In this document: positions 1 to 64,000 of the stretch, in pieces | How the letters are laid out: every line of letters begins with the position of its first letter | How positions within the stretch are numbered: position 1 is the stretch's first letter | IMG/VR virus record: IMGVR_UViG_3300050014_000823 | Span: 1 to 64,000 of that record | Strand: one strand, 5' to 3' | Length of the DNA stretch: 64,000 bases | Made by a program: the position numbers and the translations under genes | Notes under the pieces: model-generated | Database searches by the model: none | The model's input: only the letters and a program-made list of their open reading frames with translations | What the model was told of the DNA's origin: nothing

Positions 1-5
1 CACGA

Positions 6-326
6 TTGAGTAAAAGTATTCGTGCTTCGATTGGTACTTGGAATTGGAAGTATTGGTTAAAGAGACTTGAAATGCAGTGTGAATTAAACCGTGTTTCGTT
101 CAGAACTGTTAGTCCTTATTATACCAGTACGACCTGTCCAGCATGTGGTCATTCCAATCGGGGGAACCGAAATGGAGAGAAGTTCTTATGTCAGAATTGT
201 GGTCACGCTGACAACGCAGATGTTAATGCAGGTAAGAACATTTTGAATCGGTTTCTCACGGGACAATACGGTGCTCGTTACAAACAGGAAAATCAAGAGA
301 ATTTAGTTGTTACTAATTTTTTGTAG
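6..326 (+). mobile_element. tnpB: 3' end of TnpB-like (IS200/IS605 or IS607) RNA-guided nuclease gene, truncated by window edge
   Basis: SPYYTSTTCPACGH..NRNGEKFLCQNCGHADNADVNAGKNIL = zinc ribbon plus RuvC-III typical of TnpB C-termini; ends in TAG. Confidence 0.85.
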
Positions 327-332
327 ATTTTT

Positions 333-566
333 ATGAACGGTCATTATGGTTTCTCTCTTGGTAATCCAATTATTCCCGAATGGTGTAAAATTATCGACAA
401 AATATTGGAACTATGTGTTGCAACTGACCCTGAGTTTCAAATATGTCAAGTAAAAATCAAATTCGGCACAGTACATTTCAATGTTCATAGTGAAATTATT
501 GAAGATTGTCACGATGTGGATAGGTTGATAATGAGCACATTATTTGACCGAGCATTAATTTATTGA
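333..566 (+). CDS. hypothetical phage protein, possibly 5'-truncated by the upstream element
   Basis: ORF with QVKIKFG motif resembling common phage QVKEKFG proteins. Confidence 0.5.
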   Translation: MNGHYGFSLGNPIIPEWCKIIDKILELCVATDPEFQICQVKIKFGTVHFNVHSEIIEDCHDVDRLIMSTLFDRALIY

Positions 567-572
567 CTTTTT

Positions 573-602
573 TGTAACATTTTTTGAGCATTTACGTATA
601 AT
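573..602 (+). promoter_or_regulatory. ECF-type promoter TGTAAC-N16-CGTATAAT
   Basis: match to motif repeated about 27 times; ATG at 608. Confidence 0.75.
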
Positions 603-607
603 CACGT

Positions 608-1340
608 ATGAAAAAGTTACCAATCATAGAAATCACCGAACTATTCCTGGTCAAATCAGGATGGGATAGGACATTCGTTGGTCAGATAATCAGAGAAACT
701 GACGAAGATGGTCTATCAACTGTCCGTGGCAACGTTGTTGTTAACGAAGGAATGATTTGGAGTGCTGCAAACACGCAGGACGAACTTGGAAATAATCTTG
801 ACGATATTTGTACAATGAAACTCGACATGAACCTTCACGATAATGTTGGTGTCAGAACTGTTGTGGCAAATACAGCATTTTTTATGAATTAAATGAAAGA
901 TTTTGAATTACTCAAGCGTACTTATCCAGTCAGTGAATTTGACCGTCCTTGTGATGGTTACGATTATATTTTAAAGAATAGTACTGAGGAAGAAAGACTG
1001 GAATGGGGAGTTAAAATGGATGAGTTGCAGAGGGTAATTAAGACAGGCGAAAAGTATATGTATCAAGTGGCAAGAGAAGGACAGTCATTCAGAACCATGT
1101 ATTTATGCTTTACAAATTATGCGATAATAAGAAAATATATATTCAAACTGGAAGATGAGTAACACTGATGAAAGATATCGACAATATGTCGATAACTGCA
1201 AGAAGCAACCCCGCAGCTTTGGAGATTGGCTGAGAGTCACAACTATGTTTATACATCATCGTGAAATCATTAGACCTATGATAATTTGGTGGCAAGATTT
1301 AAGAAAAACAGAAGGACTTCCAAATCCCAAATTAAGATGA
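608..1340 (+). other. three short hypothetical CDS (608-892, 893-1162, 1155-1340)
   Basis: abutting or overlapping ORFs downstream of the promoter. Confidence 0.65.
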
Positions 1341-1379
1341 AACCGAAAAACAACATAAAACTTTACGATACCGTAAGAT

Positions 1380-1452
1380 GCTTCCGTGACTGAATGGTTA
1401 AGGTGTCAGACTCTAAATCTGATTTGTGCAGGTTCGATTCCTGTCGGAAGTA
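1380..1452 (+). tRNA. amber suppressor tRNA, anticodon CTA (1413-1415)
   Basis: acceptor GCTTCCG/CGGAAGT, D loop with GG, anticodon stem TCAGA/TCTGA with loop CTCTAAA, T arm GCAGG-TTCGATT-CCTGT, discriminator A; no encoded CCA. Confidence 0.92.
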
Positions 1453-1473
1453 CAAAAATAATTGATAATTTGC

Positions 1474-1522
1474 TTGGAGATTAAAAATATTGTAGTAATT
1501 TTGCTCGTCATACAGTATTTAT
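1474..1522 (+). promoter_or_regulatory. tandem promoters: Bacteroidota-type TTG-N19-TAATTTTG (1474-1503) and GTATTTAT motif (1515-1522)
   Basis: both motifs recur upstream of other genes in the window. Confidence 0.55.
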
Positions 1523-1559
1523 ATATCTACGACAATTATTAACAATTAAATTTACGATT

Positions 1560-1910
1560 ATGAAGTAGGTTAAATTAGTAACAGTAACAAGAAAAGACCT
1601 GGATGCAGGTTACCAATTAGCGCAGACTATACACAGTAGTAGTCGATTTGCGTATCATTATCCCGAACTACATCGGGAATGGATTGAAAAATCCGAATAT
1701 GTTGTATCACTTTCCGTGGACAACGAAGAATCCCTCAATGACCTTTATAACAAATTAAAAAGCAATGGTGCTATTGTTGTGGCTTTTCATGAGCCAGACA
1801 TACAGGACCAGTTGACTTCTATTTGCTATTATGGTACGCCAGTAATGCGTAAGCATACGCAGAAGTTAGACTTAGCACTCAAAGAAGTTGAAGTCGCAAC
1901 TAAAAATTAA
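1560..1910 (+). CDS. peptidyl-tRNA hydrolase Pth2-like protein with in-frame TAG at codon 3 (116 aa on readthrough)
   Basis: ATG AAG TAG GTT AAA... gives MK*VKLVTVTRKDLDAGYQLAQTIHSS...WIEKSEYVVSLSV...FHEPDIQDQLTSIC; RKDL..G..AQ..H and EPD....T motifs of PTH2-like proteins; in frame with track ORF 1716-1910. Confidence 0.85.
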
Positions 1911-1932
1911 ACCCGCAATTAAATTTAAGACC

Positions 1933-1968
1933 ATGAAGCCATACTTATAGATTATCCGACCCCCATAA
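1933..1968 (+). CDS. putative leader peptide MKPYL*IIRPP with internal TAG
   Basis: ATG AAG CCA TAC TTA TAG ATT ATC CGA CCC CCA TAA, preceded by a CAATTAAATTTA initiation region like that before 1560. Confidence 0.55.
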
Positions 1969-2078
1969 TGGTGTGATTATTACCGAATTCGCAATTCGCA
2001 AATTGCGAATCAACCACAAAATCAATAAATTACACGATAAATTAACAATAATTAACAAATAAATAAATTTACACCAAT

Positions 2079-2519
2079 ATGGAAACAACAGTAAAATCAA
2101 CAAAAATGACATCACACGATAGTGCTGATTTAATTAAAGGTATTGAAACCGCCTTAGACGTAGTTCTTGAAAAGGTTACAGAAGAAGATTGGAATCTTCC
2201 ACTCATTAGTATTGACGACAAAAACTTAAATGCAAGAGTCATTCACATGACCTTAAACCAGAGAAAGAAATTAAAAAATAAACTCAATGGTTGTATATAT
2301 AAGAAGAGTCTGAGAGCAATAAACACCTTCTTACATTTCTTACACAGACATGTGCTTGAAGAAAAAACTCCTGCTCCGGAAGTCCGTATTTCTGAGAAGG
2401 AAGTTAAAATCCAAGCAACTCGTAAGAAATACGTGGAAGCACGAAACCTTGCAATAAAATTGTACAAGGAATATAAGGACGAAAAGGGCGATTTTTACAA
2501 AAAGAAAATGGCTAAATAA
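2079..2519 (+). CDS. hypothetical basic protein
   Basis: 146 aa ORF with A-rich leader, followed by terminator. Confidence 0.75.
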   Translation: METTVKSTKMTSHDSADLIKGIETALDVVLEKVTEEDWNLPLISIDDKNLNARVIHMTLNQRKKLKNKLNGCIYKKSLRAINTFLHFLHRHVLEEKTPAPEVRISEKEVKIQATRKKYVEARNLAIKLYKEYKDEKGDFYKKKMAK

Positions 2520-2523
2520 TAAT

Positions 2524-2555
2524 AAAGGGGGAAAATATTAATCCCCCTTTTTTTA
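2524..2555 (+). terminator. intrinsic terminator
   Basis: AAAGGGGGA...TCCCCCTTT plus T tract. Confidence 0.8.
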
Positions 2556-2624
2556 TTTTTCCTTGCATATTTACTACGGATTGTGTAGTTTTACGCAAAA
2601 TAATTTTATTTTAAAAACCGAATA

Positions 2625-3077
2625 ATGTCAGGTACTACAATTCAAACCGATAATGACCGTGGAGTAATTTTCACACCAAAAGAAGAAATAAGTGTAAAGT
2701 CAGTATTGACTCCCGAAGAATTACAAGCAAAGTTACCTAAAGACGTAGAACTCCTTGAGAGTGATGCCGAAGTCGAAGGTAAATTAATGGATGGTATGGA
2801 AGAACTTGCTAAAGACCTCACGGATGAGGAAAAGAAAGCCATTTACATTCAACAATTAAAAGAGTCTCACATAAGATTCAAACCAATTAAACATGGCGTT
2901 ACGAAAAGTGTTGTTGTTGGTACAGAACCTACGTTCTATGGTAGAAAACGTGTTCTGAGAAGCAAAGGAATTATAACAAATGTAACAACCAATCAGTTCG
3001 ATGCAGATTATCGTAAGAAGCGTCAACGTAAAAATAAAATGGCGAAAGCCAGCCGAAGGTTAGCACACAAAAAGTAA
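2625..3077 (+). CDS. hypothetical protein with basic C-terminus
   Basis: 150 aa ORF. Confidence 0.7.
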   Translation: MSGTTIQTDNDRGVIFTPKEEISVKSVLTPEELQAKLPKDVELLESDAEVEGKLMDGMEELAKDLTDEEKKAIYIQQLKESHIRFKPIKHGVTKSVVVGTEPTFYGRKRVLRSKGIITNVTTNQFDADYRKKRQRKNKMAKASRRLAHKK

Positions 3078-3865
3078 TGGGTGACAATACAGGATATTCC
3101 TTAGAAGGAAACGGTATGGACTTATCTAAATTAGGTCCAAACGGCAACTATTTTGCAGGTTCTGCAATAACAACCACATTCAATACAAACTACATGCAGG
3201 TCATTCCTAATAGTCACTATTATAGTGATTTAAATCAGTTGGTAACATACCTTGGCTATATACAAAGTTCGGGTAATCAATGGTATACTGCTTGGAGTGC
3301 AGAAGTCGAACAACTTATCATCGGCTTAGAAAATACAATCAAAAATGGTTATAAAATTAAAATGGTTGGTGATTCGGAACTTGATTTTAACGAAAGACCG
3401 TATCATGTTTTTATGTCAGTTGAAAGTATGATTGCTTTTATTAAGGATGTTGATATTAGTGCTGATTATAATGCCAATGAATTTTTAAAAGACTTTATCA
3501 TTGCGATTGAGAATACTAAAAAAAGTGGATATAATTTAACAAACGGATTAAAAATGGAAAGAAAAGAGATTTACAACCGTCTTGATGGCGAAAGAGATTA
3601 TCAGGACAAAAATTGGGGTTCACGCAGACAAATGGACGGAACACCTGATGAAGAAAAACCAGTTGCTGAGTGGATTAACTACATAGAATATCACTTGGCA
3701 AAAGCTAAAGAAAAAGTATATCATCTTGATACAGGTGGTGCTACTGATGAGTTACGTAAAGTTGCTGCACTTGCAGTACGTGCAATGGAAATTCACGGTT
3801 GTCCCCCAAGAGGCGGTACACCTGTTGTTGGTGGTGAGAAGCCATCGTGCGATTGCAAAAAATAA
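3077..3865 (+). CDS. protein with C-terminal MazG-like NTP pyrophosphohydrolase domain (possible internal start 3554)
   Basis: ERDYQDKNWG...EW..YIE....KA...DELRKVAALAVRAME all-alpha NTP-PPase pattern. Confidence 0.6.
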   Translation: MGDNTGYSLEGNGMDLSKLGPNGNYFAGSAITTTFNTNYMQVIPNSHYYSDLNQLVTYLGYIQSSGNQWYTAWSAEVEQLIIGLENTIKNGYKIKMVGDSELDFNERPYHVFMSVESMIAFIKDVDISADYNANEFLKDFIIAIENTKKSGYNLTNGLKMERKEIYNRLDGERDYQDKNWGSRRQMDGTPDEEKPVAEWINYIEYHLAKAKEKVYHLDTGGATDELRKVAALAVRAMEIHGCPPRGGTPVVGGEKPSCDCKK

Positions 3866-4000
3866 TATTACAATAACGGAAAAAATGACAAAATTCTGGA
3901 AAACACTTGGCGTGATATTCGAATGGATTATGAATATCATATTTGCTGCCATACTTTTTGGTGGCGGTGCATGGTGCATATGGGAAATGTTTATTAAGTA

Positions 4001-4563
4001 ATGGAACAACTTGTTGACTTAAATAATACGTTCTGGGATAGACTTCAAGAATACGTGACTGACTTACGTGTAGATGCACGATGGGTATTACGTGGACTTA
4101 CTGACAAAAAATCTTATGGTTCACTGAGAATCGTGTCACATCCGGACTTACCGCCTGGACAACTTCGTGCATTCTTCACGTATGTTATGACCATTAAACC
4201 TAAGACTAAGGAACAGAAACTCAAGGCGATTGAGGACTACCAAATGGAAATAACCGAAATGGAAGTTTACTCGATTAACGATGACATTAAGACCGAAACA
4301 CAGACTTATGTAGCACCATTTAAGGAACTTGAAGAAATGTTCGGTGTAAAAGTATTTGGAAAATGAAAAAAGAAATAGTAGAACTACTTGTCGATAACAC
4401 GGGTGTTTCAACAGAGCAAGCAACTATTATTGCAAGAAAAATAGATAGACTTTATAAGCAGAGTCATATAGACCTACTTAAAGAATTTATCGAACACCCA
4501 ACTAAGCCGGGTTATAAGCGACATGATATTCTCGATAGAATCAAAAAGTTAGAAAATAAATAA
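4001..4563 (+). other. two hypothetical CDS (4001-4366, 4363-4563)
   Basis: coupled ORFs. Confidence 0.65.
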
Positions 4564-4577
4564 TAAAACAGAATAAA

Positions 4578-5489
4578 ATGGCAAAAAAAGAGAACGATTT
4601 AGTAAAAGAAGTATTAATGGAAAATCAAGAAAAAAAGGAAAAAGAAAAGGACTACAGTGCTGTTACAGGCAAGGGTGGTGGCTTACGCTTTAACAAAGGT
4701 AAACTGAGATACGACTTGGTTGAACCACGAGCATTTGAAGACTTCGTTCAGGTGCTTACCGATGGTGCAAACAAGTACTTCGACAGAAACTGGGAACGTG
4801 GTTTATCATGGACCTCAGTTCTGGCTTCACTTAAAAGGCACTTGGCTGCCATTGAAAAAGGTGAAGACTATGATAAGGAAAGTGGTCGCTTACATATTGC
4901 TCACGCAGCTTGTAACGTACATTTTCTCAATGCATTCTACTATAGCTTTCCACAGGGTGACGACAGACCTAAAAGGTTCTTAAACATCCCTAAAATCGGT
5001 CTGGACATTGATGGAGTGCTCGCTGATTGGACAGGTGGATGGGCAAAAATTTATCCCGAAGTTTCAGCAACACCATATTCTTGGTATTTTGACAGAGTTG
5101 TTGGTAAGCGTTTCAAAGCAATGGAAGCTGCAGGAACTCTCGATGAATTCTATATGAATCTTGAACCTCTGATGCAAGCAAAAGACTTAACTTTCGAGCC
5201 ACACTGCTATATTACATCACGTCCTGTTTCACAAGAAATCTCAGAACAATGGTTGGATAAACACGGATTTCCGTCAAGACATGTTCACAGTATTCAGATG
5301 GGTGAAAGTAAAGTGGATGTAGCCAAAGCTGCAGGTGTTGAAATATTTATTGACGATTCATACGAAAATTTTGTTGCCTTAAACAACGCAGGTATATGTA
5401 CATACCTGTACACAGCATCTTGGAATACCAAACATGATGTTGGTCATCTTAGGCTTAACTCGCTGAATGACTTGCCGTTGCTGAAGTAA
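4578..5489 (+). CDS. dATP/dGTP diphosphohydrolase (DUF5664-like) fused to HAD 5'-nucleotidase (NT5C-like)
   Basis: GKLRYDLV..GANKY..RNWERG..SLKRHL...D.ESG.LHIAHAACN plus IGLDIDGVLAD..ITSRP..FIDD. Confidence 0.85.
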   Translation: MAKKENDLVKEVLMENQEKKEKEKDYSAVTGKGGGLRFNKGKLRYDLVEPRAFEDFVQVLTDGANKYFDRNWERGLSWTSVLASLKRHLAAIEKGEDYDKESGRLHIAHAACNVHFLNAFYYSFPQGDDRPKRFLNIPKIGLDIDGVLADWTGGWAKIYPEVSATPYSWYFDRVVGKRFKAMEAAGTLDEFYMNLEPLMQAKDLTFEPHCYITSRPVSQEISEQWLDKHGFPSRHVHSIQMGESKVDVAKAAGVEIFIDDSYENFVALNNAGICTYLYTASWNTKHDVGHLRLNSLNDLPLLK

Positions 5490-5577
5490 AAAATTTGCAT
5501 GTTTTTTGTAGTAATTATAGACTAACCGTCATTTGTGAGTATTTATAAATGACGGTTATTATATATAAAGCAAAATC

Positions 5578-6066
5578 ATGGGAAATATTTTTGAAGACAT
5601 AGTTCAGGACGTTGAGGTAAAGCCAAGTAAATCAAAACTTGTACTTAAATGGGTTGTTAGAATAGCGATACTGCTAATTTGTGGTGCATTTGTATTTGGT
5701 CAACTCAAAATAAAGAGTATGAACAAAGTAAATACTTTTGAAAAATCACTACAAGAAAATACTGAAGCAATTAAAGATTTAAACAAAAAGACAGAAGAGG
5801 GTTTTAAGGCGGTTAATGGTAGAATAGATAAGGCATATGATGATGGAAACAAGGTGTTTAACGATTGGACCATATTCAACAAAGACCAACTTAAAATGGT
5901 TATAGACTACGGGCAGACAAATAAAGAAATGTTGAAAAGAATGCTTGATTTAAATGTTACAGAAAAAACCAAATCTGTTGAAAATCAGGTTGAACAAGCA
6001 AAAAAGGACACAAGTACTTACAATTCAAGAATTATTGTAAAGCCAGTTATTAATCCAAAGAAATAA
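5578..6066 (+). CDS. single-TM coiled-coil membrane protein
   Basis: hydrophobic WVVRIAILLICGAFVFG segment; GTATTTAT at 5539. Confidence 0.7.
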   Translation: MGNIFEDIVQDVEVKPSKSKLVLKWVVRIAILLICGAFVFGQLKIKSMNKVNTFEKSLQENTEAIKDLNKKTEEGFKAVNGRIDKAYDDGNKVFNDWTIFNKDQLKMVIDYGQTNKEMLKRMLDLNVTEKTKSVENQVEQAKKDTSTYNSRIIVKPVINPKK

Positions 6067-6070
6067 TTTT

Positions 6071-6397
6071 ATGCCAGTTACACCGAGAGAGTATAGTAAG
6101 GAAACATTTTTAACTTTCTTACATAAGAATAATGTTTCCGATAGTATTGTGAATAAATTTATGCAGTTGCCGGAAAAGGTTACAAAAAGAGGTAAAGAAT
6201 TTAAATTGTTCATATCGTCAACATGGTACGATACTGGTAAGACATATTATAACTTCGAACTTAATTATTACTCAGAAGAACTTGTCGAGTATTTATTTAC
6301 CTATAAAGTATTTGACGATGTGGAGAGAAGTATTAATTTTTTGCTTTGTGAATTAATAAATAAACACTATATTGCAAAACCAGAACACTGTAAGTAA
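6071..6397 (+). CDS. hypothetical protein
   Basis: 108 aa ORF coupled to next gene. Confidence 0.65.
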   Translation: MPVTPREYSKETFLTFLHKNNVSDSIVNKFMQLPEKVTKRGKEFKLFISSTWYDTGKTYYNFELNYYSEELVEYLFTYKVFDDVERSINFLLCELINKHYIAKPEHCK

Positions 6398-7026
6398 TGA
6401 AAATTTGTATAATATCGGACACGCACAATAAGCACAAGCGTTTAGGTCAACTACCTATTGCTGATATGATTATTCATTGTGGTGACTTTACTTCAATAGG
6501 TCAAAGCCATGAGATTCAAAATTTCATGGGATGGTATAGTCATTTGCCGTTTAAATACAAACTTATTATTGCAGGAAATCACGATTGGTTGTTTGAAAGA
6601 AATCGTTTAATTGCAATGGAAAAAGTGCCTGAGAATGTAACATACTTAGAAGACTCAGGTATAGAAATCGAAGGTATTAAGTTCTGGGGAACTCCCGTAC
6701 AACTACCGTTTAATAATTGGGCATTTAATCGTCCGGAAGAAAAAATTAAACAGCATTGGGAAGCAATACCAGATGATACTGATGTGCTTATAACACACGG
6801 ACCACCAAACAGTATTTTTGACTGGAGCATATACGATAAAATTCACACAGGTTCACCATCGTTATATTTCGAAGTACTGAACAGAATTAAGCCTAAATTG
6901 CATTGCTTTGGTCACATCCACGGTGGCTATGGAATTAAGGTAATTGAGAATACTACCTTCATTAATGCCTCAAATCTCGATGAAGATTACATGTGTGTGA
7001 ATGCACCAGTTTTATTCGAAATATAA
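6397..7026 (+). CDS. metallophosphoesterase (MPPED/239FB-like)
   Basis: ISDTH, HCGDF, AGNHD, THGPP, FGHIH motifs. Confidence 0.92.
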   Translation: MKICIISDTHNKHKRLGQLPIADMIIHCGDFTSIGQSHEIQNFMGWYSHLPFKYKLIIAGNHDWLFERNRLIAMEKVPENVTYLEDSGIEIEGIKFWGTPVQLPFNNWAFNRPEEKIKQHWEAIPDDTDVLITHGPPNSIFDWSIYDKIHTGSPSLYFEVLNRIKPKLHCFGHIHGGYGIKVIENTTFINASNLDEDYMCVNAPVLFEI

Positions 7027-7051
7027 AAAGTCAGATGCGTCTGACTTTTTT
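7025..7051 (+). terminator. intrinsic terminator
   Basis: AAAAAGTCAGA-TGCG-TCTGACTTTTT. Confidence 0.8.
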
Positions 7052-7076
7052 GTTTTAATCCTGACTATTTATAGTT

Positions 7077-7697
7077 ATGAAATCAGTTAATCGTATTATT
7101 AAAGAGGAAGTCCGAAGATATTTAAAAGAATCTGACGAAGACATAGATTGGGATTTATACGAAAAACTCGATGATGTAAAGCGTGAGGTTCTTGATGGAT
7201 TTCTTAGAGACAGAGAAAAGGGAATAAAACAACAACCCTGGCAATTAGTGCCATTTGCAAGACTTAAGAAAATTTGGGAAGACTTTATGAACTACGGTGT
7301 TGTCAGAGATACCCGTGGCTTGGAAATGATTGAAGACATAATTCAGACCAACATTTTAAAACTTTACGTAAACACCGAATTATCGGGACATTCAGAAGCA
7401 GACCCGGCAGATGACTTTGAAGAATATGGTTATACCGACCAAGACAAAGAAGACTTTTATAGCTATATTGATAAAATCAGTGACTATGCTTTCAATGACT
7501 TTGGCGGCAGAAGATTAGGACTAACAACATTACTCGGTCAACTCAGAAAAGCACGTACACCCGAAGAAAAACTTCCAATTCTCGACCAAATATTAAACGT
7601 TGTTCACCAGACATCTGACTTAGCATCATACTTTGTAGAAGGTGGTTCATCGGCATTGAGCCAATTAAGCGGTAGTCCGTCTCAAGTACCTGCATAA
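7077..7697 (+). CDS. hypothetical protein with IIKEE N-terminus (candidate internal head protein)
   Basis: MKSVNRIIKEEVRRYLKES; CTATTTAT just upstream. Confidence 0.7.
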   Translation: MKSVNRIIKEEVRRYLKESDEDIDWDLYEKLDDVKREVLDGFLRDREKGIKQQPWQLVPFARLKKIWEDFMNYGVVRDTRGLEMIEDIIQTNILKLYVNTELSGHSEADPADDFEEYGYTDQDKEDFYSYIDKISDYAFNDFGGRRLGLTTLLGQLRKARTPEEKLPILDQILNVVHQTSDLASYFVEGGSSALSQLSGSPSQVPA

Positions 7698-7779
7698 AAA
7701 TATTAAATAAATCTTGTCTTTTCGAAAACTTCGTCCTATTTATGGTAAAAAATTACTTTTACATAAATTCACGATTTAC

Positions 7780-8103
7780 ATGAATATCAGCGAATTATTC
7801 GAAAAATTACAAGACGACATTTCCGAAGAACTTAATGGAGAATTAATATTAGAGGGTAATTGTATTATCTGGTCCTATGATTTGGACCGTGACGGTGCAA
7901 CACAAGATTTAGAGATTAGTGATGACGATGATGTTGAGTTTGACTTTGCATCAGCAACAAGTCCAGAAGAATTACTACAACAAGGATACGATGAGGATTT
8001 AATTGTAATTGAAGGTTGTATAGCACAGTTAGATGATTTTGCAGAATGGTCATATTCTGACCCAGAAATAGCAGACACCATAATTTCTTTTAAAATATTC
8101 TAA
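7780..8103 (+). CDS. very acidic hypothetical protein
   Basis: ATG 7780 more plausible than TTG 7714; D/E-rich. Confidence 0.7.
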   Translation: MNISELFEKLQDDISEELNGELILEGNCIIWSYDLDRDGATQDLEISDDDDVEFDFASATSPEELLQQGYDEDLIVIEGCIAQLDDFAEWSYSDPEIADTIISFKIF

Positions 8104-8156
8104 GTTTTCTGTAACATTCTCCTATAATTTTCGTATAATTGCGAAAAGATTTTATT

Positions 8157-9203
8157 ATGGGAGGCAAGGCACTAAACAAATATGGAGTTTTCACCGAAAG
8201 GAAAAACACAGACGAATTCCTGAGACTTGGAAAGTCAATTCAGAATACGCTTGAATATTATTTTTTGACACAGCGTGATACTGAACTTGAAACTCATGTT
8301 GTTCGTTGTTATCGTACTAAGGCAGACCACGGTGACTTGGATTTGCTTGTGAAGATAACACCAGACATGAATATCGATTACAAGAGTCTTATTCATCTTA
8401 TGTTCTTGCCAAAGGCTATTAACGCCAACGGTGGAGTATATTCATTCGATTACCAAGGATTTCAAGTTGACTTTATTCCTATTCCTGAAAGTAAGTGGGA
8501 GTCAGCTAAGATTTATTACAGCTATGACCCGCTTGGTAACATCATGGGAAAGACTTATCACAAGTTTAACCTGTCATATGGTTGGGAAGGTTTGTTCTAC
8601 AAGTACAGAAATGCTCATGGAACAAACAGTGAAAATATCCTGCTTACTAACGATGCCCGTAGAATCTTCGACTTCGGTGGATATGACTACGACAGGTACT
8701 TGAAGGGTTTCGATACACTTGAAGAAATCTTTAGGTTTGCTATTGACAGCAAGTACTTTGACTCAGAAATGTTTCAAATGGAAAACTTGAAGTCAATTGA
8801 CAAGAAAAGAAACCGTAAGAGAGGTTCATATCATTTGTTTTTGAATTACATTAAAGACAACGGTATTACAACAAGATACAGTTTCTGTGAAGATAAAGAT
8901 TGGTATCTTACTGCTATTGAAACTGCTTTTCCCGAATCTGACCTTGGTTTAAAAATAATTGGTTTGAGGCAGATAGATAAGAAAAACAAACTGATTGCAG
9001 ATAAATTCAATGGTGAACTTGTTATGGAGTGGATTCCCGGACTTAAAGGAAAAGAATTGGGTGTAATAATTGGCGATTATAAGCTATGGTGGGGAGAATA
9101 CTTTGAAGAATTTATTCTCAAGACTGCACCCAGTGACATTCGGGATAACTTCATAGGAGTTTACAATAAGATTATTTCAACAAATAAAAAACTAAATGGC
9201 TGA
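8157..9203 (+). CDS. Pol-beta-superfamily nucleotidyltransferase
   Basis: KADHGDLDLLV and FQVDFI motifs; ECF-type promoter 8110-8139. Confidence 0.7.
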   Translation: MGGKALNKYGVFTERKNTDEFLRLGKSIQNTLEYYFLTQRDTELETHVVRCYRTKADHGDLDLLVKITPDMNIDYKSLIHLMFLPKAINANGGVYSFDYQGFQVDFIPIPESKWESAKIYYSYDPLGNIMGKTYHKFNLSYGWEGLFYKYRNAHGTNSENILLTNDARRIFDFGGYDYDRYLKGFDTLEEIFRFAIDSKYFDSEMFQMENLKSIDKKRNRKRGSYHLFLNYIKDNGITTRYSFCEDKDWYLTAIETAFPESDLGLKIIGLRQIDKKNKLIADKFNGELVMEWIPGLKGKELGVIIGDYKLWWGEYFEEFILKTAPSDIRDNFIGVYNKIISTNKKLNG

Positions 9204-10086
9204 AATTAGCGCAGGTAAAGAACGTAATAACATTCTGAAAGTCGGAAGTAAGAATCTGAACTCAGAGAATTGGAAGGTTCATCACCCGTCTGGAAGACAT
9301 ATGTTCACCTGTGGCGAAAAGAAAGCTAAGTGGTATGTTGATAGAGGGTTAGCTGATATCATTGGTAAGAAGATGATTAAGCTAACCTTTATTCCAAGGG
9401 GTAATGGCTTTGAAGATAACGAAGAGTTTGGTCGTAGCATCCGGGAAGCAAAATGTGTTGTAACGGGCATAGATGAAGGTCTGCAGAGACATCATATTGT
9501 GCCGTATTGCTACCGCACGTACTTCCCGGAAATCTATAAGTCTAAGAATCATCATGACGTGGTATTAATTAATCACGAAATTCACTCTGATTATGAGCAA
9601 ATAGCAAATGATTATAAGGATGAAATTGCCAGAATCTACGGAGTGCCAACAATCGGTGAACTCAACTCACAATACACAGGAAGATTGCGGGAAGCAGGAA
9701 AAGAAAATTCTATCCTACTGAACGCAATTCACTCATTATTCAAGTGCTATGGTCGAGTAAGTGAGGAAGTTAAAGTTGAAAAACTTCACTTCATTGCGAA
9801 CCGTATTGGTCTTGATTACGAAGTTGTCTCAAACTACAACTACATGCAGCTTTACAAAATCTATCTTTACCTGCAGGTAGTACATGAGAAGGAAATTTAT
9901 GACTTCAAGGAAAAAAATCGGCAGTACTATGACCACGGATATCATGTGGTACAGAAACTTGACACTGAGGAAAAGATTGAGGAATTTGTGAAACTCTGGC
10001 GAAACCATTTTATTAACACAATGCATCCACAGTTTATGCCACAAGGATGGTCCGTGGATTTCCGAATTAAAACAAAAATTTCATAA
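9196..10086 (+). CDS. EXD2 C-terminal-like HNH-type domain protein
   Basis: TCGEKKAKWYVDRGL...CVVTG...RHHIVPYCYRTYFP..YKSKNHHDVVLI...PQGWSVD. Confidence 0.7.
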   Translation: MAEISAGKERNNILKVGSKNLNSENWKVHHPSGRHMFTCGEKKAKWYVDRGLADIIGKKMIKLTFIPRGNGFEDNEEFGRSIREAKCVVTGIDEGLQRHHIVPYCYRTYFPEIYKSKNHHDVVLINHEIHSDYEQIANDYKDEIARIYGVPTIGELNSQYTGRLREAGKENSILLNAIHSLFKCYGRVSEEVKVEKLHFIANRIGLDYEVVSNYNYMQLYKIYLYLQVVHEKEIYDFKEKNRQYYDHGYHVVQKLDTEEKIEEFVKLWRNHFINTMHPQFMPQGWSVDFRIKTKIS

Positions 10087-10143
10087 ATCTCTTGCACGTG
10101 TCAATTATTATAACTAATATTGTAATCTAAAAATAAATTCAAA

Positions 10144-10632
10144 ATGAAACTATACAAAGCGTTAAAACTGAGAAAAAAATTAGTAGGTGAAGTTGCTAAA
10201 CTGAAACAACAGATTCAAGCAAAAAACTCATTTACTGTGGGTTCGGTAGACCCAACAAAATTTAGTGTGGATAAAATCTATGCTGAACTCCAGGCAAAAA
10301 TCAACGATTTGGTCGGACTGAAATATGTCATTAACGAAGCTAATCGTCCGATTCAGGAACAGATTTACAGACTTTCAGAACTTAAAGCACTGCTTGTTTT
10401 CTGGAATGGCGTAAATGTTCAAGAAGGCGAACACATGGTTGGATATTCTGAGGCTAAGACCATTGAGTATGTTGCGCAGATTGACGAAATCAAACGCAAT
10501 CAGATGGTTGAAGACTTCCAGAAGAAAATCGATGTTATACAGGAAGAAATCGACACCTATAACTACACAACGGATGTTCCTTGGGGTGGTGTGAACGATG
10601 ACCTTCCAGAAGGACCAAACAAAGTGGAGTAA
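10144..10632 (+). CDS. DIP1984/septicolysin-like coiled-coil protein
   Basis: MKLYKALKLRKKL...LK..INEAN...IQEEIDTYNYTTDV pattern. Confidence 0.65.
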   Translation: MKLYKALKLRKKLVGEVAKLKQQIQAKNSFTVGSVDPTKFSVDKIYAELQAKINDLVGLKYVINEANRPIQEQIYRLSELKALLVFWNGVNVQEGEHMVGYSEAKTIEYVAQIDEIKRNQMVEDFQKKIDVIQEEIDTYNYTTDVPWGGVNDDLPEGPNKVE

Positions 10633-10640
10633 GAAAAACT

Positions 10641-10819
10641 GGGGTGTGTTATCGAGTAGCGAAGAAGCAGAAGTGAATATACGTTAGCCAAATGGCTTCA
10701 GAAACTGATAGTGATTTGAATGTTCAAAAGTCAGTATTCATGTTGTCAAAATTTAAGTCTCAAAACTTAAAACTCATTTAACTTTCATTTTTAACTTTTG
10801 ACCCAAAGATACACACTCC
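10641..10819 (+). ncRNA. putative structured RNA with 7-nt periodic TYA track
   Basis: ends pair (GGGGTGTGTTATC / GATACACACTCC); internal hairpins; TCA/TTA every 7 nt from 10724 to 10776. Confidence 0.6.
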
Positions 10820-10834
10820 TTTTATTTTAATTCA

Positions 10835-11899
10835 ATGGACAATATAAAATTCGACTATAACAACATACTTATTGTGCCAGAGGTAAATACAGATATAGAA
10901 AGCAGATATAAAGACATAGTTCTTCCGAACATGTTACCGCTTTTTACTGCCCCAATGGACACTGTTGTTGATTTAAGCAACATGAGATATTTTTTGGCAA
11001 ACGGTATTAATGTTACTTTACCGAGAACAATTACATATGATTCGTTTCTCGAAAACACTAAAGTAAACACATCAATATTTACCCAAAACCTATTCATTAG
11101 CTTGGGTTTACAGGATATGGAGAAGCACTATAAGACTAACTTCAAAGTATTCCATAGGGATGCACATATTCTCATAGATGTAGCCAACGGTCACATGCAA
11201 AAGATTGTGGATATTGCAAGAGAAGTACGTAGACTTAGACCAGACATAAAATTAATGGTTGGTAATATTGCTAATCCCGAAGCATATGCTTGGTACGCAA
11301 AAAACCATTGTGTTGACTTTATCCGTGTGGGTATCGGTAACGGCAATGGCTGTCTCACTACCAAACAATCGGGAGTCGGATATCCGGGAGCATCACTCAT
11401 TCAAGAAACCTATAAGGTAAAGCAAGATTTTATAAAAAATAATGTTGCTGGTAAAGTTCCTGCAATTGTTGCCGATGGTGGAATGAAAGATTATGTCGAT
11501 GTAATTAAAGCATTGGCATTGGGTGCTGATTATGTCATGATTGGCTCAATCTTCAACAAAGCATTCGAAAGTTGCGCAAAGAATTATGTGTTTTATATTC
11601 CGGTAAACGATAAGATTGCCAACTATTGTTTTGACCATAAAATACCTGTCATGAAACATTTCCGTGGCATGAGTACCAAGGAAGCACAAAAAGCTATGGG
11701 AAAGACCAGTTTTAAGACTTCTGAGGGCGTTACGAGATACAGGAAGGTAGAATATCGCCTACAAGGTTGGGTTGAAAATTTCGAGCATTACTTGCGAAAT
11801 GCAATGAGTTATGCTAATGCCCGGACATTAGAGGATTTTATTGGCAAAGCAGATGTTTGCCAAATTACAAAAGCAGCATATGATAGATTTAACAAATAG
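10835..11899 (+). CDS. guaC: GMP reductase / IMPDH-family protein
   Basis: TAPMDTV, IDVANGH, VGIGNGNGCLT, ADGG, ALGADYVMIG, FRGMST, SEG motifs. Confidence 0.85.
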   Translation: MDNIKFDYNNILIVPEVNTDIESRYKDIVLPNMLPLFTAPMDTVVDLSNMRYFLANGINVTLPRTITYDSFLENTKVNTSIFTQNLFISLGLQDMEKHYKTNFKVFHRDAHILIDVANGHMQKIVDIAREVRRLRPDIKLMVGNIANPEAYAWYAKNHCVDFIRVGIGNGNGCLTTKQSGVGYPGASLIQETYKVKQDFIKNNVAGKVPAIVADGGMKDYVDVIKALALGADYVMIGSIFNKAFESCAKNYVFYIPVNDKIANYCFDHKIPVMKHFRGMSTKEAQKAMGKTSFKTSEGVTRYRKVEYRLQGWVENFEHYLRNAMSYANARTLEDFIGKADVCQITKAAYDRFNK

Positions 11900-12242
11900 G
11901 TCAGTTGAAGATGTTAACGCACTTATACAAAAATATGCTTCTGTATTAGAACTGATTAAGCCACAACATCAGCCATCAATGGCAGTCATTCTCGAAGTCG
12001 GCATCAACCACGTTAAAGAAAATTATCCCATGTTAGAACTTGATTGGAAAGTCTGGTCAATTGTTCTACTTAAAAACAAATACTTAAGTGGTCATTTAAA
12101 GAAGGAATCCGATATTCCTAAGACAATTGCTGACTTCGTTCAGCATATTAAGGACAATTATGCTGATTACATTCAGCAACTTGGTATGTTTACAAATGAA
12201 TTTGACAGAGACTATGCATTTCTTTGCAGGTATATGAAATAA
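11880..12242 (+). CDS. hypothetical protein
   Basis: ORF overlapping the guaC stop. Confidence 0.6.
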   Translation: MIDLTNRSVEDVNALIQKYASVLELIKPQHQPSMAVILEVGINHVKENYPMLELDWKVWSIVLLKNKYLSGHLKKESDIPKTIADFVQHIKDNYADYIQQLGMFTNEFDRDYAFLCRYMK

Positions 12243-12297
12243 AAAATCGGTAGAAATCTTCCGATAATCTACCGATTTAGTTTATAATCTACCGATA

Positions 12298-12462
12298 TTA
12301 CGCCACTTGTAGTTCCTCCAATTGCGTCTCGTATTTTAACTTTAAAATTCTTAGGTTTTCTGTTTTCTTGTCGCTGATGCCATATTTTTCAAAATTGGCA
12401 ATTTTTGTTTCTAATTCTGCGATTTTATGTTCCAAAATCTCAATGTCTCTATCTTTAGCCAT
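12298..12462 (-). CDS. 54-aa coiled-coil protein (absent from ORF track)
   Basis: MAKDRDIEILEHKIAELETKIANFEK...; GTATTTAT on minus strand at 12495-12502. Confidence 0.6.
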   Translation of the reverse strand: MAKDRDIEILEHKIAELETKIANFEKYGISDKKTENLRILKLKYETQLEELQVA

Positions 12463-12559
12463 AGCTTTTAAGTTTAAGTGTATTTTATTTTCCTATAAAT
12501 ACTAAAGTGCTTGTATTTATACCCGACATTTAGTATATTTGTTGATTAAAATTTAAATT

Positions 12560-13349
12560 ATGGAAAAGTATATCAGATACAAAAGATTCGCAGAAACTCA
12601 CAATGAGAAAACATTACAAGACTTTTACGATAGGCTCGTTACAGAAGGTTGGGAAATCGTTTATTATAATGAAATCCGTCAACCAACAGGACAATTATCT
12701 GCAACTCCACAAGAAATAAACATTCATGTTATTGCTCTTTGTGGTAAAAGACAAGATAATAGTCTTAAGCCTGAAGTCTTATGAGCATTGATTCAGGTTA
12801 CTTAGTTGAAACTAAGACAGGCAAAAAGGGAAGAACCTATCATCGTGATAAGAAAGTAAATGGCAAAGTTGTCGTTTATATTGAAGGCGAAGCGGAAACA
12901 ACATTAAAAATGCTTTGTAATCCGGACAGCATAAAAATAATTGGATACGTAGATTAACTGCAATGGAAGAACTTAATTTAACACAGGGACACACATATCT
13001 TATCAGATATGGCGGTACTGAAACTCTTCATGAGATAAAAGTACTCACAATAACTGAAAAGGCATATCAAATCAGATGGCAGAGTGGTACAATTACATGG
13101 GAAATGAAAAGACGCATGGATAGTGATTATACTCTCTTAGAAGACATTAGCGATTTTCCAATATTTGTCGAAGGTACAACTATTACAACTACTGGAGAAC
13201 CACTTAAATTCGACATTAAATGGTCACAATGCCACGTATGTAAAGGATTTGGCACAGTTCCAGACCCAGGCAGCACCACAGGCAACAAACTATGCCCATT
13301 ATGTTTTGGTAGTAAAATGGTCTCAGATACGGTCCAAGTAAAGTCTTAA
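12560..13349 (+). other. three small CDS (12560-12784, 12781-12957, 12963-13349, the last with a DnaJ-type CxxCxGxG zinc finger)
   Basis: host-type promoter TTG-N20-TATATTTG at 12511-12541; CHVCKGFG and CPLCFGS. Confidence 0.65.
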
Positions 13350-13388
13350 TTAAATCTCAAACGTATTTATTGGAAATAGTGTGTCAAC

Positions 13389-14336
13389 ATGCTTTCAATA
13401 ATACAGATAATTAAGGAAGAACTACAGGATTTTTACGACTATGGCGATGAGCAGAGCATGGTCGATAGGTATTATGAAAGAAACATAAGTAACAAACCTG
13501 CAACCCAAACACCTAAAGAACAAATCAATGCTGAGTTAATTGGGTACGTCACAAAACAATGGGGTGCTAAATTAAACGAACCAATTCCTGTATACAAAAA
13601 TCCTTCACGACTAATTGGCTTTGCTGCCAATGCAAGGGGTGTTTTATTAGAAGATGGTACATTCTTTCTCGCTCCGACTCCAAGTGCAATGCATGACAAT
13701 ATACTGGACATGCTTGCTGAGAAAGGCATTGTTCCAATGGGAAGAATACACGAATATTTCAATTTTTATCCAGATGAATTTATTGCGGTACAAAGATTCG
13801 GCACAACCGATATGTTCAACCAATCAAGTGCATATGATAGGTTTCCTGAGTATTATCAACAAATCTTCGATAATGCTAACAGAAGACAACCATACGAATT
13901 TAAGGAAATTCAAGACGATAATGTAAACGAAATCGAAAGTCCATTAGACCCAAATTTTCAGATATCTAACATACCACAAGGATATGACGGTAATATACTT
14001 AACGAAATGAAAAACAAAGTAACTAAACTCATAGAAAGCGCAATTGGCGGGTTCATGGGTAATGCACAAATATCAATAACTCCCGTAGAACCTGATTTTC
14101 GCTCAGGTAAGAATCAACCATTAACATATAGTGTAATGTATGAGAAGGAAGTCAACGGAGAACTAATTGAAATCGAAGGCACTTTGACCCCACATCACAC
14201 AGGTCGAGCAGTAGAATATGGTTTTGAACCAGGATACTTTACAGATGGTAGTCCTGCATCACAATATTGGGATGAAAATTGGGAAGCAATTACCGATGAA
14301 ATTACCGACAAATTCTACGATAGCGGACTGAGATAA
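13389..14336 (+). CDS. multi-module IIKEE protein (candidate internal head protein)
   Basis: MLSIIQIIKEEL; GTATTTAT at 13363; domain shared with 28086 protein. Confidence 0.7.
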   Translation: MLSIIQIIKEELQDFYDYGDEQSMVDRYYERNISNKPATQTPKEQINAELIGYVTKQWGAKLNEPIPVYKNPSRLIGFAANARGVLLEDGTFFLAPTPSAMHDNILDMLAEKGIVPMGRIHEYFNFYPDEFIAVQRFGTTDMFNQSSAYDRFPEYYQQIFDNANRRQPYEFKEIQDDNVNEIESPLDPNFQISNIPQGYDGNILNEMKNKVTKLIESAIGGFMGNAQISITPVEPDFRSGKNQPLTYSVMYEKEVNGELIEIEGTLTPHHTGRAVEYGFEPGYFTDGSPASQYWDENWEAITDEITDKFYDSGLR

Positions 14337-14377
14337 TCCCTAAAATTTTCTTATTTTTTCTAATTTTTGGTTGGCTA

Positions 14378-14834
14378 TCAGCGAATTACATCGTGAATGC
14401 TGGATTGCCTTGGAAGTAGCTGTTGAAGCATTGTAAAGAACTCTTGGTAGCTATTTAACTTCTTTTTTGACTGTTCAGCCTGATATTCTAATGTCATAAT
14501 ATGCTTCCAAATCATTTCGTCATTTTCGTCTTTTGACTTTCTGAGTTTCTCTTTGAGTTCCTCATACTTTTCCTTGCATTTATTCTCATATGCAGCTTGT
14601 GCGTGGTCGAAATACATAGTCTTATAATTTGTCAAATTCTGGTATCCAACGTTTAGGTAGTCTTCTGAACTTCATAGTCTTAGCCTCAATTACCGCTTCA
14701 TCTTCCTCATATTCTCTCCACGGTCTAACTTCGGTTTTCTTACCTTTTCTTCTGTCCTTAATAGACACGTCAAAGATAGCAATTTCCTTTTTCCAGAAAC
14801 GCCATAGGTCACGATTTTGACCGTATTTCCACAA
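14378..14834 (-). other. two small minus-strand ORFs, the upstream one apparently lacking a proper 5' end
   Basis: 14378-14635 and 14622-14834, both TTG starts. Confidence 0.45.
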
Positions 14835-14954
14835 ACTAAAGTTGCAGTTGGTAGTGCTATTGGAACAATTATAGGAATTTGGCTTTCAATACATATTCTT
14901 GGTGCTTAATGCATCACTTTAATTAATGTGTCGTCTTTAGTATAAATATTAGAC

Positions 14955-15182
14955 ATGGCTACATTAAAGAAAACCAAAAAGAGAGTAATCGCAGGAGTCT
15001 GCGGTGGAATCGCAAAATGGATTGACCCAGACATCAATCCATTAGGAATAAGACTTTTATGGTTCTTCTTGGGATTGTTTCACCCGTTCTGTATGCTGAT
15101 AATTTATGTGTTTCTTGCAGCAACACTAAGAACTGAGTTGACAATCTTTCAAGACGAAAAACAAAGTACAAAAGGTGAGTAA
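14955..15182 (+). CDS. pspC: PspC-domain membrane protein
   Basis: KRVIAGVCGGIAKW..I.P..IRLLW. Confidence 0.85.
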   Translation: MATLKKTKKRVIAGVCGGIAKWIDPDINPLGIRLLWFFLGLFHPFCMLIIYVFLAATLRTELTIFQDEKQSTKGE

Positions 15183-15235
15183 TCACCTTTTTTCTTTTAA
15201 GGGTCTTTATAGTATTTATGTGAAACAGCACTACT

Positions 15236-15877
15236 ATGTTAACATACGAAACTCATAAATCTGAAATTAGTAAAATATTTGATTTAATAAATTCGGGTAG
15301 ATTTTATTCTCTGACCTTTATTAAAAAGGGTGACGGTCAAGTACGATACTTAAACGGCAAACGCATGCTCTATAAAGCACCTGACGGTAGTGATGCCGTG
15401 GTAAAAAATGTCGGTTACGACCCAAAGAATTACAATCTTATCAGGGTTTATGACAGAAACGCATTGAACCCCAAAACCAATCAACGTACTGGCGGTTACA
15501 GAAGTGCAGCTCTTGAAAACATAGTTTATATTAAATGTGGTAGCGAACTATTTGATTTTGTACAGGAAAACGACATACAGAAAAGATTTCCACACGTTAA
15601 TCTACAAGAAATCCAAGGAAGAATGAAAATTGGGGATATTGTTGATGACGAAGCACAAAGCATTCAAGAAGATGTGGGACAATTAATGGGCATACCAGAA
15701 GTAGCAGAAATGCTTTCCAGAGTAGACCCAAATCTGACTCCTGAAGATATGCAGGGACTTTTACAACAAGAATACCAAGAAGGCGGTGACGAAGCAGTTA
15801 GAAAAATGTTCTACGAAATGTCACAAGGTACAGACTTACAGATACTCGGCAGAGGTAAATATGCACTTAAATTTTAA
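15236..15877 (+). CDS. hypothetical protein
   Basis: 213 aa; GTATTTAT at 15212. Confidence 0.7.
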   Translation: MLTYETHKSEISKIFDLINSGRFYSLTFIKKGDGQVRYLNGKRMLYKAPDGSDAVVKNVGYDPKNYNLIRVYDRNALNPKTNQRTGGYRSAALENIVYIKCGSELFDFVQENDIQKRFPHVNLQEIQGRMKIGDIVDDEAQSIQEDVGQLMGIPEVAEMLSRVDPNLTPEDMQGLLQQEYQEGGDEAVRKMFYEMSQGTDLQILGRGKYALKF

Positions 15878-15882
15878 TACAT

Positions 15883-16788
15883 ATGGACAATTTTTATTTG
15901 GTACTTATTAAAAGTAATGGTGAAATAATTCACAACATATTTGCAACATGTCATAAAGACTTAATCGCAAAATACATTAGTCCTGTCGATACAAGAGAAA
16001 ATAACTATTTTAAGGCTACTTATAGTCCTAAAGCTGGTTATAGACTTGACGATATCTTCAACTACCATTTACTTATCAACGAAATTTATGTTCCCGAATG
16101 GTTTAAAGATGAATTCGAAGTTGAAACTATGATAAAATTACAGGAAATTATAAACTCAATGATAATTAAGAACCACAAACAACTACTTTTACATGAAGGT
16201 GCAATATTAGTTGGCAATGCAATGGCTTCAGAATTAAAGCATTCTGTGGTTTTTGCCATGTATGATAATGCAATCATTGATGTATTAGATAATAATTCAG
16301 AAGTACATCTAATTACCGACAATTGTTACATAGTTGACATGAGAGATTCTACAAGAGTAGATGAAATGACTGGTTTCGCCAGAGTAAAAGAAATGCACGA
16401 TTATTCCAAAATCATGAAAATGTGGGGACAGTCGAAAGTCGGTGCTATGTTTAATAATTCCCGTATATCAATACTTAAGGGCGATGCAAAAATTACAGAA
16501 ATGCATGGAGCTGCAGTTGCCGACAGACTAAAACATGATTCACGTGTAGTTGAAATGCACGGTCACGCAGTAATCGAAGAAATGTGGGATTGGTCAACGG
16601 TTGAAAAAATGTTTGACCAGAGCCGAATAAATTTCATGGACGAAGATGCCAGAGTTTTAGAAATGCATGGTGACTCAACCATCGAAGAAATGTACGGTAA
16701 TGCTGTGGTTGAAAGACTATTCGAGAATTCTTTAGTTCGTAAAATCAACGAAAAGGCTAAGATACTTAAAAAAGAATTGGGCGAGTAA
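15883..16788 (+). CDS. 9-residue repeat (beta-solenoid-like) protein
   Basis: many M-x-x-x-[SA]-x-[VI]-x-x repeats in the C-terminal half. Confidence 0.75.
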   Translation: MDNFYLVLIKSNGEIIHNIFATCHKDLIAKYISPVDTRENNYFKATYSPKAGYRLDDIFNYHLLINEIYVPEWFKDEFEVETMIKLQEIINSMIIKNHKQLLLHEGAILVGNAMASELKHSVVFAMYDNAIIDVLDNNSEVHLITDNCYIVDMRDSTRVDEMTGFARVKEMHDYSKIMKMWGQSKVGAMFNNSRISILKGDAKITEMHGAAVADRLKHDSRVVEMHGHAVIEEMWDWSTVEKMFDQSRINFMDEDARVLEMHGDSTIEEMYGNAVVERLFENSLVRKINEKAKILKKELGE

Positions 16789-17892
16789 TTAAGCTGCCTG
16801 TTCTTCTCCTACCAAAATATTAAACTGTTCTTCGGGCAATGCCTGTCCCGTATCTACGTATTGGTGCAACAGGTGATATCCACCTTTGTCATTTTTGAAC
16901 TGCCATAGGTAGTTAAATTGCTCATTAGAAAGTAAGTGTCCTCTACCAATATATTTGGATTGTTCTTCGAAGCTAAGATTTTTAAACCAATCTAAGTCCG
17001 TATTGCCTCTGCCTAACTTCTCAGTTTCAGCAGTTTCTGCATTGGTCTTAGGTATATTCTGAAAGAGTTTATCAACTGGAACACCCTTACCCTTTAAATA
17101 TTCTAAGTAACCGTCTTCATTGTTACCAAAGTGTGCAACATTACCTGTGGTGTTATTAGCATCAGTTAATTCAATGCCGTGCTGTGTATAATCCAAAACA
17201 ACTATATGAAGCGGGTCATTTAATTCGAAGTTTTCATCTACTATATAATAGAAGGTACTGGTTTTGGTATCCCTATACGATTGCCACATCGTATTTGCAG
17301 GTTGACCAATACAGAAACCATAATGCTTGCCAGTTAATCCACCTGTGGTATACTTAATACACTTACCAACATCATTACCGTCATAAACCCTAATCTTATT
17401 GCCTTCCCAAATTGGTGGTTCGTCTGTCTCAACGTTTATCTTACCCTTCCACTGTGCATGACCTCTTGCCATTGCCTCAAGTCCGTGAATGAATTCTGCA
17501 AATTTTAAATAGTCTGGAAATGTCTTACCGTTTACAATATAACCTGCATCACTAATCTGTGGTGCAGCGATTTTATTTGTGTTCATCATTTCAGAAATAC
17601 TTCTGAAAAGCGTTTGTAAATCTCTCATGCCGTCTTGACCAATCTCAAGAAATGCTTTAGCAATGACAGGAAGCAATACTTGGTTCTTACTACCGTCAAA
17701 CTCTTTGAATTTATTTAGTGTTATTTGATTAACATCATCAGCAACACCGTTGTTTTTTCTCAGTATAGCCAGTGCCTGCTGTTCAGTCTGCTTAGACTCA
17801 AGGATAGCGTTTACGTTTTCAACGATTTGCTTTTTGTCTTTCTTATTATCGTACTCTGTTAAATATAAGAGTCTTTTAAATCTTTCGTCCAT
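16789..17892 (-). CDS. hypothetical protein (candidate internal head protein)
   Basis: start MDERFKRLLYLTE after minus-strand GTATTTAT at 17908-17915. Confidence 0.7.
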   Translation of the reverse strand: MDERFKRLLYLTEYDNKKDKKQIVENVNAILESKQTEQQALAILRKNNGVADDVNQITLNKFKEFDGSKNQVLLPVIAKAFLEIGQDGMRDLQTLFRSISEMMNTNKIAAPQISDAGYIVNGKTFPDYLKFAEFIHGLEAMARGHAQWKGKINVETDEPPIWEGNKIRVYDGNDVGKCIKYTTGGLTGKHYGFCIGQPANTMWQSYRDTKTSTFYYIVDENFELNDPLHIVVLDYTQHGIELTDANNTTGNVAHFGNNEDGYLEYLKGKGVPVDKLFQNIPKTNAETAETEKLGRGNTDLDWFKNLSFEEQSKYIGRGHLLSNEQFNYLWQFKNDKGGYHLLHQYVDTGQALPEEQFNILVGEEQAA

Positions 17893-17917
17893 TGCTGTGA
17901 ATTTTATATAAATACGT

Positions 17918-20363
17918 TTATACTTTATCAAATTTTTTATGTAAACGGTTTTCGAGATACTTTCTCAAGCCGGGATGCTTCTTAACTATGGCTTCCATGC
18001 CATAATACTTGTCAATACTTTCAATGTCAAAATGGTCAAGTAGGTCGGGATGATGCATTATAATTGTTGACATATCGTCATAATCAAGTCTGCTAACATC
18101 AAAATATTTTATTAACGAAGGTTGTCTGACAAGTACTTCCATCGTAAGCATACTATTGAAATTCAAATCATCTATGTAATCTGTCAGTGCAGGTGCTGCT
18201 TGCGGACTTTTCATCAGTAAAGCTGCTGTTTGGGAATCATCCAAATGTAAACCCATGCCAGGAATAATCATGTTATTATTAGCCATGTAAGCAAGTTCCC
18301 ATGTTCTTAGCACATAATCATAGGACTCCCGCATCGCAATCTGACGTTTACGAAAATAAGTATCAACCAATTGTTTCTGTGACTTGTCCATTATTCAAGT
18401 GTTACGTTATCTCTCTTAATACTATCCATGTAAGGTTTTAATTCGGGCACATTCATTGCAAGCATTTTAGCTGTAACCTTGTCAATCTTATTCATAAACG
18501 GTTTGAGTTTTTCAGCTAATTCTGGCTGTTTTATAAGTACAATCGCCAAGTCCTCACTATCAAAGCGTCTGACATGCATCATCAAGTCATCAAGTGTTTC
18601 TGGATGAGCAGTGAGAATTTCTATGACATGTGGAGTCATTAAATGCATTATTTGTTCCGGAGTTAATGACTTAATAAGAGTTGGCTGTGCAAGTAATAGT
18701 TTATAAATCGAGTGTTCGTTGAGTTTTAATAAAGGACTTCGTGCATTCTGTTGCATGTACTGTATAAACTCTGGATGAACCTGTAATAATTCTTTTACTC
18801 TACTAACGTTTAATTTTTTCAAATAATACTTCAGAACCGATATTAATGACGGTTCTTTAATAAGTATTTCAGTTATGTCAGAACCATCAAGTTTATTTGG
18901 GTCAACCTTATCATACATTTCATTTTTAAGCATATAGATAGTCTCATAGAGACGATATTTGTATCTCCAGTTATCTCCTTGGCTTTGGGTAATATCCCTT
19001 TTACGCAAGTATGTATCGAGCAATTGCTTCTGTCCTTTATCCATTTCTCTTATACATATAAGGTTTCAATTTATCACGTAATTCTGGTTGGTCGTTAAGA
19101 ATCATTATCAAATCCAAATGGTCAAGTAAATCCAAGTTGAATTTATCTACGAGCGATGGTTGTTTCTCCAAAACCTTTGCAATGTCAATGTGGTCAAACC
19201 TATTCGAACCGAGTTTATCGTATAATGACGGCTGATTTGAAAGTATGTCAGCAATGTCTTTGTGGTCCAATACGCTTAAATCAAACCTATCAACCAATTG
19301 TGGTTGCTTTGAAAGAATTACAGTAATGGGTGTATCACCTAAAACATGTATTCTTTCCGGCTTAAACCTGTCAATTAATTGTGGCTGTACTGATAATAAT
19401 ACCCCAAGTTCAAAATCATTAAGAATATTTGGTCTTTCAAGTTTGTCGAACCACTGCGGAAAATTAATTAGCATACTCACAATCGTTTTACGTGGCAACT
19501 TGTTAATATCTTTAGCACCTATTTTAAGTTCATAGTTTATCTCATAGGGATGAAAATGCATACCACTTCCTTGCTCCGTAGCAATTGCCCTCTTACGAAA
19601 ATAAGTATCAACCAATTGTTTCTGCGCTTTATCCATTACGTTTGAGTTTATTTAAAATAGTTCTTAATTGTGGTCGCATCATTATCAAGTCATCAATATC
19701 CGAACCTTTTAGTTTACTAAGATTTAATTTATCTGCTAATTGTGGTTGTCCTACAAGTATTTCAATCTGCTGTCCGATGTTTAATTTATTCAAGTTAAAA
19801 GAGCCAACAGTACTTGGTTGTTTTACAATAACAGCAACAACTTCATCACCACTTAAATGTGGAAGTACTTTTACAAAGTTTTTGTTTTGTACTAAAGCTG
19901 GTTGTTTCATTAAAACCTGCATAATACTATCTCCATCAAGGTACGGTGCAACCACTTCACTAAAAAATCTTGTATCTGCATAACGTGGTTGCCTTATAAG
20001 TATACCAATTGTAAGGCTTTGAAATATCAGATTTTTTCCTTTACTGACAAAATATAACATTTGTTGTACTATTTCATCATCAGCCAATTCAGGACTTTTA
20101 ACAAAAACTCTCATTTTATCGTCAACATTCATTTTACCAAAATCTTCCCTTGTGAGTTTTGTACGTAGTTCTGGCATATCTGCAACAATTTCAGCAACAT
20201 CTTCTCCGGTAAAACCTTTACGAAGCGCATCGAATTCCACTATGCCAGTCTTTAACGCATAGACTTTCTCATAGGGTTTAAGTTTATAATCATAGCCATG
20301 TGGGGCGGCAATAATTCTCTTACGGAAATATGTATCTACCAGTTGTTTTTGTGACTTGTCCAT
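17918..20363 (-). repeat. array of four paralogous helical-repeat genes (19629-20363, 19037-19636, 18391-19044, 17918-18391)
   Basis: all start MDKxQKQL[VL]DTY[FL]RKRxI and carry I..IL..QP.L repeats. Confidence 0.9.
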
Positions 20364-20477
20364 AGCAATGAATGATAATATTTTTTATAAATACTTTTAA
20401 TCACAGCTAATTTACTTGCATATATAATTTATATGTTATACATTTGCTCAGAAATAATTTTATTTAAAATACTTAAC

Positions 20478-23400
20478 ATGTACGAAGGAACAGCAAACGG
20501 CAACTTTAACAGCAACACTAAAGCATCGGCAGGTGAAATCAAACAAACAGAATCCGAAAGAATATTATTTGCATTAGACCACAAAATCGAAATGCTTGAT
20601 AAAACAGCCTCAAGCATTGTCACTAAAGTAACTTCTTTAGGTGGCTTTGAATTAGTTAAGGGTTCAGCAGACCCAAGTAAAGCCATACAGGGTGGCAACT
20701 TTATTGGTGAATTGGACTTGAGACTCGACAAACTTCAAAGTCTTGTAGAGGCTTATAGTGCAATTTTTTATAATCTCGAAAGACTGGCATAATGCTTGAA
20801 CTACCACTCACCGAACTACAACTTAGGGAAATCACAAAGAACTACCCTGGAATTCGTTATAAGTACGACAAACAGGGTAAGTTCGTTGCCTATGCAAATG
20901 CTTGGACACTAATAATAGATGGATAAAAAGACTCTTAAATTAGAAATACTTGACCCCAAGGGAGAAGAAGTCAGAACACATGGTTTCGATTTTCATTCAT
21001 ATGAAGGAAACAGACTTCGTTTGACCATTGGTGACAATACCTATATTATGGATAAGAACGGCAAGTTAGTCATTCTTACTCAGAAAGAAATCGACCAAGA
21101 GGAACAACGCAAGAAGCCAAGAATAGGTGACATTCTCTATACCGACCCCAAGACGGGCAAAACTCAAACACTATTCGAATCACTGTTTCCAGTATTCACT
21201 GTGTGTTGCAGATACCCCGATATTGTAATTGGCGATAAGGGTTGTTCAGTCCGCATTAATGTTGCTGCCGAGAACGAAGAGAAAGCAGCTTTAACAGCAT
21301 TGGCTAACAAAGCATTTACCAAGCACATAAGAATGACAAATTTCGACATGAAATATCTCGATGTATATAAACCAAGTGGAAATTATGTCATTGGTCAGGT
21401 AAACTATTACGAAGGAGACGAAAGACTATAATGGCAAAAACAATAATTAAAATCGAAGTAGAGGACATAAAGACCTCATTCTTAGGTGAAAACATCGAGT
21501 TAAAGATTGACGACAAACTTTCAATTGTTTTCAGTCGGCAGGCACTTGACGAACTTGTTATTGATTACACAAATCTAAAAGCAGAATAATGGAAAACATT
21601 TTAACTTTAAACGGCAAACGTTACAGACTTGTACCAATCGAAGCAGAATGGGAAATTACATTAATTGGTTTAAATGGCTGTCCTTGTGGTCACAATGGTC
21701 AAGTATTAACACCAAAAAATGCGGGAATTCTTGAAGTCACTCTTGGTAAAGAAACATTCAAGGTTGGTGAAATAATACGGGAAGGCAAAATTTTGGAATT
21801 CCTTTACAACCCAATTACTCATTATGTATTGGCAAGAATAGAAGGCAGTAAGAAACTTGTAGATGTTGATTCACTTAAAAAGTACGTAATGCCAGTTGAA
21901 CTTACAGAGGACGACAAAACTAAATTAGTCAGTCTGAAACAAATATTTCCTGAAGTTTATGACTACTTAAAGGAACAGGAAACTGAAAAGCCTGGCTATC
22001 CTTCAAGAAAAAATGCCGAATTACCATGATATTATACAGAGCGAAACCCGATACATGGTTCAAGGAAGGCACTGTAGCCGAACTAATTGAAAGCATTTAC
22101 ACCAACGAAGGTAAAGAATTCGGAATATTTCGGGGAACATATATTGTCGGTGACACTGGCTATGATAAGTTTTGGCATAATAAGGGTCATAAAGTCGGTG
22201 ATGAAGTCGTGATGAACGAACTCTGTTGCTTTGACGAATTTGAAAAAGAAACGATATGAGCATGATAGAAGGAGTAACCGATAGTCTGCACAAAGAACTT
22301 GTTAAATTAGCAGACATTTTAGAAACTTGTGAGTTAGGCAGTCCGGAGTATAAACAATATTCACGGGAATACCGCAAGGTCGCCAAAACACTATACCCTG
22401 ACATGTATAGAGCCAATGGTCAGAGAAAACCCCGACAGCCATTTATCAGAACACTAAAATCCTGTACATGTGGTTGTAGAGTAATAAGACTCAGACGTGA
22501 TGACAACGGTGTACAATTCAGTTGTAAAGACTGTGATAGAAAATCCGAAGTATGTAAAACACAACCAAAAGCAAGAGATAGTTGGAATAAAACCTTTGAA
22601 GTATGACAATAAAAGAAGATATAAAATCAATGTTTTGGGAACCAGCCATTGACTATGCCAATACTGTAGAACCAATTACTTTTGAAACCGATGAAGAACT
22701 TCCTGCACAACAAGAACGTTGGGACTTAGTTCATAAAGCATATGGTAAAGGTGTTGAAGATGTCATAGACTTTGTTATGGCAAATTACAAACTTAAAGTA
22801 ATTGTCCCTGTGAAGAAAGAAACTGAGGAAGAAACACGTTTGAAACTCCGTGATAGTTTCGAATACCATGACATGTGCGCCAGAGCAACCTTGCATCCAG
22901 GAAAAAGTATTGATGATGTAAAACAAATTCATCTGAACAGAAGAATCGAAGACACATATAAGTTTGTCAACGAAATTCTTCTTAACACTACTCCAATGAA
23001 CACCCCTGAAACCCGCAGATATGTGGTTGATTTAATTCAGAAAAGAATTGAGTATAATGTTATTGTAAGGTGTAACGAAGAAAATAATCCACCTGATGTC
23101 ATTGACCAAAACTTACTTATTGCAGAACTTCTATGGAATGTTCCATATGACAGCAAAGGACCGCAAATGTTAAAATCTGTGTTGGTTTTTGGTAATAAAA
23201 TTGACGTGGAAAATTATAATTTTCAGAATTTTCTCGATAACGAAACATTTAAATTTATACAGAAAGGCATATGAGAATACTTGAAGTAGACCCTAATCTT
23301 AAAGATGCTGACATAATATATAATGCATTTGACAACATCTTTTATTTCCTGGCTGAATACCTGCCAAAGTACTTCCTGCATAGTATTGACTATAATGGCG

Positions 23401-26400
23401 AGATATTGCAGATACCCAAATACATAACTCAAAAACACTACGACAGTCTTGACACAGAAACCAAAGAATTATTCAATGAACTCTGGGACTTAGTAGAAAT
23501 CAACAAATATTGATATGGAAGCTAAAGACACCATTGAACTTAAAGGCAATATGTATCGGTTTATTACTGAACACCAAAGTCGATTTGTTCCAGAGACTTA
23601 CATCGAAGAAATACTCAGCGTCAAAATCAAAGAAGACGATGACGACCACGGACCTATGGGAAAACATTATGTTGTTAAATTAAAACAACGCATGCCAGAC
23701 TTCTCATTTACATCAGGTAACCAATATAAGTCGGTTGAAAGTACTTGTCTTGTGAATGCCCGACAATTCAATCATTTTGTGGGAAAACTTAAAGCAGTAA
23801 TATGGCTATAGAAGGAAAACAGGGTTTAGTTACAATGACAACACCCGTAGAAGTTAAATTAGTGAAAAATAAAGTCAGAATTGAACTTAAAGGACATACT
23901 TTTCACTTGCAATGGAATGCCGATTTCATTGATACCAATGAAATACAGTTGATAAGGGAATTCGTGGAACTTGTTTATAAGGCAGGTTTCAGTGACGGTG
24001 CAAGTAAAGCAATGACTCCGAGTGAACAACGCCAAGATAGAATTGCAGAGATAATTTGTGGCGCATTAAATAATAAAAAATGATAACAATTGACTTAACA
24101 AAAATCAAAAAATACTTCCGGTCATTCAGCATGTATCAACATCCAGATGACTACGAAATGCCCAAAACGACAATTAATGAGGCTGTAAAAAAAGTGTCTG
24201 AGGAAGTTAGTGTATGCTATGTCGAACCCTATCGTCCAGTATATAATGCTCAAGGATTTTCCTGTGCAATGTCAAATCAACCAACATTAACAGGTCAAGA
24301 TAATATTGCAATTGGTCATCAAACATTACACGGTACTTGTGCAGTAAGTTCAATGTCAGATGTATTTCAAGGTTGTACTTCCCTGTGTACAATACCCAAA
24401 GACCTTTTTAATAACATAAACGTACATTCATTATACGAATAATCATGACAATAGAAATTCAATTAAAGGAAAGCAGTTTACCACAAATCTATGAGAATGT
24501 GATAAATGCCTATACAAAAGGACCAGTATACTGTGTACTTTTTGTTAACACTGTGGGAAAACGTGTAACACACAAATACCCGTTAATCTCAATTTTCAGA
24601 ATAATCGAAGATTACCCAGATAGTAAAAAGTAATGTCAGACAAAGCACAAAGAAAAGCAAGTAGAAAAGCAATTCTTGCCAAAAAGCTAAAGGAACAAGA
24701 AATGCTTGAGCATCCAGAGTGGTGCTATTGCGAAGAAATACTTCATAAAGAAGCCGACATTGATATCAACGAACCAATTGGCTGTACAGAACCAATAGAT
24801 GGTTTTCCACGTTGGAATTCCAGTGGATTCACACAAAATATCTATAGGTGTAAACGCTGTGGTAAACAATACGTCATTCCTATGGCATTCGCAGCAACTG
24901 CAGAAGGCTTCGTAGAATTCGTAGAAACAGAACTGGAAATTCAAGAGCAAGCCAGAAAAGAATTAATTACAAAACTACTTGCTGCCGTAAATAATGTCGT
25001 ACATAATGGTCGTATCGGTACTGCTAATTATATCAGTATTCCAGAAAAAAATCTACAGCATATCGCTGACGGACTTGGTGTTACCTTGGAAGAAGCTGCA
25101 GAAATACTCCAGGAATATTTCAAACCTAAACTCAATTAATCATGGGAAGCAGATATACTAAAAGTATTCCGGAGTTCATATACTTCACCGACTGTGGTAA
25201 TGGTTGGTACAGTGGTCCATTCGTAAAGAATCCCTGTAAAGGCAAGAATGCCAATACTGACGGACTAATTATTTGTAAAGTAGTGGTTGTTCCAAAACTC
25301 GTTACAGAAGAAAAAAGTAATTTCTCACCAGAAACTCAACAAAGAATTACTGACTTGGAGAAAAAGGTAAATTGCTCGTAGAAGAACTTAAAAAACTCAA
25401 ATATACCGAAGCACCACAAATAACTGGTAATGTCGAAGAACTACAGAAACTCGAAGCATGGCTGAAGTCTGATGTGGGACGTGAAACAATCAGGCAATCA
25501 CAAATAGATGCAGACAAAGCAATCGAAGCATTAGGCTTGAGAGACATCGACTACGATAAATTACGTGAACCCTTTACAATTTAACTATGGAAAATCTATT
25601 AGAAAGCAAATCCGGTGACATAAATGCAGACAATGCATTTGTTGTCAGATACCAAGCAACAACACACGCATTGGGACAAATGAAAGATAAAACTCTTGAG
25701 AATGCCCAGAACTGGCTGAAAGCCAATGAAGAACGATATAATAATTTAACAAAAAATAATAAATAGCTATGGCAAAATTTTCTTTAATTAATGTCGAACA
25801 AGATTTCGATTTTCACTTCCAGGAAGGTGACCAAATCGTTTTCGAAATGCCACCCTTCTGTAGTGGCGACTATGCTGCAATCGTTAAAAAAGACCCGGAC
25901 TTCGGATTGTTTATAGAGAGCGAAGATAACTATTTTGAAGGTTGCCGGGACTTCGAAGTAATGCGTAATGGTGAAGTAATATGATAATCTTTTTAAGAAA
26001 TCAGAATAACAGGACAATCTTAGATTTAGACTGTTATGTAAAAACCGAATATACTGGTGAACCAACACCAATGAAATTCGTTGAAATCAGTGCGGATGTC
26101 TCAATACTATACTACTCGAAATTCTTACTGGAAAATCTCGACAGACAGGAAGAAATAATTCAGGACTTCTACGACATGTCAGAACTCCGTGGATGGCTGT
26201 GGGAAAGATATTTCATGGGTGGCGATAACGACCCTGAGAAATACGATGACGTAATCAGAGAATTACGGATTATGATTAAAGGCTATGCCAATAAGTATAA
26301 CTTACGTTACGTAGAAGACTGATGACTAATCCACTTAAATCCGAAGAGAGTTTCACTAAATTTGTGAATGGACTCTGCTGTAACGGTTGCAAGTTTCTCG

Positions 26401-26948
26401 TAAATGATGTCTGTACAGAGAAAGATGCAAAGCTGCATGACGTAGACAGGTCATGGCTCGTACAAGATGCAATTAACCAATCCCTGCATGCAACTAATGA
26501 TGAGGCAAAAATCTATCATAAAGAATTTGCCGATAATATCAACAACTACTATCTTTGCGAAGAATTCATAAGTAGAAAACAATAACGAAGTTACGTTGCC
26601 TTTCGATTTATAAAAAATTATAAAAACATGGAAGTAAGAAAAAAAGTAGACACAATTAAAGTAGATTTTAAGTGTCCTAAATGCAACACTGGCTTTTTAA
26701 GACCAACAGGAAGAGTCCTTACAAGCTACCCACCACAATACCCACATAGATGCAATAATCCCGAATGTGATTACAATGAAACATTCAGCGATAAGACTTA
26801 TCCACACTTAGACTATGAATTCGATAACAGTATTCAAATACGTAATGGTAATACAATCGATATAATTCACGGCAAAGGTGACTCAGAATTCTGTACCGAC
26901 AAGAAAGAACCCTTCGATAATTACGCAAGAAGACCATCGGGAAAATAA
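20478..26948 (+). other. run of about 20 short, coupled hypothetical CDS, several with CxxC zinc ribbons
   Basis: host-type promoter TTG-N20-TACATTTG at 20416-20446; stop/start overlaps. Confidence 0.7.
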
Positions 26949-26980
26949 ATCGTAGGGTATTTACTATTGTAAAGTGTCCT

Positions 26981-27838
26981 ATGATTATGAAACGACTTTT
27001 GTTGATATTTATTATCTGCCTATATGCAAATAACATACAATTCGCAGATAATAATTATCTACCACAACAGGTCCGGACAGAATACTCAAACGGCAGTCCA
27101 ACAACACTTGGCATAGACTTATATGTTAATAGCAACCACTGGCAAACAGAGTTTATACAGGAATATCAAAAATTAATACGGGATACTTTATATAACGACA
27201 TTCAGTTCCGTACCGTTAACTTTAAGAAAGAACAAGGACGGAAGTACGACAAAGGTTGGCTTGGCTATACCGTCATTACAAGTATCAGTGCAGAAGTCGT
27301 AATAAATAACATGGAGAAATACCGTGGGGTTGAATTTAGTCCTGTAGACAGCAGTAAATATACCGATGACGATTACTTCCTTAAAGCAACAGTCTACCAT
27401 GAGATAAGTCACTATTATTTCTACCAGTTACAGATTGAAATGACTAAGGTTAGGAATGTTCACGTTGACCAATATTACTTGCAGTCAATGACGATGTTCC
27501 CAAACGTTGAAATGCAATACGGTGCTAAATTCATTGAGGAAGGTTGGTGTGAATATATGATACAAAAATACCGCATATGTCCGACCTTTAAAACTATTCA
27601 CGTTCCTGTGTCAGATAGGGAATTCCAAGACAAAGAATTAATCTATGACATACAGTACAAATACGCCTCAAAGTTTATCCGGGATTTCCTTGACATGTTT
27701 CAAGAACTCGATGGCAGACCTAAAGTCGGATTAATGATTTTACTTAATAACAGACCACCCACATATAAAGAAATCCTAAAGCCTGAGTTATATTACTGCA
27801 GAATTAAGTTAGGTTTACAGCCAAACCCAGAGTATTAG
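26981..27838 (+). CDS. secreted HExxH zinc-metallopeptidase-like protein
   Basis: signal-like MKRLLLIFIICLYA; VYHEISHYY and downstream FIEEG; ends in TAG. Confidence 0.65.
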   Translation: MIMKRLLLIFIICLYANNIQFADNNYLPQQVRTEYSNGSPTTLGIDLYVNSNHWQTEFIQEYQKLIRDTLYNDIQFRTVNFKKEQGRKYDKGWLGYTVITSISAEVVINNMEKYRGVEFSPVDSSKYTDDDYFLKATVYHEISHYYFYQLQIEMTKVRNVHVDQYYLQSMTMFPNVEMQYGAKFIEEGWCEYMIQKYRICPTFKTIHVPVSDREFQDKELIYDIQYKYASKFIRDFLDMFQELDGRPKVGLMILLNNRPPTYKEILKPELYYCRIKLGLQPNPEY

Positions 27839-27862
27839 AGTATTTATGATAAAATATCAACG

Positions 27863-28012
27863 ATGAAAATTAAGTATTTTCCAATCGTATTAGCTGTGAC
27901 ATTTTTTGCCCTACAACTTATTGCCTATTTAACCCAAACACCATTAGTCATCCCTACTGCAATTGTGGCGGGACTAATTTTTTATTCTTTTGCTTTAGTG
28001 CTTCTGCAATAG
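27863..28012 (+). CDS. 49-aa two-TM membrane peptide (absent from ORF track)
   Basis: MKIKYFPIVLAVTFFALQLIAYL...IVAGLIFYSFALVLLQ; GTATTTAT at 27840. Confidence 0.55.
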   Translation: MKIKYFPIVLAVTFFALQLIAYLTQTPLVIPTAIVAGLIFYSFALVLLQ

Positions 28013-28085
28013 CTTTAGGATTTGTTATAATTGCAGTATACAATATGATAAAAGCCTGAGTATTTATAATTTTAATACAAAGACT

Positions 28086-29351
28086 ATGAACTTAGAGTTG
28101 AACAGAAGGTTGCACGAACTATACGACAAAAAGAATAAGCTATACTACCACGGCAGAGAACAGGGTAAAAGACCCTATACTGGCACATACATATTTATAA
28201 CAGATAATATGGGTTATGCTGCAGGGTACTCAGATGGCGATAAACTCTATACCTATACTGTTCCCTTTGGAGAAGATAAGATTTTCAGTATTAAGAACAA
28301 GAAAGACTTATTAGTTTTGCAACAATATGTGAATAATGAAACAATCAACGCTGTTTTACGTGACAGTGGTGCTGGACAAGAAATGGATTGGGCTGCCTTG
28401 TCATATATCAGTACCGATGATTACGAAATGCCAGAAGAATTATTTCAACACGCAGGTTACTTAGCTATAAGACTAAAAGAACGTCAGGGCATAGATAGTC
28501 TATATGTTTTTGACGAAAATGACCTGGACTTTAAAGGTGAGATTGACATCAGTACTCCCGAAAATATAAAGAAGATAGGGGACTTCTACAGGGAATTTAC
28601 AAAAGATAAGAACTTCCTGCAAGAAAGAATTATAAAGGAATTAACACTGTTGGTCGAAGGACAACATGGTACAATAGACAATGGTAACGAACAAGGCAGT
28701 ATTGATAATGGCAATGAAAATGGACATGTAGTTGCAGATGGAGTAGCTGATAAAGCTGCAGAGAAATTATTCAATATACCCGACCCAAATACCGCTATGA
28801 ATAGACAAGCAACATCTGCTATGGGTCAGCAACAAGCAAAAACTCCGAGTCCAAGCGACCCCAAAGGAACACTCGTTGGATTTATAGAAGACAGGTTTAG
28901 TTCACCAATTGGTGGCAATAAGAAAATACCCGGCACAAACATCTATCTTAACCCCAAAAGTTTAGATGAGTTTGAAGCCGATGTTAAAGCCGTCAGCAAT
29001 GACGTAGGCGATATGTTCGTCTCACAGGCAGACGCTGATATCTATCACTCAGATATAGTCAACGCAGTGGATAAACAAGATGTGTATAGGGGTTATATTG
29101 GCAATGCTTATGATGGTCAGGACACTATAACCTGGCATAGAATAAATAAGTCCGATGACTTTGGCTTTAGTGTAAGTTATTTGGACTTTAATAAGAATCC
29201 AGAGAACCACGCACAACGAGATAAACTCATGCAGATAGTCAAACAAAAGAATCCACGTTATAACTTCCTGCCTTTTTATTGGAGAGAGGAATGGAACAGG
29301 AGATACGACAGTGAGAATGACATGAACAACGACAGTTTACAAAATTACTAA
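28086..29351 (+). CDS. two-module protein: ADP-ribosyltransferase-like N-terminus plus domain shared with 13389 protein
   Basis: LYYHG...IFITDN.GYAAGY pattern; internal IIKE; GTATTTAT at 28060. Confidence 0.55.
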   Translation: MNLELNRRLHELYDKKNKLYYHGREQGKRPYTGTYIFITDNMGYAAGYSDGDKLYTYTVPFGEDKIFSIKNKKDLLVLQQYVNNETINAVLRDSGAGQEMDWAALSYISTDDYEMPEELFQHAGYLAIRLKERQGIDSLYVFDENDLDFKGEIDISTPENIKKIGDFYREFTKDKNFLQERIIKELTLLVEGQHGTIDNGNEQGSIDNGNENGHVVADGVADKAAEKLFNIPDPNTAMNRQATSAMGQQQAKTPSPSDPKGTLVGFIEDRFSSPIGGNKKIPGTNIYLNPKSLDEFEADVKAVSNDVGDMFVSQADADIYHSDIVNAVDKQDVYRGYIGNAYDGQDTITWHRINKSDDFGFSVSYLDFNKNPENHAQRDKLMQIVKQKNPRYNFLPFYWREEWNRRYDSENDMNNDSLQNY

Positions 29352-29374
29352 ACAATATTCTAATTCAGTGCTAA

Positions 29375-29818
29375 ATGAATCTCAAGGGTCTTATAAAGGA
29401 AGAAATCAGCGCATATAATAATAGCGTATTCACGGACCTGCCCTTGGAATTATTTCAGAAACTCCGTATGCGAAAGTTCAGTGATGAGGCAAACCGCAGT
29501 CATATGAAACTCTATAAGGCAAAGGATGGCAAAGACTATATTATTTCTAAAGAGATTAATCGTGATGTATTCCGAGTTAGTACTCTTGACGGTGAACAAA
29601 TAGCAGTAGCAGTGTTTGATGACGATAACGCTGGTTATTTCACTGGCTATGAAACATCCCAGAGTATTATGGTACAGCCTGAGTATAGACGTTTAGGACT
29701 TGCTACTGCACTGACGGACTTCGCTGAGACAATCTACGGTAAACCCTACAGACCAACTAAGGTTCTGAGTGAACCTATGCAGGGATTCGTAAAGAATAGG
29801 TTCAATACGACTTCATAA
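29375..29818 (+). CDS. GNAT acetyltransferase-like protein with LIKEE N-terminus
   Basis: VQPEYRRLGLATAL acetyl-CoA binding motif A. Confidence 0.7.
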   Translation: MNLKGLIKEEISAYNNSVFTDLPLELFQKLRMRKFSDEANRSHMKLYKAKDGKDYIISKEINRDVFRVSTLDGEQIAVAVFDDDNAGYFTGYETSQSIMVQPEYRRLGLATALTDFAETIYGKPYRPTKVLSEPMQGFVKNRFNTTS

Positions 29819-29963
29819 TTGTTTTTGCGGACACCTTGTTTTCAGATTTCCAAATTTTTTCTATAAAATTTTTACCCTTTTAAACATTTTGTAACTACCT
29901 GATAATCAGGAAATCCTAAAAATTTTCTGGAATTTTTTTACTATACCGAACTTTGTCGTGTAG

Positions 29964-30030
29964 CACCCCCACCCCCTAAAACGGGGGGTCCGGGGGGGGT
30001 CTGACGGGGGGGGATACGGGGGGAGGGTGG
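29964..30030 (+). repeat. C-tract/G-tract cluster with G-quadruplex potential
   Basis: C5, C5 then G6, G8, G8, G6, G3 in a long intergenic region. Confidence 0.85.
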
Positions 30031-30035
30031 TAGTG

Positions 30036-30053
30036 TAGAATGATTCTAAATAA
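30036..30053. promoter_or_regulatory. Fur-box-like palindrome TAGAATGATTCTAAATAA
   Basis: related copies at 30822, 38050, 42441. Confidence 0.5.
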
Positions 30054-30083
30054 CAGAGGGTGTGTCGTTTGGCACACCCTCTG
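30054..30083. terminator. strong hairpin downstream of the minus-strand gene 30101-30622
   Basis: CAGAGGGTGTGTC-GTTT-GGCACACCCTCTG. Confidence 0.6.
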
Positions 30084-30100
30084 ACTGACTAAGGTTGTAG

Positions 30101-30622
30101 TTAGATAACTACGTAAGTAGTTTTGCGGAATTTCAGCCTCTTAACGTTGTCGATACTTATTTCCCTGTGGTAAATTGCTGTTTCAGTACCCTGATATTTT
30201 GCGGGGTCACTTGCAGGAAAATACTGTTTAATGACTGCTGAAGGAATGAAGTTTAACGCACTGTCAAAATGTAACGCTCTGAAGGTCTGCTGTGCCTTGT
30301 AGGTAAGGTAAAACGTTCCTTTGGTTACATGTGTACTCAAGGCAGTTGAGAGGCGTTTTCCTGCACCTTTCCATAATGGCTGACTGACAAATTCACGTTC
30401 TTTATTTTCACGTTCTAACTGATTGTTAACGCTATTTTCGTAAACATATCCAACCATACCGCCAACGTTTGCAATTTTGGTAACGTTGCCAAATTTTGCT
30501 TTGCCCTCTGCTGTCAGTTTAGGTTCTGTTACATACTGTAAGCTAACAGGCTGTGCGCCAAAATTCCAATTTCTTAACATTTCGATTAATTCTGCTTTGG
30601 TGATGTTTTTCTGATTTTTCAT
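30101..30622 (-). CDS. hypothetical protein
   Basis: 173 aa; minus-strand TGAAAC-N17-CGTATAA promoter at 30671-30700. Confidence 0.75.
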   Translation of the reverse strand: MKNQKNITKAELIEMLRNWNFGAQPVSLQYVTEPKLTAEGKAKFGNVTKIANVGGMVGYVYENSVNNQLERENKEREFVSQPLWKGAGKRLSTALSTHVTKGTFYLTYKAQQTFRALHFDSALNFIPSAVIKQYFPASDPAKYQGTETAIYHREISIDNVKRLKFRKTTYVVI

Positions 30623-30928
30623 GTCTTAATTTTTTTGGTTTATACTATGTCTGTTTGTGTCGTCTGATTCTTATACGTTGAAAAGTTACAAAATGTTTCA
30701 TTTTTTTCATTTATTTTTCATTTATTTTCACTTTTATTCACAACCTGGCACCAGGTGGGCGTTTGCGGTGATGGCATTCGTACATTGTTTTCCTTATATA
30801 TATAGGTGTGCTGATAGCTTGTTTAGAATCTGTCTAAATTGAGGGTAAAGTGTAACATTTTTTTTTATATCTCGTTAAAGGTAGTATATTTGACAACTGA
30901 ATTGAATGTTTAACTAATACATAAAGCT

Positions 30929-31495
30929 ATGAATGAAGTAACCAACAGAGCAACAGAATTAGAATTTAATGCAATTTATAAAGAGTTCAAACCGGCAATA
31001 GTTGCGCATTTGCGGACAAAAATCAAAAACGAGGAAGAGCGTGATGATATTGAAATGAGAGTATGGGGCAAACTTAATGAAAACCTACATACACACAATA
31101 TTGCCAAAGGTAAACTTAACACGTGGTTATTCACAATCGTAAAAAACGAAATCATTGATTACTTTCGTAGTGACAGGTATAAGAAACACGAAGCAATGAC
31201 AACCAAAGTGTCTGCAATGGTCAACGAAGAGGGTGTTGAGGCGTTTCAGTTTATCGGTGACAATACGGCAAGTACTGAAATCGAAAACAATCAGTTATCC
31301 GATAAAATACTCAACGCATTTGAAAAAATCAAACCTACCTACAAAGATATAGCAATACAGTATTTTCTTTATGAGAAGCAATACACTGAAATTGCGGATG
31401 CAATGTCCATACCATTAGGCACTGTAAAAGTGGCAATCATGAGAGCAAGAGAAGTACTGCAAAACAATCTTAAAGTCGAGTACGCAAGTTTATAA
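30929..31495 (+). CDS. ECF (group 4) RNA polymerase sigma factor
   Basis: region 2 TWLFTIVKNEIIDYFR and region 4 YTEIADAMSIPLGTVKVAIMRAREVL. Confidence 0.92.
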   Translation: MNEVTNRATELEFNAIYKEFKPAIVAHLRTKIKNEEERDDIEMRVWGKLNENLHTHNIAKGKLNTWLFTIVKNEIIDYFRSDRYKKHEAMTTKVSAMVNEEGVEAFQFIGDNTASTEIENNQLSDKILNAFEKIKPTYKDIAIQYFLYEKQYTEIADAMSIPLGTVKVAIMRAREVLQNNLKVEYASL

Positions 31496-31599
31496 TGTAC
31501 TCAAAAGCACTTAGGGCAATGTACAAAAATATATTGTCCTAAGTGTAACAAAAACCAGGAATTTACGTATAATCAATAGTAACCAAAACATATAAAGCT

Positions 31600-31854
31600 A
31601 TGGCAAAAGAAAAAATTACCCCACGTCCGCTTCCGGAAATCACTGCTGAAATCAGAAAAGATTGGAAACCAATGTACAGACCTGCACAGGCACACTTCGA
31701 AGCATTCGAGTATGCAGATAATGTCAACCAAATGTACGGCATGGACTCTGTAAAGAGTGAGATATTGTACTTTCTTGGCAATGCTCAGACTTGGAAAGGT
31801 GACGTTGCAAGACGCATAAAACTCGAACTCAAAGCACTCGTTGGCTTAAAGTAA
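31600..31854 (+). CDS. small conserved phage protein
   Basis: RPL.EI..EIRKDW...YFLGNAQTWKG..ARRIK.ELK; own promoter and terminator. Confidence 0.75.
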   Translation: MAKEKITPRPLPEITAEIRKDWKPMYRPAQAHFEAFEYADNVNQMYGMDSVKSEILYFLGNAQTWKGDVARRIKLELKALVGLK

Positions 31855-31956
31855 AACTAATGTTCATTGTACAAAAAGAGGGAATTATTTCCCTCTTTTT
31901 TGTAACATTTTCAGCGAATGTACGTATAATATAGAGTAACCAAAACAGAATGTACC

Positions 31957-32175
31957 ATGTCACACAGAAGTGCAGAATATCAAGCCGAAAGGTTAAGACG
32001 TACAACAGTACGCAAGGAGAGGCGCAAATCTGCAAGGCAAACCAAATATTGGCGGTATGGCAGACAATCAGAGGGTACTTGCCCGGATTGTGGCGGTCAA
32101 ATGTCTTGGTGCAGTTGTTGCCAAGTATGGAGCAAAAGTTGTTGTGTTGAATATGGTACTTGTCAATGTTCATAA
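31957..32175 (+). CDS. small basic Cys-rich protein
   Basis: CPDCGGQMSWCSCCQVWSKSCCVEYGTCQCS. Confidence 0.7.
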   Translation: MSHRSAEYQAERLRRTTVRKERRKSARQTKYWRYGRQSEGTCPDCGGQMSWCSCCQVWSKSCCVEYGTCQCS

Positions 32176-32181
32176 ATAAAC

Positions 32182-32238
32182 TGGGTGTTAGCGCAGTGGT
32201 AGAGCGAAATGTCGGGGGTTCGATTCCCTCACACCCTA
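32182..32238 (+). ncRNA. tRNA-like RNA lacking the anticodon arm
   Basis: GGGTGT/ACACCC acceptor, D arm GCGC-AGTGGTA-GAGC, only GAAATGTC before T arm GGGGG-TTCGATT-CCCTC. Confidence 0.75.
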
Positions 32239-32314
32239 CAAATATATTGTACAATAAGTGAAACATTTCTGTTGATTGTACGTATAATACTATGTAACCA
32301 AAACATATAAAGCT

Positions 32315-32656
32315 ATGGCAATGAAAATTTTCACACAGGTAATTATCAATGCTTTTAAAAAGCAGGGTAAGACAGGCAACAAATCAATGAAGGATATTTT
32401 TATCATCTGCAAACTGTTTAACCCCGGCGGTGCAGGTACATGGTATTTGTACGAACAGGAAGACGAGGACACGTTTTGGGCATTCGTGAACTTAGGTGAC
32501 GTTGTAATGTCCGAGTGTGGCACTGTATCAATGTCCGAGTTAATGTCTTACAGAGGTCCGTTTGGCTTAAAGATTGAACGTGACAAGTTTTTTGAGCCGT
32601 TCTCCATGACCTTAGAGGAAGTTTACAACAAGGTAAAAGCAGGACAGCACGTCTAA
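32315..32656 (+). CDS. DUF2958-like protein
   Basis: KLFNPGGAGTWYL.E...ECGTVSMSEL..RGPFGLKIERDKFF. Confidence 0.8.
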   Translation: MAMKIFTQVIINAFKKQGKTGNKSMKDIFIICKLFNPGGAGTWYLYEQEDEDTFWAFVNLGDVVMSECGTVSMSELMSYRGPFGLKIERDKFFEPFSMTLEEVYNKVKAGQHV

Positions 32657-32738
32657 AAATAAGTTGAAAATATGTCCCTCAGAGTGTAACATTTACGGGG
32701 TTTTTCGTATAATCACCTGTAACCAAAACACACAGACT

Positions 32739-33257
32739 ATGAATACTTATTTCACAAACGAATGTTTATCAATCTCCTTAGAGAGGCATAAAGATAATAC
32801 CTTAAGTCTTGAAATCGGTTCAGACTTTGGCAACCAAAGATATCACAAACAGCAACTACATGTATGTGAAAAACGTCTTGCAAGTGCTGTTGAAGGATTT
32901 TGGAAATCAACAAAAACCAAAAAACTTCAAGGTGTTCATGTTGGCTTCGGTGAAATCGACCATTATGACGACATGACTGACATATATCATACACCAACCG
33001 CCTTCATTAAAAGAGGCAAGAGAAAAGTAGAAACAAGTTGGAGAGAACACGGCAGTATACCAAAGGATTGGAGCATTAACCTACATGCGGCAATTGCTGA
33101 CACAACCACAATTAATCCCGTGCTTGAAGTCGTTAAGAATGCCATTGGCTTTTCTAAGTTCAAAGCAATTGAGAAGGAACTCATTAAAAAATTCCGTCCT
33201 GTATTGCAGAAGAAAAAAGAATATGGTAATTATTACAGTGAAAATTATGTAGACTAA
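32739..33257 (+). CDS. hypothetical protein
   Basis: ATG after promoter 32685 and TAACCAA leader. Confidence 0.7.
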   Translation: MNTYFTNECLSISLERHKDNTLSLEIGSDFGNQRYHKQQLHVCEKRLASAVEGFWKSTKTKKLQGVHVGFGEIDHYDDMTDIYHTPTAFIKRGKRKVETSWREHGSIPKDWSINLHAAIADTTTINPVLEVVKNAIGFSKFKAIEKELIKKFRPVLQKKKEYGNYYSENYVD

Positions 33258-33311
33258 CTGAAACATTTCCTCTGCAAATACGTATAATCAACTGTAACCA
33301 AACCAAAGACA

Positions 33312-33944
33312 ATGAAAAAATTAAGGATATTATTAGCATGTGAAGAAAGCCAAGCAGTAACAATAGCTTTCAGAAAACTTGGACATGAGGCTTACAGTTG
33401 TGACTTACTTGAATGTACAGGTGGTCACCCCGAATGGCACATACAAGGTGATGTAACTGTTGTACTTAAGCAACATTGGGACTTAATAATAGCATTCCCG
33501 CCATGCACACACTTAGCAGTAAGTGGCAACGCACACCGTGCTAAGAAACAGGCAGACGGACGTGAGGCAGAAGCAATAGCATTCTTTATGATGTTTGCCA
33601 ACCACGAATGTACGCACATAGCAATTGAGAACCCCGTAGGTATAATGTCCACTAAGTGGAGAAAGCCTAATCAGATTGTACAGCCGTGGCAGTTTGGACA
33701 ACCCGAAAGTAAGAAGACATGCTTATGGTTGAAAGGGTTACCAACATTGACTCACACCAATGTACTACCAAAACCCGCATGCGGATATTGGGACAACCAA
33801 ACATCTGATGGACAGAACAAACTCTTGGTTGACGGCAAATGGATAGCTTACAATGACCCACGGACACCCGCCTTAAGGTCAAAAACATATAAGGGAATTG
33901 CACAGGCAATGGCAAAGCAGTGGTCAGACTACCTAACAAAATAA
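33312..33944 (+). CDS. short phage-type DNA cytosine methyltransferase
   Basis: LLACEES, IAFPPCTHL, IENPVG, QPWQFG..ESKKTCLWL, RSKTY.GIA.AMA.QW. Confidence 0.78.
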   Translation: MKKLRILLACEESQAVTIAFRKLGHEAYSCDLLECTGGHPEWHIQGDVTVVLKQHWDLIIAFPPCTHLAVSGNAHRAKKQADGREAEAIAFFMMFANHECTHIAIENPVGIMSTKWRKPNQIVQPWQFGQPESKKTCLWLKGLPTLTHTNVLPKPACGYWDNQTSDGQNKLLVDGKWIAYNDPRTPALRSKTYKGIAQAMAKQWSDYLTK

Positions 33945-34144
33945 TTTGTCTTGTTTTGGTTTATACTCAGAAAGATGGGTGAACCGTTTAATCAGAACGG
34001 CACCCATTTTTTATTTTATGCATATGATGCAAAAATCCTGGCATTTCTGTAACATTTTTCTCAGTTTTTCGTATAATCATTCATAAGACACACACAGACT
34101 AACAGTCTTAAACCAAACAGAGTATAAACTTAAAACCAAACAAA

Positions 34145-35002
34145 ATGAAGACAAAAACATTATCACTTAGCAGAACAGATTTTCCAGTTGTTAGTTCACT
34201 TGACAACCTTGAAGTTGGAAGAATTTACACAACATTCAAACCGGAAATTATTAAGTCCCTGGAATTTAACAGAGGCGCAAAAGACGGATTTCTTCCTGAA
34301 AGAGTTGCAGCTTTACAGGCAAAGTTTGATACAGGTTTATTTTATATGAACGTCTGTCATGTTCTTGTCAACAGTAAAGGAAAAGCAATTGACGGAAACA
34401 ACAGAAAGAAAATGCTTTCAAACAACAAACAGGGTGTCAATTTTATGATTACAGCACAGCCGGAATTTAATCTTGACAATGAATCTGAAATTCTCAACAA
34501 CGTATCTGAATACAATTCGGTGAACTCAGCATGGAACGGCAAAGATGCTTATGAATCAGCACTCGCATTCAATGAAGCTGCCGCAGTCGCAATCGACAAA
34601 CTAAAAACCTGGGTTGAAAACACCTACGGCATTAATGCAGACATTTTCACACCGAGCAGACTTATTGCAATCGTTACCAAATTCAAACAGGGACTGAACG
34701 GTAAAGTACAGCCAAGACGTGCATATTGTAACAAAGAAACTGCAAGTGTACTCGAATCACCGGAATTTAAAGAACACCTATTGTTCTTAGTGAATGTTAT
34801 ACAGTTTGTACAGTCAAACAACAATTCAATAACAGCTTTTGATGTGGTTCGTTGCTTACTTCCTATAATGTGGAAGAAAGAGTTAAGTCAGAAAGTTGTT
34901 CTCGCAAACGTTAAAAAACGTGGTTTCAAAGGTATGGACAATACCAAAATGGCAGGTGTTAAGGCAAGAGTTACCGAGATACTGAAAATAGGAAATGTCT
35001 AA
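34145..35002 (+). CDS. ParB-N-like domain protein
   Basis: EFNRG...VLVNSKGKAIDGNNR. Confidence 0.5.
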   Translation: MKTKTLSLSRTDFPVVSSLDNLEVGRIYTTFKPEIIKSLEFNRGAKDGFLPERVAALQAKFDTGLFYMNVCHVLVNSKGKAIDGNNRKKMLSNNKQGVNFMITAQPEFNLDNESEILNNVSEYNSVNSAWNGKDAYESALAFNEAAAVAIDKLKTWVENTYGINADIFTPSRLIAIVTKFKQGLNGKVQPRRAYCNKETASVLESPEFKEHLLFLVNVIQFVQSNNNSITAFDVVRCLLPIMWKKELSQKVVLANVKKRGFKGMDNTKMAGVKARVTEILKIGNV

Positions 35003-35064
35003 TGTACAGATAGTTGTGGGTGGCATTGTCCACCCACTATTTATTAACCTTAAAACCACAGACA

Positions 35065-35547
35065 ATGAATACAGAAATACTTATTGAAAGATACAGACGA
35101 AGTAATGAGCATGAGCATATAGTAATGTCCGCAACAATCAGAACATTAATGCCAACAATTTTTGACCAAAACAATACTGAAACCATTGTTCAGCAGAGAA
35201 TAAAAAGAACCAAAGGTCCAACACTTTTCCTTGATGCATCAAATGGAAATCTTACTGCAACAGGTCAGCATTATCGTAAAACTGAAATGAGAGTTGGAAA
35301 TATCTTTGTTGAAGTAAAACATCAAAACACTGTCAGCAACATACAGGAATCTGTTATGGGTGAAATTGCAAGAGCAGAAAACATTAAAGGTCAATACTGG
35401 CTTGTTCTTCTTGGTGATGCATATAGAAGACCTATAATAATTTCTGAATTTGTAAGGATGATTTTCAAATACAAATTACAAAATAAGGTGAGAATGTTTT
35501 TAAGTGTTGAGGAATATATTCTTGCATTACAGGACGAAAATTTGTAA
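35065..35547 (+). CDS. possible PD-(D/E)XK nuclease-fold protein
   Basis: IFVEVKHQNT..WLVLLGDAY. Confidence 0.4.
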   Translation: MNTEILIERYRRSNEHEHIVMSATIRTLMPTIFDQNNTETIVQQRIKRTKGPTLFLDASNGNLTATGQHYRKTEMRVGNIFVEVKHQNTVSNIQESVMGEIARAENIKGQYWLVLLGDAYRRPIIISEFVRMIFKYKLQNKVRMFLSVEEYILALQDENL

Positions 35548-35597
35548 CATTTTCCGGGCAAATACGTATAATCATCAGTAACCAACACAGACATAAA

Positions 35598-37068
35598 ATG
35601 AAATCAGAAATTACAGTACGGTCACAGGGAATAAAAGGCGGTGATGCCAAATTCGAAGATAAAGGTTCAGCTACACTCTATCTCACAGACAGAGGACAGA
35701 AAAGAACTGACTTGGTAATTGACGTTGATTCATTCCGGGGTTCCGGGACGACATATAAAAGACGGGAAAAGACTTTAATAAATATTGACTTTGAGAACAC
35801 GCCTATATTTCATGGCACGGTTGAAGAACTTGTTGCAAGGCTGAAAAAACCCGCAACTGAATTCAAACAGACAGTTGAATTCAAATCACGTGGATTAGTT
35901 CTTGGTAATCTTTTCATGGGTGGTGAAGGTGCATATAAAGCAAAGACACTGAAAGCCAATAGTAAAAAAGAACTGATTGAAAAAGCTGTTGATATGTTGC
36001 TCGATGGCAGTCTTGATGGTGGCATGGGTTTTGACGGTTTACTTGGAGCAATGCTTGAGATAACAACTGTTACTACGTTCATTGTCAATGACAAATGTTT
36101 TCGTAATGAAGAAACTGAAAGCGTATATATTGGCGACTTAACAGCCGAACAGATGCAATTTCTTGAAGAAACAGGAATGTATGTGTAACATTCTCCCGGC
36201 AAATACGTATAATCTATTGAACCAAAACGACAAAACAATGAAGACATTTTCAATACAATTCGAAGAATTAAAGGAGCAGGCAATTGATAAAATCCGGGAC
36301 TTAATAAAGTCCAAAGGTAAAGAATCGAAACACAGCAACAAAAGATGTTTGAAAGTCACAAAGGATGACCTACAATTTAATCTTGGCGGTGGAAGATATC
36401 TCACTGAGATAAATGCAGAAACCCTGGTTGACAATGATGGATATGAATACAATTTTTATGTCCTAAGTACAGAAGACTTTTTATCAGTAACCGATTATCT
36501 GATAGCACAATATAAATAATATAGTTTGGTTACTATGCTTTTGTTTGGTTACAAAAGAAAACCCCGTGAAATTTGAAACATTTCCGGGGTTTTTACGTAT
36601 AATCATTTGTAACCAATACTTATAAAGCTATGGCAAAGAAGAAACTTTATTACACAGTCGAAAAAGAGATTGACGACAATGGTGGTGATGATACCCTCAC
36701 AGGTAACAAGACCATCACAGTTTACGAAATCGTAAACAACGAACCTAAAAAACTCACAGACATTGAGTGCGGAACAGAAGAGAACAGCAAAGATAAAATC
36801 AATGAGTATCTTGAAGACAATGGTTATGGTGATGATGAATTTACACTAATACTTCTGTAATATGAGTAAAGCAACCTTTGTAAAAGAAATAACAGTTGAA
36901 GACCTTAATGGTAATCCTGTTGAAATGGAAGTCTATCAGCATGAGAACGGTGGTTTATTCGCAATAGACAGTTCATTCGTTGACCAAGTACTTGGTGATG
37001 AATTTGACAGAGTAGTAATTCCCGACCCATTTAATGAAGGCTTCATGCTGGAATTAGAAGAAAATTAA
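35598..37068 (+). other. four small early-type CDS (35598-36188, 36238-36519, 36630-36860, 36862-37068), the last two very acidic
   Basis: cassettes preceded by ECF-type promoters. Confidence 0.7.
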
Positions 37069-37146
37069 CGACTGAACCCTGTAACACAGGGTTTTTTGTT
37101 GTAAATTAGAATCATATTCACTAATTTTGTATATTAATTTAAATAT

Positions 37147-37467
37147 ATGCAAACGAAAGAGAATAAAAAACAATGGAAGATTAATAATCCTGGAAAGGTA
37201 AAATTATATAATAAGAAGTCTGGATTAAAAAGATTCTATGGTATTACTGTAGAAGAATATGATTTACTGTTTAATAAACAGGAAGGTAAATGTTTAATAT
37301 GTGATAAGCATCAAAGTGAATTTAAGCGTGCATTTGATGTTGACCATAATCATAAGACAGGAATAATCAGAGGATTATTATGTGGTGGTTGCAACCTTCT
37401 TATTGGCAATGCTAAAGAAGATGTTAATATATTGGCACAAGCAATTAATTATTTAAATAATAATTAA
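37147..37467 (+). mobile_element. endonuclease VII-like homing endonuclease
   Basis: YGIT.EEY..L..KQ.G.C.IC...VDHNH.TG.IRGLLC..CN. Confidence 0.88.
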
Positions 37468-37523
37468 GTTGTAACATTTACAGGGTTTTTTCGTATAATC
37501 ACTATAACCAATACATAAAAGAC

Positions 37524-38263
37524 ATGGCAACATTTAAAGTAGTACACGAAATCGAAGTCGAAGCTAAGAACCCATTAGAAGCTGCAAAGACAGTACAGGA
37601 ATGGTTTGATGATGCTGACACCAAGTGGCAGTTCTACGTACAGAAAGAAGGTCAGAAGAAAATAGTCAGTGTAGACCTTAATGAAGACGATAGCGCAGCA
37701 GTTCTTCCTGTTGGTGCATATGAACCTATGATTCAACCCCTAATACAACTATAAGATGAACGGAAAAAAGAGAATCAATAAGGAAGCTACAGTACGGAAT
37801 ATCCGGAAAGCTGCAGAAGGCAACATAAGAGACATGGATGCCTTTGAAAAACAAATGGAGAACGAACAGGATATCCTGGATGCCTGCATCTTATGGGAAG
37901 CCGAAGTCGTATACCTGTAAAAATAAATCGAAAATAATTGCCCGGAAGTGTAACATTTTCGGGCAGTTTTCGTATAATCATATATAAGAAAGGGGTTCGT
38001 GCCACGCCAGCACGCAGAGGGTAGACTCCAACCTACCTTATACTCTGAGTTTAGACTCATTCTAAATAAGACCAAAGTGTAACAAAAACCCAGGTTTTTC
38101 GTATAATACCTGTAACCAACAATTAAAGCTATGATTATACTCGAAGGTAAGAACCCAGATTTTTTTGCAGTATGGTCGTGTGACACACAGTGCTACACAG
38201 TCTATTACAAGAATCAAGTACTGATAAAAAAAGACAGATTTGCTGACATTAAATCTTATCTGA
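37524..38263 (+). other. small CDS 37524-37754, about 37757-37920 and 38131-38263
   Basis: ORFs following promoters 37470 and 38078. Confidence 0.55.
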
Positions 38264-38322
38264 ATTGAAACATTTTCAAGTTTTTTTCGTATAATCTATT
38301 GTAAACCAAAACACACACAGAC

Positions 38323-39147
38323 ATGATGAAATTTACAACTATTGCAGATGCACGCAAACAGACAGGATTAAGTTACCTTGGTGGTATTGCCACAAGTGCA
38401 AAGATAAGCCACAGTAAACAATACAGTCATCAGTATACATATGGTATGTATCTTGCACCCGCTAAATTAAGTGGTCACAACGTTTGTAGCCACAGTACAC
38501 CCGAATGCCGTATGGGTTGTCTCAATACTTCGGGACGTGCAGGAATTGAGGAATTTTCGGGTATCACAAAGATAGCTGATTGCCGTATTAAGAAAACACA
38601 GTTGTTTTTTGACGAAACAGCATTTTTTATGCAGTGGCTGATTGCCGAAATTAAACAGGCACAGGCAAAAGCAGTCAGAGACAACTATTTCTTCTCTGTA
38701 AGGCTGAATGCAACATCAGACATTAATTGGGCAAACGTCTTGGTTGACGGTCAGAACATTTTTCAGATATTTCCACAGGTAAGTTTTTATGACTATACCA
38801 AAAATCATTTGAAGTTTGAAAACAAACCTTTGAACTATCACCTTACCTATTCTTACACAGGTCGCAATTGGGACAAGTGCATTGAATTACTTTCACGTGG
38901 TTTCAATATTGCAATGGTATTCAATGTAAAACACGAAAGTATGTCACCTGCAATGTACAAAGGTTATGCAGTGGTCAACGGTGACCTTACCGATTACCGC
39001 ATTGATGATGCCAAAGGTATTATAATAGGTTTGAAGTGGAAACGCATTGCAAACCGTATCAATGAGAAGAAAATTCTCAACAGTTGCTTCGTTGTCAATG
39101 TACAGTCTACAGTACCTAATGTACAACAACTGCAGTTAGTTGCATAA
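38323..39147 (+). CDS. gene product 88 (GP88)-like protein
   Basis: NVC..ST..C..GCL..SGR, VRLNATSDI.W, FYDYTK, NYHLTYS, GD.TD.R..D. Confidence 0.75.
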   Translation: MMKFTTIADARKQTGLSYLGGIATSAKISHSKQYSHQYTYGMYLAPAKLSGHNVCSHSTPECRMGCLNTSGRAGIEEFSGITKIADCRIKKTQLFFDETAFFMQWLIAEIKQAQAKAVRDNYFFSVRLNATSDINWANVLVDGQNIFQIFPQVSFYDYTKNHLKFENKPLNYHLTYSYTGRNWDKCIELLSRGFNIAMVFNVKHESMSPAMYKGYAVVNGDLTDYRIDDAKGIIIGLKWKRIANRINEKKILNSCFVVNVQSTVPNVQQLQLVA

Positions 39148-39201
39148 TTAATGCATATAATGCGGGGAATAAATGTTTAATCACTTCAAATAATGCGGTG
39201 A

Positions 39202-39609
39202 TTAAACATTCAATTCTAAATAAGAAATTGCTGATTTTAATGTTTCAATATTGTCATTACAATTACCTAAAAGAATATTACAATTTGGACAGAGTAAACC
39301 TCTAACACTTCCAGTAACATGATTATGGTCAATAAATATATGTCGTTTTCTTTCAAATTGTTTATTACATATTTTACATTTACCGTTCTGAGCATTGTAC
39401 ATATTAATAAAATCATCATGAGTTATATTATACTTACCATATTTTTTATTAAGTTTTTCACCAGGATTATTAGCGTATCTTATTCTATGACCAGCATTAC
39501 CACATTTTTTACAATAGTGGTCACGACCATATTTACCATTTATTCTTTTATGAAATTCATCAAGTGGTTTAGGAACTTTACATTTCGAGCAAATTTTCAA
39601 TTCTTCCAT
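39202..39609 (-). mobile_element. endonuclease VII-like homing endonuclease
   Basis: CSKC..CKKC N-terminus, QNGKCKIC...IDHNH.TG.VRGLLCPNCN; start after GTATTTAT at 39625-39632. Confidence 0.88.
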
Positions 39610-39712
39610 AATGTACAATTTAATATAAATACAAAGATAAAATGTTTTCTCCGCATTTTGTAACATTCTCCGCATATTTACATATAATCACTATAAACCA
39701 ATACTTAAGACA

Positions 39713-41855
39713 ATGACAATCCAGGAATTTTTAGCAGACAATACAATCACAGATGAAAACATAATAATGGATGCATTATGCATACCAAAGTCAGCCAGAG
39801 GCGTATTCAAAGTACGACCATTGTACCCTATCGGTGTAGGTCAATGGAAGACAGATAAAATGCCGCCTCAGTGGTCAAACAATGACCAATTCACAATGGG
39901 AACAGTTTACCCTATCTATGACAATGAAGGTATCTTTGTAATAGGTAAAGACGGACAGGGTAAAAAGTTCAATGAGAACGACTGGAAAGAAGTAGTTTGG
40001 TTCTAAAGTAATACTTAAGATAATGACAGCTAAAAAACAGATAACCAAGAAGTTAAAGCCAACCAAATTATGGGTTGGTCACATACCTGGAATCTATGGT
40101 TACGGTGTTATGGTCGTTGAATTTTCAGAAGACCAAGCCAGGAAATCTTTGAAACGTGCATTTGCACAGGCAAAGAAATACAATGACGGTCAAATGAGTT
40201 TTGCCAATGCCTTCGACCATTGGGGTGGCAGAATATTCGAAATCGAAACAGGTAGATATTATGGTGATGATTTCAGTGAATAATTGAAACCTTATTTGAG
40301 TTTGTACGTATAATACCTATAACCAATACACACACTAAATATGAAGAAATTATTAATCACACTCATTGTACAGGACGGTGAAAACCAACACAAACACAGA
40401 ATCCTGCACACCACTAACGGAAATGATATACACTTCGCAGCTCAGAGATATGCTGCAGGATTCTACGGTGATGATGAACCTGAACACCTGTTATCATGGT
40501 GGCAATTCCAGGCAGGTAGCATAGCAGTTGAAGTTGAGAATGTACGTGAACTCTCCGACTATGAGTATCAGCTATTGTCCGACCTCTTTGGTGGCATTGT
40601 ACGCAAACCATACTTTGAGATTGTACAGGCAGGTTTCAATGAAGGTCTTCAGAGAGAAGAAGTACAGATTCATTGTGGCGAAAATGGTAACTTGATGATT
40701 GCCAAAACTCCAGAAGGCTTCGTTGTTGACATATACAATCAGGATGAGAATATTGATTCTCTGACAGTCTGGGAAGACGACCTGTCACCACTGGAGATTG
40801 AAATCGACCCTAATGTACACGGGACTAAAATAAAAGAATTTCTTGACACTCAGGGACAAAAACATTCAGCTATAACAGCAGAACTTGGCTTACACCCTGC
40901 ACACAACATGAGTGATGAGATATTGATGGATGACTATTTCTACCTTGAAGGTAAAAAAGAGTGGTATCCAAAGAACAGTTCAATGTACGGTGATACTGAA
41001 CAGGCAATTGCAAACTTCTTGCAGGAAAATCGTGACGACTACTAAAAATAAACTTGCCGGGACTGAAATAATTCCCGGCATTTTTCGTATAATCATCATT
41101 AACCAACACACACTGAAATGAAAACAAATTGGAGCACACCTAAAACAAATATATTCGCAGGAATGTCAGACCTTCGTAAATGCCTTGCAGGTGGTAATAA
41201 AGCCAGACTTATAAGAGCACGCAATGAAGACTGTGAATTTCCAATAATGATTAAGAATGTGAATTCTGATTTCAGAAGCTATACCTTTAGTATTGGCTAT
41301 GCCAGCAGTATAAATAAAGTAAAGGCAGACCCAAATTTAAGTGAATTCGAAAAGCACCTTACATTGAACTATGTCTCTGTCTTCGGCAGTCAGGAAGCAA
41401 AGGACAGATATTATGAGACAGGCATATGTACTGTAGACAACTTTAAGAACATGGGTTGTAGTCATCTGGTACATGTCGATGACATGATTAAATTCCTGGA
41501 AGACACTAATGACCCAAGGGCAGCTTTATATAAAAGACAATACCGTGCCAATGAACAGGTAAATGATGTACAACACTTCTTTGACTTCTACAGATGTGAC
41601 AAAGGCAGTCCTCACACTATTAAGAAGTTCAAGAGAAAACTCTGGGTTGTTGATATGCTGGATAAAGATATGCCAGCACCCAGAACACCAATTCTTGTGT
41701 ATATCCTAAATGTACTGGCTTATCCCCTTAAGTACATACCCAACAAGTCAGTACTACGTATGCCAGAATATAAATGCGTAACATTCAGAATTGGTGCAGT
41801 GACAAATGGCTTCGCAGTAGAGTTTCATCTCCCAAAGAAATTCAGTTTTAAATAA
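39713..41855 (+). other. four early-type hypothetical CDS (39713-40006, 40023-40283, 40341-41045 acidic, 41118-41855)
   Basis: preceded by promoters 39659, 40285, 41064. Confidence 0.7.
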
Positions 41856-41985
41856 AGATATTCTATGGCGGTTCAATCCGCACTCATTTGGTTTAGTGTT
41901 TTGGTTAACATGTCCCCGGAAGTTGTGACTCCGCTGGCTAAAAAGAGAATCCCCTGTATTTATAGAATATGGGGGATTTTTCATT

Positions 41986-42351
41986 ATGCAAACAAGAGAA
42001 CAAAGATTAGTGTATAAGAAGCGATATAGAGACAAGAATAAAGAAAAGATTCATGAATACAATCGTAAAACCAGTGAGCATAGGAAAATCCAGGATAGAA
42101 CACGTGCATTAAAAAGTTTTGGTTTAACTGCCGAAGATTACGACATTCTTTTCAATAAACAAGAAGGTAAATGTGCCATTTGTGGTAAGCATCAAAGTGA
42201 ACTAAAACCTGCACTATGTATCGACCATAACCATCAAACAAATAAAGTCCGGGGATTACTCTGTGGTAAATGTAATCGTGGACTTGGATATCTTAATGAC
42301 AGCATTGATTTACTGCAGCTTGCAATAAATTATCTTAAAATAAATAATTAA
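41986..42351 (+). mobile_element. endonuclease VII-like homing endonuclease
   Basis: KQEGKCAICGKHQ..IDHNHQTNKVRGLLCGKCN; close paralog of 37147. Confidence 0.88.
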
Positions 42352-42385
42352 ATCTTGAAACCTTTTCCCAGATTGTACGTATAAT

Positions 42386-42875
42386 CATTTGTACGACTGA
42401 GGTCTGACCGAGTAGACCTTCGAGTGCCTTTCAGTCCGAACTTAGAATCATTCTAAACAAGCATGGTCATTGTCATGGACAGATTGTCCATGAGGAATGT
42501 CCACAGCCATTGTACGGAACAAACCTCTGCCATTGTACGGAATAGACTAAGGATTGTACAACATAATAAACTACAGATTGTACGGGTACAAGTACCCCCG
42601 AATGTCCGAATTATAAAAAACTATAAAAATCGTTTTGGCAAAAAAATATATTGGCTCGAAGTCGCACGTGTGGGGCATACAAAACCCCCACAATTCCCCA
42701 CTTTACCCCCTTTAGGATTAAGGTCTTATAGTTGTCAGTGTGTAAGTGCTTGATTATCAATGATAGCATTTTGATATCAACTTAGTACAAAACCATACAA
42801 ATACTGTAATTATAGTACAGTTAAAACGGCATTAGTTATATTGTTTGTACAACAGTGAAAATAACTATGATTTTC
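42386..42875. repeat. non-coding region with direct repeats and hairpins
   Basis: GCCATTGTACGGAA x2 (42506, 42529), further ATTGTAC, CATGGACA/TGTCCATG hairpin, C tracts. Confidence 0.7.
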
Positions 42876-42951
42876 TGTAACATTTCTCCCTGTATTACGT
42901 ATAATCACACACAGACAGCGTAAGTAGTACTAACCAATACACATAAGCAAT

Positions 42952-45339
42952 ATGAAAACCAACACAGGAACATTAAACTCACAGACAGTTGAAGGAACAA
43001 TCGGAACACGTCAGATGGGCATGGATGCCAACTCACAGGCGATTGTTTTTCAGATGTTTACAAAGAATATCTACAGTAATGCAATAGGTTCGGTTGTTAG
43101 GGAGATAACTTCGAATTGTTTTGATTCACACACAGAGGCAAAGATTAATCCTCTTGAATCACCTGTTATTATACGCAAGTCATTTGACCCTATTACTAAG
43201 AGTCATTATATAAGTTTCCATGACTTTGGTATGGGTATTTCACCAGACAGGATGGATAACGTTTACGGTGTATTCTTCAAGAGTACAAAGGCAGGTGACA
43301 ATGAGCAGATTGGTGGCTTCGGAATAGGTGGTAAAACACCTTTAGCATACAAACGCAGTACTGGTTTTGGCGAAGGCGAATATGACAATTCATTCTCAAT
43401 CATCACAAACTTTGATGGCATACGTTATGAGTATATAGTTTTCGAAGGCAAGAAAGGTCCAGAATACACTGACCCGATAATGTCTGAAACGACTGAACAC
43501 AATGGCACAGAGATAAAGATTCCTGTACTTGAAAAAGACATTACAAAGTTCAAGTCAGAAATGGTAAAGCAATTGTACTACTTTGAGAATGTTATCTTTG
43601 AGGGTTTTGTTAATGACCCGGAATATCCGACAGCAACAGAGAATTTGCTTACCAATGCTTATCAGATTGTCAAAGGCAAGACTTTCTTCTACAGAGGCAA
43701 TGATTACTCACAGTACACACATGTTTGTCTTGGCAGGGTAGCTTATCCGATTAATTTTGGATTACTTGGCTTAGATGGTTCAGATTACCGTTTCCCTGTA
43801 GCAATTAAACTGGAAATCGGTGAGATTGGAGTTACAGCCAGTCGTGAGACACTTGACTATAGTGAACAAACAATCAAGGTGTTAAAGGTTAAACTTGAAG
43901 CAGTTAAAGCAGAGATAACTGCAATGTTAAGTAAGCAGTATGAAAACATTGTGACCTTAGAGGATTACTTCAAAGTCAAAAATCAGTTCGGAGTATTGTA
44001 CATGCCGAATGGTGGTAGCTTTAAGGTTGGTGAGATTATCAAACAGAAAGACGTTGACTTCTCGAATTTCAAATATGGCTTCATGAAGATGCCGAATGAC
44101 AAACAACTCTTTAACTATTTCTTCGAAACCAAATTGTATGGTAAGAAGATTAAGAAAAGTAAGAAGAACAACTATGAGTATGATGATGAGGGCAACAGGA
44201 TTGAGGAAGGCGAATTGGTTGGTGGTTATGATACGATTATCAACAAGCATAATGTACTGTATCATTTCGAAGGTGAATTTCAGCGCAAACTTGTTAAACA
44301 GGCATGGTTAAAGAATCAGTGTACGACTTTCTACACAGTTACAACCAAGAATATTGTCAACAGATTTGAGACACGCAGAATGTCAGACCTGTTCAATGTA
44401 GACGATAAAGTTGTTGAGAGAGGTCTTGACGGTCAGCCAACACTTGATGCAAACGGTCAGCAGATTCCTACAGTGTTCATGAAAGGTTTACTTGAATTAC
44501 AACAGGAGTACTTTGAAATCATCAGCAAGTATTGTACAGCCTATGATGCTGTTGTTGTCCCGGAAGACTTCAAAGAGAGTCGTAAGAATGGTGCAAGGCG
44601 TTTGTCACAGGAGTACAAGAACATGACAATACCTGTTAAGATATTCGGTGGCTACAGAGGCACATTCAGAGTTAAACTTGACAGTCTTTTCAAACTTCAC
44701 ATTCCTATCTTTTACGGAACAAAGGAGAATGATTATCAGTTGAGACAGGCAAAAGAAATGTTCGGCATATTGTTCGAAAGCAGTAGCATCATTGGCAAGT
44801 ACAACGAAAGAACACATGAGTTCAGATTTGACAATGGCAAGAAAGGCATAATGTTCTTACAGATATCACAGGGTAATGTACGTTACATGGAGTACTGTCA
44901 ACAGGCATACCATATCAACGAATTCAAAACGAAAATGCTGAAACGTAAGGAGAATGCAGTGATGGAATACTTTCAGTCACAGAATTTCGTACACAAATTT
45001 GATACTGTCAATAGCTTTTACAAATCAAAAGCATTTGGTAAGGTTGCTCCGGAATGGCAGAAGAAGACCGATAAGATTAATGCTTTCATAAAGAAACAGT
45101 ATGTTGGTTATAACAATAACTGGGACAGGTACAGGTCAGAATTAAGTCGTTACTTTGACATCAACGGCATTGAAATGACAAAGGAACAACAGAAGTTCGA
45201 AGCTATCATCGAAGAATTCTCAGAACTTGAAGAAATGAATTCAGAGACAATGAGATACTTAGATGTCCCAAGTTATGACCTTGATGATGAGAAGCACACA
45301 GCATTTTGGGCAATAGTTAAGAAAGTTTTAGTGTACTAA
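42952..45339 (+). CDS. rIIA: rIIA-like protein with GHKL/Hsp90-type ATPase N-terminus
   Basis: IYSN....VREITSNCFDSH, DFGMGIS, STK....QIGGFGIGGK, NGTEI.IP, ASRE.L.Y. Confidence 0.8.
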   Translation: MKTNTGTLNSQTVEGTIGTRQMGMDANSQAIVFQMFTKNIYSNAIGSVVREITSNCFDSHTEAKINPLESPVIIRKSFDPITKSHYISFHDFGMGISPDRMDNVYGVFFKSTKAGDNEQIGGFGIGGKTPLAYKRSTGFGEGEYDNSFSIITNFDGIRYEYIVFEGKKGPEYTDPIMSETTEHNGTEIKIPVLEKDITKFKSEMVKQLYYFENVIFEGFVNDPEYPTATENLLTNAYQIVKGKTFFYRGNDYSQYTHVCLGRVAYPINFGLLGLDGSDYRFPVAIKLEIGEIGVTASRETLDYSEQTIKVLKVKLEAVKAEITAMLSKQYENIVTLEDYFKVKNQFGVLYMPNGGSFKVGEIIKQKDVDFSNFKYGFMKMPNDKQLFNYFFETKLYGKKIKKSKKNNYEYDDEGNRIEEGELVGGYDTIINKHNVLYHFEGEFQRKLVKQAWLKNQCTTFYTVTTKNIVNRFETRRMSDLFNVDDKVVERGLDGQPTLDANGQQIPTVFMKGLLELQQEYFEIISKYCTAYDAVVVPEDFKESRKNGARRLSQEYKNMTIPVKIFGGYRGTFRVKLDSLFKLHIPIFYGTKENDYQLRQAKEMFGILFESSSIIGKYNERTHEFRFDNGKKGIMFLQISQGNVRYMEYCQQAYHINEFKTKMLKRKENAVMEYFQSQNFVHKFDTVNSFYKSKAFGKVAPEWQKKTDKINAFIKKQYVGYNNNWDRYRSELSRYFDINGIEMTKEQQKFEAIIEEFSELEEMNSETMRYLDVPSYDLDDEKHTAFWAIVKKVLVY

Positions 45340-45629
45340 ATATCAAATGTCCCCTGTAAATATTGCAGGGGACATTAAAATTTACCTACAATGAATGAGT
45401 TAAAAACATACCTTCATAAACACTTTAGGTCACTACGCCAAAATAGCTTGTGATGAAGCACTTAGGTTAGAGAGAGAAGGCAAGAAAATGTCATGGTTGA
45501 AGTACAGGAAGATGAAGGCAATAGTAAGATTATACTTGCATGTAAATATTTGGTTTTAACTGTAACATTCCTGGCAGCTTTACGTATAATCACACAGACA
45601 ATTAAATTACTAACTTAATACTAATAATA

Positions 45630-47407
45630 ATGAAAAGAGCAATAATTTTCTTAGTTGTATTTACACTATTCGTAGCATTTCTTGGTTACAGTGTTTTTGA
45701 TTCACGAAGAAAGGCAACAAATGAACTTGCTCTTAAGTACGTCAACTATAATGACATCAATGGTGATATGATATTTACTGATGATGCAGGTGGCAGAGTT
45801 GTACTTACCTTTGAAGAACAGAGGAATGTCATTGATATCTTCGATAAAGCCGATGAAATTACAGAGATTTATATAAAAGAAAAGATTGAGAATTATATTG
45901 AGCGTGAATTGTTTACTTACAATGACAAGGTTTACAAGTATTATTATGTGTTTGACAATAAGCATGTCAAATCATACATATCAATTACTACCAATCAAGT
46001 TAAGGCTAATATGGAACGTCTTGGCGTTGATACAAAGCATTCGTTATTGGCGTATGATGCGTTTGACAGAACCGTTATGGTAAGCAGAATAACTAAGTTC
46101 ACTGATTATTTCAGCAGATACAAATTAGACCATTTGAGGCGCAGAAGTAAGACAGAGATAGCAAATCAGAAAGTCGAGAAAATACTTGAAAATAAACCAG
46201 TAAAACTGTAACATTCCCGGAAACTTTTCGTATAATCACACATGGCAAGCAAAAGAAAAAGAAGTACTGATTACAGAAGGGAATTGAAAGACCTTCAAGC
46301 ACAGGAGAAAGCACTGAGGGCACGCATAATTAAACATGCGGAAGAACTTTGTCAGAAATATCCGGGTGTGCGCATCGGTGAATTCTGTGTTATTGACTAC
46401 ATAAGATTTGTTGAAGACAATAACCTTACAGAAGCATTTATGGTAATGGAAGCCATTGAGAAAGACCTGGAAGCAAAGCATCCGCATAAGCAGACAGCAT
46501 TTGAATTTCCGACAGTTGTTCCTGCACCGCCAGTAGGTGAAAGATTTATCATCAGTGATGGTGTGGCTTATACAAGAAAATCGGAAGAAGAGGCTATGAA
46601 GTGTTCTAAAAGTCCCGATGGTAAACATCAGTTCGGGTTTGATGGTTCAACCTGTAGTTATTGTGGCGCAAATGTAGCATACCTTTAAAACTAAATATAT
46701 GAGAATTAAAATAAGTGAAATAGACCTGTTGACATTCAACAATTTAAAGGGTAAAATGCTCTTGAAGTCAGACACGCATAGATTATATGTCATCGCAGAC
46801 TTCAAAACAGAGGTTGTGGAAGAAACTGTGATGGAGAAACCTTCATTGTTCAAGAAAGCAGTACCTGTTCAGAAGAAACAATTGTACTTGACAGGTGTGA
46901 ATGTACACGCATGGCATTCAACAGGTAAATTCCTCGGTGACTTGACCGATGATTCAGCAGAATGGTTACTCCGGAGAGACCTGTACAGAATTCGACAGAA
47001 TTGGATTGACTTCTGTGACCAACTCAAAGCATTCGGCTTTAAAATAGCTGAAATCAATCCAGAAGCATAATTTTTAAACCTTAAAATCATATACTATGAA
47101 AGCTACAATTAAATTTATTGCATTGTTCACAGGATTTCTTTTTTCGCTGTTCCCTACAATGGCAGCATTTATATATCTGCTTTCCGGGAAGCAAGCATTC
47201 ATAGACTTTATTACAGGAATATCCTCAGAAAGATTTTGGCTGTTTGGTATACCATTGTTCATTGTAACCATGACAGCTTCTGTTTTAACTCTTATGGAAA
47301 TGATGTACTTCAAAAGTCCAGCTAAACAGGCAAAACCATTGTCCGTTGATGACCCAGACCTTGAGAAGAAAATTAAGAGATTAAATATGTTGGAAACCCA
47401 ATACTAA
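45630..47407 (+). other. four hypothetical CDS (45630-46211 and 47096-47407 membrane; 46242-46688; 46699-47070)
   Basis: ORFs after promoters 45561 and 46207. Confidence 0.65.
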
Positions 47408-47474
47408 TATAACTAATTTATAATTTGTCATGTTTATAAGAATCTTTTTCATCTTGCTCAGTATTTATGTCAAT

Positions 47475-48263
47475 ATGGCAAATAATACTATGGGAGCAAA
47501 CGTAAAATTCACAGAAAAACAAAAACAAATTGTTGTTGATATGTACGCCAAATGTGGCAGTCCAATGTCAGAAATTATTGAAAGATGTAAATCAGATATT
47601 CCTGAAGATATTAGATTTTCAATTAGTAGAGAAACAGTTTATAAATTTTTAAAGGAAAAAAACATTCCGTTAATTAGAAAAACAGGAGTTAAACATAATT
47701 TGATTGGTAAGACATTTGGTTATCTAACGGTAACTGATATGGCACAAACAAAAAAATCGGGTAGACTACATGAATGGAGAGCAATGTGTAGATGTAATAA
47801 TTGCGGTAAAGAAAATGTCGATGTTCGTCCACAAGCATTATTAAGGGGTGCAACTACTTCTTGTGGATGCCGCAGAGACCTATATATAACTAATAGTGGT
47901 AAAAACAATAAGCACTATAAAGGATATGAAGGATTAAATGGCACATATTGGGGAAAAATAAAAAAACGTGCAGAAAATAGAGGACACACATTAATTGTCA
48001 GTATTGAATATGCGTGGAATTTATATTTGCAACAAGATTGTAAATGTGCACTTACTGGATTACCAATTGGATTTGGAGTAGCAATTGCTAATAGAAAAAG
48101 TAGTGATACCACAGCTTCTTTAGACCGAATAGATTCTTCGAAAGAATATGTCGAAGGCAATGTACAATGGGTTCATAAAAATATTAATATTATGAAAAAT
48201 GTATATGACCAAGATTATTTTATACATTTATGTGAATTAGTTACTAAAAATAAAAAGGCATGA
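47475..48263 (+). mobile_element. HNH-like homing endonuclease
   Basis: LIGKTFGYLTV..C.C..CG..TTSCGC and SLDRIDS.K.YVEGNVQWV. Confidence 0.85.
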
Positions 48264-48718
48264 CAGAAATTAAATATATTATTGGGGACGCTACTTATCC
48301 ACAAGGAGAAGGAAAGAAAATCATATGCCACATTACCAATGATTTACGCTATTGGAACAAAGGATTTGTTCTTGCCCTAAGTAAGCGTTGGTCTGAACCC
48401 GAAAAGGTTTACAGGAATATGCCAGACAGTCAATTGATGCTCGGTAAGGTAATGATTGTACCTGTGGAGAATGACATTATGGTTGCCAACATGGTTGCAC
48501 AGAAAGGTGTTGGTAATGATTCCAATGGTCAGCCACCAATCAGGTATGGTGCATTAAGAGCTGCACTTGCAGAGGTCAATGATATAGCATATCGTACAGG
48601 TGCAACACTTCACATGCCTAAAATCGGAGCAGGTCTCGCTGGTGGTGACTGGAATATCATTGAGAAAATCATCGAAGATGTTGCAAGTGTTGATGTTACA
48701 GTTTATACATTAAATTAA
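48260..48718 (+). CDS. macrodomain ADP-ribosylhydrolase (TARG1/DarG/Poa1p-like)
   Basis: GDAT.P, HITND..W.KGF, VANMVAQ, HMPKIGAGLAGGDW. Confidence 0.88.
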   Translation: MTEIKYIIGDATYPQGEGKKIICHITNDLRYWNKGFVLALSKRWSEPEKVYRNMPDSQLMLGKVMIVPVENDIMVANMVAQKGVGNDSNGQPPIRYGALRAALAEVNDIAYRTGATLHMPKIGAGLAGGDWNIIEKIIEDVASVDVTVYTLN

Positions 48719-48719
48719 T

Positions 48720-49069
48720 ATGAATATAATAACTATTTGTGGGAGAACTTACTCCGTTGAAGGCAATAAGATTGTCGTCAAGAACAGTCCAAAGAAGCGT
48801 CCCGAACTTGGCAACTATGTCATGGTTAATAATGTTGTCATTGAAAGCAACATTGTGAGAAGGATATTAAAGTAACCTTCGAAGGTGACTTAGCATCCTT
48901 AGATTGTACCACATGTACCATTAACGGCAATGTACAGGGTAATGTCGATTGCACCACGATAAAGTGTGGTGATGTTGGCGGTGACATTGATTGCACTACA
49001 ATTAATTGTGGTGATGTGAAAGGTGATATTGACGGAACAACTGTCAATTGTAAAAAAATAAAGATGTAA
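48720..49069 (+). pseudogene. frameshifted beta-solenoid repeat gene
   Basis: MNIITICG... stops at 48873; the -1 frame continues KVTFEGDL..DCTT..GNV.G.VDCTT.KCGDVGGDIDCTT to TAA 49067-49069. Confidence 0.7.
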
Positions 49070-49235
49070 ATGTAAATCGTATTATGATTTTACATATATT
49101 TGTATTCGGATTTACTAACAATTAAATCTACGCCTATGATTAAGAGATAACCATTGCCCGTCCGTTAGCATTATGATAATGTCCACAGGACCTAATCATA
49201 CAAAAATAATTATTGAACCCATATAATAAACATAC

Positions 49236-49649
49236 ATGTCCAAAGAAGAGTTTATTACAATTGACTTAAAACTTCCTAATCACTGCAACGAACTATCCAA
49301 AGCAGAGGAAGTAATCGAAAAATACAAAAAGAGATTCGAAATAATGCAGATGCAAAGAAGCATCAATGATGCAAGTCATGTAGAATTATTCGAAGAAATC
49401 GTCCGATGCCTCACATATGTAGGCAAACTATCTGAACCCGCCTTTGCAATTGAAGACCAACTTGAAAAAGAGTATGTGTTAAAATTTAAACATGCTCCTG
49501 CACTTGGTAAGCAACTCTGGCTTGAACACTATGACGAAGTTCACCACCCTTATACCATTTTAAAGAATCGTTGTTACAGACTGTTGGAACTCCTTGACCA
49601 GGAATACTTTGACAGACACGGTAAACAACCACCTAACTGGAAAATCTAA
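49236..49649 (+). CDS. hypothetical protein
   Basis: 137 aa ORF before bidirectional terminator. Confidence 0.7.
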   Translation: MSKEEFITIDLKLPNHCNELSKAEEVIEKYKKRFEIMQMQRSINDASHVELFEEIVRCLTYVGKLSEPAFAIEDQLEKEYVLKFKHAPALGKQLWLEHYDEVHHPYTILKNRCYRLLELLDQEYFDRHGKQPPNWKI

Positions 49650-49662
49650 CGATACATAAAAT

Positions 49663-49695
49663 AAAAAAAGCACTGTGATTAACAGTGCTTTTTTT
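49663..49695. terminator. bidirectional terminator at convergence point
   Basis: AAAAAAAGCACTGT...ACAGTGCTTTTTTT. Confidence 0.85.
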
Positions 49696-49713
49696 ATTTA
49701 GCTTGTCCGGTAG

Positions 49714-49747
49714 CTTCCCCACTAACTTCCCCACTAACTTCCCCACT
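49714..49747. repeat. 12-bp tandem repeat CTTCCCCACTAA x about 3
   Basis: read directly from the sequence. Confidence 0.85.
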
Positions 49748-50187
49748 TACATCTGTGAAAAATGCCTTCTCATTATTCTTTCGAAGAGCTGCAGAAGGTC
49801 AGTATCATTGCACTTTTGAAAGCTATAATTACTGATGTGAATATTATCGTTGGTAATAAAGAAATGCATCCAACGCATCGAGGACTTGTTGAAGCCTTGA
49901 TGCTCTTCCTTAAGTTCGTATATCCTGTTTAACAACAGTTTACGCATTCCAATTCCTGGCAGCTTCTGAACAACTGCAGGGATAAACAGGTCATCAAATT
50001 CAAGTCCTGTGAGATATTTCCAAGTAACAAGTTTATACTTAGCTTCCAACATGGTTTCATTATTCAACCTACCTTTAGGGAATACAATGCAATGCCTTAC
50101 ATTACCTTTTGTGAAGGCAATATAGGTTTGGAGATTTGACATAACAAATCCCTGACTTTTCAGATAATCATAGAGTTTCTTTTTCAT
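49747..50187 (-). CDS. hypothetical protein
   Basis: 146 aa ORF. Confidence 0.65.
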   Translation of the reverse strand: MKKKLYDYLKSQGFVMSNLQTYIAFTKGNVRHCIVFPKGRLNNETMLEAKYKLVTWKYLTGLEFDDLFIPAVVQKLPGIGMRKLLLNRIYELKEEHQGFNKSSMRWMHFFITNDNIHISNYSFQKCNDTDLLQLFERIMRRHFSQM

Positions 50188-50193
50188 CGTAAT

Positions 50194-51789
50194 TTATTTA
50201 AATATGTTCCAAAAACTTTTCTTTTCTTTCTGTCTTTCAACCATTCTGACTTTCAGGTTTGCTGTCATAACTTTCAAGCAATCGACATACCAACCATTGA
50301 GTTTTGCTTGGTTAAATGCTTGTATGTCATTTGCTTTCCACTCGGCAAGCAAACCATATCTCCCTGCTGATTCAACACATTTCTCTTTAGTCCAGAAGTC
50401 CGCAGGTTTCCTTGAGAGGAATTCTGCACGCACGTCTTTTATGTCAGCCATCGTGTAGGTCCTGAGTGCACCGTCTTTCTCGTATACGTCTTTAAAGAAG
50501 TCAAAGACAGGTAAATTTGAGAAGTCAATAGGTTCATAAAAACGGTTGGAGTTTCCACCAACGGTCTTTTTGGTTTTATAGTCGTATTTCTTCTGACCTT
50601 TAATAACAGGTATTTTAAGGTCATCGAAGTTTTTGCCATTAAATTTCATGAAGAATTCTTCACTGCTCATTGCCAAAACACCTGTCATAACGTACTTATA
50701 ATAGTCTTCCTTGTCTCTCGGTGCTATCTTGAAGAATAACTTTTTAATGCCATCAGGATGCTTTCTTACTACTCGTGAGAAGAGTTGATATATCCTGTCG
50801 ATGTTCTGTGAAGTTGACATATCAACGATATTTACGAGTCTTGTATAGCTAAATCCAAGTATGCCTCTGCCTACAACGATAAGTACAAGGCAATCATCAT
50901 TCGATGTGAAATATTCAATCTGTGATGAGTCTAAGTCAATATCAGAAATGCTCAATGCAGACTTAATTCCAACTGCATCGAAGTACTGTTTAATCTGCAT
51001 TGCCTGTGCCTGTGATTTACAAGCAAACATAGTCTTACGAAGTTCGGTAAGAGTCTGTTTCCAAGTTCTGATGTTTTTGTTATCTGTTATCTTTGAGATA
51101 ATCTTACCTAATAGTTCGTCAAGAGTTTTCCGGGTTTCATTATCTCTTATTTCGATTTCACCCTTTAATTCTTTCTCACTGTTGTAGTCTTTGATAATAT
51201 CGAAGTTGTAACTACTTGTTGCTATTTCAACTCTAACGTCTGCTGCCATACCTTCATCGTAAATGGTAAGTAAAGGAACAGCTATAATCGAGTAGTTCCG
51301 GAGTATGAAAGGTGAGGGTGTTCCTGTAAGCAGTAGTTGTTTACTTGGCTTAACCATCTTAATTATGTCCTGTACCATTTCAGCGAAGTAAAACTGATGT
51401 GCTTCATCAACAACTAATAAGTCGATGTGTGGTAAATTTTTACCACAAAGGGTCTGAGGTAAGCAGACGTTAACCTGTGATTTATGTTTGAATTCTGTGA
51501 ATTTTTCCACTAAATTGTAACTAAAGCCGGGATGAACTTCATTAAGAACATCATTGAACTGTGTGCGGAGAATGGTTGTACCATGTGTGAGGACTAATAC
51601 CTTTGCGAGAGGATGCTCGATAAGGTAGTCTTCAATGCTGTATATAGCCATGATAGTTTTACCTGCGGAAGGACAAGCTGCTAAGATAGTTACATCTTGT
51701 TTGCTCATACTTGTCTTGATTTTCTGCAGAACATCTGACTGATAATTCAGTGTCTTTAATCCTCTATATGTAAACCAATCTTTCATCAT
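50194..51789 (-). CDS. SF2 (DEAH/ResIII-like) helicase
   Basis: ACPSAGKT Walker A, VVDEAH, LLLTGTP, Q.FSRVVR; promoter 51795-51824. Confidence 0.85.
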   Translation of the reverse strand: MMKDWFTYRGLKTLNYQSDVLQKIKTSMSKQDVTILAACPSAGKTIMAIYSIEDYLIEHPLAKVLVLTHGTTILRTQFNDVLNEVHPGFSYNLVEKFTEFKHKSQVNVCLPQTLCGKNLPHIDLLVVDEAHQFYFAEMVQDIIKMVKPSKQLLLTGTPSPFILRNYSIIAVPLLTIYDEGMAADVRVEIATSSYNFDIIKDYNSEKELKGEIEIRDNETRKTLDELLGKIISKITDNKNIRTWKQTLTELRKTMFACKSQAQAMQIKQYFDAVGIKSALSISDIDLDSSQIEYFTSNDDCLVLIVVGRGILGFSYTRLVNIVDMSTSQNIDRIYQLFSRVVRKHPDGIKKLFFKIAPRDKEDYYKYVMTGVLAMSSEEFFMKFNGKNFDDLKIPVIKGQKKYDYKTKKTVGGNSNRFYEPIDFSNLPVFDFFKDVYEKDGALRTYTMADIKDVRAEFLSRKPADFWTKEKCVESAGRYGLLAEWKANDIQAFNQAKLNGWYVDCLKVMTANLKVRMVERQKEKKSFWNIFK

Positions 51790-51841
51790 ACAGTATTATA
51801 CGTAAAGATTGAAATAATGTTACAGTTTGGTGCATATAAAT

Positions 51842-52095
51842 GGAGAAACCCTCAAAGAACCTTACGCTTCTGGCAGTTTCCGGTTTCCCTTGCGTGTCTG
51901 TCAGTTTCCAGTTCTAAGAAGGTCTCTCTATCCGATTTCCTGTGGATGAGGAAACATCCCTCGGATAACCATTTCCGTCAGAGTGGCATGTTGTGTGAGC
52001 AGGACGCTACCTCTGCCTATGCCTTCCTCAGTGGGTTGGCATGTTCGAATCGCTCTATTACTATCACACCTTTCGTTTCTCCTGCCCGAAGGCAA
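51842..52095 (-). ncRNA. unclassified GC-rich structured RNA
   Basis: GGAGAAAC/GTTTCTCC closing stem, TGCC-TTCG-GGCA hairpin, TATCCGA/TCGGATA, nested stems; no credible ORF. Confidence 0.6.
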
Positions 52096-52115
52096 ATTAA
52101 CGGTTGGTTTTCTTG

Positions 52116-52247
52116 TGGTCGAAAAGGGAATTGAACCCCTATTATTTGCGTTGTTCCTACGCACTTGTCACACTGTTGTCCACATGTCGAGACAGGGAAC
52201 ACCCATCCGTATGGCAGTGAAGCATTCAGCCTTATGCTAATTCAACC
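52116..52247 (-). ncRNA. tRNA-like RNA with expanded, branched anticodon region
   Basis: acceptor GGTTGAA/TTCGACC-A, D-like AGCAT/ATGCT arm, T arm AGGGG-TTCAATT-CCCTT; promoter 52258-52287. Confidence 0.7.
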
Positions 52248-52371
52248 GATTATACGTATTATACGTATAAGCCAGGAAAATGTTACAAAAAATACAGAAA
52301 AAATAAAGGGTGTCGTTCTGGTTAAACAATTCACCCTTTTTCTAACCTTAAAACTAATCTATGAAAAAAAC

Positions 52372-55300
52372 CTATTTCTTTCGTATCACCATGATACTGT
52401 CGTTCTCTACAAGAATTTCTTTAACGAGAATACTACGTACTCCCTCACCATTTTGTGGATTAATAATAATGGTTGTCTGTTGAGTCTTACCCACAGGATA
52501 GGTAATAGAATTAACATTACCGCCAGGAAGTATGGCTACTTTAACACTGCCAATACCTGTTGACACTGTATAAATTTTCAGACCTTTGAGTTCATCGGGC
52601 AACCCTGCTTCATTACCATTAAGTATCTGATTTGTTTTGCCGGGATTACAACTTGCCATAATGACAAGTAATAGAATTGCGAATAGTTTAATTGCTTTCA
52701 TATAAAATTTATTTAATTAATGTGTCATAATATGCGCTTCTCCAACCCATGCCATCAGTAATTCTTTGGGCATACCAATTGAATTTTCTCCAACGGAAGA
52801 TAAACCAAAAGGTTATTACAATATAGTGTTTTGGTTCTGCATAGCTGATTGCTCCGTATGCTCGTTTGATTTTATCTGTGTCTATTGTTATCATCCCATC
52901 ATCCCCATATTTCTGAATATTGTTGACCGGAAGTTATCTGCAGCACTACTGTCACTACTACTGTAGCCACCACCAACTGAAACGTTATCATAATCAATAG
53001 GTTTCTTACCTTCCTTAACTCTTTCTTCGTTTCTTTCTTTGCGCTGTTTTTCAATCTTCTTACCAAATCTGTAAGAGTCTATGAGGATATAGGCGAAGAA
53101 ACCTAATATCAGCACACCACACAATATGTCAGTCATGTCAAACATTGAGTACGTTATCAATTTTGTCACGAATTTCTGTTTTTATTTCTTTAAGTAATGC
53201 TTTACGCTTTTTGAGTTCCTTTTCATCTTCTTCATGCCCGTAATCGGCAGACTCTGCTTGAACTCGAATATTTTTGGTGGAACTACCATCATATATACCA
53301 TCATCAATAAGATGATACATACTTTCAAGTTCGGCTAAGTTTAACTCTCGTAGTCTTGGATATTTCATTGTATATTAAATTTACTGTTCCCAAGGTTCTG
53401 GACCAAACATTCCACCACCCCAAGCAGGTTGTACCCTACGTGGTACAGGTTGTGGTTCGTAGTCACTTATTTCAATTCTGTGGTTCTGAGGAATATCGAA
53501 CTGCTGTATCTTTGCTTTGCTGATAGGATATCTGACCTGTCTCGGCTGTTGACTGCAACCATGCCAATGTTTGCGGGTTTGGTGTAAACTGCCATTTAAC
53601 AGATATTCGTCATAAATAGCTGTGCGTTTGTCGAAACCCTTGTCATAGCCTTCATCGTAAGGAAATTTCTGACGGAGTATCTGTACACCATTAAGGAAGT
53701 AAAGTAAGTAGTTTCTTTTCTTACCATCAGCACACTTCTTACTGCACTGAACTTTACATGTGAGTTTGTATTCCATATCAATCGTCATAAGATTTTTTAA
53801 GTCTAACATCATCATCGTCTTGAGTAACAACACTATCATCGTCACTGTTCAAGTGTCTTTGAGTCATCGACTTTTCTTCCTGTTCTTTCTTCTTGACAGG
53901 AGTTTCTTCTTCTTTGTCGTTTTTACCGTACCACATTATCTTAATCCTTCTTCGGTTATTACTTCTTTGATTACTGCTAAGACTTGATTCATTTCAGAGA
54001 GTTTTATGCGGTCCAAAATATCTTCACGTTCAGAAATTAACAAGTCGTTATCCCTGTACTCAACTTCGTAATTCCAGTTCTTAATCCATACAATTGCCTT
54101 ACGCAAAAGTATTGTGGTCTCGACCTTTAAATTACTTTTATGACTTCCGGACTTAACAAGTTTTCCGATAATTTTTTCCGAAATTTCCGTTTCCTTTTCT
54201 TTTAGTTGGTCATTAATTTCCGCACGGGTTCTTCGCACCTGTTCTTCACTATGAAGTGCAGACTCACCTAAAAGAATTAAATCAATTGCTTTCGGACTAT
54301 CAGTCTTTGTTGCCATGACCTTAGTATATCAGTGCTTCGTCAAGACCACGTTCAATGTTTTTCATACCATCGGGTCTGAAATTAGACACTGAATAAGTAG
54401 GACGTAGTTCATCACCCTTTTTATCACTAAAAAGTACACCTGTGTTGGAGTCAGTAAGTTCCTCAACGACTGCTTTAACGCTGTCGGGTTTAAGATAGAC
54501 GATATCACCTATCTTATACTTGTGCTTGACAGATGATTCAGTATAATCACTGCTGTTCTGTCCACGTTTGTCGATGTTTCTTGATGTGCAACTGTTAAGC
54601 AGTATTACACAAAGTAGTAGTGCTAAAAATTTCGATGTTTTCATTAGAATTTCTTTTTTACGTAGGTTAATACATAAGCGATAATTACGAGTACAAGTCC
54701 GATAGCTTGTTGAACCTTTACATCGGCACGTGCAGCTTTCTGCATTTCATGATAGCCGGGATAGTTACTGATATGAACTGCACAATAGATTAGCAGTCCA
54801 AGTCCGATTACCGTAAAGGCAATCATAAGAATGAGTTTAATGTTCTTTTTCATAGTATATGTATTTATTCGAATAAAAATTTCTTGTCTTCAGGTATCAC
54901 TCCAAAGGGACACCAAGTACCAACGCTTTTATAACCAAAGCATTCATTTGTTATTTCACAACCCGGAGAGCAACACCCCCAAGCATTACAACCTGTGTTA
55001 TATTTACACATAATACAATCAAGTACTTTAACGTGTTGTGTCCACTCTTTGCCTCTGGTTGTAATTACTTTATCTTCCATGATGCAAATATATAATCAAT
55101 AATCGAGAATTCCAAGTGCTCTACGAATTTCATCGGCTTTCATTTCCTTGCCATTCTCATATGCTTCCTCCATCTTATTGGTTATGATAGTTGTAAGAGT
55201 ATTGGGATTAACACGTTTAAGAAACAACCTGTTGAGATAGTTGAAGATTTTATACTCAACTTCTCCGTTAATCTTCACCTGTTCAAGCAGTTCTGTGAGA

Positions 55301-58300
55301 CGTTTTCCTGGCACAGTGTCCTTGAATATTTTTATACTACCGCCCAAAATAAGGTCATCAATCCAATATGAATTACTGTTTTCCTTGATATCAACCTTAG
55401 TGTCTGGACCTTCATAACACTTATATGCACTGCAAATGTGCGGTCCTTTTCCAATTATTACATCGTCCCACATAGTATATAAATTAATCAGTTAACCAAC
55501 CAAATACATTATTCATGATGTGTGTGCAACCATCACAGATTTCCTGTTCTTCTGTAGAGAACACAAATTTGAATCCTTTGTGTCTGCGAGACTTTAAGAT
55601 TTCGTCAATCTTAACAGTTTCAAGTGGAACTTTGCAGACTTCTGCATATTCTTGTCCAATTCTGTAGCCATCAAGAACGCTAACAGGACCACCACCGAAG
55701 TAACCCAATACCCAAATGTTTCTTTTCTGCTCAGTATCATAGTACTTGCGAAAGTCGGCATTCTTAAGGTCAAGATTTTTCACCTTTGGTATACGGTCTT
55801 CAACTTTGACGATGATGTTGCAATATTCGGCAACCCAATCGGTTTCACTACCACTCATTAAGCGGACAATAACTCTGTTATTATCCATAAAGCCATATTC
55901 AATGACTTCGGCATTCGGATGACAAACTTTACCATCAATACCTTTAAGGTCAACTATGTCGCCTTTGCGGAGTCCGTAGTATCTACTGCGGGTTTCGTTA
56001 TCAAATGGTTTCTTCATTACTTCTTTGAATATACTGATTTAAGCAATTCTTTGTGTTCGGCTTCTGTACCGATAAATTCCAAGTAGAGTTTCTGTCCGGG
56101 TTCAATGCGAATATTTTCATCACTGATATCGAATTCTTGCCAACCACGCATTTCAATTACCATTAGTAAACCTTTGCGGAGTTCTGCAATCTTAATACGT
56201 TGCTGATGAAACTTAATGGCATTTTTACTATCCTCAATGATATAATCCCAAATATGCTCATTGTCATATCTTGCAACGACTTGTTTATTATCCATTTCCA
56301 TGTAAGAGACTTCCCTCAAGTCATGTGCAATGAGTTGACGGATTTCCCATTGTGGAAAACTTCTGTGCATTTCTGTTTCTTTCATTATAGTACTGTTTTA
56401 ATTAAGTCTATTGCATCGGCAATGAATATTTGCTCATTGCTTTTCATTGCTTCTTCCTGCATATATTTTACTGCTCCCATGCGAAGATTTTCTCCGGGTT
56501 TATTATCATTCCATAATTCTTTTACAACTCCCTGTACTAAAGGTGTAAACCAATTGGGATATACTAATGGTTTCTTACCGTCACCCAACTTACCACTCAA
56601 CACAAGATAATTTAAATAATTAAGTGTTCTCATATATAGTGAGTGTGTCATGTTTCTGGTTGCAAGTGCACCCAAAACAACTTCAACAGTAACAATGCTT
56701 GCTTTCATACTTTGATAATATGTCATACCATCGTTCATTCTGTGCGACTCGATTATACGAGCTGCGTTTTCCATTGCATCTAATTTGTGTTTCATTTTAT
56801 TCAGTCATTACACAATAACTACTACCCTCATAATAATATCCACCTTCTCCATAGGCAATACACCTTATGAAGCATTGTGTGAATATAAGTCCGTTTACCT
56901 CAAAGTCATAGTACCCATCCTCAAATTCCTGTTCATCATGAAAGAACAGTTGTGGCGCATAACCTTTTATTGGTGTATATTCAACATACGGACGTTTCCT
57001 GTCGTTGATAAACTCAAGTACTTCATCAGTGTTGATGTCGAGAAATTTGCTTTCTAAAATTTTCATATCATTTGTACTTCTTTATAAAAGTGCATATCTG
57101 TCATTAATCTCAAGAAAATTTCAGTATGAACCTCATTTTCATAGGGGTCGAAACCACTAAACATCTGATTCTTTTTAATGAATTCATAGGTTTCGTCTTC
57201 ACAGAGTAATCCCCAAACAAAATCAGTGTTCCAATTGATTTTTAGCCTGGCATCAGTGAATCTTGTGGCAGACCTTAAGTCGTCTTTGTTAATACCAAAA
57301 AGGACGTGATTAGGTCTTGTTCGCCCTTCTTGGCTTTTTTCTGTAATTGCAAATACTTCTTTCATGTTACTTCAAGTTTTCAACTTTGGTTCTGAATACG
57401 TTGTTAGTACTGTCAGATAAAAATCCATACTCGAATTTAATCTTTGGGAGTTTCAATGCCCTGTTGTAGATGTTATTCGGGAACGTATCAAGCATAGTGT
57501 TATTCTGATTTGCAATAAGCTGGCAGACCTTTTCAATGCTGAAATATCCTTCACGCTGTTTGGTGATGTAGTTTGAGAGGTCAGCATAGAATGCTGTGAA
57601 CTGATTATAGTCGATATCCGGATATTTGCTTATCCATTTCCATGAAAGGTTTTCACCATCGGCAACATTTGCCATAATGATTTTGGTAACTTCAATGAAC
57701 ACGTCTTTATTCATGTTGGCTATCTGTGCCTTAGTCTGATAGGTTTTCCAGAGTTTATCGTAGAAGCCAAGTTTCTCTTCGACTTTCTGCTGATAGGTAT
57801 TCTGATATTTCTTTGAAGTATTATACATAAACACCGATTGCTTGTAGATGGTTTTACCAAATTTAGTAATGTTTACAACGACTATAAGTGCAATTGCAAG
57901 CCATATCCAACGTTTCCAACGGATAGGTTTCTTTGTAGCAGGTTCTTTTTCGTCTTCATCCCTGTGAGTACTTCTGTACTGATAGTTATCCCTGTCATAA
58001 AGAAATTTAAATGGTGGACTGTCGTTACTGAATTCCCAAATGGCATAGATAAGATAAACTATGTCAAATATGACCAAGAGTGCATTGAGTGCCATGTGAA
58101 TCCAACCATAACTTACGTATGAATGATATGAATCTTTAACAAAAGTATCGTTAAAGATTTGAGTTTCACTGAACATCCAAAAGTTTAGAAAAGTAAGTGC
58201 AATGCCTAAGAGTATTAAGACAATGACAACCATCGGACGGGTAATTTTAAAATTTTTCATAATTTATTTAAATTTATTGGTTATTTTTTTGCGTATTGTT

Positions 58301-60653
58301 TAACAACTTCTTCTGCAGTCATTTTGTTTCTTGAAAGCCAACTCAGACTGAAATAGTACTTGCTTCGTTCAGCCAATATAACTTCTAATGCTTTAATGGT
58401 ATCTGGATGTTGTGGTACTAATCCTGTTTGTCTGCATGCCTTTTTAATCAGTGCTTGATATGCTTTGGTATTATCTGACCTTTTGGCTTTCTGACCTGCC
58501 TTCTGTGCTTCTGAGAGCAACACATTATAATGTCTATCTGAGCGTACTTCGTCTTCATTGAGTCCTGTTTCTGACATTATCTTGCGTAATAGTGCAGCTT
58601 CATTCTTGTTAGGATAATGCTTAGTAGGGTCATTGGCAATCTTCTTTGCCTTACGTTCAGTCGTGTATGTTCTGCTTTCTTGGCAGTCATCATCATAGTC
58701 ATAATAATAACTCATTGTCTTAAATTTTTTCTTTGTTTTCCATATACCACATCATAAACTCTGCTACCGCAATCCACGCTAATTCAATTGGCTTATACTC
58801 CATAGACTCATCATTGACGTAAGTGTTGATATTCATAGAATCTGAGATAAGTCTTTCACCCTTATATTCTTCTCCAGCACAATTGCCTTGATTGATTGCT
58901 ATATGTACACCACCGCCACCACAAATGGTAACGTTGATAGGAAATCCACTAAAATTTCCTTTTACTTTTATTCTGATTTCAGTTATTTTAACAATAACAG
59001 GCATCAGTGCATCCCAAGACTCGTGAAATTTAAGACTATAGTGATATCTTATAGATTTATCGGATTGATAGTTGTAGGTGTATTTACCGTCAATAAGGTC
59101 TTCGCCTTCGGTCCAGACATCTTCAAACTCCGACACATCATCGCCACAGAAATCAACGTAAGAAACTGACGTAGCCTTATCGAAATGTCGCCATCCAAGG
59201 AACTTTGCAATTTCGGTATTATATAATGCTAATTTTTCTTTATAAAATTTTTCCATAATTATTCAATATGATATTCCCAATCGTTCCACATGCAGAGCAC
59301 ATAATACTTATCAATGTAACGTGCCCAATAACCTTTATGTTTAATCCATACACGGTAGACTACGAGTTTGTGTTCATCGTAATATGGGTCATCCTTATAC
59401 TGTGTCAAGGTAGGGTCATCAAGTATATAATCAATATGAACCTTACGAACTCTCTTAATGCTGTCCGTATGTGGAGTTTTTATATTATATGATTTACCTG
59501 CCTGGATTTCCATAGTGCAAATATAAGTAAATTTTCTACTTTATATGCATTATACGATAATAATGTGAAAATGTTACAGCTTCCCCCCATTTTTTTCATA
59601 GCTTCCCTTAAAAAAAATCTAAGTGTGTGATAATGATAGGATTAAAATTTGGCAGCTCCCCCCCGTTTTCACGGCAGCTCCCCTCCTTTTTTAATTTGTC
59701 ATGCCAGTAATCTGGAATGTAATGACAAGAAGTGCGAAGTCTCTTTTGGATAAACCAAGTTTTTTTCTAAGTTTATTTGAGGTAGTTCTTTCGAAGATAA
59801 ATGAGATAAGTGTGAAGCCACCGAAGCCAAAGATAAGAAAGAATGCCAATGCTTTATCAACTGTCCACATCCAATCGTTGTGACCGAAAGCATTTGCATT
59901 ATAGATGATGCCAAGTACAGCAATTAAAAGTATAAGTGGAAGTATTGCAAATCTTGCAAATGGTACACCATAGAGTTTATGCATACGAGTTATCCAAGGA
60001 AGTCTATAAGCATGTAATTCTTTCTCAATTAGGTCAAGTTGTTCTGTAGTAAAATCGAGTTCTGTTCCCGATATATGTACTGTTGCTCTACTGCTTTCCA
60101 TTGTTATCATATGATAGTTGTTTGCTATAAATACTTATGTTTGCAAACCAAACCAAATACCCTTTGGTTTTAACGTAGGTCTGATAGCTTCCAAAATTTT
60201 AACTTCAAACCTATTATCACCCGAATTTGGTGTCTCGGTAATTTCGTCAAAAGACCAACCGCAGCAATCTGTTGGCTTTGAAAGACATACATAGGTATTA
60301 CCATCAAATGTGAATTTCCTTACAGTGTCTCGGAGTAGTCCAATGGGATAGTTAGCTTTTCTCCAATCCTGAAAGTCTTTCGTACTACTGGCAACGACAC
60401 CAACTATCTTACCCTTTGGCTTTCTGTCATCCATGAGTTCTGTAATGACCAAATTGACAGCATTGAGACAATCAACATTCCAAATGGTGCTGTGATTCGG
60501 ATAAAAGCAATACTGTCGCCATCCCGGATACCATTTGATTTCACCAATAACTTCGTCATGATGAATATTTATAATGAAAATTGTCTTGGTTTTACCTGTG
60601 TCTTTGACCACATCAAACCTCAAATACTTTGTTGTTTTTAATGTTGTTGCCAT
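52372..60653 (-). other. run of about 25 short hypothetical CDS, including two lipoprotein-like (52372-52701, 54321-54644) and membrane proteins
   Basis: coupled ORFs; lipobox-like MASC and LNSC; promoter 59549-59578. Confidence 0.7.
57367..58260 (-). CDS. membrane protein with LemA-like C-terminal domain
   Basis: three TM segments, then YQQKV...WK..Q...R..YF.......NN.ML.TFPNNI. Confidence 0.5.
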   Translation of the reverse strand: MKNFKITRPMVVIVLILLGIALTFLNFWMFSETQIFNDTFVKDSYHSYVSYGWIHMALNALLVIFDIVYLIYAIWEFSNDSPPFKFLYDRDNYQYRSTHRDEDEKEPATKKPIRWKRWIWLAIALIVVVNITKFGKTIYKQSVFMYNTSKKYQNTYQQKVEEKLGFYDKLWKTYQTKAQIANMNKDVFIEVTKIIMANVADGENLSWKWISKYPDIDYNQFTAFYADLSNYITKQREGYFSIEKVCQLIANQNNTMLDTFPNNIYNRALKLPKIKFEYGFLSDSTNNVFRTKVENLK

Positions 60654-61234
60654 TTTAATCTTCTGTTAATTTCATAAGTAAGATATGCAGTTCCACTTCC
60701 GATTAATGCTCCTGCGAGTACATCTGTAGGATAATGCACACCTAAGTCCATTCGGGAATATGCAACAGTACCTGCGTAGAAATAAGCTGGTGCAATGACA
60801 TACCATTTAGGATATTGTAAACTCAATGATGTTGCTAACATAAAGGAAGTTGAAGTGTGTCCCGAAGGAAAAGACGGGTCATTACACAGACTTCCAGATT
60901 TGTTTACAATGATGCCGGGATATGTGGTAAATGGACGTTTGCGCTTAACTAAGTATTTTAATCCTGCAGTAATACCTAAGTTAATAATTGTTCCTGTTGC
61001 CAATACACCTGCATTCCGTAATAGTTTATCATCATGATTTGCAAGTCCGAAAATTGCCATACCAACTGGTACACCTGTAATCACATACATATCAGAGTTA
61101 GACATAAACCTGTAAAACCCATCAGAAGGTTGTACTTGTGGTGAGTTGATTGAATGAAGTATACGAAAGTCTATATTCTGACTAAATAATGAAATTGGTA
61201 GAAAAAGTAATAATAGTAGAATAAGATTTTTCAC
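60638..61234 (-). CDS. PAP2-family phosphatase
   Basis: K.LVKRKRP, SFPSGH, SRMDLGVHYPTDV. Confidence 0.92.
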   Translation of the reverse strand: MKNLILLLLLFLPISLFSQNIDFRILHSINSPQVQPSDGFYRFMSNSDMYVITGVPVGMAIFGLANHDDKLLRNAGVLATGTIINLGITAGLKYLVKRKRPFTTYPGIIVNKSGSLCNDPSFPSGHTSTSFMLATSLSLQYPKWYVIAPAYFYAGTVAYSRMDLGVHYPTDVLAGALIGSGTAYLTYEINRRLKWQQH

Positions 61235-63063
61235 AACATATCTATTTTGTTAATTGTTTCGAATATTACTTGTGCGACTTGCGGGACGATTGCGTTTCCA
61301 AGTGCGGTATTTCTACCAGCGTCCAATTTTCGGGATATCCCATTAAATACTCCGTGAATTCGGGATATTGCTTCATACCAATGAAGTCCAAAAGGGTCTC
61401 CAGATAGCTGAGTGCTATGTTGTGTCCCTTCCTCTTGGCTCTTGTCGGGTACTTCTCCCAACTGCCTTCCCGTGGTGTCGGAATTAAGTTCCACTTTGGC
61501 ACGTCCGATAATCCAAACCCTCTCTCGAATGTGGTATGCTCCGACTGCACAAGCCGGCAAACCAATCGTGAGTGTTTCGTAACCTTCAGTTTCCAATTGA
61601 AGCATAATCTGTTCGTAGGCATTACCATCGTCTGTTGTAAGGAGTCCAGAAACATTCTCTGCCACAAACCATCGGGGTTTGCATTCCCGTATAACTCTGA
61701 TATAATCGTCCCAGAGATATCTTTTGTCTTCTTTGCCGAGCATTTTTCCTGCTTTACTGAAAGGTTGGCAGTTGTGGACTGCAAGTCCGTTTGCTGTATA
61801 GGTGTTGTCATCTTCAATCTCTAAATTATATACCGTCTCATTTTTTGAGACTACTGTTATTTTTTTAAACAGACACCACACATAACCATTTTCATAAAAT
61901 CCATAACGTTTAGAATTTTTATGTAGTCTAAGATGATACTGTCTTCTTTCATTTACTGTTCGACCTTCAATTATGCAAATTCTTTTTGGTTTTGCTGTTC
62001 CAAGACTAACAGGTACTTTATATACGTTTCGTGCAACCCTTGTCATATCTAATGCAAGTTGTCTGCTTACTGTTGTTACTGATGTTAATCCGTCCTTTTC
62101 ATAACCATCAGCATCCTGCCAACCATCAAAAACGGCTTTTTGTTTTTCATTTGACAATTCAAACACTAATTGGGTTAAATGCTTTCCATGCGCATACATA
62201 CCAAACTGTATCATAAACTCATATAATTCTTGATTAGTGATATGAAATTTAGTACATGTTCTTTCGACTACCTTTGCCGAACTATAACCAGCATTTACTA
62301 TATATTTTTCAAGGTTATCTGCATCATCATTTGATGTGCAAATTATTACTCGATGATTATACGAATTCTTTCTACTATTTGGTTTATTTTTATCGGGTTT
62401 TCTTTTAGAATTATTAGTCCAACCATCACCAAGATATCGTCCAACCATGTACCAAAACTCAATAGAATGGCTATCGTTGTCGTTTGGTGTGTCGAGAACA
62501 TATCCGACATAATCACCCCTTTTTAAATTTTTTGCTTCGACAAAATATGGGTCAGTAAAAAATCTGTCATAACTTCTTCTTTCACGATTAAATTTATGAT
62601 ATTGACTTCTTACATAAAATGGATGCTCTGCAGTGGTTTCTAATGCATCTGGTAATCCTTGTGCTCTGACACTATAAATTTCATTGGCTTCCCGTTTCAT
62701 TAACGACAAGACTTTCTTATAGTTACCAGTATGTGTTAAAACTGAATCTTCTAATGACACTTCATTTATTTTAACATATCCTCTTTTAGTGGCAACCAAA
62801 GTATTTTCAGTAAAACAGGGGACACCGCCTGTGATGATATCAATTCTGTTTTTCCACTGAGAAAAATCGGTTGTTGTAATGTCTTCATAAGTAATACTGT
62901 TTGGGAAGTGCGCTTTCAGCACCTGTAGGCAGAATGGTTTTATCTCACAATGAAATTCGTTGGACCAACCAACTCTTTCAGCAGCCAAATCAAAGCCGCC
63001 AATACCGCTAAAAAGAGAGCCATGTTTTAACCTATTCTTTAAGTCCAAGTTGTTGTGGGTCAT
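61231..63063 (-). CDS. dcm: C5 DNA cytosine methyltransferase containing an intein
   Basis: SLFSGIGG, GGVP|CQPFS, ENV, RERVWI, LGNAIVPQVA. Confidence 0.92.
   Translation of the reverse strand: MTHNNLDLKNRLKHGSLFSGIGGFDLAAERVGWSNEFHCEIKPFCLQVLKAHFPNSITYEDITTTDFSQWKNRIDIITGGVPCFTENTLVATKRGYVKINEVSLEDSVLTHTGNYKKVLSLMKREANEIYSVRAQGLPDALETTAEHPFYVRSQYHKFNRERRSYDRFFTDPYFVEAKNLKRGDYVGYVLDTPNDNDSHSIEFWYMVGRYLGDGWTNNSKRKPDKNKPNSRKNSYNHRVIICTSNDDADNLEKYIVNAGYSSAKVVERTCTKFHITNQELYEFMIQFGMYAHGKHLTQLVFELSNEKQKAVFDGWQDADGYEKDGLTSVTTVSRQLALDMTRVARNVYKVPVSLGTAKPKRICIIEGRTVNERRQYHLRLHKNSKRYGFYENGYVWCLFKKITVVSKNETVYNLEIEDDNTYTANGLAVHNCQPFSKAGKMLGKEDKRYLWDDYIRVIRECKPRWFVAENVSGLLTTDDGNAYEQIMLQLETEGYETLTIGLPACAVGAYHIRERVWIIGRAKVELNSDTTGRQLGEVPDKSQEEGTQHSTQLSGDPFGLHWYEAISRIHGVFNGISRKLDAGRNTALGNAIVPQVAQVIFETINKIDML
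61266..61817 (-). CDS. alternative-frame ORF nested in dcm, carrying a motif IX-like segment
   Basis: 183 codons open; LIPTP...YPEFTEYLMGYPENWT. Confidence 0.6.
   Translation of the reverse strand: MKMTTPIQQTDLQSTTANLSVKQEKCSAKKTKDISGTIISELYGNANPDGLWQRMFLDSLQQTMVMPTNRLCFNWKLKVTKHSRLVCRLVQSEHTTFERGFGLSDVPKWNLIPTPREGSWEKYPTRAKRKGHNIALSYLETLLDFIGMKQYPEFTEYLMGYPENWTLVEIPHLETQSSRKSHK
61771..62817 (-). mobile_element. intein with LAGLIDADG endonuclease (349 aa)
   Basis: CFTENT...TAEHPF...VGRYLGDG...GWQDADG...VYNLEI..NTYTANGLAVHN|C. Confidence 0.93.
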
Positions 63064-63577
63064 AACCTTTTCTGTCTATTAACATGTGACACGTGGGGCA
63101 AAGAATCCATATTTTTTCTGGTGTAGTATTCGCCACAGTTCTCCACGCACCTTTTCTTTTATACTTGGGTTTGTGTGCTATATCTAATACTCTATCTTCT
63201 CCACACGACTCACATTTTTTTGGTAAGTCAGGATATCTTTTATATAATCTTTTTAAATTTCCGTCACTACCGTTTTTATTTTTACTTGTGCTATAATATT
63301 TATCGTATATGTTAGGGTTTTGTTTTAAAAACTTTGCCCTTGATTGTCTCGCACTTTTAATTGCACATTCTTCACCACAGTGTAATGTACCTGCTTTATT
63401 TGGAATAAAATGTGTTCCGCACTGTTTACAAAATCTTCCAATGTCTCGAATTAAACCATCATTCTTCCTTCGTTGTTTTTCTTTACATGCAGGTGAACAA
63501 AATTTTCGTCTTGCTGTTTTCGCAGTATATTCTTTACCACAACAGATACAATATTTAACAACGGTGTTTATGTTCAA
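63032..63577 (-). mobile_element. zinc-finger HNH homing endonuclease-like gene
   Basis: CICCG..FCSPAC, CKQCG, CESCG...DIAH...LCPTCH. Confidence 0.75.
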
Positions 63578-63627
63578 TTATTTTCACAAAAATAATAAAT
63601 CCTTGCCGATTAAGCAAGGATTATTAT

Positions 63628-63840
63628 TTAAAATTCAAGAGGATTCCAACAAGCTATGCTGTAGTCAAGTTGAAGTTCTTTCCTGACTCTTTTTTTCTTC
63701 TTACGTGGATAGTTTTTAGTCTTTCTCCACTCAGCAAGAATCTGTTCTTTACGTTCTTCCTGTTGGGTTTTCATGTCATTCAACATTGACATGCCCATCA
63801 TAAGATATGCACCAAGTACCGGACTTATTTGTGAGTTCAT
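63628..63840 (-). CDS. small basic hypothetical protein
   Basis: 70 aa ORF followed by hairpin 63591-63629. Confidence 0.65.
   Translation of the reverse strand: MNSQISPVLGAYLMMGMSMLNDMKTQQEERKEQILAEWRKTKNYPRKKKKRVRKELQLDYSIACWNPLEF

Positions 63841-64000: not shown

What the first reader, a model, noticed from the sequence alone, without database searches (positions are those of the whole stretch)
29820..30100. Extreme G-tract cluster at the boundary between two genome regimes
Seen: CCCCC-A-CCCCC then G6-TCC-G8-TCTGAC-G8-ATAC-G6-A-G3 in an AT-rich genome. It could fold as a multi-tier G-quadruplex or an alternative C/G hairpin. It is followed immediately by a Fur-box-like palindrome and a strong hairpin. 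GTATTTAT-class genes lie to its left and the dense ECF-promoter region to its right. Inference: a genome terminus, packaging site or replication origin.
Basis: partly seen in the sequence, partly recalled or inferred. Interest (0 to 1): 0.6.

Follow-up and report, generated by a model that had tools for sequence, protein, structure and literature searches.

The report
Conserved G-tract element in jumbo phages
The G-run cluster is real and is one copy of a conserved, single-copy, about 130-base non-coding element found in many giant phages, most likely a small G-quadruplex-prone RNA gene beside the phage's sigma-factor gene; nothing here shows it is a genome end.

Summary
The only G runs of 6 or more in the whole 299-kb phage record are the four at 29983-30023. 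A three-tract pattern occurs 0 times in 100 shuffles.

The cluster belongs to a widespread family. I found 73 distinct versions in viral, metagenome and MAG contigs. There is exactly one copy in each of 7 complete 320-360 kb relatives checked. Every version has an invariant TGTAGCACCC box, then 39-40 variable bases holding two to four long G tracts, then GGGGGATAC and usually more G tracts.

Upstream lies a conserved A/T-tract and promoter-like motif in fixed register. Downstream lie a palindrome and a terminator. In the 14 relatives examined the element sits between converging genes, and in 10 of them an ECF-type sigma gene lies 1-6 kb further on (in the rest the locus held is too short to tell).

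Best reading, about 45% confidence: an independently transcribed small RNA that folds as a C-arm hairpin or stem-clamped multi-tier G-quadruplex. Its function is unknown and may be tied to the early-to-middle switch.

The terminus reading is not supported. Two relatives assemble as circles through it, none of 8 complete or near-complete records ends at it, and the GC-skew extremes lie at 49 and 259 kb. A pac site or an R-loop origin is not excluded. No raw reads or RNA data were available. Rfam has no match.

The parts
29916..29940 (+). A/T-tract motif (A5 T4 CTGGAA T7), conserved upstream module; UP-element or -35-like region, or a protein-binding bent-DNA site
   Evidence: The logo of 68 family members shows T tracts at -40..-34 and -26..-20 around a purine patch. 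A weight matrix trained on the other phages ranks this position first in the whole 299-kb genome. The motif is not a general promoter class in this genome.
29947..29953 (+). -10-like element (CGAACTT; family consensus AgAAgTT), 6-12 nt before the invariant box
   Evidence: The spacing would put a start at about 29959-29960. This is inferred, not shown.
29959..30017 (+). Core element: invariant TGTAGCACCC, a C-rich arm, an A-rich loop, three G tracts, invariant GGGGGATAC; 59 nt
   Evidence: Alignments A2, A5 and A6.
30018..30030 (+). Fourth G tract (G6) plus G3-T-GG, which can pair with CCACCC of the 5' arm
   Evidence: 57 of 70 members have at least one G4+ tract within 45 nt after ATAC.
30036..30048 (.). 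Palindrome TAGAAT-G-ATTCTA (family form TTTAGA-N5-6-TCTAAA), operator-like
   Evidence: It recurs at 30822-30839 just upstream of the sigma gene's own ECF-type promoter, and at about 38050 and 42443. It is conserved after the G cluster in the ORF173 clade.
30054..30083 (.). Strong hairpin: terminator of the converging ORF173 and probable stop for rightward transcripts
   Evidence: T-rich tail on the - strand only. Relatives mostly have two-way terminators 95-220 nt from the box, and three have G-strand-only terminators.
30101..30622 (-). ORF173, the conserved converging neighbour, function unknown
   Evidence: 55-92% identical copies lie next to the element in 6 lineages. The model has pLDDT 82 and only weak Sm/Hfq/WYL/YaeO-like matches, Z 5-7.
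30929..31495 (+). ECF-type sigma factor gene, with its own TGTAAC-N16-CGTTAA promoter at 30851-30878
   Evidence: Pfam Sigma70_r2 and r4_2, and PHROG 1740. Sigma homologues lie 1-6 kb downstream of the element, on its strand, in 10 relatives.

Best explanation
The cluster is the body of a small, independently transcribed, non-coding RNA gene. It is conserved as a single copy in a large family of roughly 300-360 kb phages and in some other mobile elements; hosts are possibly Bacteroidota.

Transcription would start at or next to the invariant TGTAGCA (about 29959-29960). It would be driven by the conserved A/T-tract and -10-like module, helped by read-through from the upstream operon. It would stop at the hairpin at 30054-30083, giving an RNA of about 125-135 nt.

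The RNA has a 5' C-rich arm that can pair with one G tract. The remaining four long G tracts can stack into a multi-tier G-quadruplex clamped by a short helix. Hairpin and quadruplex forms compete.

I infer, but have not shown, that this very stable RNA acts in trans early in infection as a decoy or binding platform for a conserved host or phage factor at the early-to-middle switch. The reason is its conserved linkage to the phage sigma gene and to that regulon's operator-like palindrome.

Shown: conservation, single-copy status, fixed geometry, tract conservation and flanking signals. Inferred: transcription, fold and function.
For: 1. The G tracts are conserved while the bases between them vary freely. 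This holds in 73 distinct versions from AT-rich genomes. 54 of 70 have three G4+ tracts in the core and 52 of 70 have at least four overall.

2. In 5 complete relatives the tri-tract pattern occurs only inside the element. The element pattern matches once per genome in 7 complete relatives.

3. The upstream motif is conserved in fixed register to the invariant box. A matrix trained on the other phages ranks the window's site first genome-wide.

4. A subfamily (L139, L219) instead has a GTATTTATA-type motif 13 nt upstream. That is the same motif that sits 12-20 nt before start codons in this genome, so it suggests a promoter swap at the same start point.

5. G-strand-only intrinsic terminators lie directly after the tracts in L173, L175 and L181. 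Two-way terminators lie 95-220 nt downstream in most others.

6. With G4 energies, 10 of 14 versions fold with a 4-6-tier quadruplex (5-6 tiers in 8), and in about 9 it is enclosed by a helix from the 5' arm.

7. The element also occurs in an unrelated integrase-bearing island of a Bacteroidales contig that shares no proteins with this phage. That fits a host-directed RNA better than a site read by a phage-specific terminase.

8. The G strand has the same orientation as the upstream genes in the 14 relatives examined, and as the sigma gene in the 10 where one was found.
Against: There is no expression data: no RNA run holds the region.

No base-pair covariation could be shown. The consensus pairs are invariant. 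Pair probabilities without G4 are diffuse. Chimera tests show no self-preference for the inner hairpin, and only a small effect for the outer helix, 0.9 kcal/mol with 1 of 2000 permutations.

The window's own -10-like element is weak. The hairpin lacks a U tail on the G strand.

The upstream motif is not used elsewhere in the genome, so it could be a protein-binding site rather than a promoter.

The exact 39-40 nt spacing would also suit a DNA-binding protein. Only 2 of 61 members have a terminator between the upstream gene and the element, so it may simply be part of a 3' UTR.

No Rfam family matches.
Confidence: 0.45

Rival explanations
1. It is a packaging (pac) recognition site or terminal-repeat boundary read by the phage terminase. 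In this reading the A/T tracts and the C/G tracts act like the herpesvirus pac2 and pac1 motifs, with cutting between them.
For: It is single copy per genome. It has fixed-spacing invariant boxes. It lies in a gene-free converging gap.

Herpes pac1 is an A/T-rich core flanked by poly-C, and pac2 is an A-rich tract (PMC10763189).

13 whole metagenome contigs end 2-151 nt upstream of the box, that is in or beside the A/T tracts, against 4 ending within about 110 nt downstream.
Against: None of 8 complete or near-complete records ends at it, and two assemble as circles through it. Contigs of two runs cross it.

The contig ends are scattered over 150 nt in a homopolymer-rich, fast-evolving stretch where assemblies break for technical reasons; one assembly has Ns there.

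The boxes are invariant across phages whose sigma proteins are only 30-48% identical, and they also occur in an island with no shared proteins. That is unusual for terminase sites.

No Terminase_6N gene was detected in the record; other terminase families were not tested.
Confidence: 0.15
2. It is a transcription-primed replication origin. The promoter fires into a G-rich non-template strand, and the G-rich RNA forms a stable R-loop or hybrid quadruplex that primes DNA synthesis. From my own knowledge this would resemble mitochondrial CSB II, ColE1 RNA II or T4 oriF/oriG.
For: A promoter-like module reads into G tracts on the non-template strand. The flank is AT-rich and easily melted. It is single copy.
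Against: Cumulative GC and AT skew have their minimum at 259 kb and maximum at 49 kb and simply follow gene strand; nothing changes at 30 kb.

The invariant 5' box, fixed length and intrinsic terminators are not needed for an R-loop origin. No replication genes were recognised next to it.
Confidence: 0.15
3. It is a purely DNA-level regulatory or insulating site. A protein, perhaps the neighbouring ORF173 or the factor that binds the nearby palindrome, binds the two boxes and the phased tracts. Alternatively the G tracts block read-through between the early operon, the converging ORF173 and the sigma gene.
For: The box spacing is exact. The tracts have a period of roughly 12-13 nt (my reading of the consensus). 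An operator-like palindrome shared with sigma-dependent promoters lies next to it. The converging context is seen in all 14 relatives examined.
Against: The neighbour protein is not constant. Two families with no detectable similarity occupy that place, and the L219 island has neither.

In the consensus the long G tracts lie on one strand, with only the short C-rich arm opposite them, which is unexpected for duplex recognition. G-strand terminators directly after the tracts imply transcription through them.
Confidence: 0.12

Closest known systems
Phage-encoded small regulatory and decoy RNAs, including RNA anti-CRISPRs (for example bioRxiv 10.64898/2026.06.03.729762, seen)
   Same: A short stand-alone unit with promoter-like and terminator signals in an intergenic gap. 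It is single copy and is shared among unrelated mobile elements.
   Different: No known family matches in Rfam 15. The 12-mer of the box never occurs more than once in any of 401 sampled genomes of the MAG's phylum, so there is no sign of CRISPR-repeat mimicry. The body is dominated by G5-G8 tracts, which no described phage sRNA shows.
G-quadruplex/hairpin switch motifs of E. coli (Kaplan et al. 2016, PMC5100583)
   Same: G tracts sit beside a complementary C-rich segment, so hairpin and quadruplex are alternative folds. Both are conserved non-coding motifs.
   Different: This element has much longer tracts. It also has invariant flanking boxes with fixed spacing and its own promoter-like module, and it is restricted to phages and mobile elements.
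Herpesvirus pac1/pac2 cleavage-packaging signals (PMC10763189)
   Same: An A/T-rich patch flanked by homopolymer C/G tracts, with an A/T tract some tens of bases away. It is a single cis element in viruses of the same terminase lineage (lineage from my own knowledge).
   Different: The herpesvirus motifs lie at genome ends inside terminal repeats. Here the element is internal in every complete assembly. The tract number is higher, and C tracts lie on one side only.
R-loop origins with G-rich transcripts: mitochondrial CSB II, ColE1 RNA II, T4 oriF/oriG (my own knowledge, not tested here)
   Same: A promoter reads into a G-rich non-template strand next to AT-rich DNA.
   Different: There is no skew change or replication-gene linkage. 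The invariant boxes and terminators are unexplained by this model.

Membership tests
Canonical intramolecular G-quadruplex motif | Four or more runs of at least 3 G separated by short loops on one strand | tested here: met
   G6, G8, G8, G6 with loops of 3, 6 and 4 nt. 0 of 100 shuffles match. 52 of 70 family members have at least four G4+ tracts.
Canonical intramolecular G-quadruplex motif | Actual quadruplex folding (cation-dependent) | not testable with these tools
   There is only an energy-model prediction: -70 kcal/mol with G4 terms against -32 without.
Any described RNA family (Rfam 15) | Covariance-model match | tested here: not met
   No hit at E up to 1 on the window region. Across 15 other members the only matches in the element region were sub-threshold Hrs1 hits in two loci (26-27 bits against a gathering score of 56, E 0.25-0.31).
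Stand-alone small RNA gene | Promoter in fixed register to a conserved 5' end | tested here: inconclusive
   The motif is conserved in register, and a subfamily has an alternative promoter-type motif. The window's -10-like element is weak, and the motif is unique to this site.
Stand-alone small RNA gene | Terminator on the same strand | tested here: inconclusive
   G-strand-only terminators in 3 members and two-way ones in most. The window's hairpin has a T-rich tail only on the opposite strand.
Stand-alone small RNA gene | Compensatory base-pair changes | tested here: inconclusive
   0 covarying pairs in the consensus. Chimera tests were negative or weak.
Stand-alone small RNA gene | Detected transcript | not testable with these tools
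   No RNA run holds the region.
Physical genome terminus (cos or terminal-repeat end) | Complete assemblies end at the site, or reads start there | tested here: not met
   The element is internal in 8 of 8 complete or near-complete records. Two are circular with 123 and 127-nt overlaps. Read starts could not be examined because only contigs were available.
Herpesvirus-type pac1/pac2 signal | A/T-rich core flanked by poly-C on both sides, located near the termini | tested here: inconclusive
   The composition is only partly alike: a C tract on one side and a G tract on the other. The location criterion is not met in assemblies.
Replication origin | Strand-composition switch at the site | tested here: not met
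   Skew extremes lie at 49,109 and 259,111 and follow gene strand.
CRISPR-repeat mimic (RNA anti-CRISPR) | The box sequence recurs as an array repeat in host genomes | tested here: not met
   At most 1 copy per genome in 401 sampled genomes of the MAG's phylum, at control level. This covers only those searched.

The most novel reading that the evidence does not exclude
This is the first natural non-coding RNA class defined by a helix-clamped, 4-6-tier RNA G-quadruplex. It would be made early by giant phages and other mobile elements (possibly of Bacteroidota) and would act in trans on a conserved host or phage factor to time the hand-over from host-type transcription to the phage's own ECF-type sigma factor.
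Probability: 0.25. Interest if true: 0.8.

Novelty: new variant of a known kind. Interest (0 to 1): 0.62.

Why it matters
Conserved G-quadruplex elements with a defined role are almost unknown in bacteria and phages. Here selection clearly keeps four or five long G tracts in AT-rich genomes, across dozens of diverged giant phages from peat, sludge, sediment and digesters, and always as one copy at the same place.

If it is an RNA, it is a new and abundant structured-RNA class, and a natural test case for RNA quadruplex function in prokaryotes. If it is a packaging or origin signal, it would give the first cis-acting landmark for this uncultured phage group.

Either way it is a useful marker. 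One short pattern retrieves these phages from any metagenome.

Tried and rejected
- **Phage database.** Megablast of 28500-31500 against phage records found nothing.
- **Rfam.** The window region, a look-alike locus and 15 relatives gave nothing above threshold.
- **Reads.** Only Logan contigs of four peat runs were available, with no raw reads and no RNA. Read starts, coverage steps and expression could not be seen.
- **Terminal repeats.** Those of two relatives are 123 and 127 nt, which is assembly overlap and not real ends.
- **GC skew.** It follows gene strand and shows no feature at 30 kb.
- **Covariation.** RNAalifold found none. Pair probabilities were diffuse. The chimera test for the inner hairpin was negative on both strands. 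The outer helix gave only a small effect that may reflect shared composition.
- **ORF173.** No Pfam, PHROG or PDB sequence match. Foldseek found nothing. VIA-align gave only Sm/Hfq/WYL/YaeO-like matches at Z 5-7, which is within noise. The second neighbour family gave a poor model, pLDDT 53, which I did not use. The two neighbour families are not detectably related.
- **More relatives by protein.** The 421-aa upstream protein and the sigma protein found no loci, and the sigma alignment was too diverged to search with.
- **Trans targets.** No complement of either box exists elsewhere in the genome. A C5/C4/C5 cluster at 42.7 kb could pair with the G tracts, but it is absent from 5 relatives.
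- **CRISPR-repeat mimicry.** No arrays in 401 genomes.
- **Promoter class.** The upstream motif is not reused elsewhere in the genome.
- **Terminase.** Terminase_6N was not detected in the record.

Full report
**What is there**

The window is the first 64 kb of a 299,144-bp IMG/VR virus record. It is linear as assembled, CheckV estimates it 91% complete, and it is 35% GC.

In the whole record the only G runs of six or more are the four at 29983, 29992, 30006 and 30018. A three-tract pattern matches only here in the window and in none of 100 shuffles. Contigs from two peat runs cross the region without a single difference, though these may be the source samples.

The cluster lies in a 282-bp gap (29819-30100). 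On the left is a rightward GNAT-like ORF. On the right is a leftward 173-aa ORF. An ECF-type sigma gene follows at 30929-31495.

**It is a conserved family, not a local oddity**

Relatives found through ORF173 (55-92% identity) carry the same element downstream of that gene.

All share an invariant TGTAGCACCC. Then come exactly 40 bases of variable sequence rich in G tracts, then GGGGGATAC and more G tracts. The family range seen later is 39-40 bases. A pattern search that allowed 11 different spacings found 15 true members in viral contigs, and all had one of two adjacent lengths.

In total there are 73 distinct versions, from peat, activated sludge, sediments and digesters.

Seven complete 320-360 kb relatives have exactly one copy each. 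In five complete relatives tested, a generic three-tract pattern occurs nowhere else on either strand.

The consensus has these parts in order:
- the 5' box;
- a C-rich arm;
- an A-rich loop;
- G tract 1, about 5 bases, G tract 2, about 6 bases, G tract 3;
- ATAC;
- G tract 4, and often a fifth.

The bases between tracts vary freely while the tracts persist. 54 of 70 versions have three G4+ tracts in the core, and 52 of 70 have four or more overall. Close relatives even show an indel in the C tract offset by one in a G tract, which keeps the total length.

**Context**

In the 14 relatives examined the element lies between converging genes. Rightward genes lie upstream. A leftward ORF follows, usually of about 170-200 aa, drawn mainly from two families that are not detectably related. 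In 10 relatives a sigma homologue lies 1-6 kb further on, on the element's strand.

In this genome two promoter-like motif classes dominate. GTATTTAT(A) sits 12-20 nt before start codons. The ECF-type TGTAAC-N16-CGTATAAT begins at 31544 and fills the next 90 kb. So the 'boundary of two regimes' is the start of the sigma regulon.

The 'Fur-box-like' palindrome is one of four copies of TTTAGA-N5-6-TCTAAA. Another copy sits directly upstream of the sigma gene's own ECF-type promoter. The strong hairpin is the terminator of ORF173.

**Signals of transcription**

Upstream of the box, all lineages keep two T tracts around a purine patch, and an AgAAgTT element at -12 to -6, in fixed register. A weight matrix trained only on other phages ranks the window's site first among about 600,000 positions. 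Even so, the motif is not reused elsewhere in the genome.

A divergent subfamily (L139, L219) instead has a GTATTTATA-like motif 13 nt upstream. That looks like a promoter swap at the same start point.

Three members have classic G-strand-only terminators right after the tracts. Most others have two-way terminators 95-220 nt downstream. Only 2 of 61 members have a terminator between the upstream gene and the element, so read-through would also transcribe it.

**Fold**

Without quadruplex terms the predicted ensemble is diffuse. The only consensus pairs are invariant ones: UGUA with UACG, and CCCC with GGGG.

With quadruplex terms, 10 of 14 versions fold with a 4-6-tier quadruplex (5-6 tiers in 8), and in about 9 it is enclosed by a helix from the 5' arm. 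For the window this gives -70 kcal/mol against -32 without.

Statistical tests for compensatory change were negative or weak. The structure therefore rests on tract conservation, not on covariation.

**Terminus, packaging site or origin?**

Two relatives flagged as having terminal repeats have overlaps of only 123 and 127 nt. That means circular assembly through the element. No complete or near-complete record ends at it. Cumulative GC skew peaks at 49.1 kb and bottoms at 259.1 kb, exactly where gene strand switches, and shows nothing at 30 kb.

One observation does keep a packaging reading alive. Thirteen whole metagenome contigs end 2-151 nt upstream of the box, in or beside the A/T tracts, against four ending just downstream. 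Herpesvirus pac1 and pac2 have a similar composition. However, the ends are scattered, and the stretch is homopolymer-rich, fast-evolving and known to trouble assemblers.

The element also occurs 690 nt downstream of a tyrosine integrase, in a 75-kb low-GC island of an 850-kb Bacteroidales contig. That island shares no proteins with this phage. This fits a host-directed RNA better than a terminase-specific site.

**Verdict**

The most likely identity is a small, G-quadruplex-prone non-coding RNA gene of a new family (about 45%). A pac site (15%), an R-loop origin (15%) and a DNA-level protein site or insulator (12%) remain as rivals. Function is unknown.

Its fixed linkage to the phage sigma gene and to that regulon's operator suggests a role at the early-to-middle switch. 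This last step is inference only.

Noticed in passing
window 1380-1453: A tRNA gene with anticodon CTA (an amber suppressor; ARAGORN labels it Pyl). Standard-code ORFs still cover 89% of the genome, so any TAG recoding would be partial or late.
   Followed up: partly
window 30036-30048, 30822-30839, about 38050 and 42443: The palindrome TTTAGA-N5-6-TCTAAA recurs four times. Two copies sit directly upstream of the -35 TGTAAC of ECF-type promoters, including the sigma gene's own. It is probably the operator of a regulator of the sigma regulon.
   Followed up: partly
window 42352-42951: A 600-nt non-coding stretch lies after an ECF-type promoter. It holds six ATTGTAC(G/C)-like repeats (iteron-like) and a C5/C4/C5 cluster at 42685-42712. 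It may be another RNA or an origin-like region. The C cluster is absent from 5 relatives.
   Followed up: partly
window 4578-5489 and 10835-11899: A MazZ-like dATP/dGTP diphosphohydrolase fused to an NT5C nucleotidase, and an IMPDH/GMP-reductase-like protein. Together they hint at reworked purine or dG metabolism, perhaps modified bases.
   Followed up: no
window 61231-63063 (- strand): A C5 cytosine DNA methylase interrupted by an intein (Hint and intein-splicing domains).
   Followed up: no
window 59550-59700 (- strand): Repeats of GGGG(G)AGCTGCC and GGGAAGCT lie just upstream of an ECF-type promoter. This is a second, smaller G-run group, G6 and G7 on the - strand.
   Followed up: no
window 1-200: The contig starts inside a TnpB-like zinc-ribbon ORF, judged by my reading of the sequence.
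   Followed up: no
window 32259-32325: A 67-nt stretch recurs about 4 kb further on in the same contigs, as a repeated promoter-region segment. Such repeats may explain why several related contigs break 0.8-7 kb downstream of the element.
   Followed up: partly
L117-L136 (for example L120:1220-1420): An unrelated group of about 40-kb phages has a conserved, structured-looking intergenic stretch that also contains TGTAGCACCC followed by G6-TA-G6 and ends in a terminator. There is no Rfam match. The resemblance may be chance, because the search pattern selected for it.
   Followed up: partly
G011:C19:1-75000 (L227-L230): An 850-kb contig of a Bacteroidales MAG begins with a 75-kb low-GC island (0.34 against 0.42). 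The island carries a divergent copy of the element at 36.2 kb, next to a tyrosine integrase, and shares no proteins with this phage.
   Followed up: partly
L222 (genome contigs): A 362,763-bp contig filed as a 'Candidatus Paceibacterota' MAG has the same length as phage record G003 and carries the element. It is probably a phage genome binned as a bacterium.
   Followed up: no

What the first reader, a model, noticed from the sequence alone, without database searches (positions are those of the whole stretch)
30036..42461. Four Bacteroidota Fur-box-like palindromes, one directly before the sigma-factor promoter
Seen: TAGAATGATTCTAAATAA (30036), TTTAGAATCTGTCTAAA (30822, 12 bp before the promoter at 30851), TTTAGACTCATTCTAAATAAG (38050) and CTTAGAATCATTCTAAACAAG (42441), all intergenic. 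From memory, the Fur box proposed for Flavobacteriia such as Riemerella is ATTTAGAATTATTCTAAAT. Inference: host iron status could gate the phage ECF regulon, or the sites act as Fur decoys.
Basis: partly seen in the sequence, partly recalled or inferred. Interest (0 to 1): 0.62.

Follow-up and report, generated by a model that had tools for sequence, protein, structure and literature searches.

The report
Host iron-regulator boxes in jumbo phage
A 299-kb phage of Bacteroidota carries four copies of its host's iron-regulator (Fur) binding site at conserved, helically phased positions next to the promoters of its own sigma-factor gene and neighbouring early genes, which suggests that the phage reads the host's iron status to tune its gene expression.

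Summary
Four intergenic palindromes lie within 0-2 mismatches of TTTAGAAT-N-ATTCTAAA. Three are within 1 mismatch, against 0.03 expected in the 299-kb genome, and all four fall in a 12.4-kb stretch. I showed that this motif is the Bacteroidota iron operator: in bacterial genomes it is about 92% intergenic and flanks TonB-dependent receptors, FeoB, Suf, imelysin and fur itself. The host is Bacteroidota (TAnnTTTG promoters, no Shine-Dalgarno enrichment, Bacteroidetes-like ECF sigma). Related jumbo phages keep the same cluster at the same places: beside the sigma gene, upstream of a GP88-family gene, and upstream of rIIA. Across phages the palindrome ends 11-12, 23, 33 or 45 bp before the ECF-type -35 element, and 35/36, 46 or 57 bp before host-type -7 boxes, which is helical phasing. 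In host genomes these upstream distances occur at iron-using genes (nqrA, cytochrome c, ccmE), whereas promoter-overlapping sites occur at iron-uptake genes. No Fur gene or recognisable repressor is found in this phage, so the best reading is that host Fur binds and acts as a class-I-like modulator, probably an activator when iron is replete. Binding is untested. Sites 3 and 4 abut a separate, widespread, unannotated sRNA-like element.

The parts
30034..30050 (.). Site 1: Fur-box-like palindrome TGTAGAATGATTCTAAA (1 mismatch). It lies in the convergent gap 3' of the 173-aa gene, next to that gene's terminator-like hairpin.
   Evidence: The G002 relative has a palindrome directly after the stop of the gene at the same position, which is not a homologue.
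30822..30838 (.). Site 2: palindrome TTTAGAATCTGTCTAAA, with a perfect left half and a degenerate right half. It ends 12 bp upstream of the ECF-type -35 and 46 bp upstream of the host-type -7 box of the sigma gene.
   Evidence: The same site, with a perfect left half and a degenerate right half, sits before the sigma gene in G001, G002 and L170.
38050..38066 (.). Site 3: palindrome TTTAGACTCATTCTAAA, 11 bp upstream of the ECF-type promoter (TGTAAC 38078-38083, CGTATAAT 38100-38107) that precedes a 45-aa ORF and the GP88-family gene.
   Evidence: Perfect palindromes lie upstream of the GP88 homologue in L129 and L130.
42441..42457 (.). Site 4: palindrome CTTAGAATCATTCTAAA. It lies 55 nt downstream of an ECF-type promoter (TGAAAC 42356-42361, CGTATAAT 42378-42385), at the start of a 600-bp probably non-coding region upstream of rIIA.
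   Evidence: A palindrome upstream of rIIA is conserved in L130 (12 bp before a TGTAAC promoter), in L129, and as the variant TTTAGATTTAATCTAAA in L125/L126/L128.
30851..30892 (+). Promoter region of the sigma gene: ECF-type TGTAAC (30851-30856), 16 nt, CGTT (30873-30876), followed by the Bacteroidota-type -7 box TATATTTG (30885-30892).
   Evidence: The block CGTTAAA-N2-TAGTAyATTTGA is conserved in G002, and the -7 box also in L170.
30929..31495 (+). Phage ECF-type sigma factor (188 aa).
   Evidence: Pfam Sigma70_r2 and Sigma70_r4_2. NCBIfam sigma70-ECF at 71.7 bits (cut-off 42.9); the best subfamily is Sig70_bacteroi1. PHROG 1740.
30101..30622 (-). 173-aa orphan gene flanked by sites 1 and 2. 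It has its own ECF-type promoter on the minus strand (TGAAAC at 30700-30695, CGTATAAG at 30677-30670).
   Evidence: 215 homologues at 64-94% identity in large phage contigs. The gene is divergent from the sigma gene in L170-L174. AF2 pLDDT is 86, with no HTH and only weak Sm/WYL/YaeO-like barrel matches at Z 4-6.
37949..38049 (+). ECF-type promoter (TGTAAC 37949-37954, CGTATAAT 37971-37978) driving a conserved sRNA-like leader whose core is GTAGACTCCAACCTACCTTATA. Site 3 follows it directly.
38323..39147 (+). GP88-family gene (PF17338) downstream of site 3.
   Evidence: E 5e-32. Homologues at 72% and 62% identity in L129 and L130.
42952..45339 (+). rIIA homologue downstream of site 4.
   Evidence: PHROG 612 at E 6.6e-59. 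Relatives L125-L128 and L130.

Best explanation
The four palindromes are copies of the DNA operator recognised by the Fur-family iron regulator of the Bacteroidota host. The phage has no Fur gene, so the host's Fur dimer most likely binds them when loaded with iron. Sites 2 and 3 lie about 20 bp upstream of the -35/-33 element, centred near -56. In relatives the same sites are displaced by one, two or three extra helical turns. This is the geometry of a regulator that touches RNA polymerase from upstream, not one that occludes the promoter. I infer that iron-loaded Fur modulates, and most probably stimulates, transcription of the phage sigma-factor gene (site 2) and of the GP88 operon (site 3). 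This would couple the phage's sigma-dependent regulon of about 29 TGwAAC-N16-CGTATAAT promoters to host iron sufficiency. Sites 1 and 4 are not next to a promoter in this phage. They may act as roadblocks or insulators, or as remnants of promoter-linked sites, since site 4 is promoter-adjacent in relative L130. A side effect of binding would be titration of Fur by replicating phage DNA. Shown here: motif identity, enrichment, conservation, phasing, host phylum, and absence of a detectable phage Fur. Inferred: Fur binding, the sign of regulation, and the link to the sigma regulon.
For: (1) Motif identity. The published R. anatipestifer Fur box is ATTTAGAATTATTCTAAAT. An exact scan of 185,579 species genomes for TTTAGAATNATTCTAAA gave hits mainly in Bacteroidota and Alphaproteobacteria. 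Of 120 hits, 110 were intergenic. Genes flanking the Bacteroidota hits are TonB-dependent receptors, SufBD, cysteine desulfurase, FUR, FeoB, imelysin, SOD and NrdD.
(2) Enrichment. Three sites at <=1 mismatch against 0.033 expected. Whole 3-7.5 Mb Bacteroidota genomes hold only 1-6 such sites.
(3) Host. CTTG-N20-TAtATTTG promoters. No SD enrichment, 4.6% against 5.7% at random. The sigma factor is closest to a Bacteroidetes ECF subfamily. The adjoining RNA core has a 24/24 match in a Tenacibaculum phage.
(4) Conservation. G001 (363 kb) and G002 (102 kb) have 4-5 sites clustered in 12-16 kb, at the homologous places beside the sigma gene, GP88 and rIIA.
(5) Phasing. Distances from the palindrome to the ECF -35 are 11, 11, 12, 12, 23, 23, 33 and 45, with one outlier at 69. 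Distances to the -7 box are 35/36 (8 cases), 46 (6, including site 2 here) and 57 (3), and 67 in G002 by my count.
(6) Same grammar in hosts. -7 boxes are enriched near host palindromes, 30 against 2. Sites at 0-30 bp sit before FUR, TonB-dependent receptors, imelysin, SufBD and IscA-like genes. Sites at 45-57 bp sit before nqrA (3 genomes), cytochrome c and ccmE.
(7) The symmetric variant TTTAGATTNAATCTAAA found in more distant phages is also a host iron operator: 18 sites against 2 control sites, next to FeoB, FUR, TonB plug and iron-binding SBP genes.
(8) No Fur family member in G000, G001 or G005. tblastn with a phage Fur gave nothing. No repressor-type Pfam domain among 46 ORFs in 19-50 kb.
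(9) Precedent. The identical ICE motif bound by Irr acts positively or negatively depending on its position (PMC1698941).
Against: No binding or expression data exist: no RNA runs hold this phage. Sites 1 and 4 are not promoter-adjacent here. Small phage DNA-binding proteins often escape Pfam, so a phage-encoded binder is not excluded, and a cultured Polaribacter phage with a perfect box does carry a Fur-family gene. The phasing statistics include homologous sites, so independent events are fewer than the raw counts suggest. The host distances are less sharply quantised than the phage ones. The sign of regulation rests on a small sample of host genes. That the phage sigma factor recognises the TGwAAC-N16-CGTATAAT promoters is inferred from motif type and co-occurrence only.
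Confidence: 0.55

Rival explanations
1. A phage-encoded dimeric DNA-binding protein, of unrecognised fold or a very divergent Fur-like protein, is the real binder. The sites would be phage operators that copy or compete with the host Fur box.
For: Polaribacter phage Danklef_1 has a perfect TTTAGAATCATTCTAAA between two divergent host-type promoters and also encodes a Fur-family protein (PF01475, 32.4 bits). Most ORFs in the 30-46 kb region have no known domain. The clustering of sites in one regulatory region is typical of phage operators.
Against: No Fur-family hit in G000 or in the complete relatives G001 and G005. tblastn with the Danklef Fur against G000 gave a best E of 2.4. The only proteins shared between G000 and Danklef are homing-endonuclease-like. 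The one gene flanked by two sites (173 aa) models as a beta-barrel without an HTH, and a non-homologue occupies its place in G002 although the sites persist. The same motif and the same promoter distances occur in host chromosomes.
Confidence: 0.2
2. The sites serve mainly as Fur decoys. Replicating phage DNA titrates host Fur and derepresses host iron uptake for the phage's benefit. Cis-regulation of phage genes would be secondary or absent.
For: The phage has 3 boxes at <=1 mismatch, as many as a whole host chromosome with 1-6. Copy number would multiply them during replication. Sites 1 and 4 have no adjacent promoter.
Against: Decoys need no fixed position, yet the sites are positionally conserved (beside the sigma gene, GP88 and rIIA) and helically phased to promoters across several phage lineages. 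Site 2 keeps a degenerate right half in four lineages, which suits tuned affinity better than a sink.
Confidence: 0.12
3. The palindrome works as an RNA hairpin. It would be the 3' element of the transcribed sRNA-like leader at sites 3 and 4, or of the 3' UTR of the 173-aa gene at site 1, acting in RNA stability, processing or protein binding. Its likeness to the Fur box would be incidental.
For: Sites 3 and 4 and their homologues directly follow a conserved transcribed element. One symmetric change, A-T to T-A at arm positions 7 and 11, occurs in L125. The 173-aa protein has weak Sm/WYL-like matches.
Against: Most arm substitutions are uncompensated, while the core TAGA/TCTA never varies. Site 2 keeps one perfect half-site and a degenerate other half in four lineages, so no hairpin is conserved there, and it lies upstream of the promoters. 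Only about 10 of 84 instances of the RNA core have a palindrome downstream, so the two are separate modules. The stem is AU-rich with a 1-3 nt loop, and RNAalifold gives only -2.2 kcal/mol. Identity to a 16-position host operator is unlikely to be incidental.
Confidence: 0.08
4. Chance AT-rich palindromes with no function.
For: The genome is 35% GC, and at 3 mismatches the hits are at background level.
Against: Three hits at <=1 mismatch against 0.033 expected. All are intergenic, all lie in 12.4 kb, and they are conserved in relatives.
Confidence: 0.01

Closest known systems
Fur box of Riemerella anatipestifer / Bacteroidota iron regulon (PMC5609570)
   Same: Same palindrome, with consensus ATTTAGAATTATTCTAAAT. 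It is intergenic and promoter-proximal, and promoter fragments carrying the predicted box were shifted by purified Fur in that paper. In my genome scan the motif flanks TonB-dependent receptors, FeoB, Suf, imelysin and fur.
   Different: Here the motif is on a lytic-type jumbo phage, next to a phage sigma-factor gene and phage-specific ECF-type promoters. No iron genes are involved, and binding is untested.
Iron control element (ICE) bound by Irr in Alphaproteobacteria (PMC1698941, citing Rudolph et al. 2006)
   Same: Identical consensus TTTAGAA-N3-TTCTAAA. The regulator belongs to the Fur family and exerts positive or negative control depending on the site's position in the promoter.
   Different: The host here is Bacteroidota, not Alphaproteobacteria: TAnnTTTG promoters, no SD, and flanks of TTA/TAA type rather than the G...C flanks seen in the alphaproteobacterial hits.
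Host nutrient-regulator sites in lytic cyanophages: Pho boxes for PhoB and NtcA sites (from my own knowledge, not checked here)
   Same: A lytic phage carries operators of a host nutrient-sensing regulator, so phage genes respond to the host's nutrient status.
   Different: A different nutrient (iron), regulator family and host phylum. Here the target is the phage's own sigma factor and early genes, not auxiliary metabolic genes.
Iron-regulated toxin genes on temperate phages: Fur at stx1, DtxR at corynephage tox (from my own knowledge)
   Same: A host iron repressor binds an operator located on phage DNA.
   Different: Those are single promoter-overlapping repressor sites at morons of prophages. 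Here there is a conserved cluster of 4-5 sites, mostly upstream of promoters, in the developmental regulatory region of a jumbo phage.
Polaribacter phages Danklef and Freya (MT732458, MT732463)
   Same: Cultured phages of Flavobacteriia with a perfect TTTAGAATCATTCTAAA in a divergent intergenic region.
   Different: There the box overlaps the -33 regions of two host-type promoters, which is a repressor geometry. Danklef_1 also encodes its own Fur-family protein, and the jumbo phage does not.

Membership tests
Bacteroidota Fur-family operator (Fur box) | 17-19 bp palindrome matching ATTTAGAATnATTCTAAAT | tested here: met
   Mismatches of 1, 2, 1 and 1 over 16 specified positions. The core TAGA/TCTA is intact in all four.
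Bacteroidota Fur-family operator (Fur box) | Occurs in a Bacteroidota cellular context, so that the host regulator recognises this motif | tested here: met
   Host-type CTTG-N20-TAtATTTG promoters, no SD, and a Bacteroidetes-like ECF sigma factor. The motif marks iron genes in Bacteroidota genomes.
Bacteroidota Fur-family operator (Fur box) | Promoter-linked position with the same geometry as in host regulons | tested here: met
   Site 2 ends 46 bp from a -7 box. Site 3 ends 11 bp from a -35 element, equivalent to the 35-bp class. The host sites include classes at 35, 44-47 and 57-58 bp. Sites 1 and 4 are not promoter-adjacent in this phage.
Bacteroidota Fur-family operator (Fur box) | Bound by Fur in a metal-dependent way; target expression responds to iron or to fur deletion | not testable with these tools
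   No binding assay is possible, and no RNA run holds the phage.
Alphaproteobacterial ICE / Irr box | Consensus TTTAGAA-N3-TTCTAAA | tested here: met
   One search gives the consensus, and the phage sites fit it.
Alphaproteobacterial ICE / Irr box | Alphaproteobacterial host | tested here: not met
   The promoter type and the lack of SD point to Bacteroidota. Cultured phages sharing the palindrome or the adjoining RNA core infect Polaribacter or Tenacibaculum; Prevotella and Bacteroides phage records also matched but were not inspected.
Operator of a phage-encoded repressor | A cognate DNA-binding protein encoded by the phage, usually nearby | tested here: inconclusive
   No Fur family member and no HTH or repressor Pfam domain found. 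The flanked 173-aa protein has no HTH. Unknown folds cannot be excluded.
Intrinsic terminator / structural RNA hairpin | Stable stem, U-run, and pairing kept by compensatory changes | tested here: not met
   The stem is AU-rich and not followed by a U-run. The consensus fold is -2.2 kcal/mol and arm changes are mostly uncompensated.

The most novel reading that the evidence does not exclude
Phages of Bacteroidota, from 45-kb siphoviruses to 300-kb jumbo phages, routinely wire their promoters to the host Fur protein. In this jumbo-phage lineage, iron-loaded Fur would act as a class-I-type activator of the phage's own sigma-factor gene. The whole sigma-dependent programme would then be an iron-gated developmental switch, with Fur titration by replicating phage DNA as a built-in feedback on host iron uptake.
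Probability: 0.3. Interest if true: 0.78.

Novelty: new variant of a known kind. Interest (0 to 1): 0.66.

Why it matters
Iron limits microbial growth in many habitats, but how phages sense it is largely unknown. Operators of host phosphate, nitrogen and SOS regulators on phage genomes are known examples of phages reading host physiology. An iron-regulator operator placed in front of a phage-encoded sigma factor would extend this to iron and to the master switch of a jumbo phage's programme. The finding is directly testable with Fur EMSA, fur mutants and chelators. It can also be tested in cultured systems, because Polaribacter phages carry the same box. The phased geometry further suggests that Bacteroidota Fur can act as an upstream activator, at nqr, cytochrome and ccmE genes as well, which is little studied in this phylum.

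Tried and rejected
- Close relatives among cultured phages: none by megablast. rIIA matches isolates only at under 31% identity.
- TAG recoding, suggested by a tRNA with anticodon CTA: rejected, because table 11 already gives 92% coding density and reading TAG as sense adds nothing.
- A Fur gene in the phage: none by Pfam model or by tblastn with a phage Fur. None in relatives G001-G005 either.
- The 173-aa gene between sites 1 and 2 as the repressor: no Pfam, PHROG or NCBIfam hit. The confident AF2 model has no HTH, Foldseek found nothing, and VIA-align gave only Z 4-6 matches to small beta-barrels. A non-homologue takes its place in G002.
- Repressor-type domains in 46 neighbouring ORFs: none.
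- The sigma protein as a probe for relatives in IMG/VR: no hit. GP88, rIIA and the 173-aa protein worked instead.
- Rfam: nothing for the palindromes or the leader at E <= 5.
- RNAalifold on MAFFT alignments of the leader: only the palindrome stem was found in the 10-sequence set, and no consensus in the 50-sequence set. The stem covariation I report for the leader is therefore by eye only.
- Expression evidence: only peat and sediment DNA runs hold the phage and there are no RNA runs.
- The fifth 15-mer hit at 49380 was set aside as coding and probably chance.
- Literature searches for Fur boxes in phages of Bacteroidota found nothing relevant.

Full report
**Setting.** The window is the first 64 kb of a 299,144-bp IMG/VR virus record (35% GC, CheckV 91%). 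It holds many small ORFs, an rIIA homologue (42952-45339), endonuclease VII, a GP88-family gene and an ECF-type sigma factor (30929-31495). Only peat and sediment DNA runs hold it. It has no close cultured relative. Table 11 gives 92% coding density, so there is no stop-codon recoding.

**The observation.** All four palindromes are present and intergenic.
- As 17-mers against TTTAGAATNATTCTAAA they start at 30034 (1 mismatch), 30822 (2), 38050 (1) and 42441 (1).
- The whole genome has 3 sites at <=1 mismatch against 0.033 expected, and 5 at <=2 mismatches against 0.82.
- Under the 15-mer scan the four best sites in the genome all fall within 12.4 kb.
- A fifth 15-mer hit in the window at 49380 lies inside an ORF and is probably chance.
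- Outside the palindrome the four flanks are not alike.

- PMC5609570 predicts ATTTAGAATTATTCTAAAT for Riemerella anatipestifer and shows Fur shifting promoter fragments that contain it.
- I tested this independently. An exact scan of one genome per species for TTTAGAATNATTCTAAA returned hits mainly from Bacteroidota and Alphaproteobacteria.
- 110 of 120 hits are intergenic, even in GC-rich genomes.
- In the Bacteroidota hits the genes that diverge from the site are TonB-dependent receptors, SufBD, cysteine desulfurase, FUR, FeoB, imelysin, Fe/Mn SOD and NrdD. The motif is therefore the operator of the Bacteroidota iron regulon.
- The alphaproteobacterial hits are the ICE element bound by Irr. 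Its consensus is TTTAGAA-N3-TTCTAAA, and it acts positively or negatively depending on position (PMC1698941).

**Which host?** Bacteroidota.
- Upstream regions show no Shine-Dalgarno enrichment: 4.6% of genes against 5.7% of random positions.
- A clear class of CTTG-N20-TAtATTTG promoters, the -33/-7 type, is present.
- The sigma factor's best NCBIfam subfamily is the Bacteroidetes one.
- The palindrome region matches intergenic DNA of Polaribacter phages, and records of Prevotella, Bacteroides and Tenacibaculum phages also match but were not inspected. The adjoining RNA core has a 24/24 match in Tenacibaculum phage Larrie.

**Promoters around the sites.** The genome has 29 copies of GTAACA-N14-20-CGTATAAT, dense on the plus strand between 31.5 and 46 kb.
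- Read as TGwAAC-N16-CGTA, this is the classic ECF-type promoter pattern (my own knowledge). I infer, without proof, that the phage sigma factor recognises it.
- The sigma gene itself is preceded by TGTAAC-N16-CGTT (30851-30876), immediately followed by a host-type -7 box TATATTTG (30885-30892). This arrangement is conserved in relative G002, and the -7 box also in L170.

**Conservation.** Relatives were found through GP88, rIIA and the 173-aa protein.
- G001 (363 kb, complete) has its best sites at 267.3, 272.6, 275.0 and 279.6 kb.
- G002 (102 kb fragment) has five sites within 16.5 kb.
- By synteny these lie before the sigma gene, before the GP88 homologue and before rIIA.
- Site 2 is notable. 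In the window, G001, G002 and L170 the left half TTTAGAAT is perfect and the right half is degenerate (GTCTAAA, ATATTGA, ATATAAA), within a conserved block.
- More distant rIIA relatives (23-25% GC) carry the symmetric variant TTTAGATTTAATCTAAA 227 bp upstream of rIIA.
- That variant also occurs in 13 of 301 sampled Bacteroidota genomes, with 18 sites against 2 for the control pattern. There it lies next to FeoB, FUR, TonB plug, iron-binding SBP and Rrf2 genes. It is therefore within the natural range of host iron operators.

**Geometry.** This is the strongest functional clue.
- Across phages, the distance from the palindrome's end to the next ECF-type -35 element is 11, 11, 12, 12, 23, 23, 33 and 45 bp, with one outlier at 69.
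- The distance to the next host-type -7 box is 35/36 bp (8 cases), 46 bp (6, including site 2 to the sigma gene's -7 box) and 57 bp (3). It is 67 bp in G002 by my count. A separate class at 6-7, 17-18 and 21 bp overlaps the promoter.
- Steps of about 11 bp mean the bound factor stays on one face of the helix relative to RNA polymerase, centred near -56, -67, -78 or -89. That is the hallmark of upstream, class-I-like regulators.
- Many intervening sequences are unrelated, but some sites are homologous, so the number of independent events is smaller than the raw counts.
- In host genomes, -7 boxes are strongly enriched next to the palindromes (30 against 2 at a shifted anchor).
- Host sites 0-30 bp from the -7 box precede FUR, TonB-dependent receptors, imelysin, SufBD and an IscA-like gene. 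Sites at 45-57 bp precede nqrA (three genomes), cytochrome c and ccmE, which are iron-using functions.
- This fits repression of uptake genes from overlapping sites and activation of iron-consuming genes from upstream sites. It places phage sites 2 and 3 in the second class.

**Who binds?**
- No Fur-family gene is detectable in this phage or in the complete relatives G001 and G005.
- None of 46 ORFs in 19-50 kb has a repressor-type Pfam domain.
- The 173-aa gene between sites 1 and 2 is very conserved (215 homologues). It models confidently as a beta-rich fold without an HTH, with only weak Sm/WYL/YaeO-like matches. A non-homologue takes its place in G002 while the sites persist.
- The rival is nevertheless real. 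Polaribacter phage Danklef_1 has a perfect box overlapping the -33 regions of two divergent host-type promoters and also encodes a Fur-family protein. That protein has no counterpart in the jumbo phage.

**RNA-level reading.** Sites 3 and 4 and their homologues follow a conserved transcribed element with the core GTAGACTCCAACCTACCTTATA.
- The core occurs in 99 IMG/VR stretches, 84 of them distinct. It usually lies about 70 nt after a TAnCTTTG promoter and before a T-run, like a small RNA gene.
- Only about 10 of the 84 have a Fur-like palindrome downstream, and sites 1 and 2 lack the element. The two are separate modules that are sometimes juxtaposed.
- The palindrome arms change mostly without compensation, while TAGA/TCTA never varies. 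This points to protein recognition of DNA, not to a hairpin.

**Conclusion.** The palindromes are genuine, conserved, promoter-phased copies of the host iron-regulator operator.
- Most likely (about 0.55) host Fur binds them and modulates, probably activates, the sigma-gene and GP88-operon promoters when iron is sufficient.
- A phage-encoded binder (about 0.2), a mainly decoy role (about 0.12) and an RNA role (about 0.08) remain possible.
- The concept of host nutrient-regulator sites on phage DNA is known. An iron operator at a jumbo phage's sigma-factor switch, in activator geometry, is a new variant.

Noticed in passing
window 37986-38049 (weaker copy 42392-42440); L130, L129, L173, L125, L132, L141, L154; ON950054 around 19.4 kb: An unannotated sRNA-like element with the invariant core GTAGACTCCAACCTACCTTATA. 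It occurs in 99 IMG/VR stretches, usually about 70 nt after a Bacteroidota -7 promoter and before a T-run. One internal stem appears to covary by eye (CGTGC/GCACG, CGCAC/GTGCG, CGCAT/ATGCG). It is not in Rfam. A cultured example is Tenacibaculum phage Larrie.
   Followed up: partly
window 1380-1453: A tRNA with anticodon CTA (it would read TAG), 62.9 bits in Rfam. The genome shows no sign of TAG recoding: coding density is 92% under table 11 and TAG ends 35 of 393 ORFs.
   Followed up: partly
window 32182-32238: A second, short tRNA-like match (Rfam RF00005, 36.9 bits) inside the sigma-regulon region. ARAGORN did not call it.
   Followed up: no
window 29966-30033; L165 about 4070-4000 (minus strand): A G-run/C-run element (GTAGCACCCCC ... 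GGGGGGATACGG ... GGGTG) in a 35% GC genome, just left of site 1. It is conserved in sequence in relative G002 and may be a G-quadruplex or a structured element.
   Followed up: no
window 42474-42492 and 42509-42585: A second conserved palindrome, CATGGACAGATTGTCCATG, also present downstream of the site-4 homologue in L129. It is followed by four ATTGTAC(GG) repeats spaced about 23 bp apart, like iterons or another regulator's sites. The 96-aa ORF 42463-42753 that covers them looks spurious.
   Followed up: no
window 30101-30622 (minus strand): A 173-aa orphan protein with 215 homologues at 64-94% identity in large phage contigs, far more conserved than the neighbouring sigma factor (32-38%). 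The AF2 model is confident and has no clear structural relative, only weak Sm/WYL/YaeO-like barrel matches.
   Followed up: partly
whole genome G000; window 31.5-46 kb on the plus strand: 29 copies of a phage promoter of the form GTAACA-N14-20-CGTATAAT, i.e. TGwAAC-N16-CGTATAAT of ECF type. Most precede small ORFs. In relatives the spacer often holds the palindrome TTTTTAATTAAAA.
   Followed up: partly
L288 (MT732458.1) 44806-45234 and 7754-7783: Cultured Polaribacter phage Danklef_1 encodes a Fur-family protein that matches only the DNA-binding half of PF01475. It also carries a perfect Fur box between two divergent host-type promoters within its structural gene block. The main text of the describing paper (PMC8776804) does not contain the term 'ferric uptake regulator'.
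   Followed up: partly
host loci L007, L079, L100 (nqrA), L121 (cytochrome c), L112 (ccmE): In Bacteroidota genomes the Fur box sits 45-57 bp upstream of the -7 box of nqrA, cytochrome c and ccmE. This suggests direct positive control of iron-using respiratory genes by Fur in this phylum.
   Followed up: partly

What the first reader, a model, noticed from the sequence alone, without database searches (positions are those of the whole stretch)
30671..46236. Phage-encoded ECF sigma factor sitting at the head of its putative regulon
Seen: about 27 copies of TG(T/A)AAC-N16-CGTATAAT with near-invariant spacer (one of 15, one of 17). Of these, 22 lie in 30.7-46.2 kb and 5 elsewhere (573, 8110, 51824, 52287, 59578). 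The sigma gene has a variant TGTAAC-N16-CGTT. Known: AAC at -35 and CGT at -10 with a 16-bp spacer is the classic ECF signature (Bacillus SigW TGAAAC-N16-CGTA). Inference: early transcription runs on an ECF sigma, either this one (autoregulated or packaged) or a host envelope-stress sigma triggered by infection. The phage pspC gene would fit the latter.
Basis: partly seen in the sequence, partly recalled or inferred. Interest (0 to 1): 0.8.

Follow-up and report, generated by a model that had tools for sequence, protein, structure and literature searches.

The report
Phage ECF sigma with its promoters
A 299-kb phage from peat, probably infecting Bacteroidota, carries its own SigW-like ECF sigma factor next to about 27 near-identical ECF-type promoters, and related phages keep the same pairing, so the phage most likely uses this sigma to turn host RNA polymerase onto its pre-late genes.

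Summary
The window holds 22 exact copies of TGWAAC-N16-CGTATAAT (0 expected) and 5 variants, 27 in all. Twenty-two lie in 30.67-46.24 kb, and all point at the downstream gene.

The gene at 30929-31495 is a true ECF sigma. Its closest solved relative is B. subtilis SigW, whose published consensus is essentially this motif, and the SigW residues that read G-35 and C-31 are conserved.

Sigma and promoter cluster travel together. At least seven other phage lineages, with sigma down to about 26-32% identity, have the same promoters directly beside the sigma gene. About 55 loci around other phage ECF sigmas have none.

In relatives the last T of 'TATAAT' is C or G, so these are not sigma-70 promoters. 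The genes lack Shine-Dalgarno sequences and show Bacteroidota-type start contexts.

The sigma gene is the exception in the cluster. Its CGT is degenerate, and a conserved host-type TAyATTTG box follows it. This suggests a cascade: host sigma-A makes the sigma, and the sigma fires the regulon and weakly itself.

No RNA data could be found and no binding was tested. A host ECF sigma as starter is not excluded. The pspC argument fails.

This is a new member of a known kind. Interest is moderate.

The parts
30929..31495 (+). ECF sigma factor gene (188 aa), SigW-like
   Evidence: Pfam r2 + r4_2. TIGR02937 scores 71.7 against a cutoff of 42.9. Best PDB hit is SigW 5WUQ. It is the only sigma-like ORF in the window.
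30851..30880 (+). sigma gene's own ECF-like promoter, weak variant (-10 CGTTAAAG)
   Evidence: The -35 is invariant across 9 relatives but the CGT is not conserved.
30885..30892 (+). host-type sigma-A -7 box TATATTTG, 37 nt before the sigma ATG
   Evidence: Invariant TAyATTTGAC in alignment A2. TTTG lies 19 nt upstream in 5 relatives. Also present in L119 and L010. Consensus from PMC6847099.
30101..30622 (-). divergent 173-aa gene, always next to the sigma; function unknown
   Evidence: Synteny. 91-94% identical where the sigma is 48-81% identical. More than 215 homologues. No known fold.
30670..30700 (-). promoter variant (N17, CGTATAAG) for the 173-aa gene
   Evidence: The same divergent promoter occurs in L116/L117.
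573..602 (+). promoter for ORF 608-892 (leaderless), then small ORFs and tRNA-CUA
8110..8139 (+). promoter for the DNA-polymerase-like ORF ending at 9203
31544..31573 (+). promoter for ORF 31600-31854
31901..31930 (+). promoter for ORF 31957-32175 and the tRNA-like 32182-32238; a terminator hairpin abuts it
32259..32288 (+). promoter for the DUF2958 gene 32315-32656
32685..32713 (+). promoter with 15-nt spacer, for the ORF ending at 33257
33259..33288 (+). promoter for the DNA methyltransferase 33312-33944
34048..34077 (+). promoter for ORFs 34145-35002 and 35014-35547
35543..35572 (+). promoter for ORF 35598-36188
36184..36213 (+). promoter for the ORF ending at 36519
36574..36603 (+). promoter for 36630-36860 and 36862-37068; a hairpin spans its -35
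37470..37499 (+). promoter for 37524-37754 and 37756-37920
37949..37978 (+). promoter for a ~95-nt non-coding unit (37984-38077); a hairpin spans its -35
   Evidence: The unit is conserved in L165 and L119.
38078..38107 (+). promoter for small ORF 38131-38268
38266..38295 (+). promoter for the GP88-family gene 38323-39147
39659..39688 (+). variant promoter (CATATAAT) for 39713-40006
40285..40314 (+). promoter for ORF 40341-41045
41064..41093 (+). variant promoter (TGAAAT) for 41118-41855; overlaps a terminator-like hairpin
42356..42385 (+). promoter for a 77-nt leader and ORF 42463-42753
42876..42905 (+). promoter for rIIA 42952-45339
45561..45590 (+). promoter for ORF 45630-46211
46207..46236 (+). 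promoter for 46242-46688 (leaderless) and the genes that follow
51795..51824 (-). promoter for the helicase gene 51789..50194
52258..52287 (-). promoter with a doubled -10; no ORF of 40 aa or more within 150 nt
59549..59578 (-). promoter for 59513..59259 and downstream genes

Best explanation
The phage encodes a SigW-like ECF sigma factor (30929-31495). It replaces the host sigma on host core RNA polymerase and directs it to phage promoters of the form TGWAACATTT-N12-CGTATAAT. There are 27 such promoters in the window and at least 35 on the contig. They drive many short, insulated transcription units. These units carry small unknown genes, a DNA methyltransferase, rIIA, a helicase, a polymerase-like gene, and at least one unit with no ORF (37984-38077). 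Together they look like the pre-late (early or middle) programme.

The sigma gene differs from the rest of the cluster. It keeps the -35 element but has a degenerate -10. Five bases downstream it carries a conserved Bacteroidota sigma-A type -7 box (TAyATTTG), with TTTG 19 nt upstream in relatives.

The likely order of events is as follows. Host sigma-A holoenzyme makes the first sigma mRNA. The new sigma then fires the regulon and, weakly, its own gene.

What is shown and what is inferred:
- Shown: the motif, its statistics and orientation; the family of the protein; conservation of the pairing between sigma and promoters across phages; conservation of the sigma-gene footprint.
- Inferred: that this sigma binds these sites; the transcription start about 6 nt after the octamer; the timing; the host phylum.

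The confidence of 0.7 is for the main claim, that the phage sigma reads these promoters. The sigma-A kick-start step alone is about 0.5.
For: 1. The motif is real and directional.

2. The protein is an ECF sigma. A profile of the clade hits SigW 5WUQ at E 2.4e-30, against 4e-18 for the next hit, E. coli sigma-E.

3. The published SigW consensus is T-36 G A A A C x T T T plus a CGTA -10 (PMC6713349, PMC5758882), which is essentially this motif. SigW residues T168, K170 and R175 align with T165, K167 and R172 here. K170 and R175 read C-31 and G-35, and T168 contacts the A-34 phosphate. R172 is invariant in the clade, and T165 and K167 are nearly invariant. SigW T171, which reads A-34, is V168 here, and position -34 is T or A.

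4. Clusters of the same promoter start right after sigma homologues in L116/L117/L165, L118/L009 and L119, and lie in the same locus as the sigma homologue in L027/L179, L080, L010 and L039. Around other phage ECF sigmas, about 55 loci of 12-20 kb each have none. In the tree, a core clade with 98/92 support is motif-positive throughout.

5. Details are lineage-specific. The window has N16 in 22 of 24 sites and T after CGTATAA in 23 of 24. L165 has C in 16 of 20. L119 has N17 in 16 of 16 and G in 13 of 16. This fits co-evolution with a phage factor and excludes a sigma-70 type T-7.

6. Translation signals fit Bacteroidota. None of 87 genes has a Shine-Dalgarno core, and A peaks at -13, -12, -6 and -3 (PMC6847099). 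Sigma-A in that phylum reads TTTG/TAnnTTTG, not TATAAT.

7. The sigma-gene footprint is conserved.

8. Seven sites of this phage and eight in relatives have the ATG exactly 5 nt after the octamer. This is expected if transcription starts there.
Against: There is no transcript or binding evidence; no RNA run was listed. The motif is almost unchanged across sigmas that are only 26-32% identical, which a conserved host factor would also explain. Several motif-rich contigs (L075, L091, L107, L001) showed no sigma in the fragments held, and the pattern-based scan did not find one on those contigs. That result is inconclusive, not negative. The host-type -7 box is present upstream of the sigma gene in only 5 of 10 lineages. 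L039 has the full consensus there, and L009, L080, L027 and L120 have ECF-like variants only. In those lineages something must supply the first sigma. TAnnTTTG is not enriched in the window overall (84 against 78 expected). No anti-sigma or RNA polymerase-binding partner was identified.
Confidence: 0.7

Rival explanations
1. A host ECF sigma, for example an envelope-stress sigma switched on by infection, reads these promoters. It acts either alone or as the starter that produces the first phage sigma from the sigma gene's weak ECF-type promoter.
For: ECF sigmas show overlapping promoter recognition, and a T-tract next to the -35, which these promoters have, widens the range of ECF sigmas that can use a promoter (PMC5758882). 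Flavobacteria have ECF promoters with a CGT box at -10 (PMC9723704). In half of the lineages the sigma gene has only an ECF-like promoter. The motif is nearly constant across very divergent phage sigmas.
Against: The motif cluster is tied to one phage sigma clade and absent from about 55 other sigma-bearing phage loci. The position of the sigma at the head of the cluster is conserved. Spacer length and the base after CGTATAA shift with phage lineage. No close cellular homologue of the sigma was found. The best is 30% identical, and the genome scan returned only a 22% hit. The pspC-like ORF gives no support.
Confidence: 0.15
2. These are ordinary strong early promoters for the host housekeeping sigma. 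Read as GTAACA-N17-TATAAT they match 10 of 12 positions of the sigma-70 consensus.
For: The sigma-70 scan lists them at 10/12 with the optimal 17-nt spacer. Dense arrays of strong host-type promoters are typical of early regions in T4, T5 and SPO1 (own knowledge).
Against: The T at the end of TATAAT is the most conserved -10 base for sigma-70, yet it is C or G in related lineages. The invariant CG lies at -14/-13, which is not an extended -10 TG. The invariant bases of the -35 are G..AAC, not TTG. The translation signals point to Bacteroidota, whose sigma-A reads TAnnTTTG (PMC6847099). The sigma gene itself uses a different box.
Confidence: 0.05
3. Another phage factor reads the sites. Candidates are a phage RNA polymerase encoded outside the window, or an activator that appropriates the host sigma as T4 MotA/AsiA does. 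In this case the ECF sigma serves another gene class.
For: Only 64 kb of the 299 kb were read in full. A second promoter-like class (GTATTTATA) exists, so more than one specificity factor is needed.
Against: The sites are bipartite with a fixed 16-17 nt gap and the exact ECF signature. That is not the continuous pattern of single-subunit polymerase promoters. No polymerase or MotA/AsiA-like gene was seen among the scanned proteins of the window. The sigma is closest to SigW, whose consensus is this motif.
Confidence: 0.05

Closest known systems
Bacillus subtilis SigW (ECF sigma) and its promoters TGAAACnTTT-N16-CGTA
   Same: Two-domain ECF architecture. It is the best solved-structure match. 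The promoter consensus is almost identical, including the T-tract and CGTA (PMC6713349, PMC5758882). The base-contact residues for G-35 and C-31 are conserved.
   Different: It is not an orthologue: it scores 58.6 bits against the 209-bit equivalog cutoff. It has no RsiW-type anti-sigma neighbour. It is phage-encoded and probably works in Bacteroidota. Position -34 is mostly T. The -10 extends to CGTATAA(T).
phiEco32 gp36 (with gp79), the phage sigma for middle and late promoters
   Same: A small phage-encoded sigma redirects host core RNA polymerase to a conserved phage promoter class, after the host sigma has transcribed the first genes (PMC12276001).
   Different: No detectable sequence similarity: phiEco32 is not among the tblastn hits. 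gp36 promoters are defined by a single AATGTA element near -11, whereas these are full bipartite ECF promoters. The gene set here looks early rather than middle or late. No gp79-like partner was identified, although a very conserved unknown 173-aa neighbour exists.
SPO1 gp28 and T4 gp55 temporal sigma cascades
   Same: The logic matches: an early product is a sigma that switches host polymerase to the next gene class (own knowledge).
   Different: Different sigma families and promoter types. Here the sigma gene appears to be the main host-dependent step and controls most of the small-gene cluster.
ECF sigmas annotated in crAss-like phages and Lak megaphages
   Same: They are the nearest phage homologues in GenBank (22-28% identity), also from phages of Bacteroidota.
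   Different: They form other clades. None of the loci examined around such sigmas carries this motif.

Membership tests
ECF (group 4) sigma-70 family | Only the sigma-2 and sigma-4 domains, about 190 aa, with no region 1.1 or 3 | tested here: met
   Pfam Sigma70_r2 covers residues 16-83 and r4_2 covers 125-175 of 188 aa. The protein aligns end to end with SigW.
ECF (group 4) sigma-70 family | Passes a curated family model | tested here: met
   TIGR02937 sigma70-ECF scores 71.7 bits against a cutoff of 42.9.
ECF (group 4) sigma-70 family | Target promoters have AAC at -35 and CGT at -10 with a rigid 16-17 nt spacer | tested here: met
   27 candidate sites, 22 of them with exactly 16 nt. Binding itself was not tested.
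ECF (group 4) sigma-70 family | Co-transcribed anti-sigma factor (common, but not universal) | tested here: not met
   A terminator-like hairpin and a new promoter follow the gene. The neighbours have no Pfam anti-sigma domain.
ECF (group 4) sigma-70 family | Autoregulatory promoter upstream of its own gene | tested here: inconclusive
   The -35 is conserved but the -10 is degenerate in most lineages. Only L039 has the full consensus.
SigW orthologues (NF007223 / TIGR02948) | Reaches the equivalog score | tested here: not met
   58.6 bits against 209, and 48 bits against 243.
Phage sigma factors that redirect host RNA polymerase (phiEco32 gp36, SPO1 gp28 type) | Phage-encoded sigma plus a conserved phage-specific promoter class | tested here: met
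Phage sigma factors that redirect host RNA polymerase (phiEco32 gp36, SPO1 gp28 type) | Binds host core enzyme and initiates at those promoters during infection | not testable with these tools
   No RNA run was listed and there is no biochemistry.
phiEco32 gp36 homologues | Sequence homology to gp36 | tested here: not met
   tblastn of the sigma against 50,697 phage records gave 33 hits, none from an Escherichia or Salmonella phage.
Sigma-70 housekeeping promoters | TTGACA-N17-TATAAT with conserved A-11 and T-7 | tested here: not met
   The window matches 10 of 12 positions, but the T-7 position is C or G in related lineages, and the conserved bases are G..AAC and CGT.
Bacteroidota sigma-A promoters (TTTG / TAnnTTTG) | A -7 box TAHHTTTG with TTTG about 19 nt upstream | tested here: met
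   Met for the sigma gene only: TATATTTG at 30885-30892, invariant in 9 relatives, with TTTG at N19 in 5 of them. The 26 other sites lack it. Function was not tested.

The most novel reading that the evidence does not exclude
A widespread clade of environmental jumbo phages of Bacteroidota runs its whole pre-late programme from a single host-dependent gene, the ECF sigma. Its promoters are consensus-like and carry the T-tract, which makes them generic enough that host envelope-stress ECF sigmas can also fire them. The envelope damage caused by infection would then itself trigger or boost the phage programme. The extremely conserved 173-aa neighbour would be a polymerase-directed cofactor analogous to phiEco32 gp79.
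Probability: 0.12. Interest if true: 0.75.

Novelty: new member of a known kind. Interest (0 to 1): 0.5.

Why it matters
Reviews state that jumbo phages without their own RNA polymerase 'likely' use their sigma homologues on phage-specific promoters (PMC13282480, PMC7824862). Concrete pairs of sigma and promoter are known for very few phages, and in the library searched none was found for phages of Bacteroidota. Here the pair can be read directly from sequence, and it is conserved over a whole clade of uncultured phages.

This gives a testable model of temporal control in a phylum whose housekeeping promoters are unusual. It also offers a set of short, strong, insulated promoters with a small cognate sigma, which could serve as an orthogonal expression switch for Bacteroidota. 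In addition, it flags a very conserved unknown protein and several conserved non-coding elements next to the sigma gene.

Tried and rejected
- **RNA evidence.** No RNA run was listed for 35500-38400. DNA runs are peat metagenomes only.
- **Nucleotide search.** The 15.7-kb region found nothing in GenBank phages.
- **Bacterial genomes.** The genome scan for close sigma relatives found only a 22% hit in an Anaerolineaceae MAG, so it gives no clue to the host.
- **Second IMG/VR scan.** A broader sigma alignment did not find sigmas on the motif-rich contigs of L001, L075, L091 and L107. The scan uses one peptide pattern, so this is inconclusive.
- **Host-type promoters elsewhere.** TAnnTTTG is not enriched in the window, so host-type promoters are not a general class here.
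- **Rfam.** Nothing was found for the non-coding units after 37949 and 42356. Their folds are not better than shuffles.
- **The 173-aa neighbour.** It has no Pfam, PHROG, Atlas or PDB-fold match.
- **Sigma-54 reading.** A sigma-54 reading of the CCTGGCAC...TTGC block upstream of the sigma gene was rejected because the spacing is wrong.
- **pspC.** It was located at 14955-15182 and found unrelated to the cluster.
Full report
**What is there**

The motif TGWAAC-N16-CGTATAAT occurs 22 times exactly in the window, and shuffled sequence gives none. Relaxed scans add five variants:
- 32685, with a 15-nt spacer
- 30700..30670 on the minus strand, with a 17-nt spacer and CGTATAAG
- 39659, with CATATAAT
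- 41064, with TGAAAT
- 30851, upstream of the sigma gene, with CGTTAAAG

This gives 27 sites, 22 of them between 30.67 and 46.24 kb.

All sites point at the next gene. It reads TGWAACATTT, a variable stretch, T-rich bases, then (A/T)CGTATAAT. About 5 nt later many sites have an A/C-rich leader, GTAACCAAWAC.

The window is the first 64 kb of a 299,144-bp IMG/VR contig. At least eight more exact sites lie further along it. The DNA comes from peat metagenomes.

**The protein**

ORF 30929-31495 has Pfam sigma-70 regions 2 and 4_2 and nothing else. It passes the curated ECF superfamily model but no equivalog.

A profile of the clade hits B. subtilis SigW (5WUQ) at E 2.4e-30. The next best hit, E. 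coli sigma-E, is at 4e-18.

The published SigW -35 consensus is T-36 G-35 A-34 A-33 A-32 C-31 x T T T, and CGTA is the SigW-selective -10 (PMC6713349, PMC5758882). That is this motif, apart from T or A at -34 and a longer -10.

In the ungapped alignment of region 4, the SigW residues line up as follows:

| SigW residue | Contact | Residue here |
|---|---|---|
| R175 | reads G-35 | R172 |
| K170 | reads the G opposite C-31 | K167 |
| T168 | backbone at -34 | T165 |
| T171 | reads A-34 | V168 |

R172 is invariant in the clade, and T165 and K167 are nearly invariant. The T171-to-V168 change sits at the one -35 position where the phage motif differs from SigW.

This is the only sigma-like ORF in the window.

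**Comparative evidence**

Sigma homologues of 87-46% identity occur on short metagenome contigs. More distant ones occur on large viral contigs.

Wherever the sigma belongs to this clade, the same promoter appears in clusters. In L116/L117/L165, L118/L009 and L119 the cluster starts directly downstream of the sigma gene. L027/L179, L080, L010 and L039 carry the sites in the same locus as their sigma gene. The gene order is kept where flanking genes were called: a divergent 173-aa gene, then the sigma, then a small ORF of 85-91 aa.

Around other phage ECF sigmas, about 55 loci of 12-20 kb each have no site. In a maximum-likelihood tree, the core clade (support 98/92) is motif-positive throughout. 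A 40-member clade of other phage sigmas is motif-negative throughout.

Fine details shift with lineage:

| Lineage | Spacer | Base after CGTATAA |
|---|---|---|
| window | N16 in 22/24 | T in 23/24 |
| L165 | mixed N16/N17 | C in 16/20 |
| L119 | N17 in 16/16 | G in 13/16 |

So the apparent TATAAT is not a sigma-70 -10 element, because its T-7 is not conserved across the clade.

**Host and the rival 'housekeeping' reading**

A sigma-70 scan does score the sites 10/12, as GTAACA-N17-TATAAT. However, none of 87 genes has a Shine-Dalgarno core. Adenine peaks at -13, -12, -6 and -3, and these are the determinants described for Flavobacterium (PMC6847099).

The nearest GenBank homologues of the sigma are in crAss-like and Lak phages of Bacteroidota. 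A sub-threshold match to a Bacteroidetes sRNA family also occurs.

In that phylum sigma-A reads TTTG/TAnnTTTG (PMC6847099, PMC9723704), not TATAAT. Host housekeeping recognition is therefore unlikely.

**The sigma gene's own promoter**

An alignment of the divergent intergenic region from nine relatives shows two invariant blocks: TGWAAC.TT and TAyATTTGAC. The CGT is not conserved; it appears as CGTT, AGTA or AGTT.

TAyATTTG fits the revised sigma-A -7 consensus TAHHTTTG. Five relatives have TTTG exactly 19 nt upstream, which to my knowledge is the optimal spacing. Two further lineages, L119 and L010, also carry a TAHHTTTG box before their sigma gene.

The box is not general in the window (84 occurrences against 78 expected), so its conservation at this one place is meaningful. 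My rough estimate for three independent lineages is about 4e-4.

Other lineages have only ECF-like variants there, and L039 has the full consensus. The start of the cascade therefore may not be the same everywhere. A contribution from a host ECF sigma remains possible.

**Indirect evidence for the start site**

Seven sites of this phage, and eight in relatives, have the ATG exactly 5 nt after the octamer. In this phage there are no values from 0-4 or 6-16. The rest cluster at 17-28 nt. A fixed 5-nt class is what leaderless mRNAs starting at the ATG would give.

Four sites have strong hairpins with T-runs that abut or span the -35, so the units look insulated from one another.

**Content of the regulon**

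Most products have no family. Recognisable ones are DUF2958, a DNA methyltransferase, a GP88-family protein, rIIA, a helicase, a polymerase-like protein, and (in the unit starting at 41064) an endonuclease VII.

This looks early or middle. No structural gene was seen behind a site, apart from one weak 'tail' hit outside the window.

A second promoter-like class, GTATTTATA, lies 4-39 nt before other genes, with 10 occurrences against 2.4 expected. It may be the late class.

**What is known already**

Phage sigmas that redirect host polymerase are classical. I recall SPO1 gp28 and T4 gp55 from my own knowledge, and phiEco32 gp36 is described in PMC12276001. Reviews already suggest the same for polymerase-less jumbo phages (PMC13282480, PMC7824862).

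I found no description of this clade, this promoter, or any sigma-promoter pair for a Bacteroidota phage in the library searched. I therefore file it as a new member of a known kind. The mechanism is inferred, not shown.

**Limits**

There is no transcript data, no host genome, and only fragments of the other contigs. The association between sigma clade and motif is strong, but it is correlative.

Noticed in passing
window 1380-1453 (+): A tRNA with anticodon CUA (amber suppressor), in the unit that starts at promoter 573. It hints at stop-codon reassignment or suppression in part of the genome.
   Followed up: no
window 32182-32238 (+): A 57-nt tRNA-like sequence with acceptor, D and T arms but no anticodon arm. 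Rfam tRNA scores it 36.9 bits, and ARAGORN does not call it.
   Followed up: partly
window 30101-30622 (-): A 173-aa protein lies divergent from the sigma gene. It is 91-94% identical in lineages whose sigma is only 48-81% identical. It has more than 215 metagenomic homologues, some on 327-372 kb contigs. The AlphaFold model is confident (pLDDT 84), yet it has no PDB fold match and resembles only uncharacterised viral proteins.
   Followed up: yes
window 29960-30030: A very C-rich then G-rich element (runs of 5-8 C or G) sits in an AT-rich genome, 3' of the 173-aa gene. It is conserved in L165/L117, L118, L119, L172 and L175. No Rfam match.
   Followed up: partly
window 30035-30049, 30823-30837, 38051-38065, 42442-42456: A recurring box TTAGAAT..(A)TTCTAA occurs at these sites. 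The copy just upstream of the sigma promoter is conserved in L165, L119, L080 and L027. Two others end short non-coding units. It may be an operator or a terminator; its function is unexplained.
   Followed up: partly
window 37984-38077 (+); L165 from 20372; L119 from 14252: A non-coding unit of about 95 nt is driven by promoter 37949. Its 5' end (ATAAGAAAG) and a block GTAGACTCCAAC are conserved in two other lineages. No Rfam family matches, and the fold is not better than shuffles.
   Followed up: partly
window 5540, 7066, 12494(-), 12514, 20386(-), 28061, 41957, 60126(-): A second promoter-like motif, (G)TATTTATA (C at 7066), lies 4-39 nt before start codons (GTATTTATA 10 occurrences against 2.4 expected). 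It is a candidate late-promoter class, reminiscent of the T4 late TATAAATA.
   Followed up: partly
window 52298-52371 (-): A sub-threshold Rfam match to the Bacteroidetes FopS sRNA family (36.6 bits, gathering score 56) lies just upstream of promoter 52287.
   Followed up: no
It has no ECF-type promoter and lies outside the cluster.
   Followed up: yes
L165 6796-8567: In the P0014 lineage, a resolvase plus IS605 OrfB/TnpB element is inserted upstream of the 173-aa gene.
   Followed up: no
L009, L080, L119 sigma genes: Several clade members carry an extra N-terminal segment of about 45 aa, with motifs like AWK.F and C.LR..W. The window's sigma lacks it.
   Followed up: no
window 37147-37467 and 41986-42351: There are two endonuclease VII genes. 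Neither has its own ECF-type promoter. The first has a possible host-type TAATTTTG box 18 nt upstream. The second has a GTATTTATA box.
   Followed up: no

What the first reader, a model, noticed from the sequence alone, without database searches (positions are those of the whole stretch)
32182..32240. tRNA with the entire anticodon arm cleanly missing
Seen: intact acceptor (T1xT72 mismatch, A73), canonical D and T arms, and only 8 nt (GAAATGTC) between them. It lies in an ECF-promoter cassette after a Cys-rich gene. The preserved stems argue against random decay. Inference: a tRNA mimic (decoy for anticodon nucleases, aaRS or uncharged-tRNA sensors) or an RNase P/Z processing signal.
Basis: partly seen in the sequence, partly recalled or inferred. 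Interest (0 to 1): 0.62.

Follow-up and report, generated by a model that had tools for sequence, protein, structure and literature searches.

The report
Anticodon-less tRNA paired with zinc protein
A giant phage carries a tRNA-shaped gene with the whole anticodon arm missing; the same armless RNA sits beside a small zinc-binding protein gene in dozens of uncultured phages, so it is a conserved, undescribed two-part module and not a broken tRNA.

Summary
Window 32182-32238 (+) is a 57-nt tRNA-like gene with a 7-bp acceptor stem (U1xU72, A73), a D arm, a T arm and 8 nt where 23 would normally lie. It passes Rfam's tRNA threshold; ARAGORN does not call it.

It is not a unique deletion. It is the RNA half of a conserved phage module. 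The 72-aa Cys-rich gene 6 nt upstream (31957-32175) belongs to a family found almost only in phage contigs (143 clusters, no Pfam, PDB or fold relative). In loci fetched by the protein alone, 61 of 76 distinct members have an armless tRNA on the same strand, 1-22 nt after the stop or 6-23 nt before the start. No member had a full tRNA in place of the armless one.

Across 56 distinct RNAs, 97% of stem positions pair, 14 of 17 pairs covary, and the 15:48 tertiary pair covaries. Members with the RNA have a basic N-terminal helix (net charge about +8). The 15 without it have acidic or zinc-ribbon N-termini.

About 45% of the RNAs carry G3:U70 plus A73, the alanine identity. The window's branch instead has a weak 1:72 pair, G2:C71 and A73.

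Best reading: a tRNA-mimic ribonucleoprotein matured like a tRNA. Its target is unknown. Rivals are a cis mRNA-end processing signal and a tmRNA-like or decoy role.

The parts
31902..31946 (+). Phage promoter and leader of the module cassette: GTAACA (31902-31907), 17 nt, TATAAT (31925-31930), then the conserved leader GTAACCAAAAC
   Evidence: Sigma-70-like scan. The motif CGTATAAT-N6-GTAACCAA is found about 10 times within 0-2 mismatches on the + strand between 31.5 and 41 kb, against 2.7 expected for the whole pattern search. Function as a promoter is inferred.
31957..32175 (+). Gene for a 72-aa protein: a basic N-terminal helix (residues 6-34) and a C-terminal eight-cysteine, probably two-zinc, domain that ends at the C-terminus (...YGTCQCS)
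   Evidence: ORF and translation. 19 close homologues and 143 clusters at 50% identity. Invariant C42, C45, C52, C55, C69, C71 and near-invariant C62, C63. AlphaFold model with pLDDT 92. No Pfam, PHROG, PDB or fold relative. Synonymous codon changes among relatives, including TCA to AGT for Ser.
32176..32181 (+). 6-nt A/T-rich spacer between the stop codon and the RNA 5' end, containing the expected RNase P cleavage site (32181/32182)
   Evidence: Sequence. In the family the spacer is 1-22 nt, median 7. Cleavage is inferred, not shown.
32182..32238 (+). Anticodon-arm-less tRNA-like RNA, 57 nt: acceptor stem (U1xU72, G2:C71, G3:C70), D arm, 8-nt linker, T arm, discriminator A73
   Evidence: Rfam tRNA 36.9 bits. 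Armless model R1 63.4 bits. Covariation in 56 homologues. Among close relatives the conserved block ends at A73-C74.
32260..32301 (+). Promoter and leader of the next cassette (DUF2958 gene 32315-32656). It marks the downstream limit of the module; there is no terminator between the RNA and this promoter.
   Evidence: Motif match at 32281-32301. No terminator-like site in 31500-32800. DUF2958 by Pfam.
30929..31495 (+). Phage-encoded sigma factor with sigma-70 regions 2 and 4_2, as in ECF-type sigmas. It probably reads the repeated promoters. This is context, not part of the module.
   Evidence: Pfam Sigma70_r2 (5e-9) and Sigma70_r4_2 (1e-7). A homologue lies in the relatives L218/L219.

Best explanation
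The element is the RNA half of a self-contained phage module made of a small zinc protein and a tRNA lacking its anticodon arm. Shown: the two genes lie on one strand a few bases apart, in either order, in many unrelated phage contigs. The RNA keeps a 7-bp acceptor stem, discriminator A73, D arm, T arm and the tertiary core (U8, A14, G18G19, A21, the 15:48 pair, the T loop) under strong covariation. The anticodon stem-loop is replaced by about 2 nt. The protein family splits into members with a basic N-terminal helix, all of which have the RNA, and members with acidic or zinc-ribbon N-termini, none of which do. Inferred: in the window both genes are transcribed from the promoter at about 31902-31930. 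The RNA is cut out by host RNase P at its 5' end and by RNase Z or exonucleases at its 3' end, then CCA-tailed; all these enzymes read only the acceptor/T-arm stack and the elbow. The result would be a stable L-shaped RNA of about 60 nt. The protein's 30-residue basic helix binds it, giving a ribonucleoprotein that presents a tRNA acceptor end and elbow with protein in place of the anticodon arm. This particle would engage a factor that reads tRNA from the acceptor side, either the translation apparatus or a tRNA-directed host defence enzyme. In nearly half the family the RNA carries G3:U70 plus A73 and should be charged with alanine. In the window's branch the stem has a weak or mismatched 1:72 pair, G2:C71 and A73. 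That is initiator-like in its open 1:72 pair, so if charged or peptidylated it would be a poor substrate for EF-Tu and peptidyl-tRNA hydrolase.
For: Linkage, tested with loci fetched by the protein alone: 3 of 3 protein look-ups, viral contigs and 80 metagenome loci. Of 76 distinct proteins with enough flank, 39 have the RNA 1-22 nt downstream (one at 288 nt), 22 have it 6-23 nt upstream, and 15 have none. The converse also holds: 12 of 47 distinct armless tRNAs found by an RNA-only pattern lie 3-11 nt after a family member. No other neighbouring gene is shared. Structure: 97.2% of cells paired, 14 of 17 pairs with changes on both sides, 15:48 as G:C 33 and A:U 17; slid controls give 34-55% paired. 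Among close relatives conservation is confined to the 57 nt plus C74. Net charge of the N-terminal region is about +8 with the RNA and -5.2 without it, with no overlap (minimum +3 against maximum 0), p = 1.4e-9. G3:U70 occurs in 25 of 56 RNAs while positions 4-7 vary freely; G2:C71 in 55 of 56; A73 in 57 of 61. The only true tRNA in the window (1380-1453) has the same U72-A73-CAAA 3' context, which fits a shared maturation route. That RNase P, CCA-adding enzyme and AlaRS act without an anticodon arm is established knowledge (minihelix substrates; t-elements, PMC5499578).
Against: No expression, processing or binding data exist. No cultured phage carries the module and the host is unknown. The charge-RNA correlation could rest on few evolutionary events: a tree of the 30-aa domain gives 8 changes of state but only 1 supported independent pair. 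The window's RNA lacks G3:U70, so no aminoacyl-tRNA synthetase can be assigned to it. The closest relatives by the downstream gene (L218/L219, L220) lack the module, so it is dispensable. Adjacency to ORF ends is also what a cis processing signal would show.
Confidence: 0.5

Rival explanations
1. It is a purely cis-acting punctuation signal, like a plant mitochondrial t-element or the mascRNA element of MALAT1. RNase P or RNase Z cuts at the tRNA-like fold to set the 3' end (or, in the upstream type, the 5' end) of the small protein's mRNA. The released RNA has no function of its own.
For: The RNA lies 1-22 nt after the stop or 6-23 nt before the start codon. In the window it occupies the place where neighbouring cassettes have a terminator hairpin, and no terminator follows it. 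t-elements that lack the anticodon arm are known end-formation signals (PMC5499578). Other armless tRNA families sit in intergenic gaps of operons, upstream of terminase and portal genes.
Against: A processing signal does not need G3:U70, yet that pair is kept in 25 of 56 RNAs while the rest of the stem varies. The full tertiary core is conserved as in working tRNAs. One protein family accounts for about a quarter of the armless tRNAs found by pattern. Presence of the RNA tracks the protein's N-terminal chemistry.
Confidence: 0.2
2. It is a minimal tmRNA analogue: a tRNA-like domain without a message, whose own small protein plays the part of SmpB. The particle enters stalled ribosomes, or it blocks host trans-translation by competing with tmRNA.
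For: tmRNA's tRNA-like domain also lacks an anticodon arm, and SmpB fills that space (PMC4131195). Versions with the tRNA-like domain only are known in jakobid mitochondria, with G.U at position 3 and A73 (PMC3590771). One is listed for mycobacteriophage DS6A, and a similar molecule inhibits tmRNA (PMC4131195). 20 of 22 RNAs of the upstream type have G1:C72, G2:C71, G3:U70 and A73. The partner protein has a long basic helix and a compact domain.
Against: The window's RNA has G3:C70 and U1xU72, so alanine charging is not expected. All these RNAs have a canonical D stem, which tmRNA lacks. Rfam assigns the element to tRNA and the gathering scan of the window returned no tmRNA family. The protein has no detectable similarity to SmpB. 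With no message there is no way to finish rescue.
Confidence: 0.1
3. It is a decoy or sponge for a host defence enzyme that attacks the tRNA acceptor end. Examples are toxins that pyrophosphorylate or extend the CCA end, acetylate aminoacyl-tRNA, or cleave the acceptor stem. The protein would stabilise or assist the decoy.
For: The module is restricted to phage-type contigs: only 7 hits, all in metagenome-assembled bins, among 185,579 species genomes. It is small, has its own promoter, lies among accessory genes and is absent from near relatives, as counter-defence genes typically are. Only the acceptor half is kept, with identity-like features. Phage tRNAs are known to counter tRNA-targeting defences (PMC13728456).
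Against: No defence system is known to be countered this way; a late-2026 review lists none. This reading does not explain why the same cysteine domain exists without the RNA. There is no host or defence context to examine.
Confidence: 0.12
4. It is a decaying tRNA pseudogene, or an assembly artefact, that lost its anticodon arm in one deletion.
For: The closest relatives by the downstream gene lack it. ARAGORN does not call it. Its folding energy is not exceptional.
Against: 56 distinct homologous RNAs from many independent assemblies have the same architecture, with compensatory changes and no full-length counterpart. A syntenic relative (L229) has the module after the same upstream gene, with four compensatory stem changes against the window.
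Confidence: 0.02
5. It is a decoy for anticodon nucleases or for sensors of uncharged tRNA.
For: tRNA-directed defences and phage tRNA countermeasures are well documented.
Against: Those nucleases recognise and cut the anticodon loop or stem, which is exactly the part missing here. Ribosome-bound sensors need codon-anticodon pairing.
Confidence: 0.03

Closest known systems
tmRNA versions reduced to the tRNA-like domain (jakobid mitochondrial tmRNA; 'TLD only' entry for mycobacteriophage DS6A)
   Same: A small RNA with acceptor stem and T arm but no anticodon arm and no message. G3:U70 and A73 occur in about 45% of the family. One phage example and an inhibitory effect on tmRNA are reported (PMC3590771, PMC4131195).
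   Different: The RNAs here have a full canonical D arm and 15:48 pair. The window's copy lacks G3:U70. The partner is a new eight-cysteine protein, not SmpB. My model finds only a weak, non-alanine hit in DS6A (20.5 bits), and Rfam finds nothing there at its thresholds.
Plant mitochondrial t-elements and the mascRNA element of MALAT1
   Same: tRNA-like folds next to mRNA ends, some lacking the anticodon arm, read by RNase P and RNase Z; mascRNA is about 60 nt and CCA-tailed (PMC5499578; the mascRNA details are from my own knowledge).
   Different: Those elements are degenerate and gene-unspecific. Here the tertiary core and identity-like acceptor features are conserved and the RNA is tied to one protein family. 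Rfam's mascRNA model scores 12.9 bits against a threshold of 42.5.
Bacterial and phage Y RNAs (YrlA) with Ro60/Rsr
   Same: A non-coding tRNA mimic with D and T arms, encoded next to its protein partner, also in phages, and a substrate of tRNA enzymes (PMC4201824).
   Different: In YrlA the tRNA-like domain sits on a long Ro-binding stem and the ends lie elsewhere. No Ro60 (TROVE) gene is near the module and there is no Rfam match.
3' tRNA-like structures of plant RNA viruses (TYMV, BMV)
   Same: A tRNA mimic directly after the last ORF that can be CCA-tailed and aminoacylated (my own knowledge).
   Different: Those have pseudoknotted acceptor stems and, in TYMV, an anticodon. They are in RNA genomes and have no dedicated small protein partner.
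Armless mitochondrial tRNAs of nematodes and mites
   Same: tRNAs that have lost a whole arm yet remain functional.
   Different: They lose the D and/or T arm and always keep the anticodon arm, because they still decode. Here the loss is the reverse.

Membership tests
Canonical tRNA (Rfam RF00005) | 7-bp acceptor stem plus discriminator base | tested here: met
   6 of 7 pairs form, with U1xU72 mismatched; A73 is present.
Canonical tRNA (Rfam RF00005) | D arm and T arm with conserved loop bases (G18G19, TTCGA) | tested here: met
   D loop AGTGGTA and T loop TTCGATT. The D stem has one G.A mismatch.
Canonical tRNA (Rfam RF00005) | Anticodon stem-loop with a 7-nt loop carrying an anticodon | tested here: not met
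   17 model positions are replaced by 2 nt. ARAGORN makes no call.
Canonical tRNA (Rfam RF00005) | Score above Rfam's gathering threshold | tested here: met
   36.9 bits against 29.
tmRNA reduced to the tRNA-like domain | G3:U70 and A73 (alanine identity) | tested here: not met
   The window has G3:C70 with A73. The feature is met in 25 of 56 related RNAs.
tmRNA reduced to the tRNA-like domain | D-loop analogue without a D stem | tested here: not met
   A canonical 4-bp D stem is conserved, 97.8% paired.
tmRNA reduced to the tRNA-like domain | SmpB as partner | tested here: not met
   The adjacent protein matches no Pfam family and shows no fold similarity to SmpB. Use of host SmpB cannot be tested here.
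t-element / mascRNA-type processing signal | tRNA-like fold abutting an mRNA end | tested here: met
   6 nt after the stop codon in the window; 1-22 nt or 6-23 nt in the family.
t-element / mascRNA-type processing signal | Cleavage by RNase P and RNase Z in vivo | not testable with these tools
   This needs RNA-end mapping or in vitro cleavage.
t-element / mascRNA-type processing signal | Match to Rfam's mascRNA-menRNA model | tested here: not met
   12.9 bits against a threshold of 42.5.
Y RNA (YrlA) with Ro60 | A Ro60/TROVE gene next to the RNA and a long Ro-binding stem | tested here: not met
   No such gene among the neighbours. The 5' and 3' ends form a plain acceptor stem. No Rfam match.
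Prophage attachment-site tRNA fragment | Only the 3' part of a tRNA, next to an integrase | tested here: not met
   Both halves of the acceptor stem are present. No gene other than the module is shared among the loci, and the window genes scanned include no integrase.

The most novel reading that the evidence does not exclude
The module encodes a minimal tRNA-mimic ribonucleoprotein in which a two-zinc protein with a 30-residue basic helix stands in for the anticodon arm. It would be a phage-made analogue of tmRNA-SmpB that enters the ribosome, or captures acceptor-end enzymes, without any codon. One lineage would be charged with alanine. The other, including the window's copy, has an initiator-like open 1:72 pair that would escape EF-Tu and peptidyl-tRNA hydrolase.
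Probability: 0.15. Interest if true: 0.9.

Novelty: new variant of a known kind. Interest (0 to 1): 0.8.

Why it matters
tRNA mimics are rare and have been informative: tmRNA, Y RNAs, viral tRNA-like ends, mascRNA. This one is defined by the reverse of every known arm loss. The decoding arm is gone, and everything that tRNA-processing enzymes, CCA-adding enzyme, AlaRS and EF-Tu read is kept. It also comes with a dedicated protein of unknown fold.

Standard tRNA finders miss it. ARAGORN called none of the copies checked. That probably explains why a class present in at least 100 independent contigs has gone unreported.

If the particle acts on ribosomes, on acceptor-end enzymes or on tRNA-directed defences, it would be a new way for phages to manipulate translation. 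It would also be a compact natural scaffold for studying recognition of tRNA by its acceptor half alone.

The wider scan shows that phage genomes hold many tRNA-likes with missing or miniature anticodon arms, some at fixed places beside terminase and portal genes. This is a survey target in its own right.

Tried and rejected
- **Annotated phage genomes.** DNA of 30900-33300 and two family proteins found no match in the GenBank phage collection.
- **Protein family assignment.** There were no Pfam, PHROG, PDB-sequence, Foldseek or VIA-align relatives. A weak resemblance to ribosomal protein bL32 (E = 0.14) did not recur with a cleaner profile, so I dropped it.
- **Degraded HNH endonuclease.** Relatives L218/L219 carry an HNH gene in that slot, so I compared it with the Cys-rich ORF. 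BLASTP gave E = 0.17. Rejected.
- **Thermodynamic test.** The folding z-score is -0.27. It is uninformative for a 57-nt tRNA-like RNA.
- **Third conserved gene.** All-against-all comparison of ORFs around 23 module loci found none.
- **Independence of the charge-RNA correlation.** The 30-aa domain gives too weak a tree: 8 changes of state, only 1 supported independent pair. Inconclusive.
- **Comparison with phage DS6A, listed in the literature as 'TLD only'.** It gave one weak armless-like hit (20.5 bits) and no Rfam match. Not pursued.
- **Amber-codon recoding in the window,** suggested by the CTA tRNA. There is no sign of it.
- **Technical failure.** The search for related loci on the broad alignment A2 failed for lack of a conserved stretch. 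It was repeated with A3.
- A Pfam survey of about 150 neighbouring ORFs, to avoid an oversized call. No complex prediction, because the tool takes no RNA.

Full report
**1. The observation**

Window 32182-32238 (+) reads as a tRNA from which positions 27-43 have been removed. It has these parts:
- a 7-nt acceptor strand, then U8 and A9
- a D stem of GCGC paired with GAGC, with one G.A mismatch
- the D loop AGTGGTA
- the 8-nt linker GAAATGTC
- a 5-bp T stem and the T loop TTCGATT
- the complementary acceptor strand and A73

Position 1:72 is U.U. Rfam's tRNA model scores it 36.9 bits against a gathering score of 29, and the alignment shows 17 anticodon-arm positions replaced by 2 nt. ARAGORN finds only the true tRNA at 1380-1453. 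Folding energy alone is unremarkable (z = -0.27), so the argument has to be comparative. The window is the first 64 kb of a 299-kb IMG/VR contig, so the source is a jumbo phage.

**2. Armless tRNAs recur in phage contigs**

I scanned IMG/VR for a common D-arm motif and a common T-arm motif separated by only 6-14 nt. A normal tRNA has 25-26 nt there.
- 66 hits (47 distinct sequences) passed my filter: at least 6 of 7 acceptor pairs in the correct register and at least 4 of 5 T-stem pairs. They span many different acceptor-stem sequences.
- Gap lengths peak at 12 nt. The counts for 10, 11, 12, 13 and 14 nt are 11, 22, 37, 23 and 12.
In its sample, gaps of 15-20 nt were few (20 of 110). Gaps of 21-23 nt were many, and these are tRNA-likes with miniature anticodon hairpins.
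- ARAGORN called none of the armless copies in 60 loci. About half of them stand alone and the rest lie in tRNA arrays.

**3. The window's copy belongs to a two-gene module**

Among the pattern hits, a subset lay 3-11 nt downstream of small same-strand ORFs. These ORFs turned out to be homologous to the window's Cys-rich ORF at 31957-32175. That makes 12 of the 47 distinct armless RNAs.

The protein has 19 close homologues and 143 clusters at 50% identity among 1.8 billion representatives. The cysteine domain is always at the extreme C-terminus.

I then fetched loci using the protein alone, which is an independent test of linkage.
- **Protein look-ups:** three look-ups returned five loci, and all five have an armless tRNA 3-15 nt after the gene. 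Their T arms would not have matched my original pattern.
- **Viral contigs:** 19 loci.
- **Metagenome contigs:** 80 loci.

| Group (76 distinct proteins with enough flank) | Count | Position of the RNA |
|---|---|---|
| RNA downstream of the stop codon | 39 | median 7 nt, range 1-22, one at 288 |
| RNA upstream of the start codon | 22 | median 10 nt, range 6-23 |
| No RNA | 15 | none |

No member had a full-length tRNA in place of the armless one. One locus, L313, has a 90-nt tRNA-like match just upstream of the gene in addition to the armless RNA downstream. No other gene is shared among the loci.

A 51-kb relative (L229, the same contig as L039) has the module after the same 81-aa upstream gene as the window. 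Its stems differ from the window's by four compensatory changes. Other relatives, identified by the downstream DUF2958 gene, lack the module: L218 and L219 carry an HNH endonuclease gene in that slot, and L220 has an unrelated gene upstream. The module is therefore mobile or dispensable.

Only 7 hits, all in metagenome-assembled bins, occur among 185,579 species genomes. None occurs in GenBank phages.

**4. The RNA is under selection as a tRNA-shaped molecule**

These counts come from the 56 distinct RNAs fetched through the protein, so the set was not chosen for pairing.
- 97.2% of stem cells pair, against 34-55% when partners are slid by 1-3 columns.
- 14 of 17 pairs show changes on both sides.
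- No shuffle out of 500 reaches the observed values.
- The tertiary 15:48 pair covaries: G:C in 33, A:U in 17.
- U8, A14 and A21, and the T-loop bases T54, T55 and A58, are invariant. G18, G19, C56 and G57 are conserved in at least 90% of sequences.

Among close relatives of the window, conservation is confined to the 57 nt plus C74. It collapses after that until the next promoter motif.

The acceptor stems fall into two kinds.
- **Upstream type:** 20 of 22 have G1:C72, G2:C71, G3:U70 and A73, while positions 4-7 vary freely. This is the alanine identity set. Over all 56 RNAs the 3:70 pair is G:U in 25.
- **Downstream type, including the window:** most begin with U1 paired to A72 or facing U72. 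They continue G2:C71, then C3:G70 or G3:C70, then G4:C69 and A73. Two copies have C1xA72 with G2:C71 and C3:G70.

From my own knowledge, the C1xA72 pattern is that of bacterial initiator tRNA, where the open 1:72 pair is a determinant for formylation and an anti-determinant for EF-Tu and peptidyl-tRNA hydrolase. G2:C71 occurs in 55 of 56 RNAs and A73 in 57 of 61.

**5. The protein**

With a 106-sequence alignment, AlphaFold gives pLDDT 92. The model is a single long helix (residues 6-34) followed by a compact cysteine knot. Six cysteines are invariant and two nearly so, which suggests two Zn(Cys)4 sites. Nothing in Pfam, PHROGs, PDB sequences, Foldseek or VIA-align matches.

The N-terminal 35 residues have a mean net charge of +8.0 (RNA downstream) and +8.2 (RNA upstream), with a minimum of +3. 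In members without the RNA the mean is -5.2 with a maximum of 0; these have acidic or CxxC zinc-ribbon N-termini. The ranges do not overlap, and Mann-Whitney gives p = 1.4e-9.

One caveat applies. The domain is too short for a reliable tree, so the number of independent events behind this correlation lies somewhere between 1 and about 8.

**6. Expression context in the window**

A sigma-70 family gene with regions 2 and 4_2, as in ECF-type sigmas, lies at 30929-31495. A promoter/leader motif recurs about 10 times on the + strand between 31.5 and 41 kb. One copy sits 27 nt upstream of the Cys-rich ORF and the next begins 22 nt after the RNA. No terminator lies between them. The RNA is therefore most likely co-transcribed with the protein gene. 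The window's true tRNA has the same U72-A73-CAAA 3' context as the armless RNA, which suggests the same 3' maturation.

**7. Interpretation**

*Shown:* a conserved, phage-restricted, two-gene module whose RNA keeps every tRNA feature except the anticodon arm.

*Inferred from established enzymology:* RNase P, RNase Z, CCA-adding enzyme, EF-Tu and AlaRS read only the acceptor/T-arm stack and the elbow. The RNA should therefore be matured like a tRNA, and copies with G3:U70 should be charged with alanine.

*Inferred from co-occurrence:* the basic helix binds the RNA, giving a particle in which protein replaces the anticodon arm.

The target is open. It could be the ribosome and trans-translation, an acceptor-end enzyme, or a tRNA-directed defence toxin. 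I rate this ribonucleoprotein reading at 0.5.

The main rival, at 0.2, is a purely cis signal for mRNA end formation, like plant mitochondrial t-elements, some of which also lack the anticodon arm (PMC5499578). Position supports it. So does the fact that other armless families lie just upstream of terminase and portal genes. It does not explain G3:U70, the intact tertiary core or the protein specificity.

More specific readings are a minimal tmRNA analogue and an acceptor-end decoy. Precedents for the first are jakobid mitochondria (PMC3590771) and the 'TLD only' entry for phage DS6A, whose like inhibits tmRNA (PMC4131195). For the window's copy the tmRNA reading is weakened by the absence of G3:U70 and by the canonical D stem. 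Decay, and a decoy for anticodon nucleases, are effectively excluded.

**8. Novelty**

They found no description of phage-encoded tRNAs without an anticodon arm, or of this protein family. A late-2026 review of phage countermeasures lists only full tRNAs.

The RNA is a new variant within the known kind 'tRNA mimics'. Its pairing with a dedicated eight-cysteine protein has no described counterpart.

Noticed in passing
window 1380-1453 (+): A full tRNA with anticodon CTA (amber suppressor type; ARAGORN labels it Pyl). It has G1.U72, A73 and the same CAAA trailer as the armless RNA. TAG ends only 4 of 85 stop-to-stop ORFs of at least 120 codons, but letting TAG be read as sense does not lengthen ORFs more than chance would, so there is no sign of recoding in this window.
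   Followed up: partly
window 30929-31495 and about 31545-41106 (+): A phage-encoded sigma factor (regions 2 and 4_2, as in ECF-type sigmas) is followed by about 10 small gene cassettes. Each starts with the same promoter/leader motif: GTAACA, 17 nt, TATAAT, 6 nt, GTAACCAA. This looks like a sigma-dependent block of accessory genes.
   Followed up: partly
L218 and L219, 3533-3949: In relatives of the window phage (76% identity in the downstream DUF2958 gene), the slot that holds the module in the window holds an HNH endonuclease gene instead. The slot appears to be a hot spot for mobile cassettes.
   Followed up: partly
L078 1921-1978, L055 7165-7223, L047 1899-1955, L001 1986-2043: Other armless tRNA families, unrelated to the Cys-rich protein, sit 21-64 nt upstream of terminase small-subunit, terminase large-subunit or portal genes. 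One family (acceptor ATCCCCT) occurs in about 20 contigs. These may be processing signals in the packaging operon.
   Followed up: partly
L107-L216 (for example L111 6717-6758, L110 3009-3050): Many viral contigs carry tRNA-likes whose anticodon arm is shrunk to a 4-bp stem with a 4-6-nt loop (21-23 nt between D and T arms instead of 25-26). ARAGORN reports some such genes with 2-nt 'anticodons'. This is a second class of non-decoding tRNA-likes.
   Followed up: no
L004, L026, L028, L030, L034, L037, L043, L046, L049, L077, L083, L106: A different recurrent RNA has a perfect T arm enclosed by a GGTAG...CTACC stem (GGTAGAGCTGGTGC...GGTTCGATTCC...GCTACC). It has no acceptor or D arm. Rfam does not match it at gathering thresholds. 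Glutamine-II riboswitches, typical of cyanobacteria and cyanophages, lie in three of these loci.
   Followed up: partly
L221 631-6008: This module-bearing contig also has several full tRNAs, a YqeY-domain gene, and short tRNA-like matches of 36-45 nt (1724-1765, 2858-2902, 4270-4305). These may be further truncated tRNA mimics or fragments.
   Followed up: no
window 29375-29818; L225 3576-4076 (-): GNAT acetyltransferase genes lie near the module in two loci, 2.1 kb upstream in the window and about 290 nt downstream in L225. GNAT toxins that acetylate aminoacyl-tRNA exist, but two cases may be coincidence.
   Followed up: no
L332 (Mycobacterium phage DS6A) 36362-36417 (-): A weak armless-tRNA-like match (20.5 bits) lies between gp50 and gp51 of phage DS6A, the phage listed in the literature as carrying a 'TLD only' tmRNA. 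Its acceptor stem lacks G3:U70, and Rfam reports nothing in this genome at its thresholds.
   Followed up: partly
L313 1108-1197 and 1426-1486: One module locus has a 90-nt tRNA-like match immediately upstream of the Cys-rich gene as well as the armless RNA downstream.
   Followed up: no
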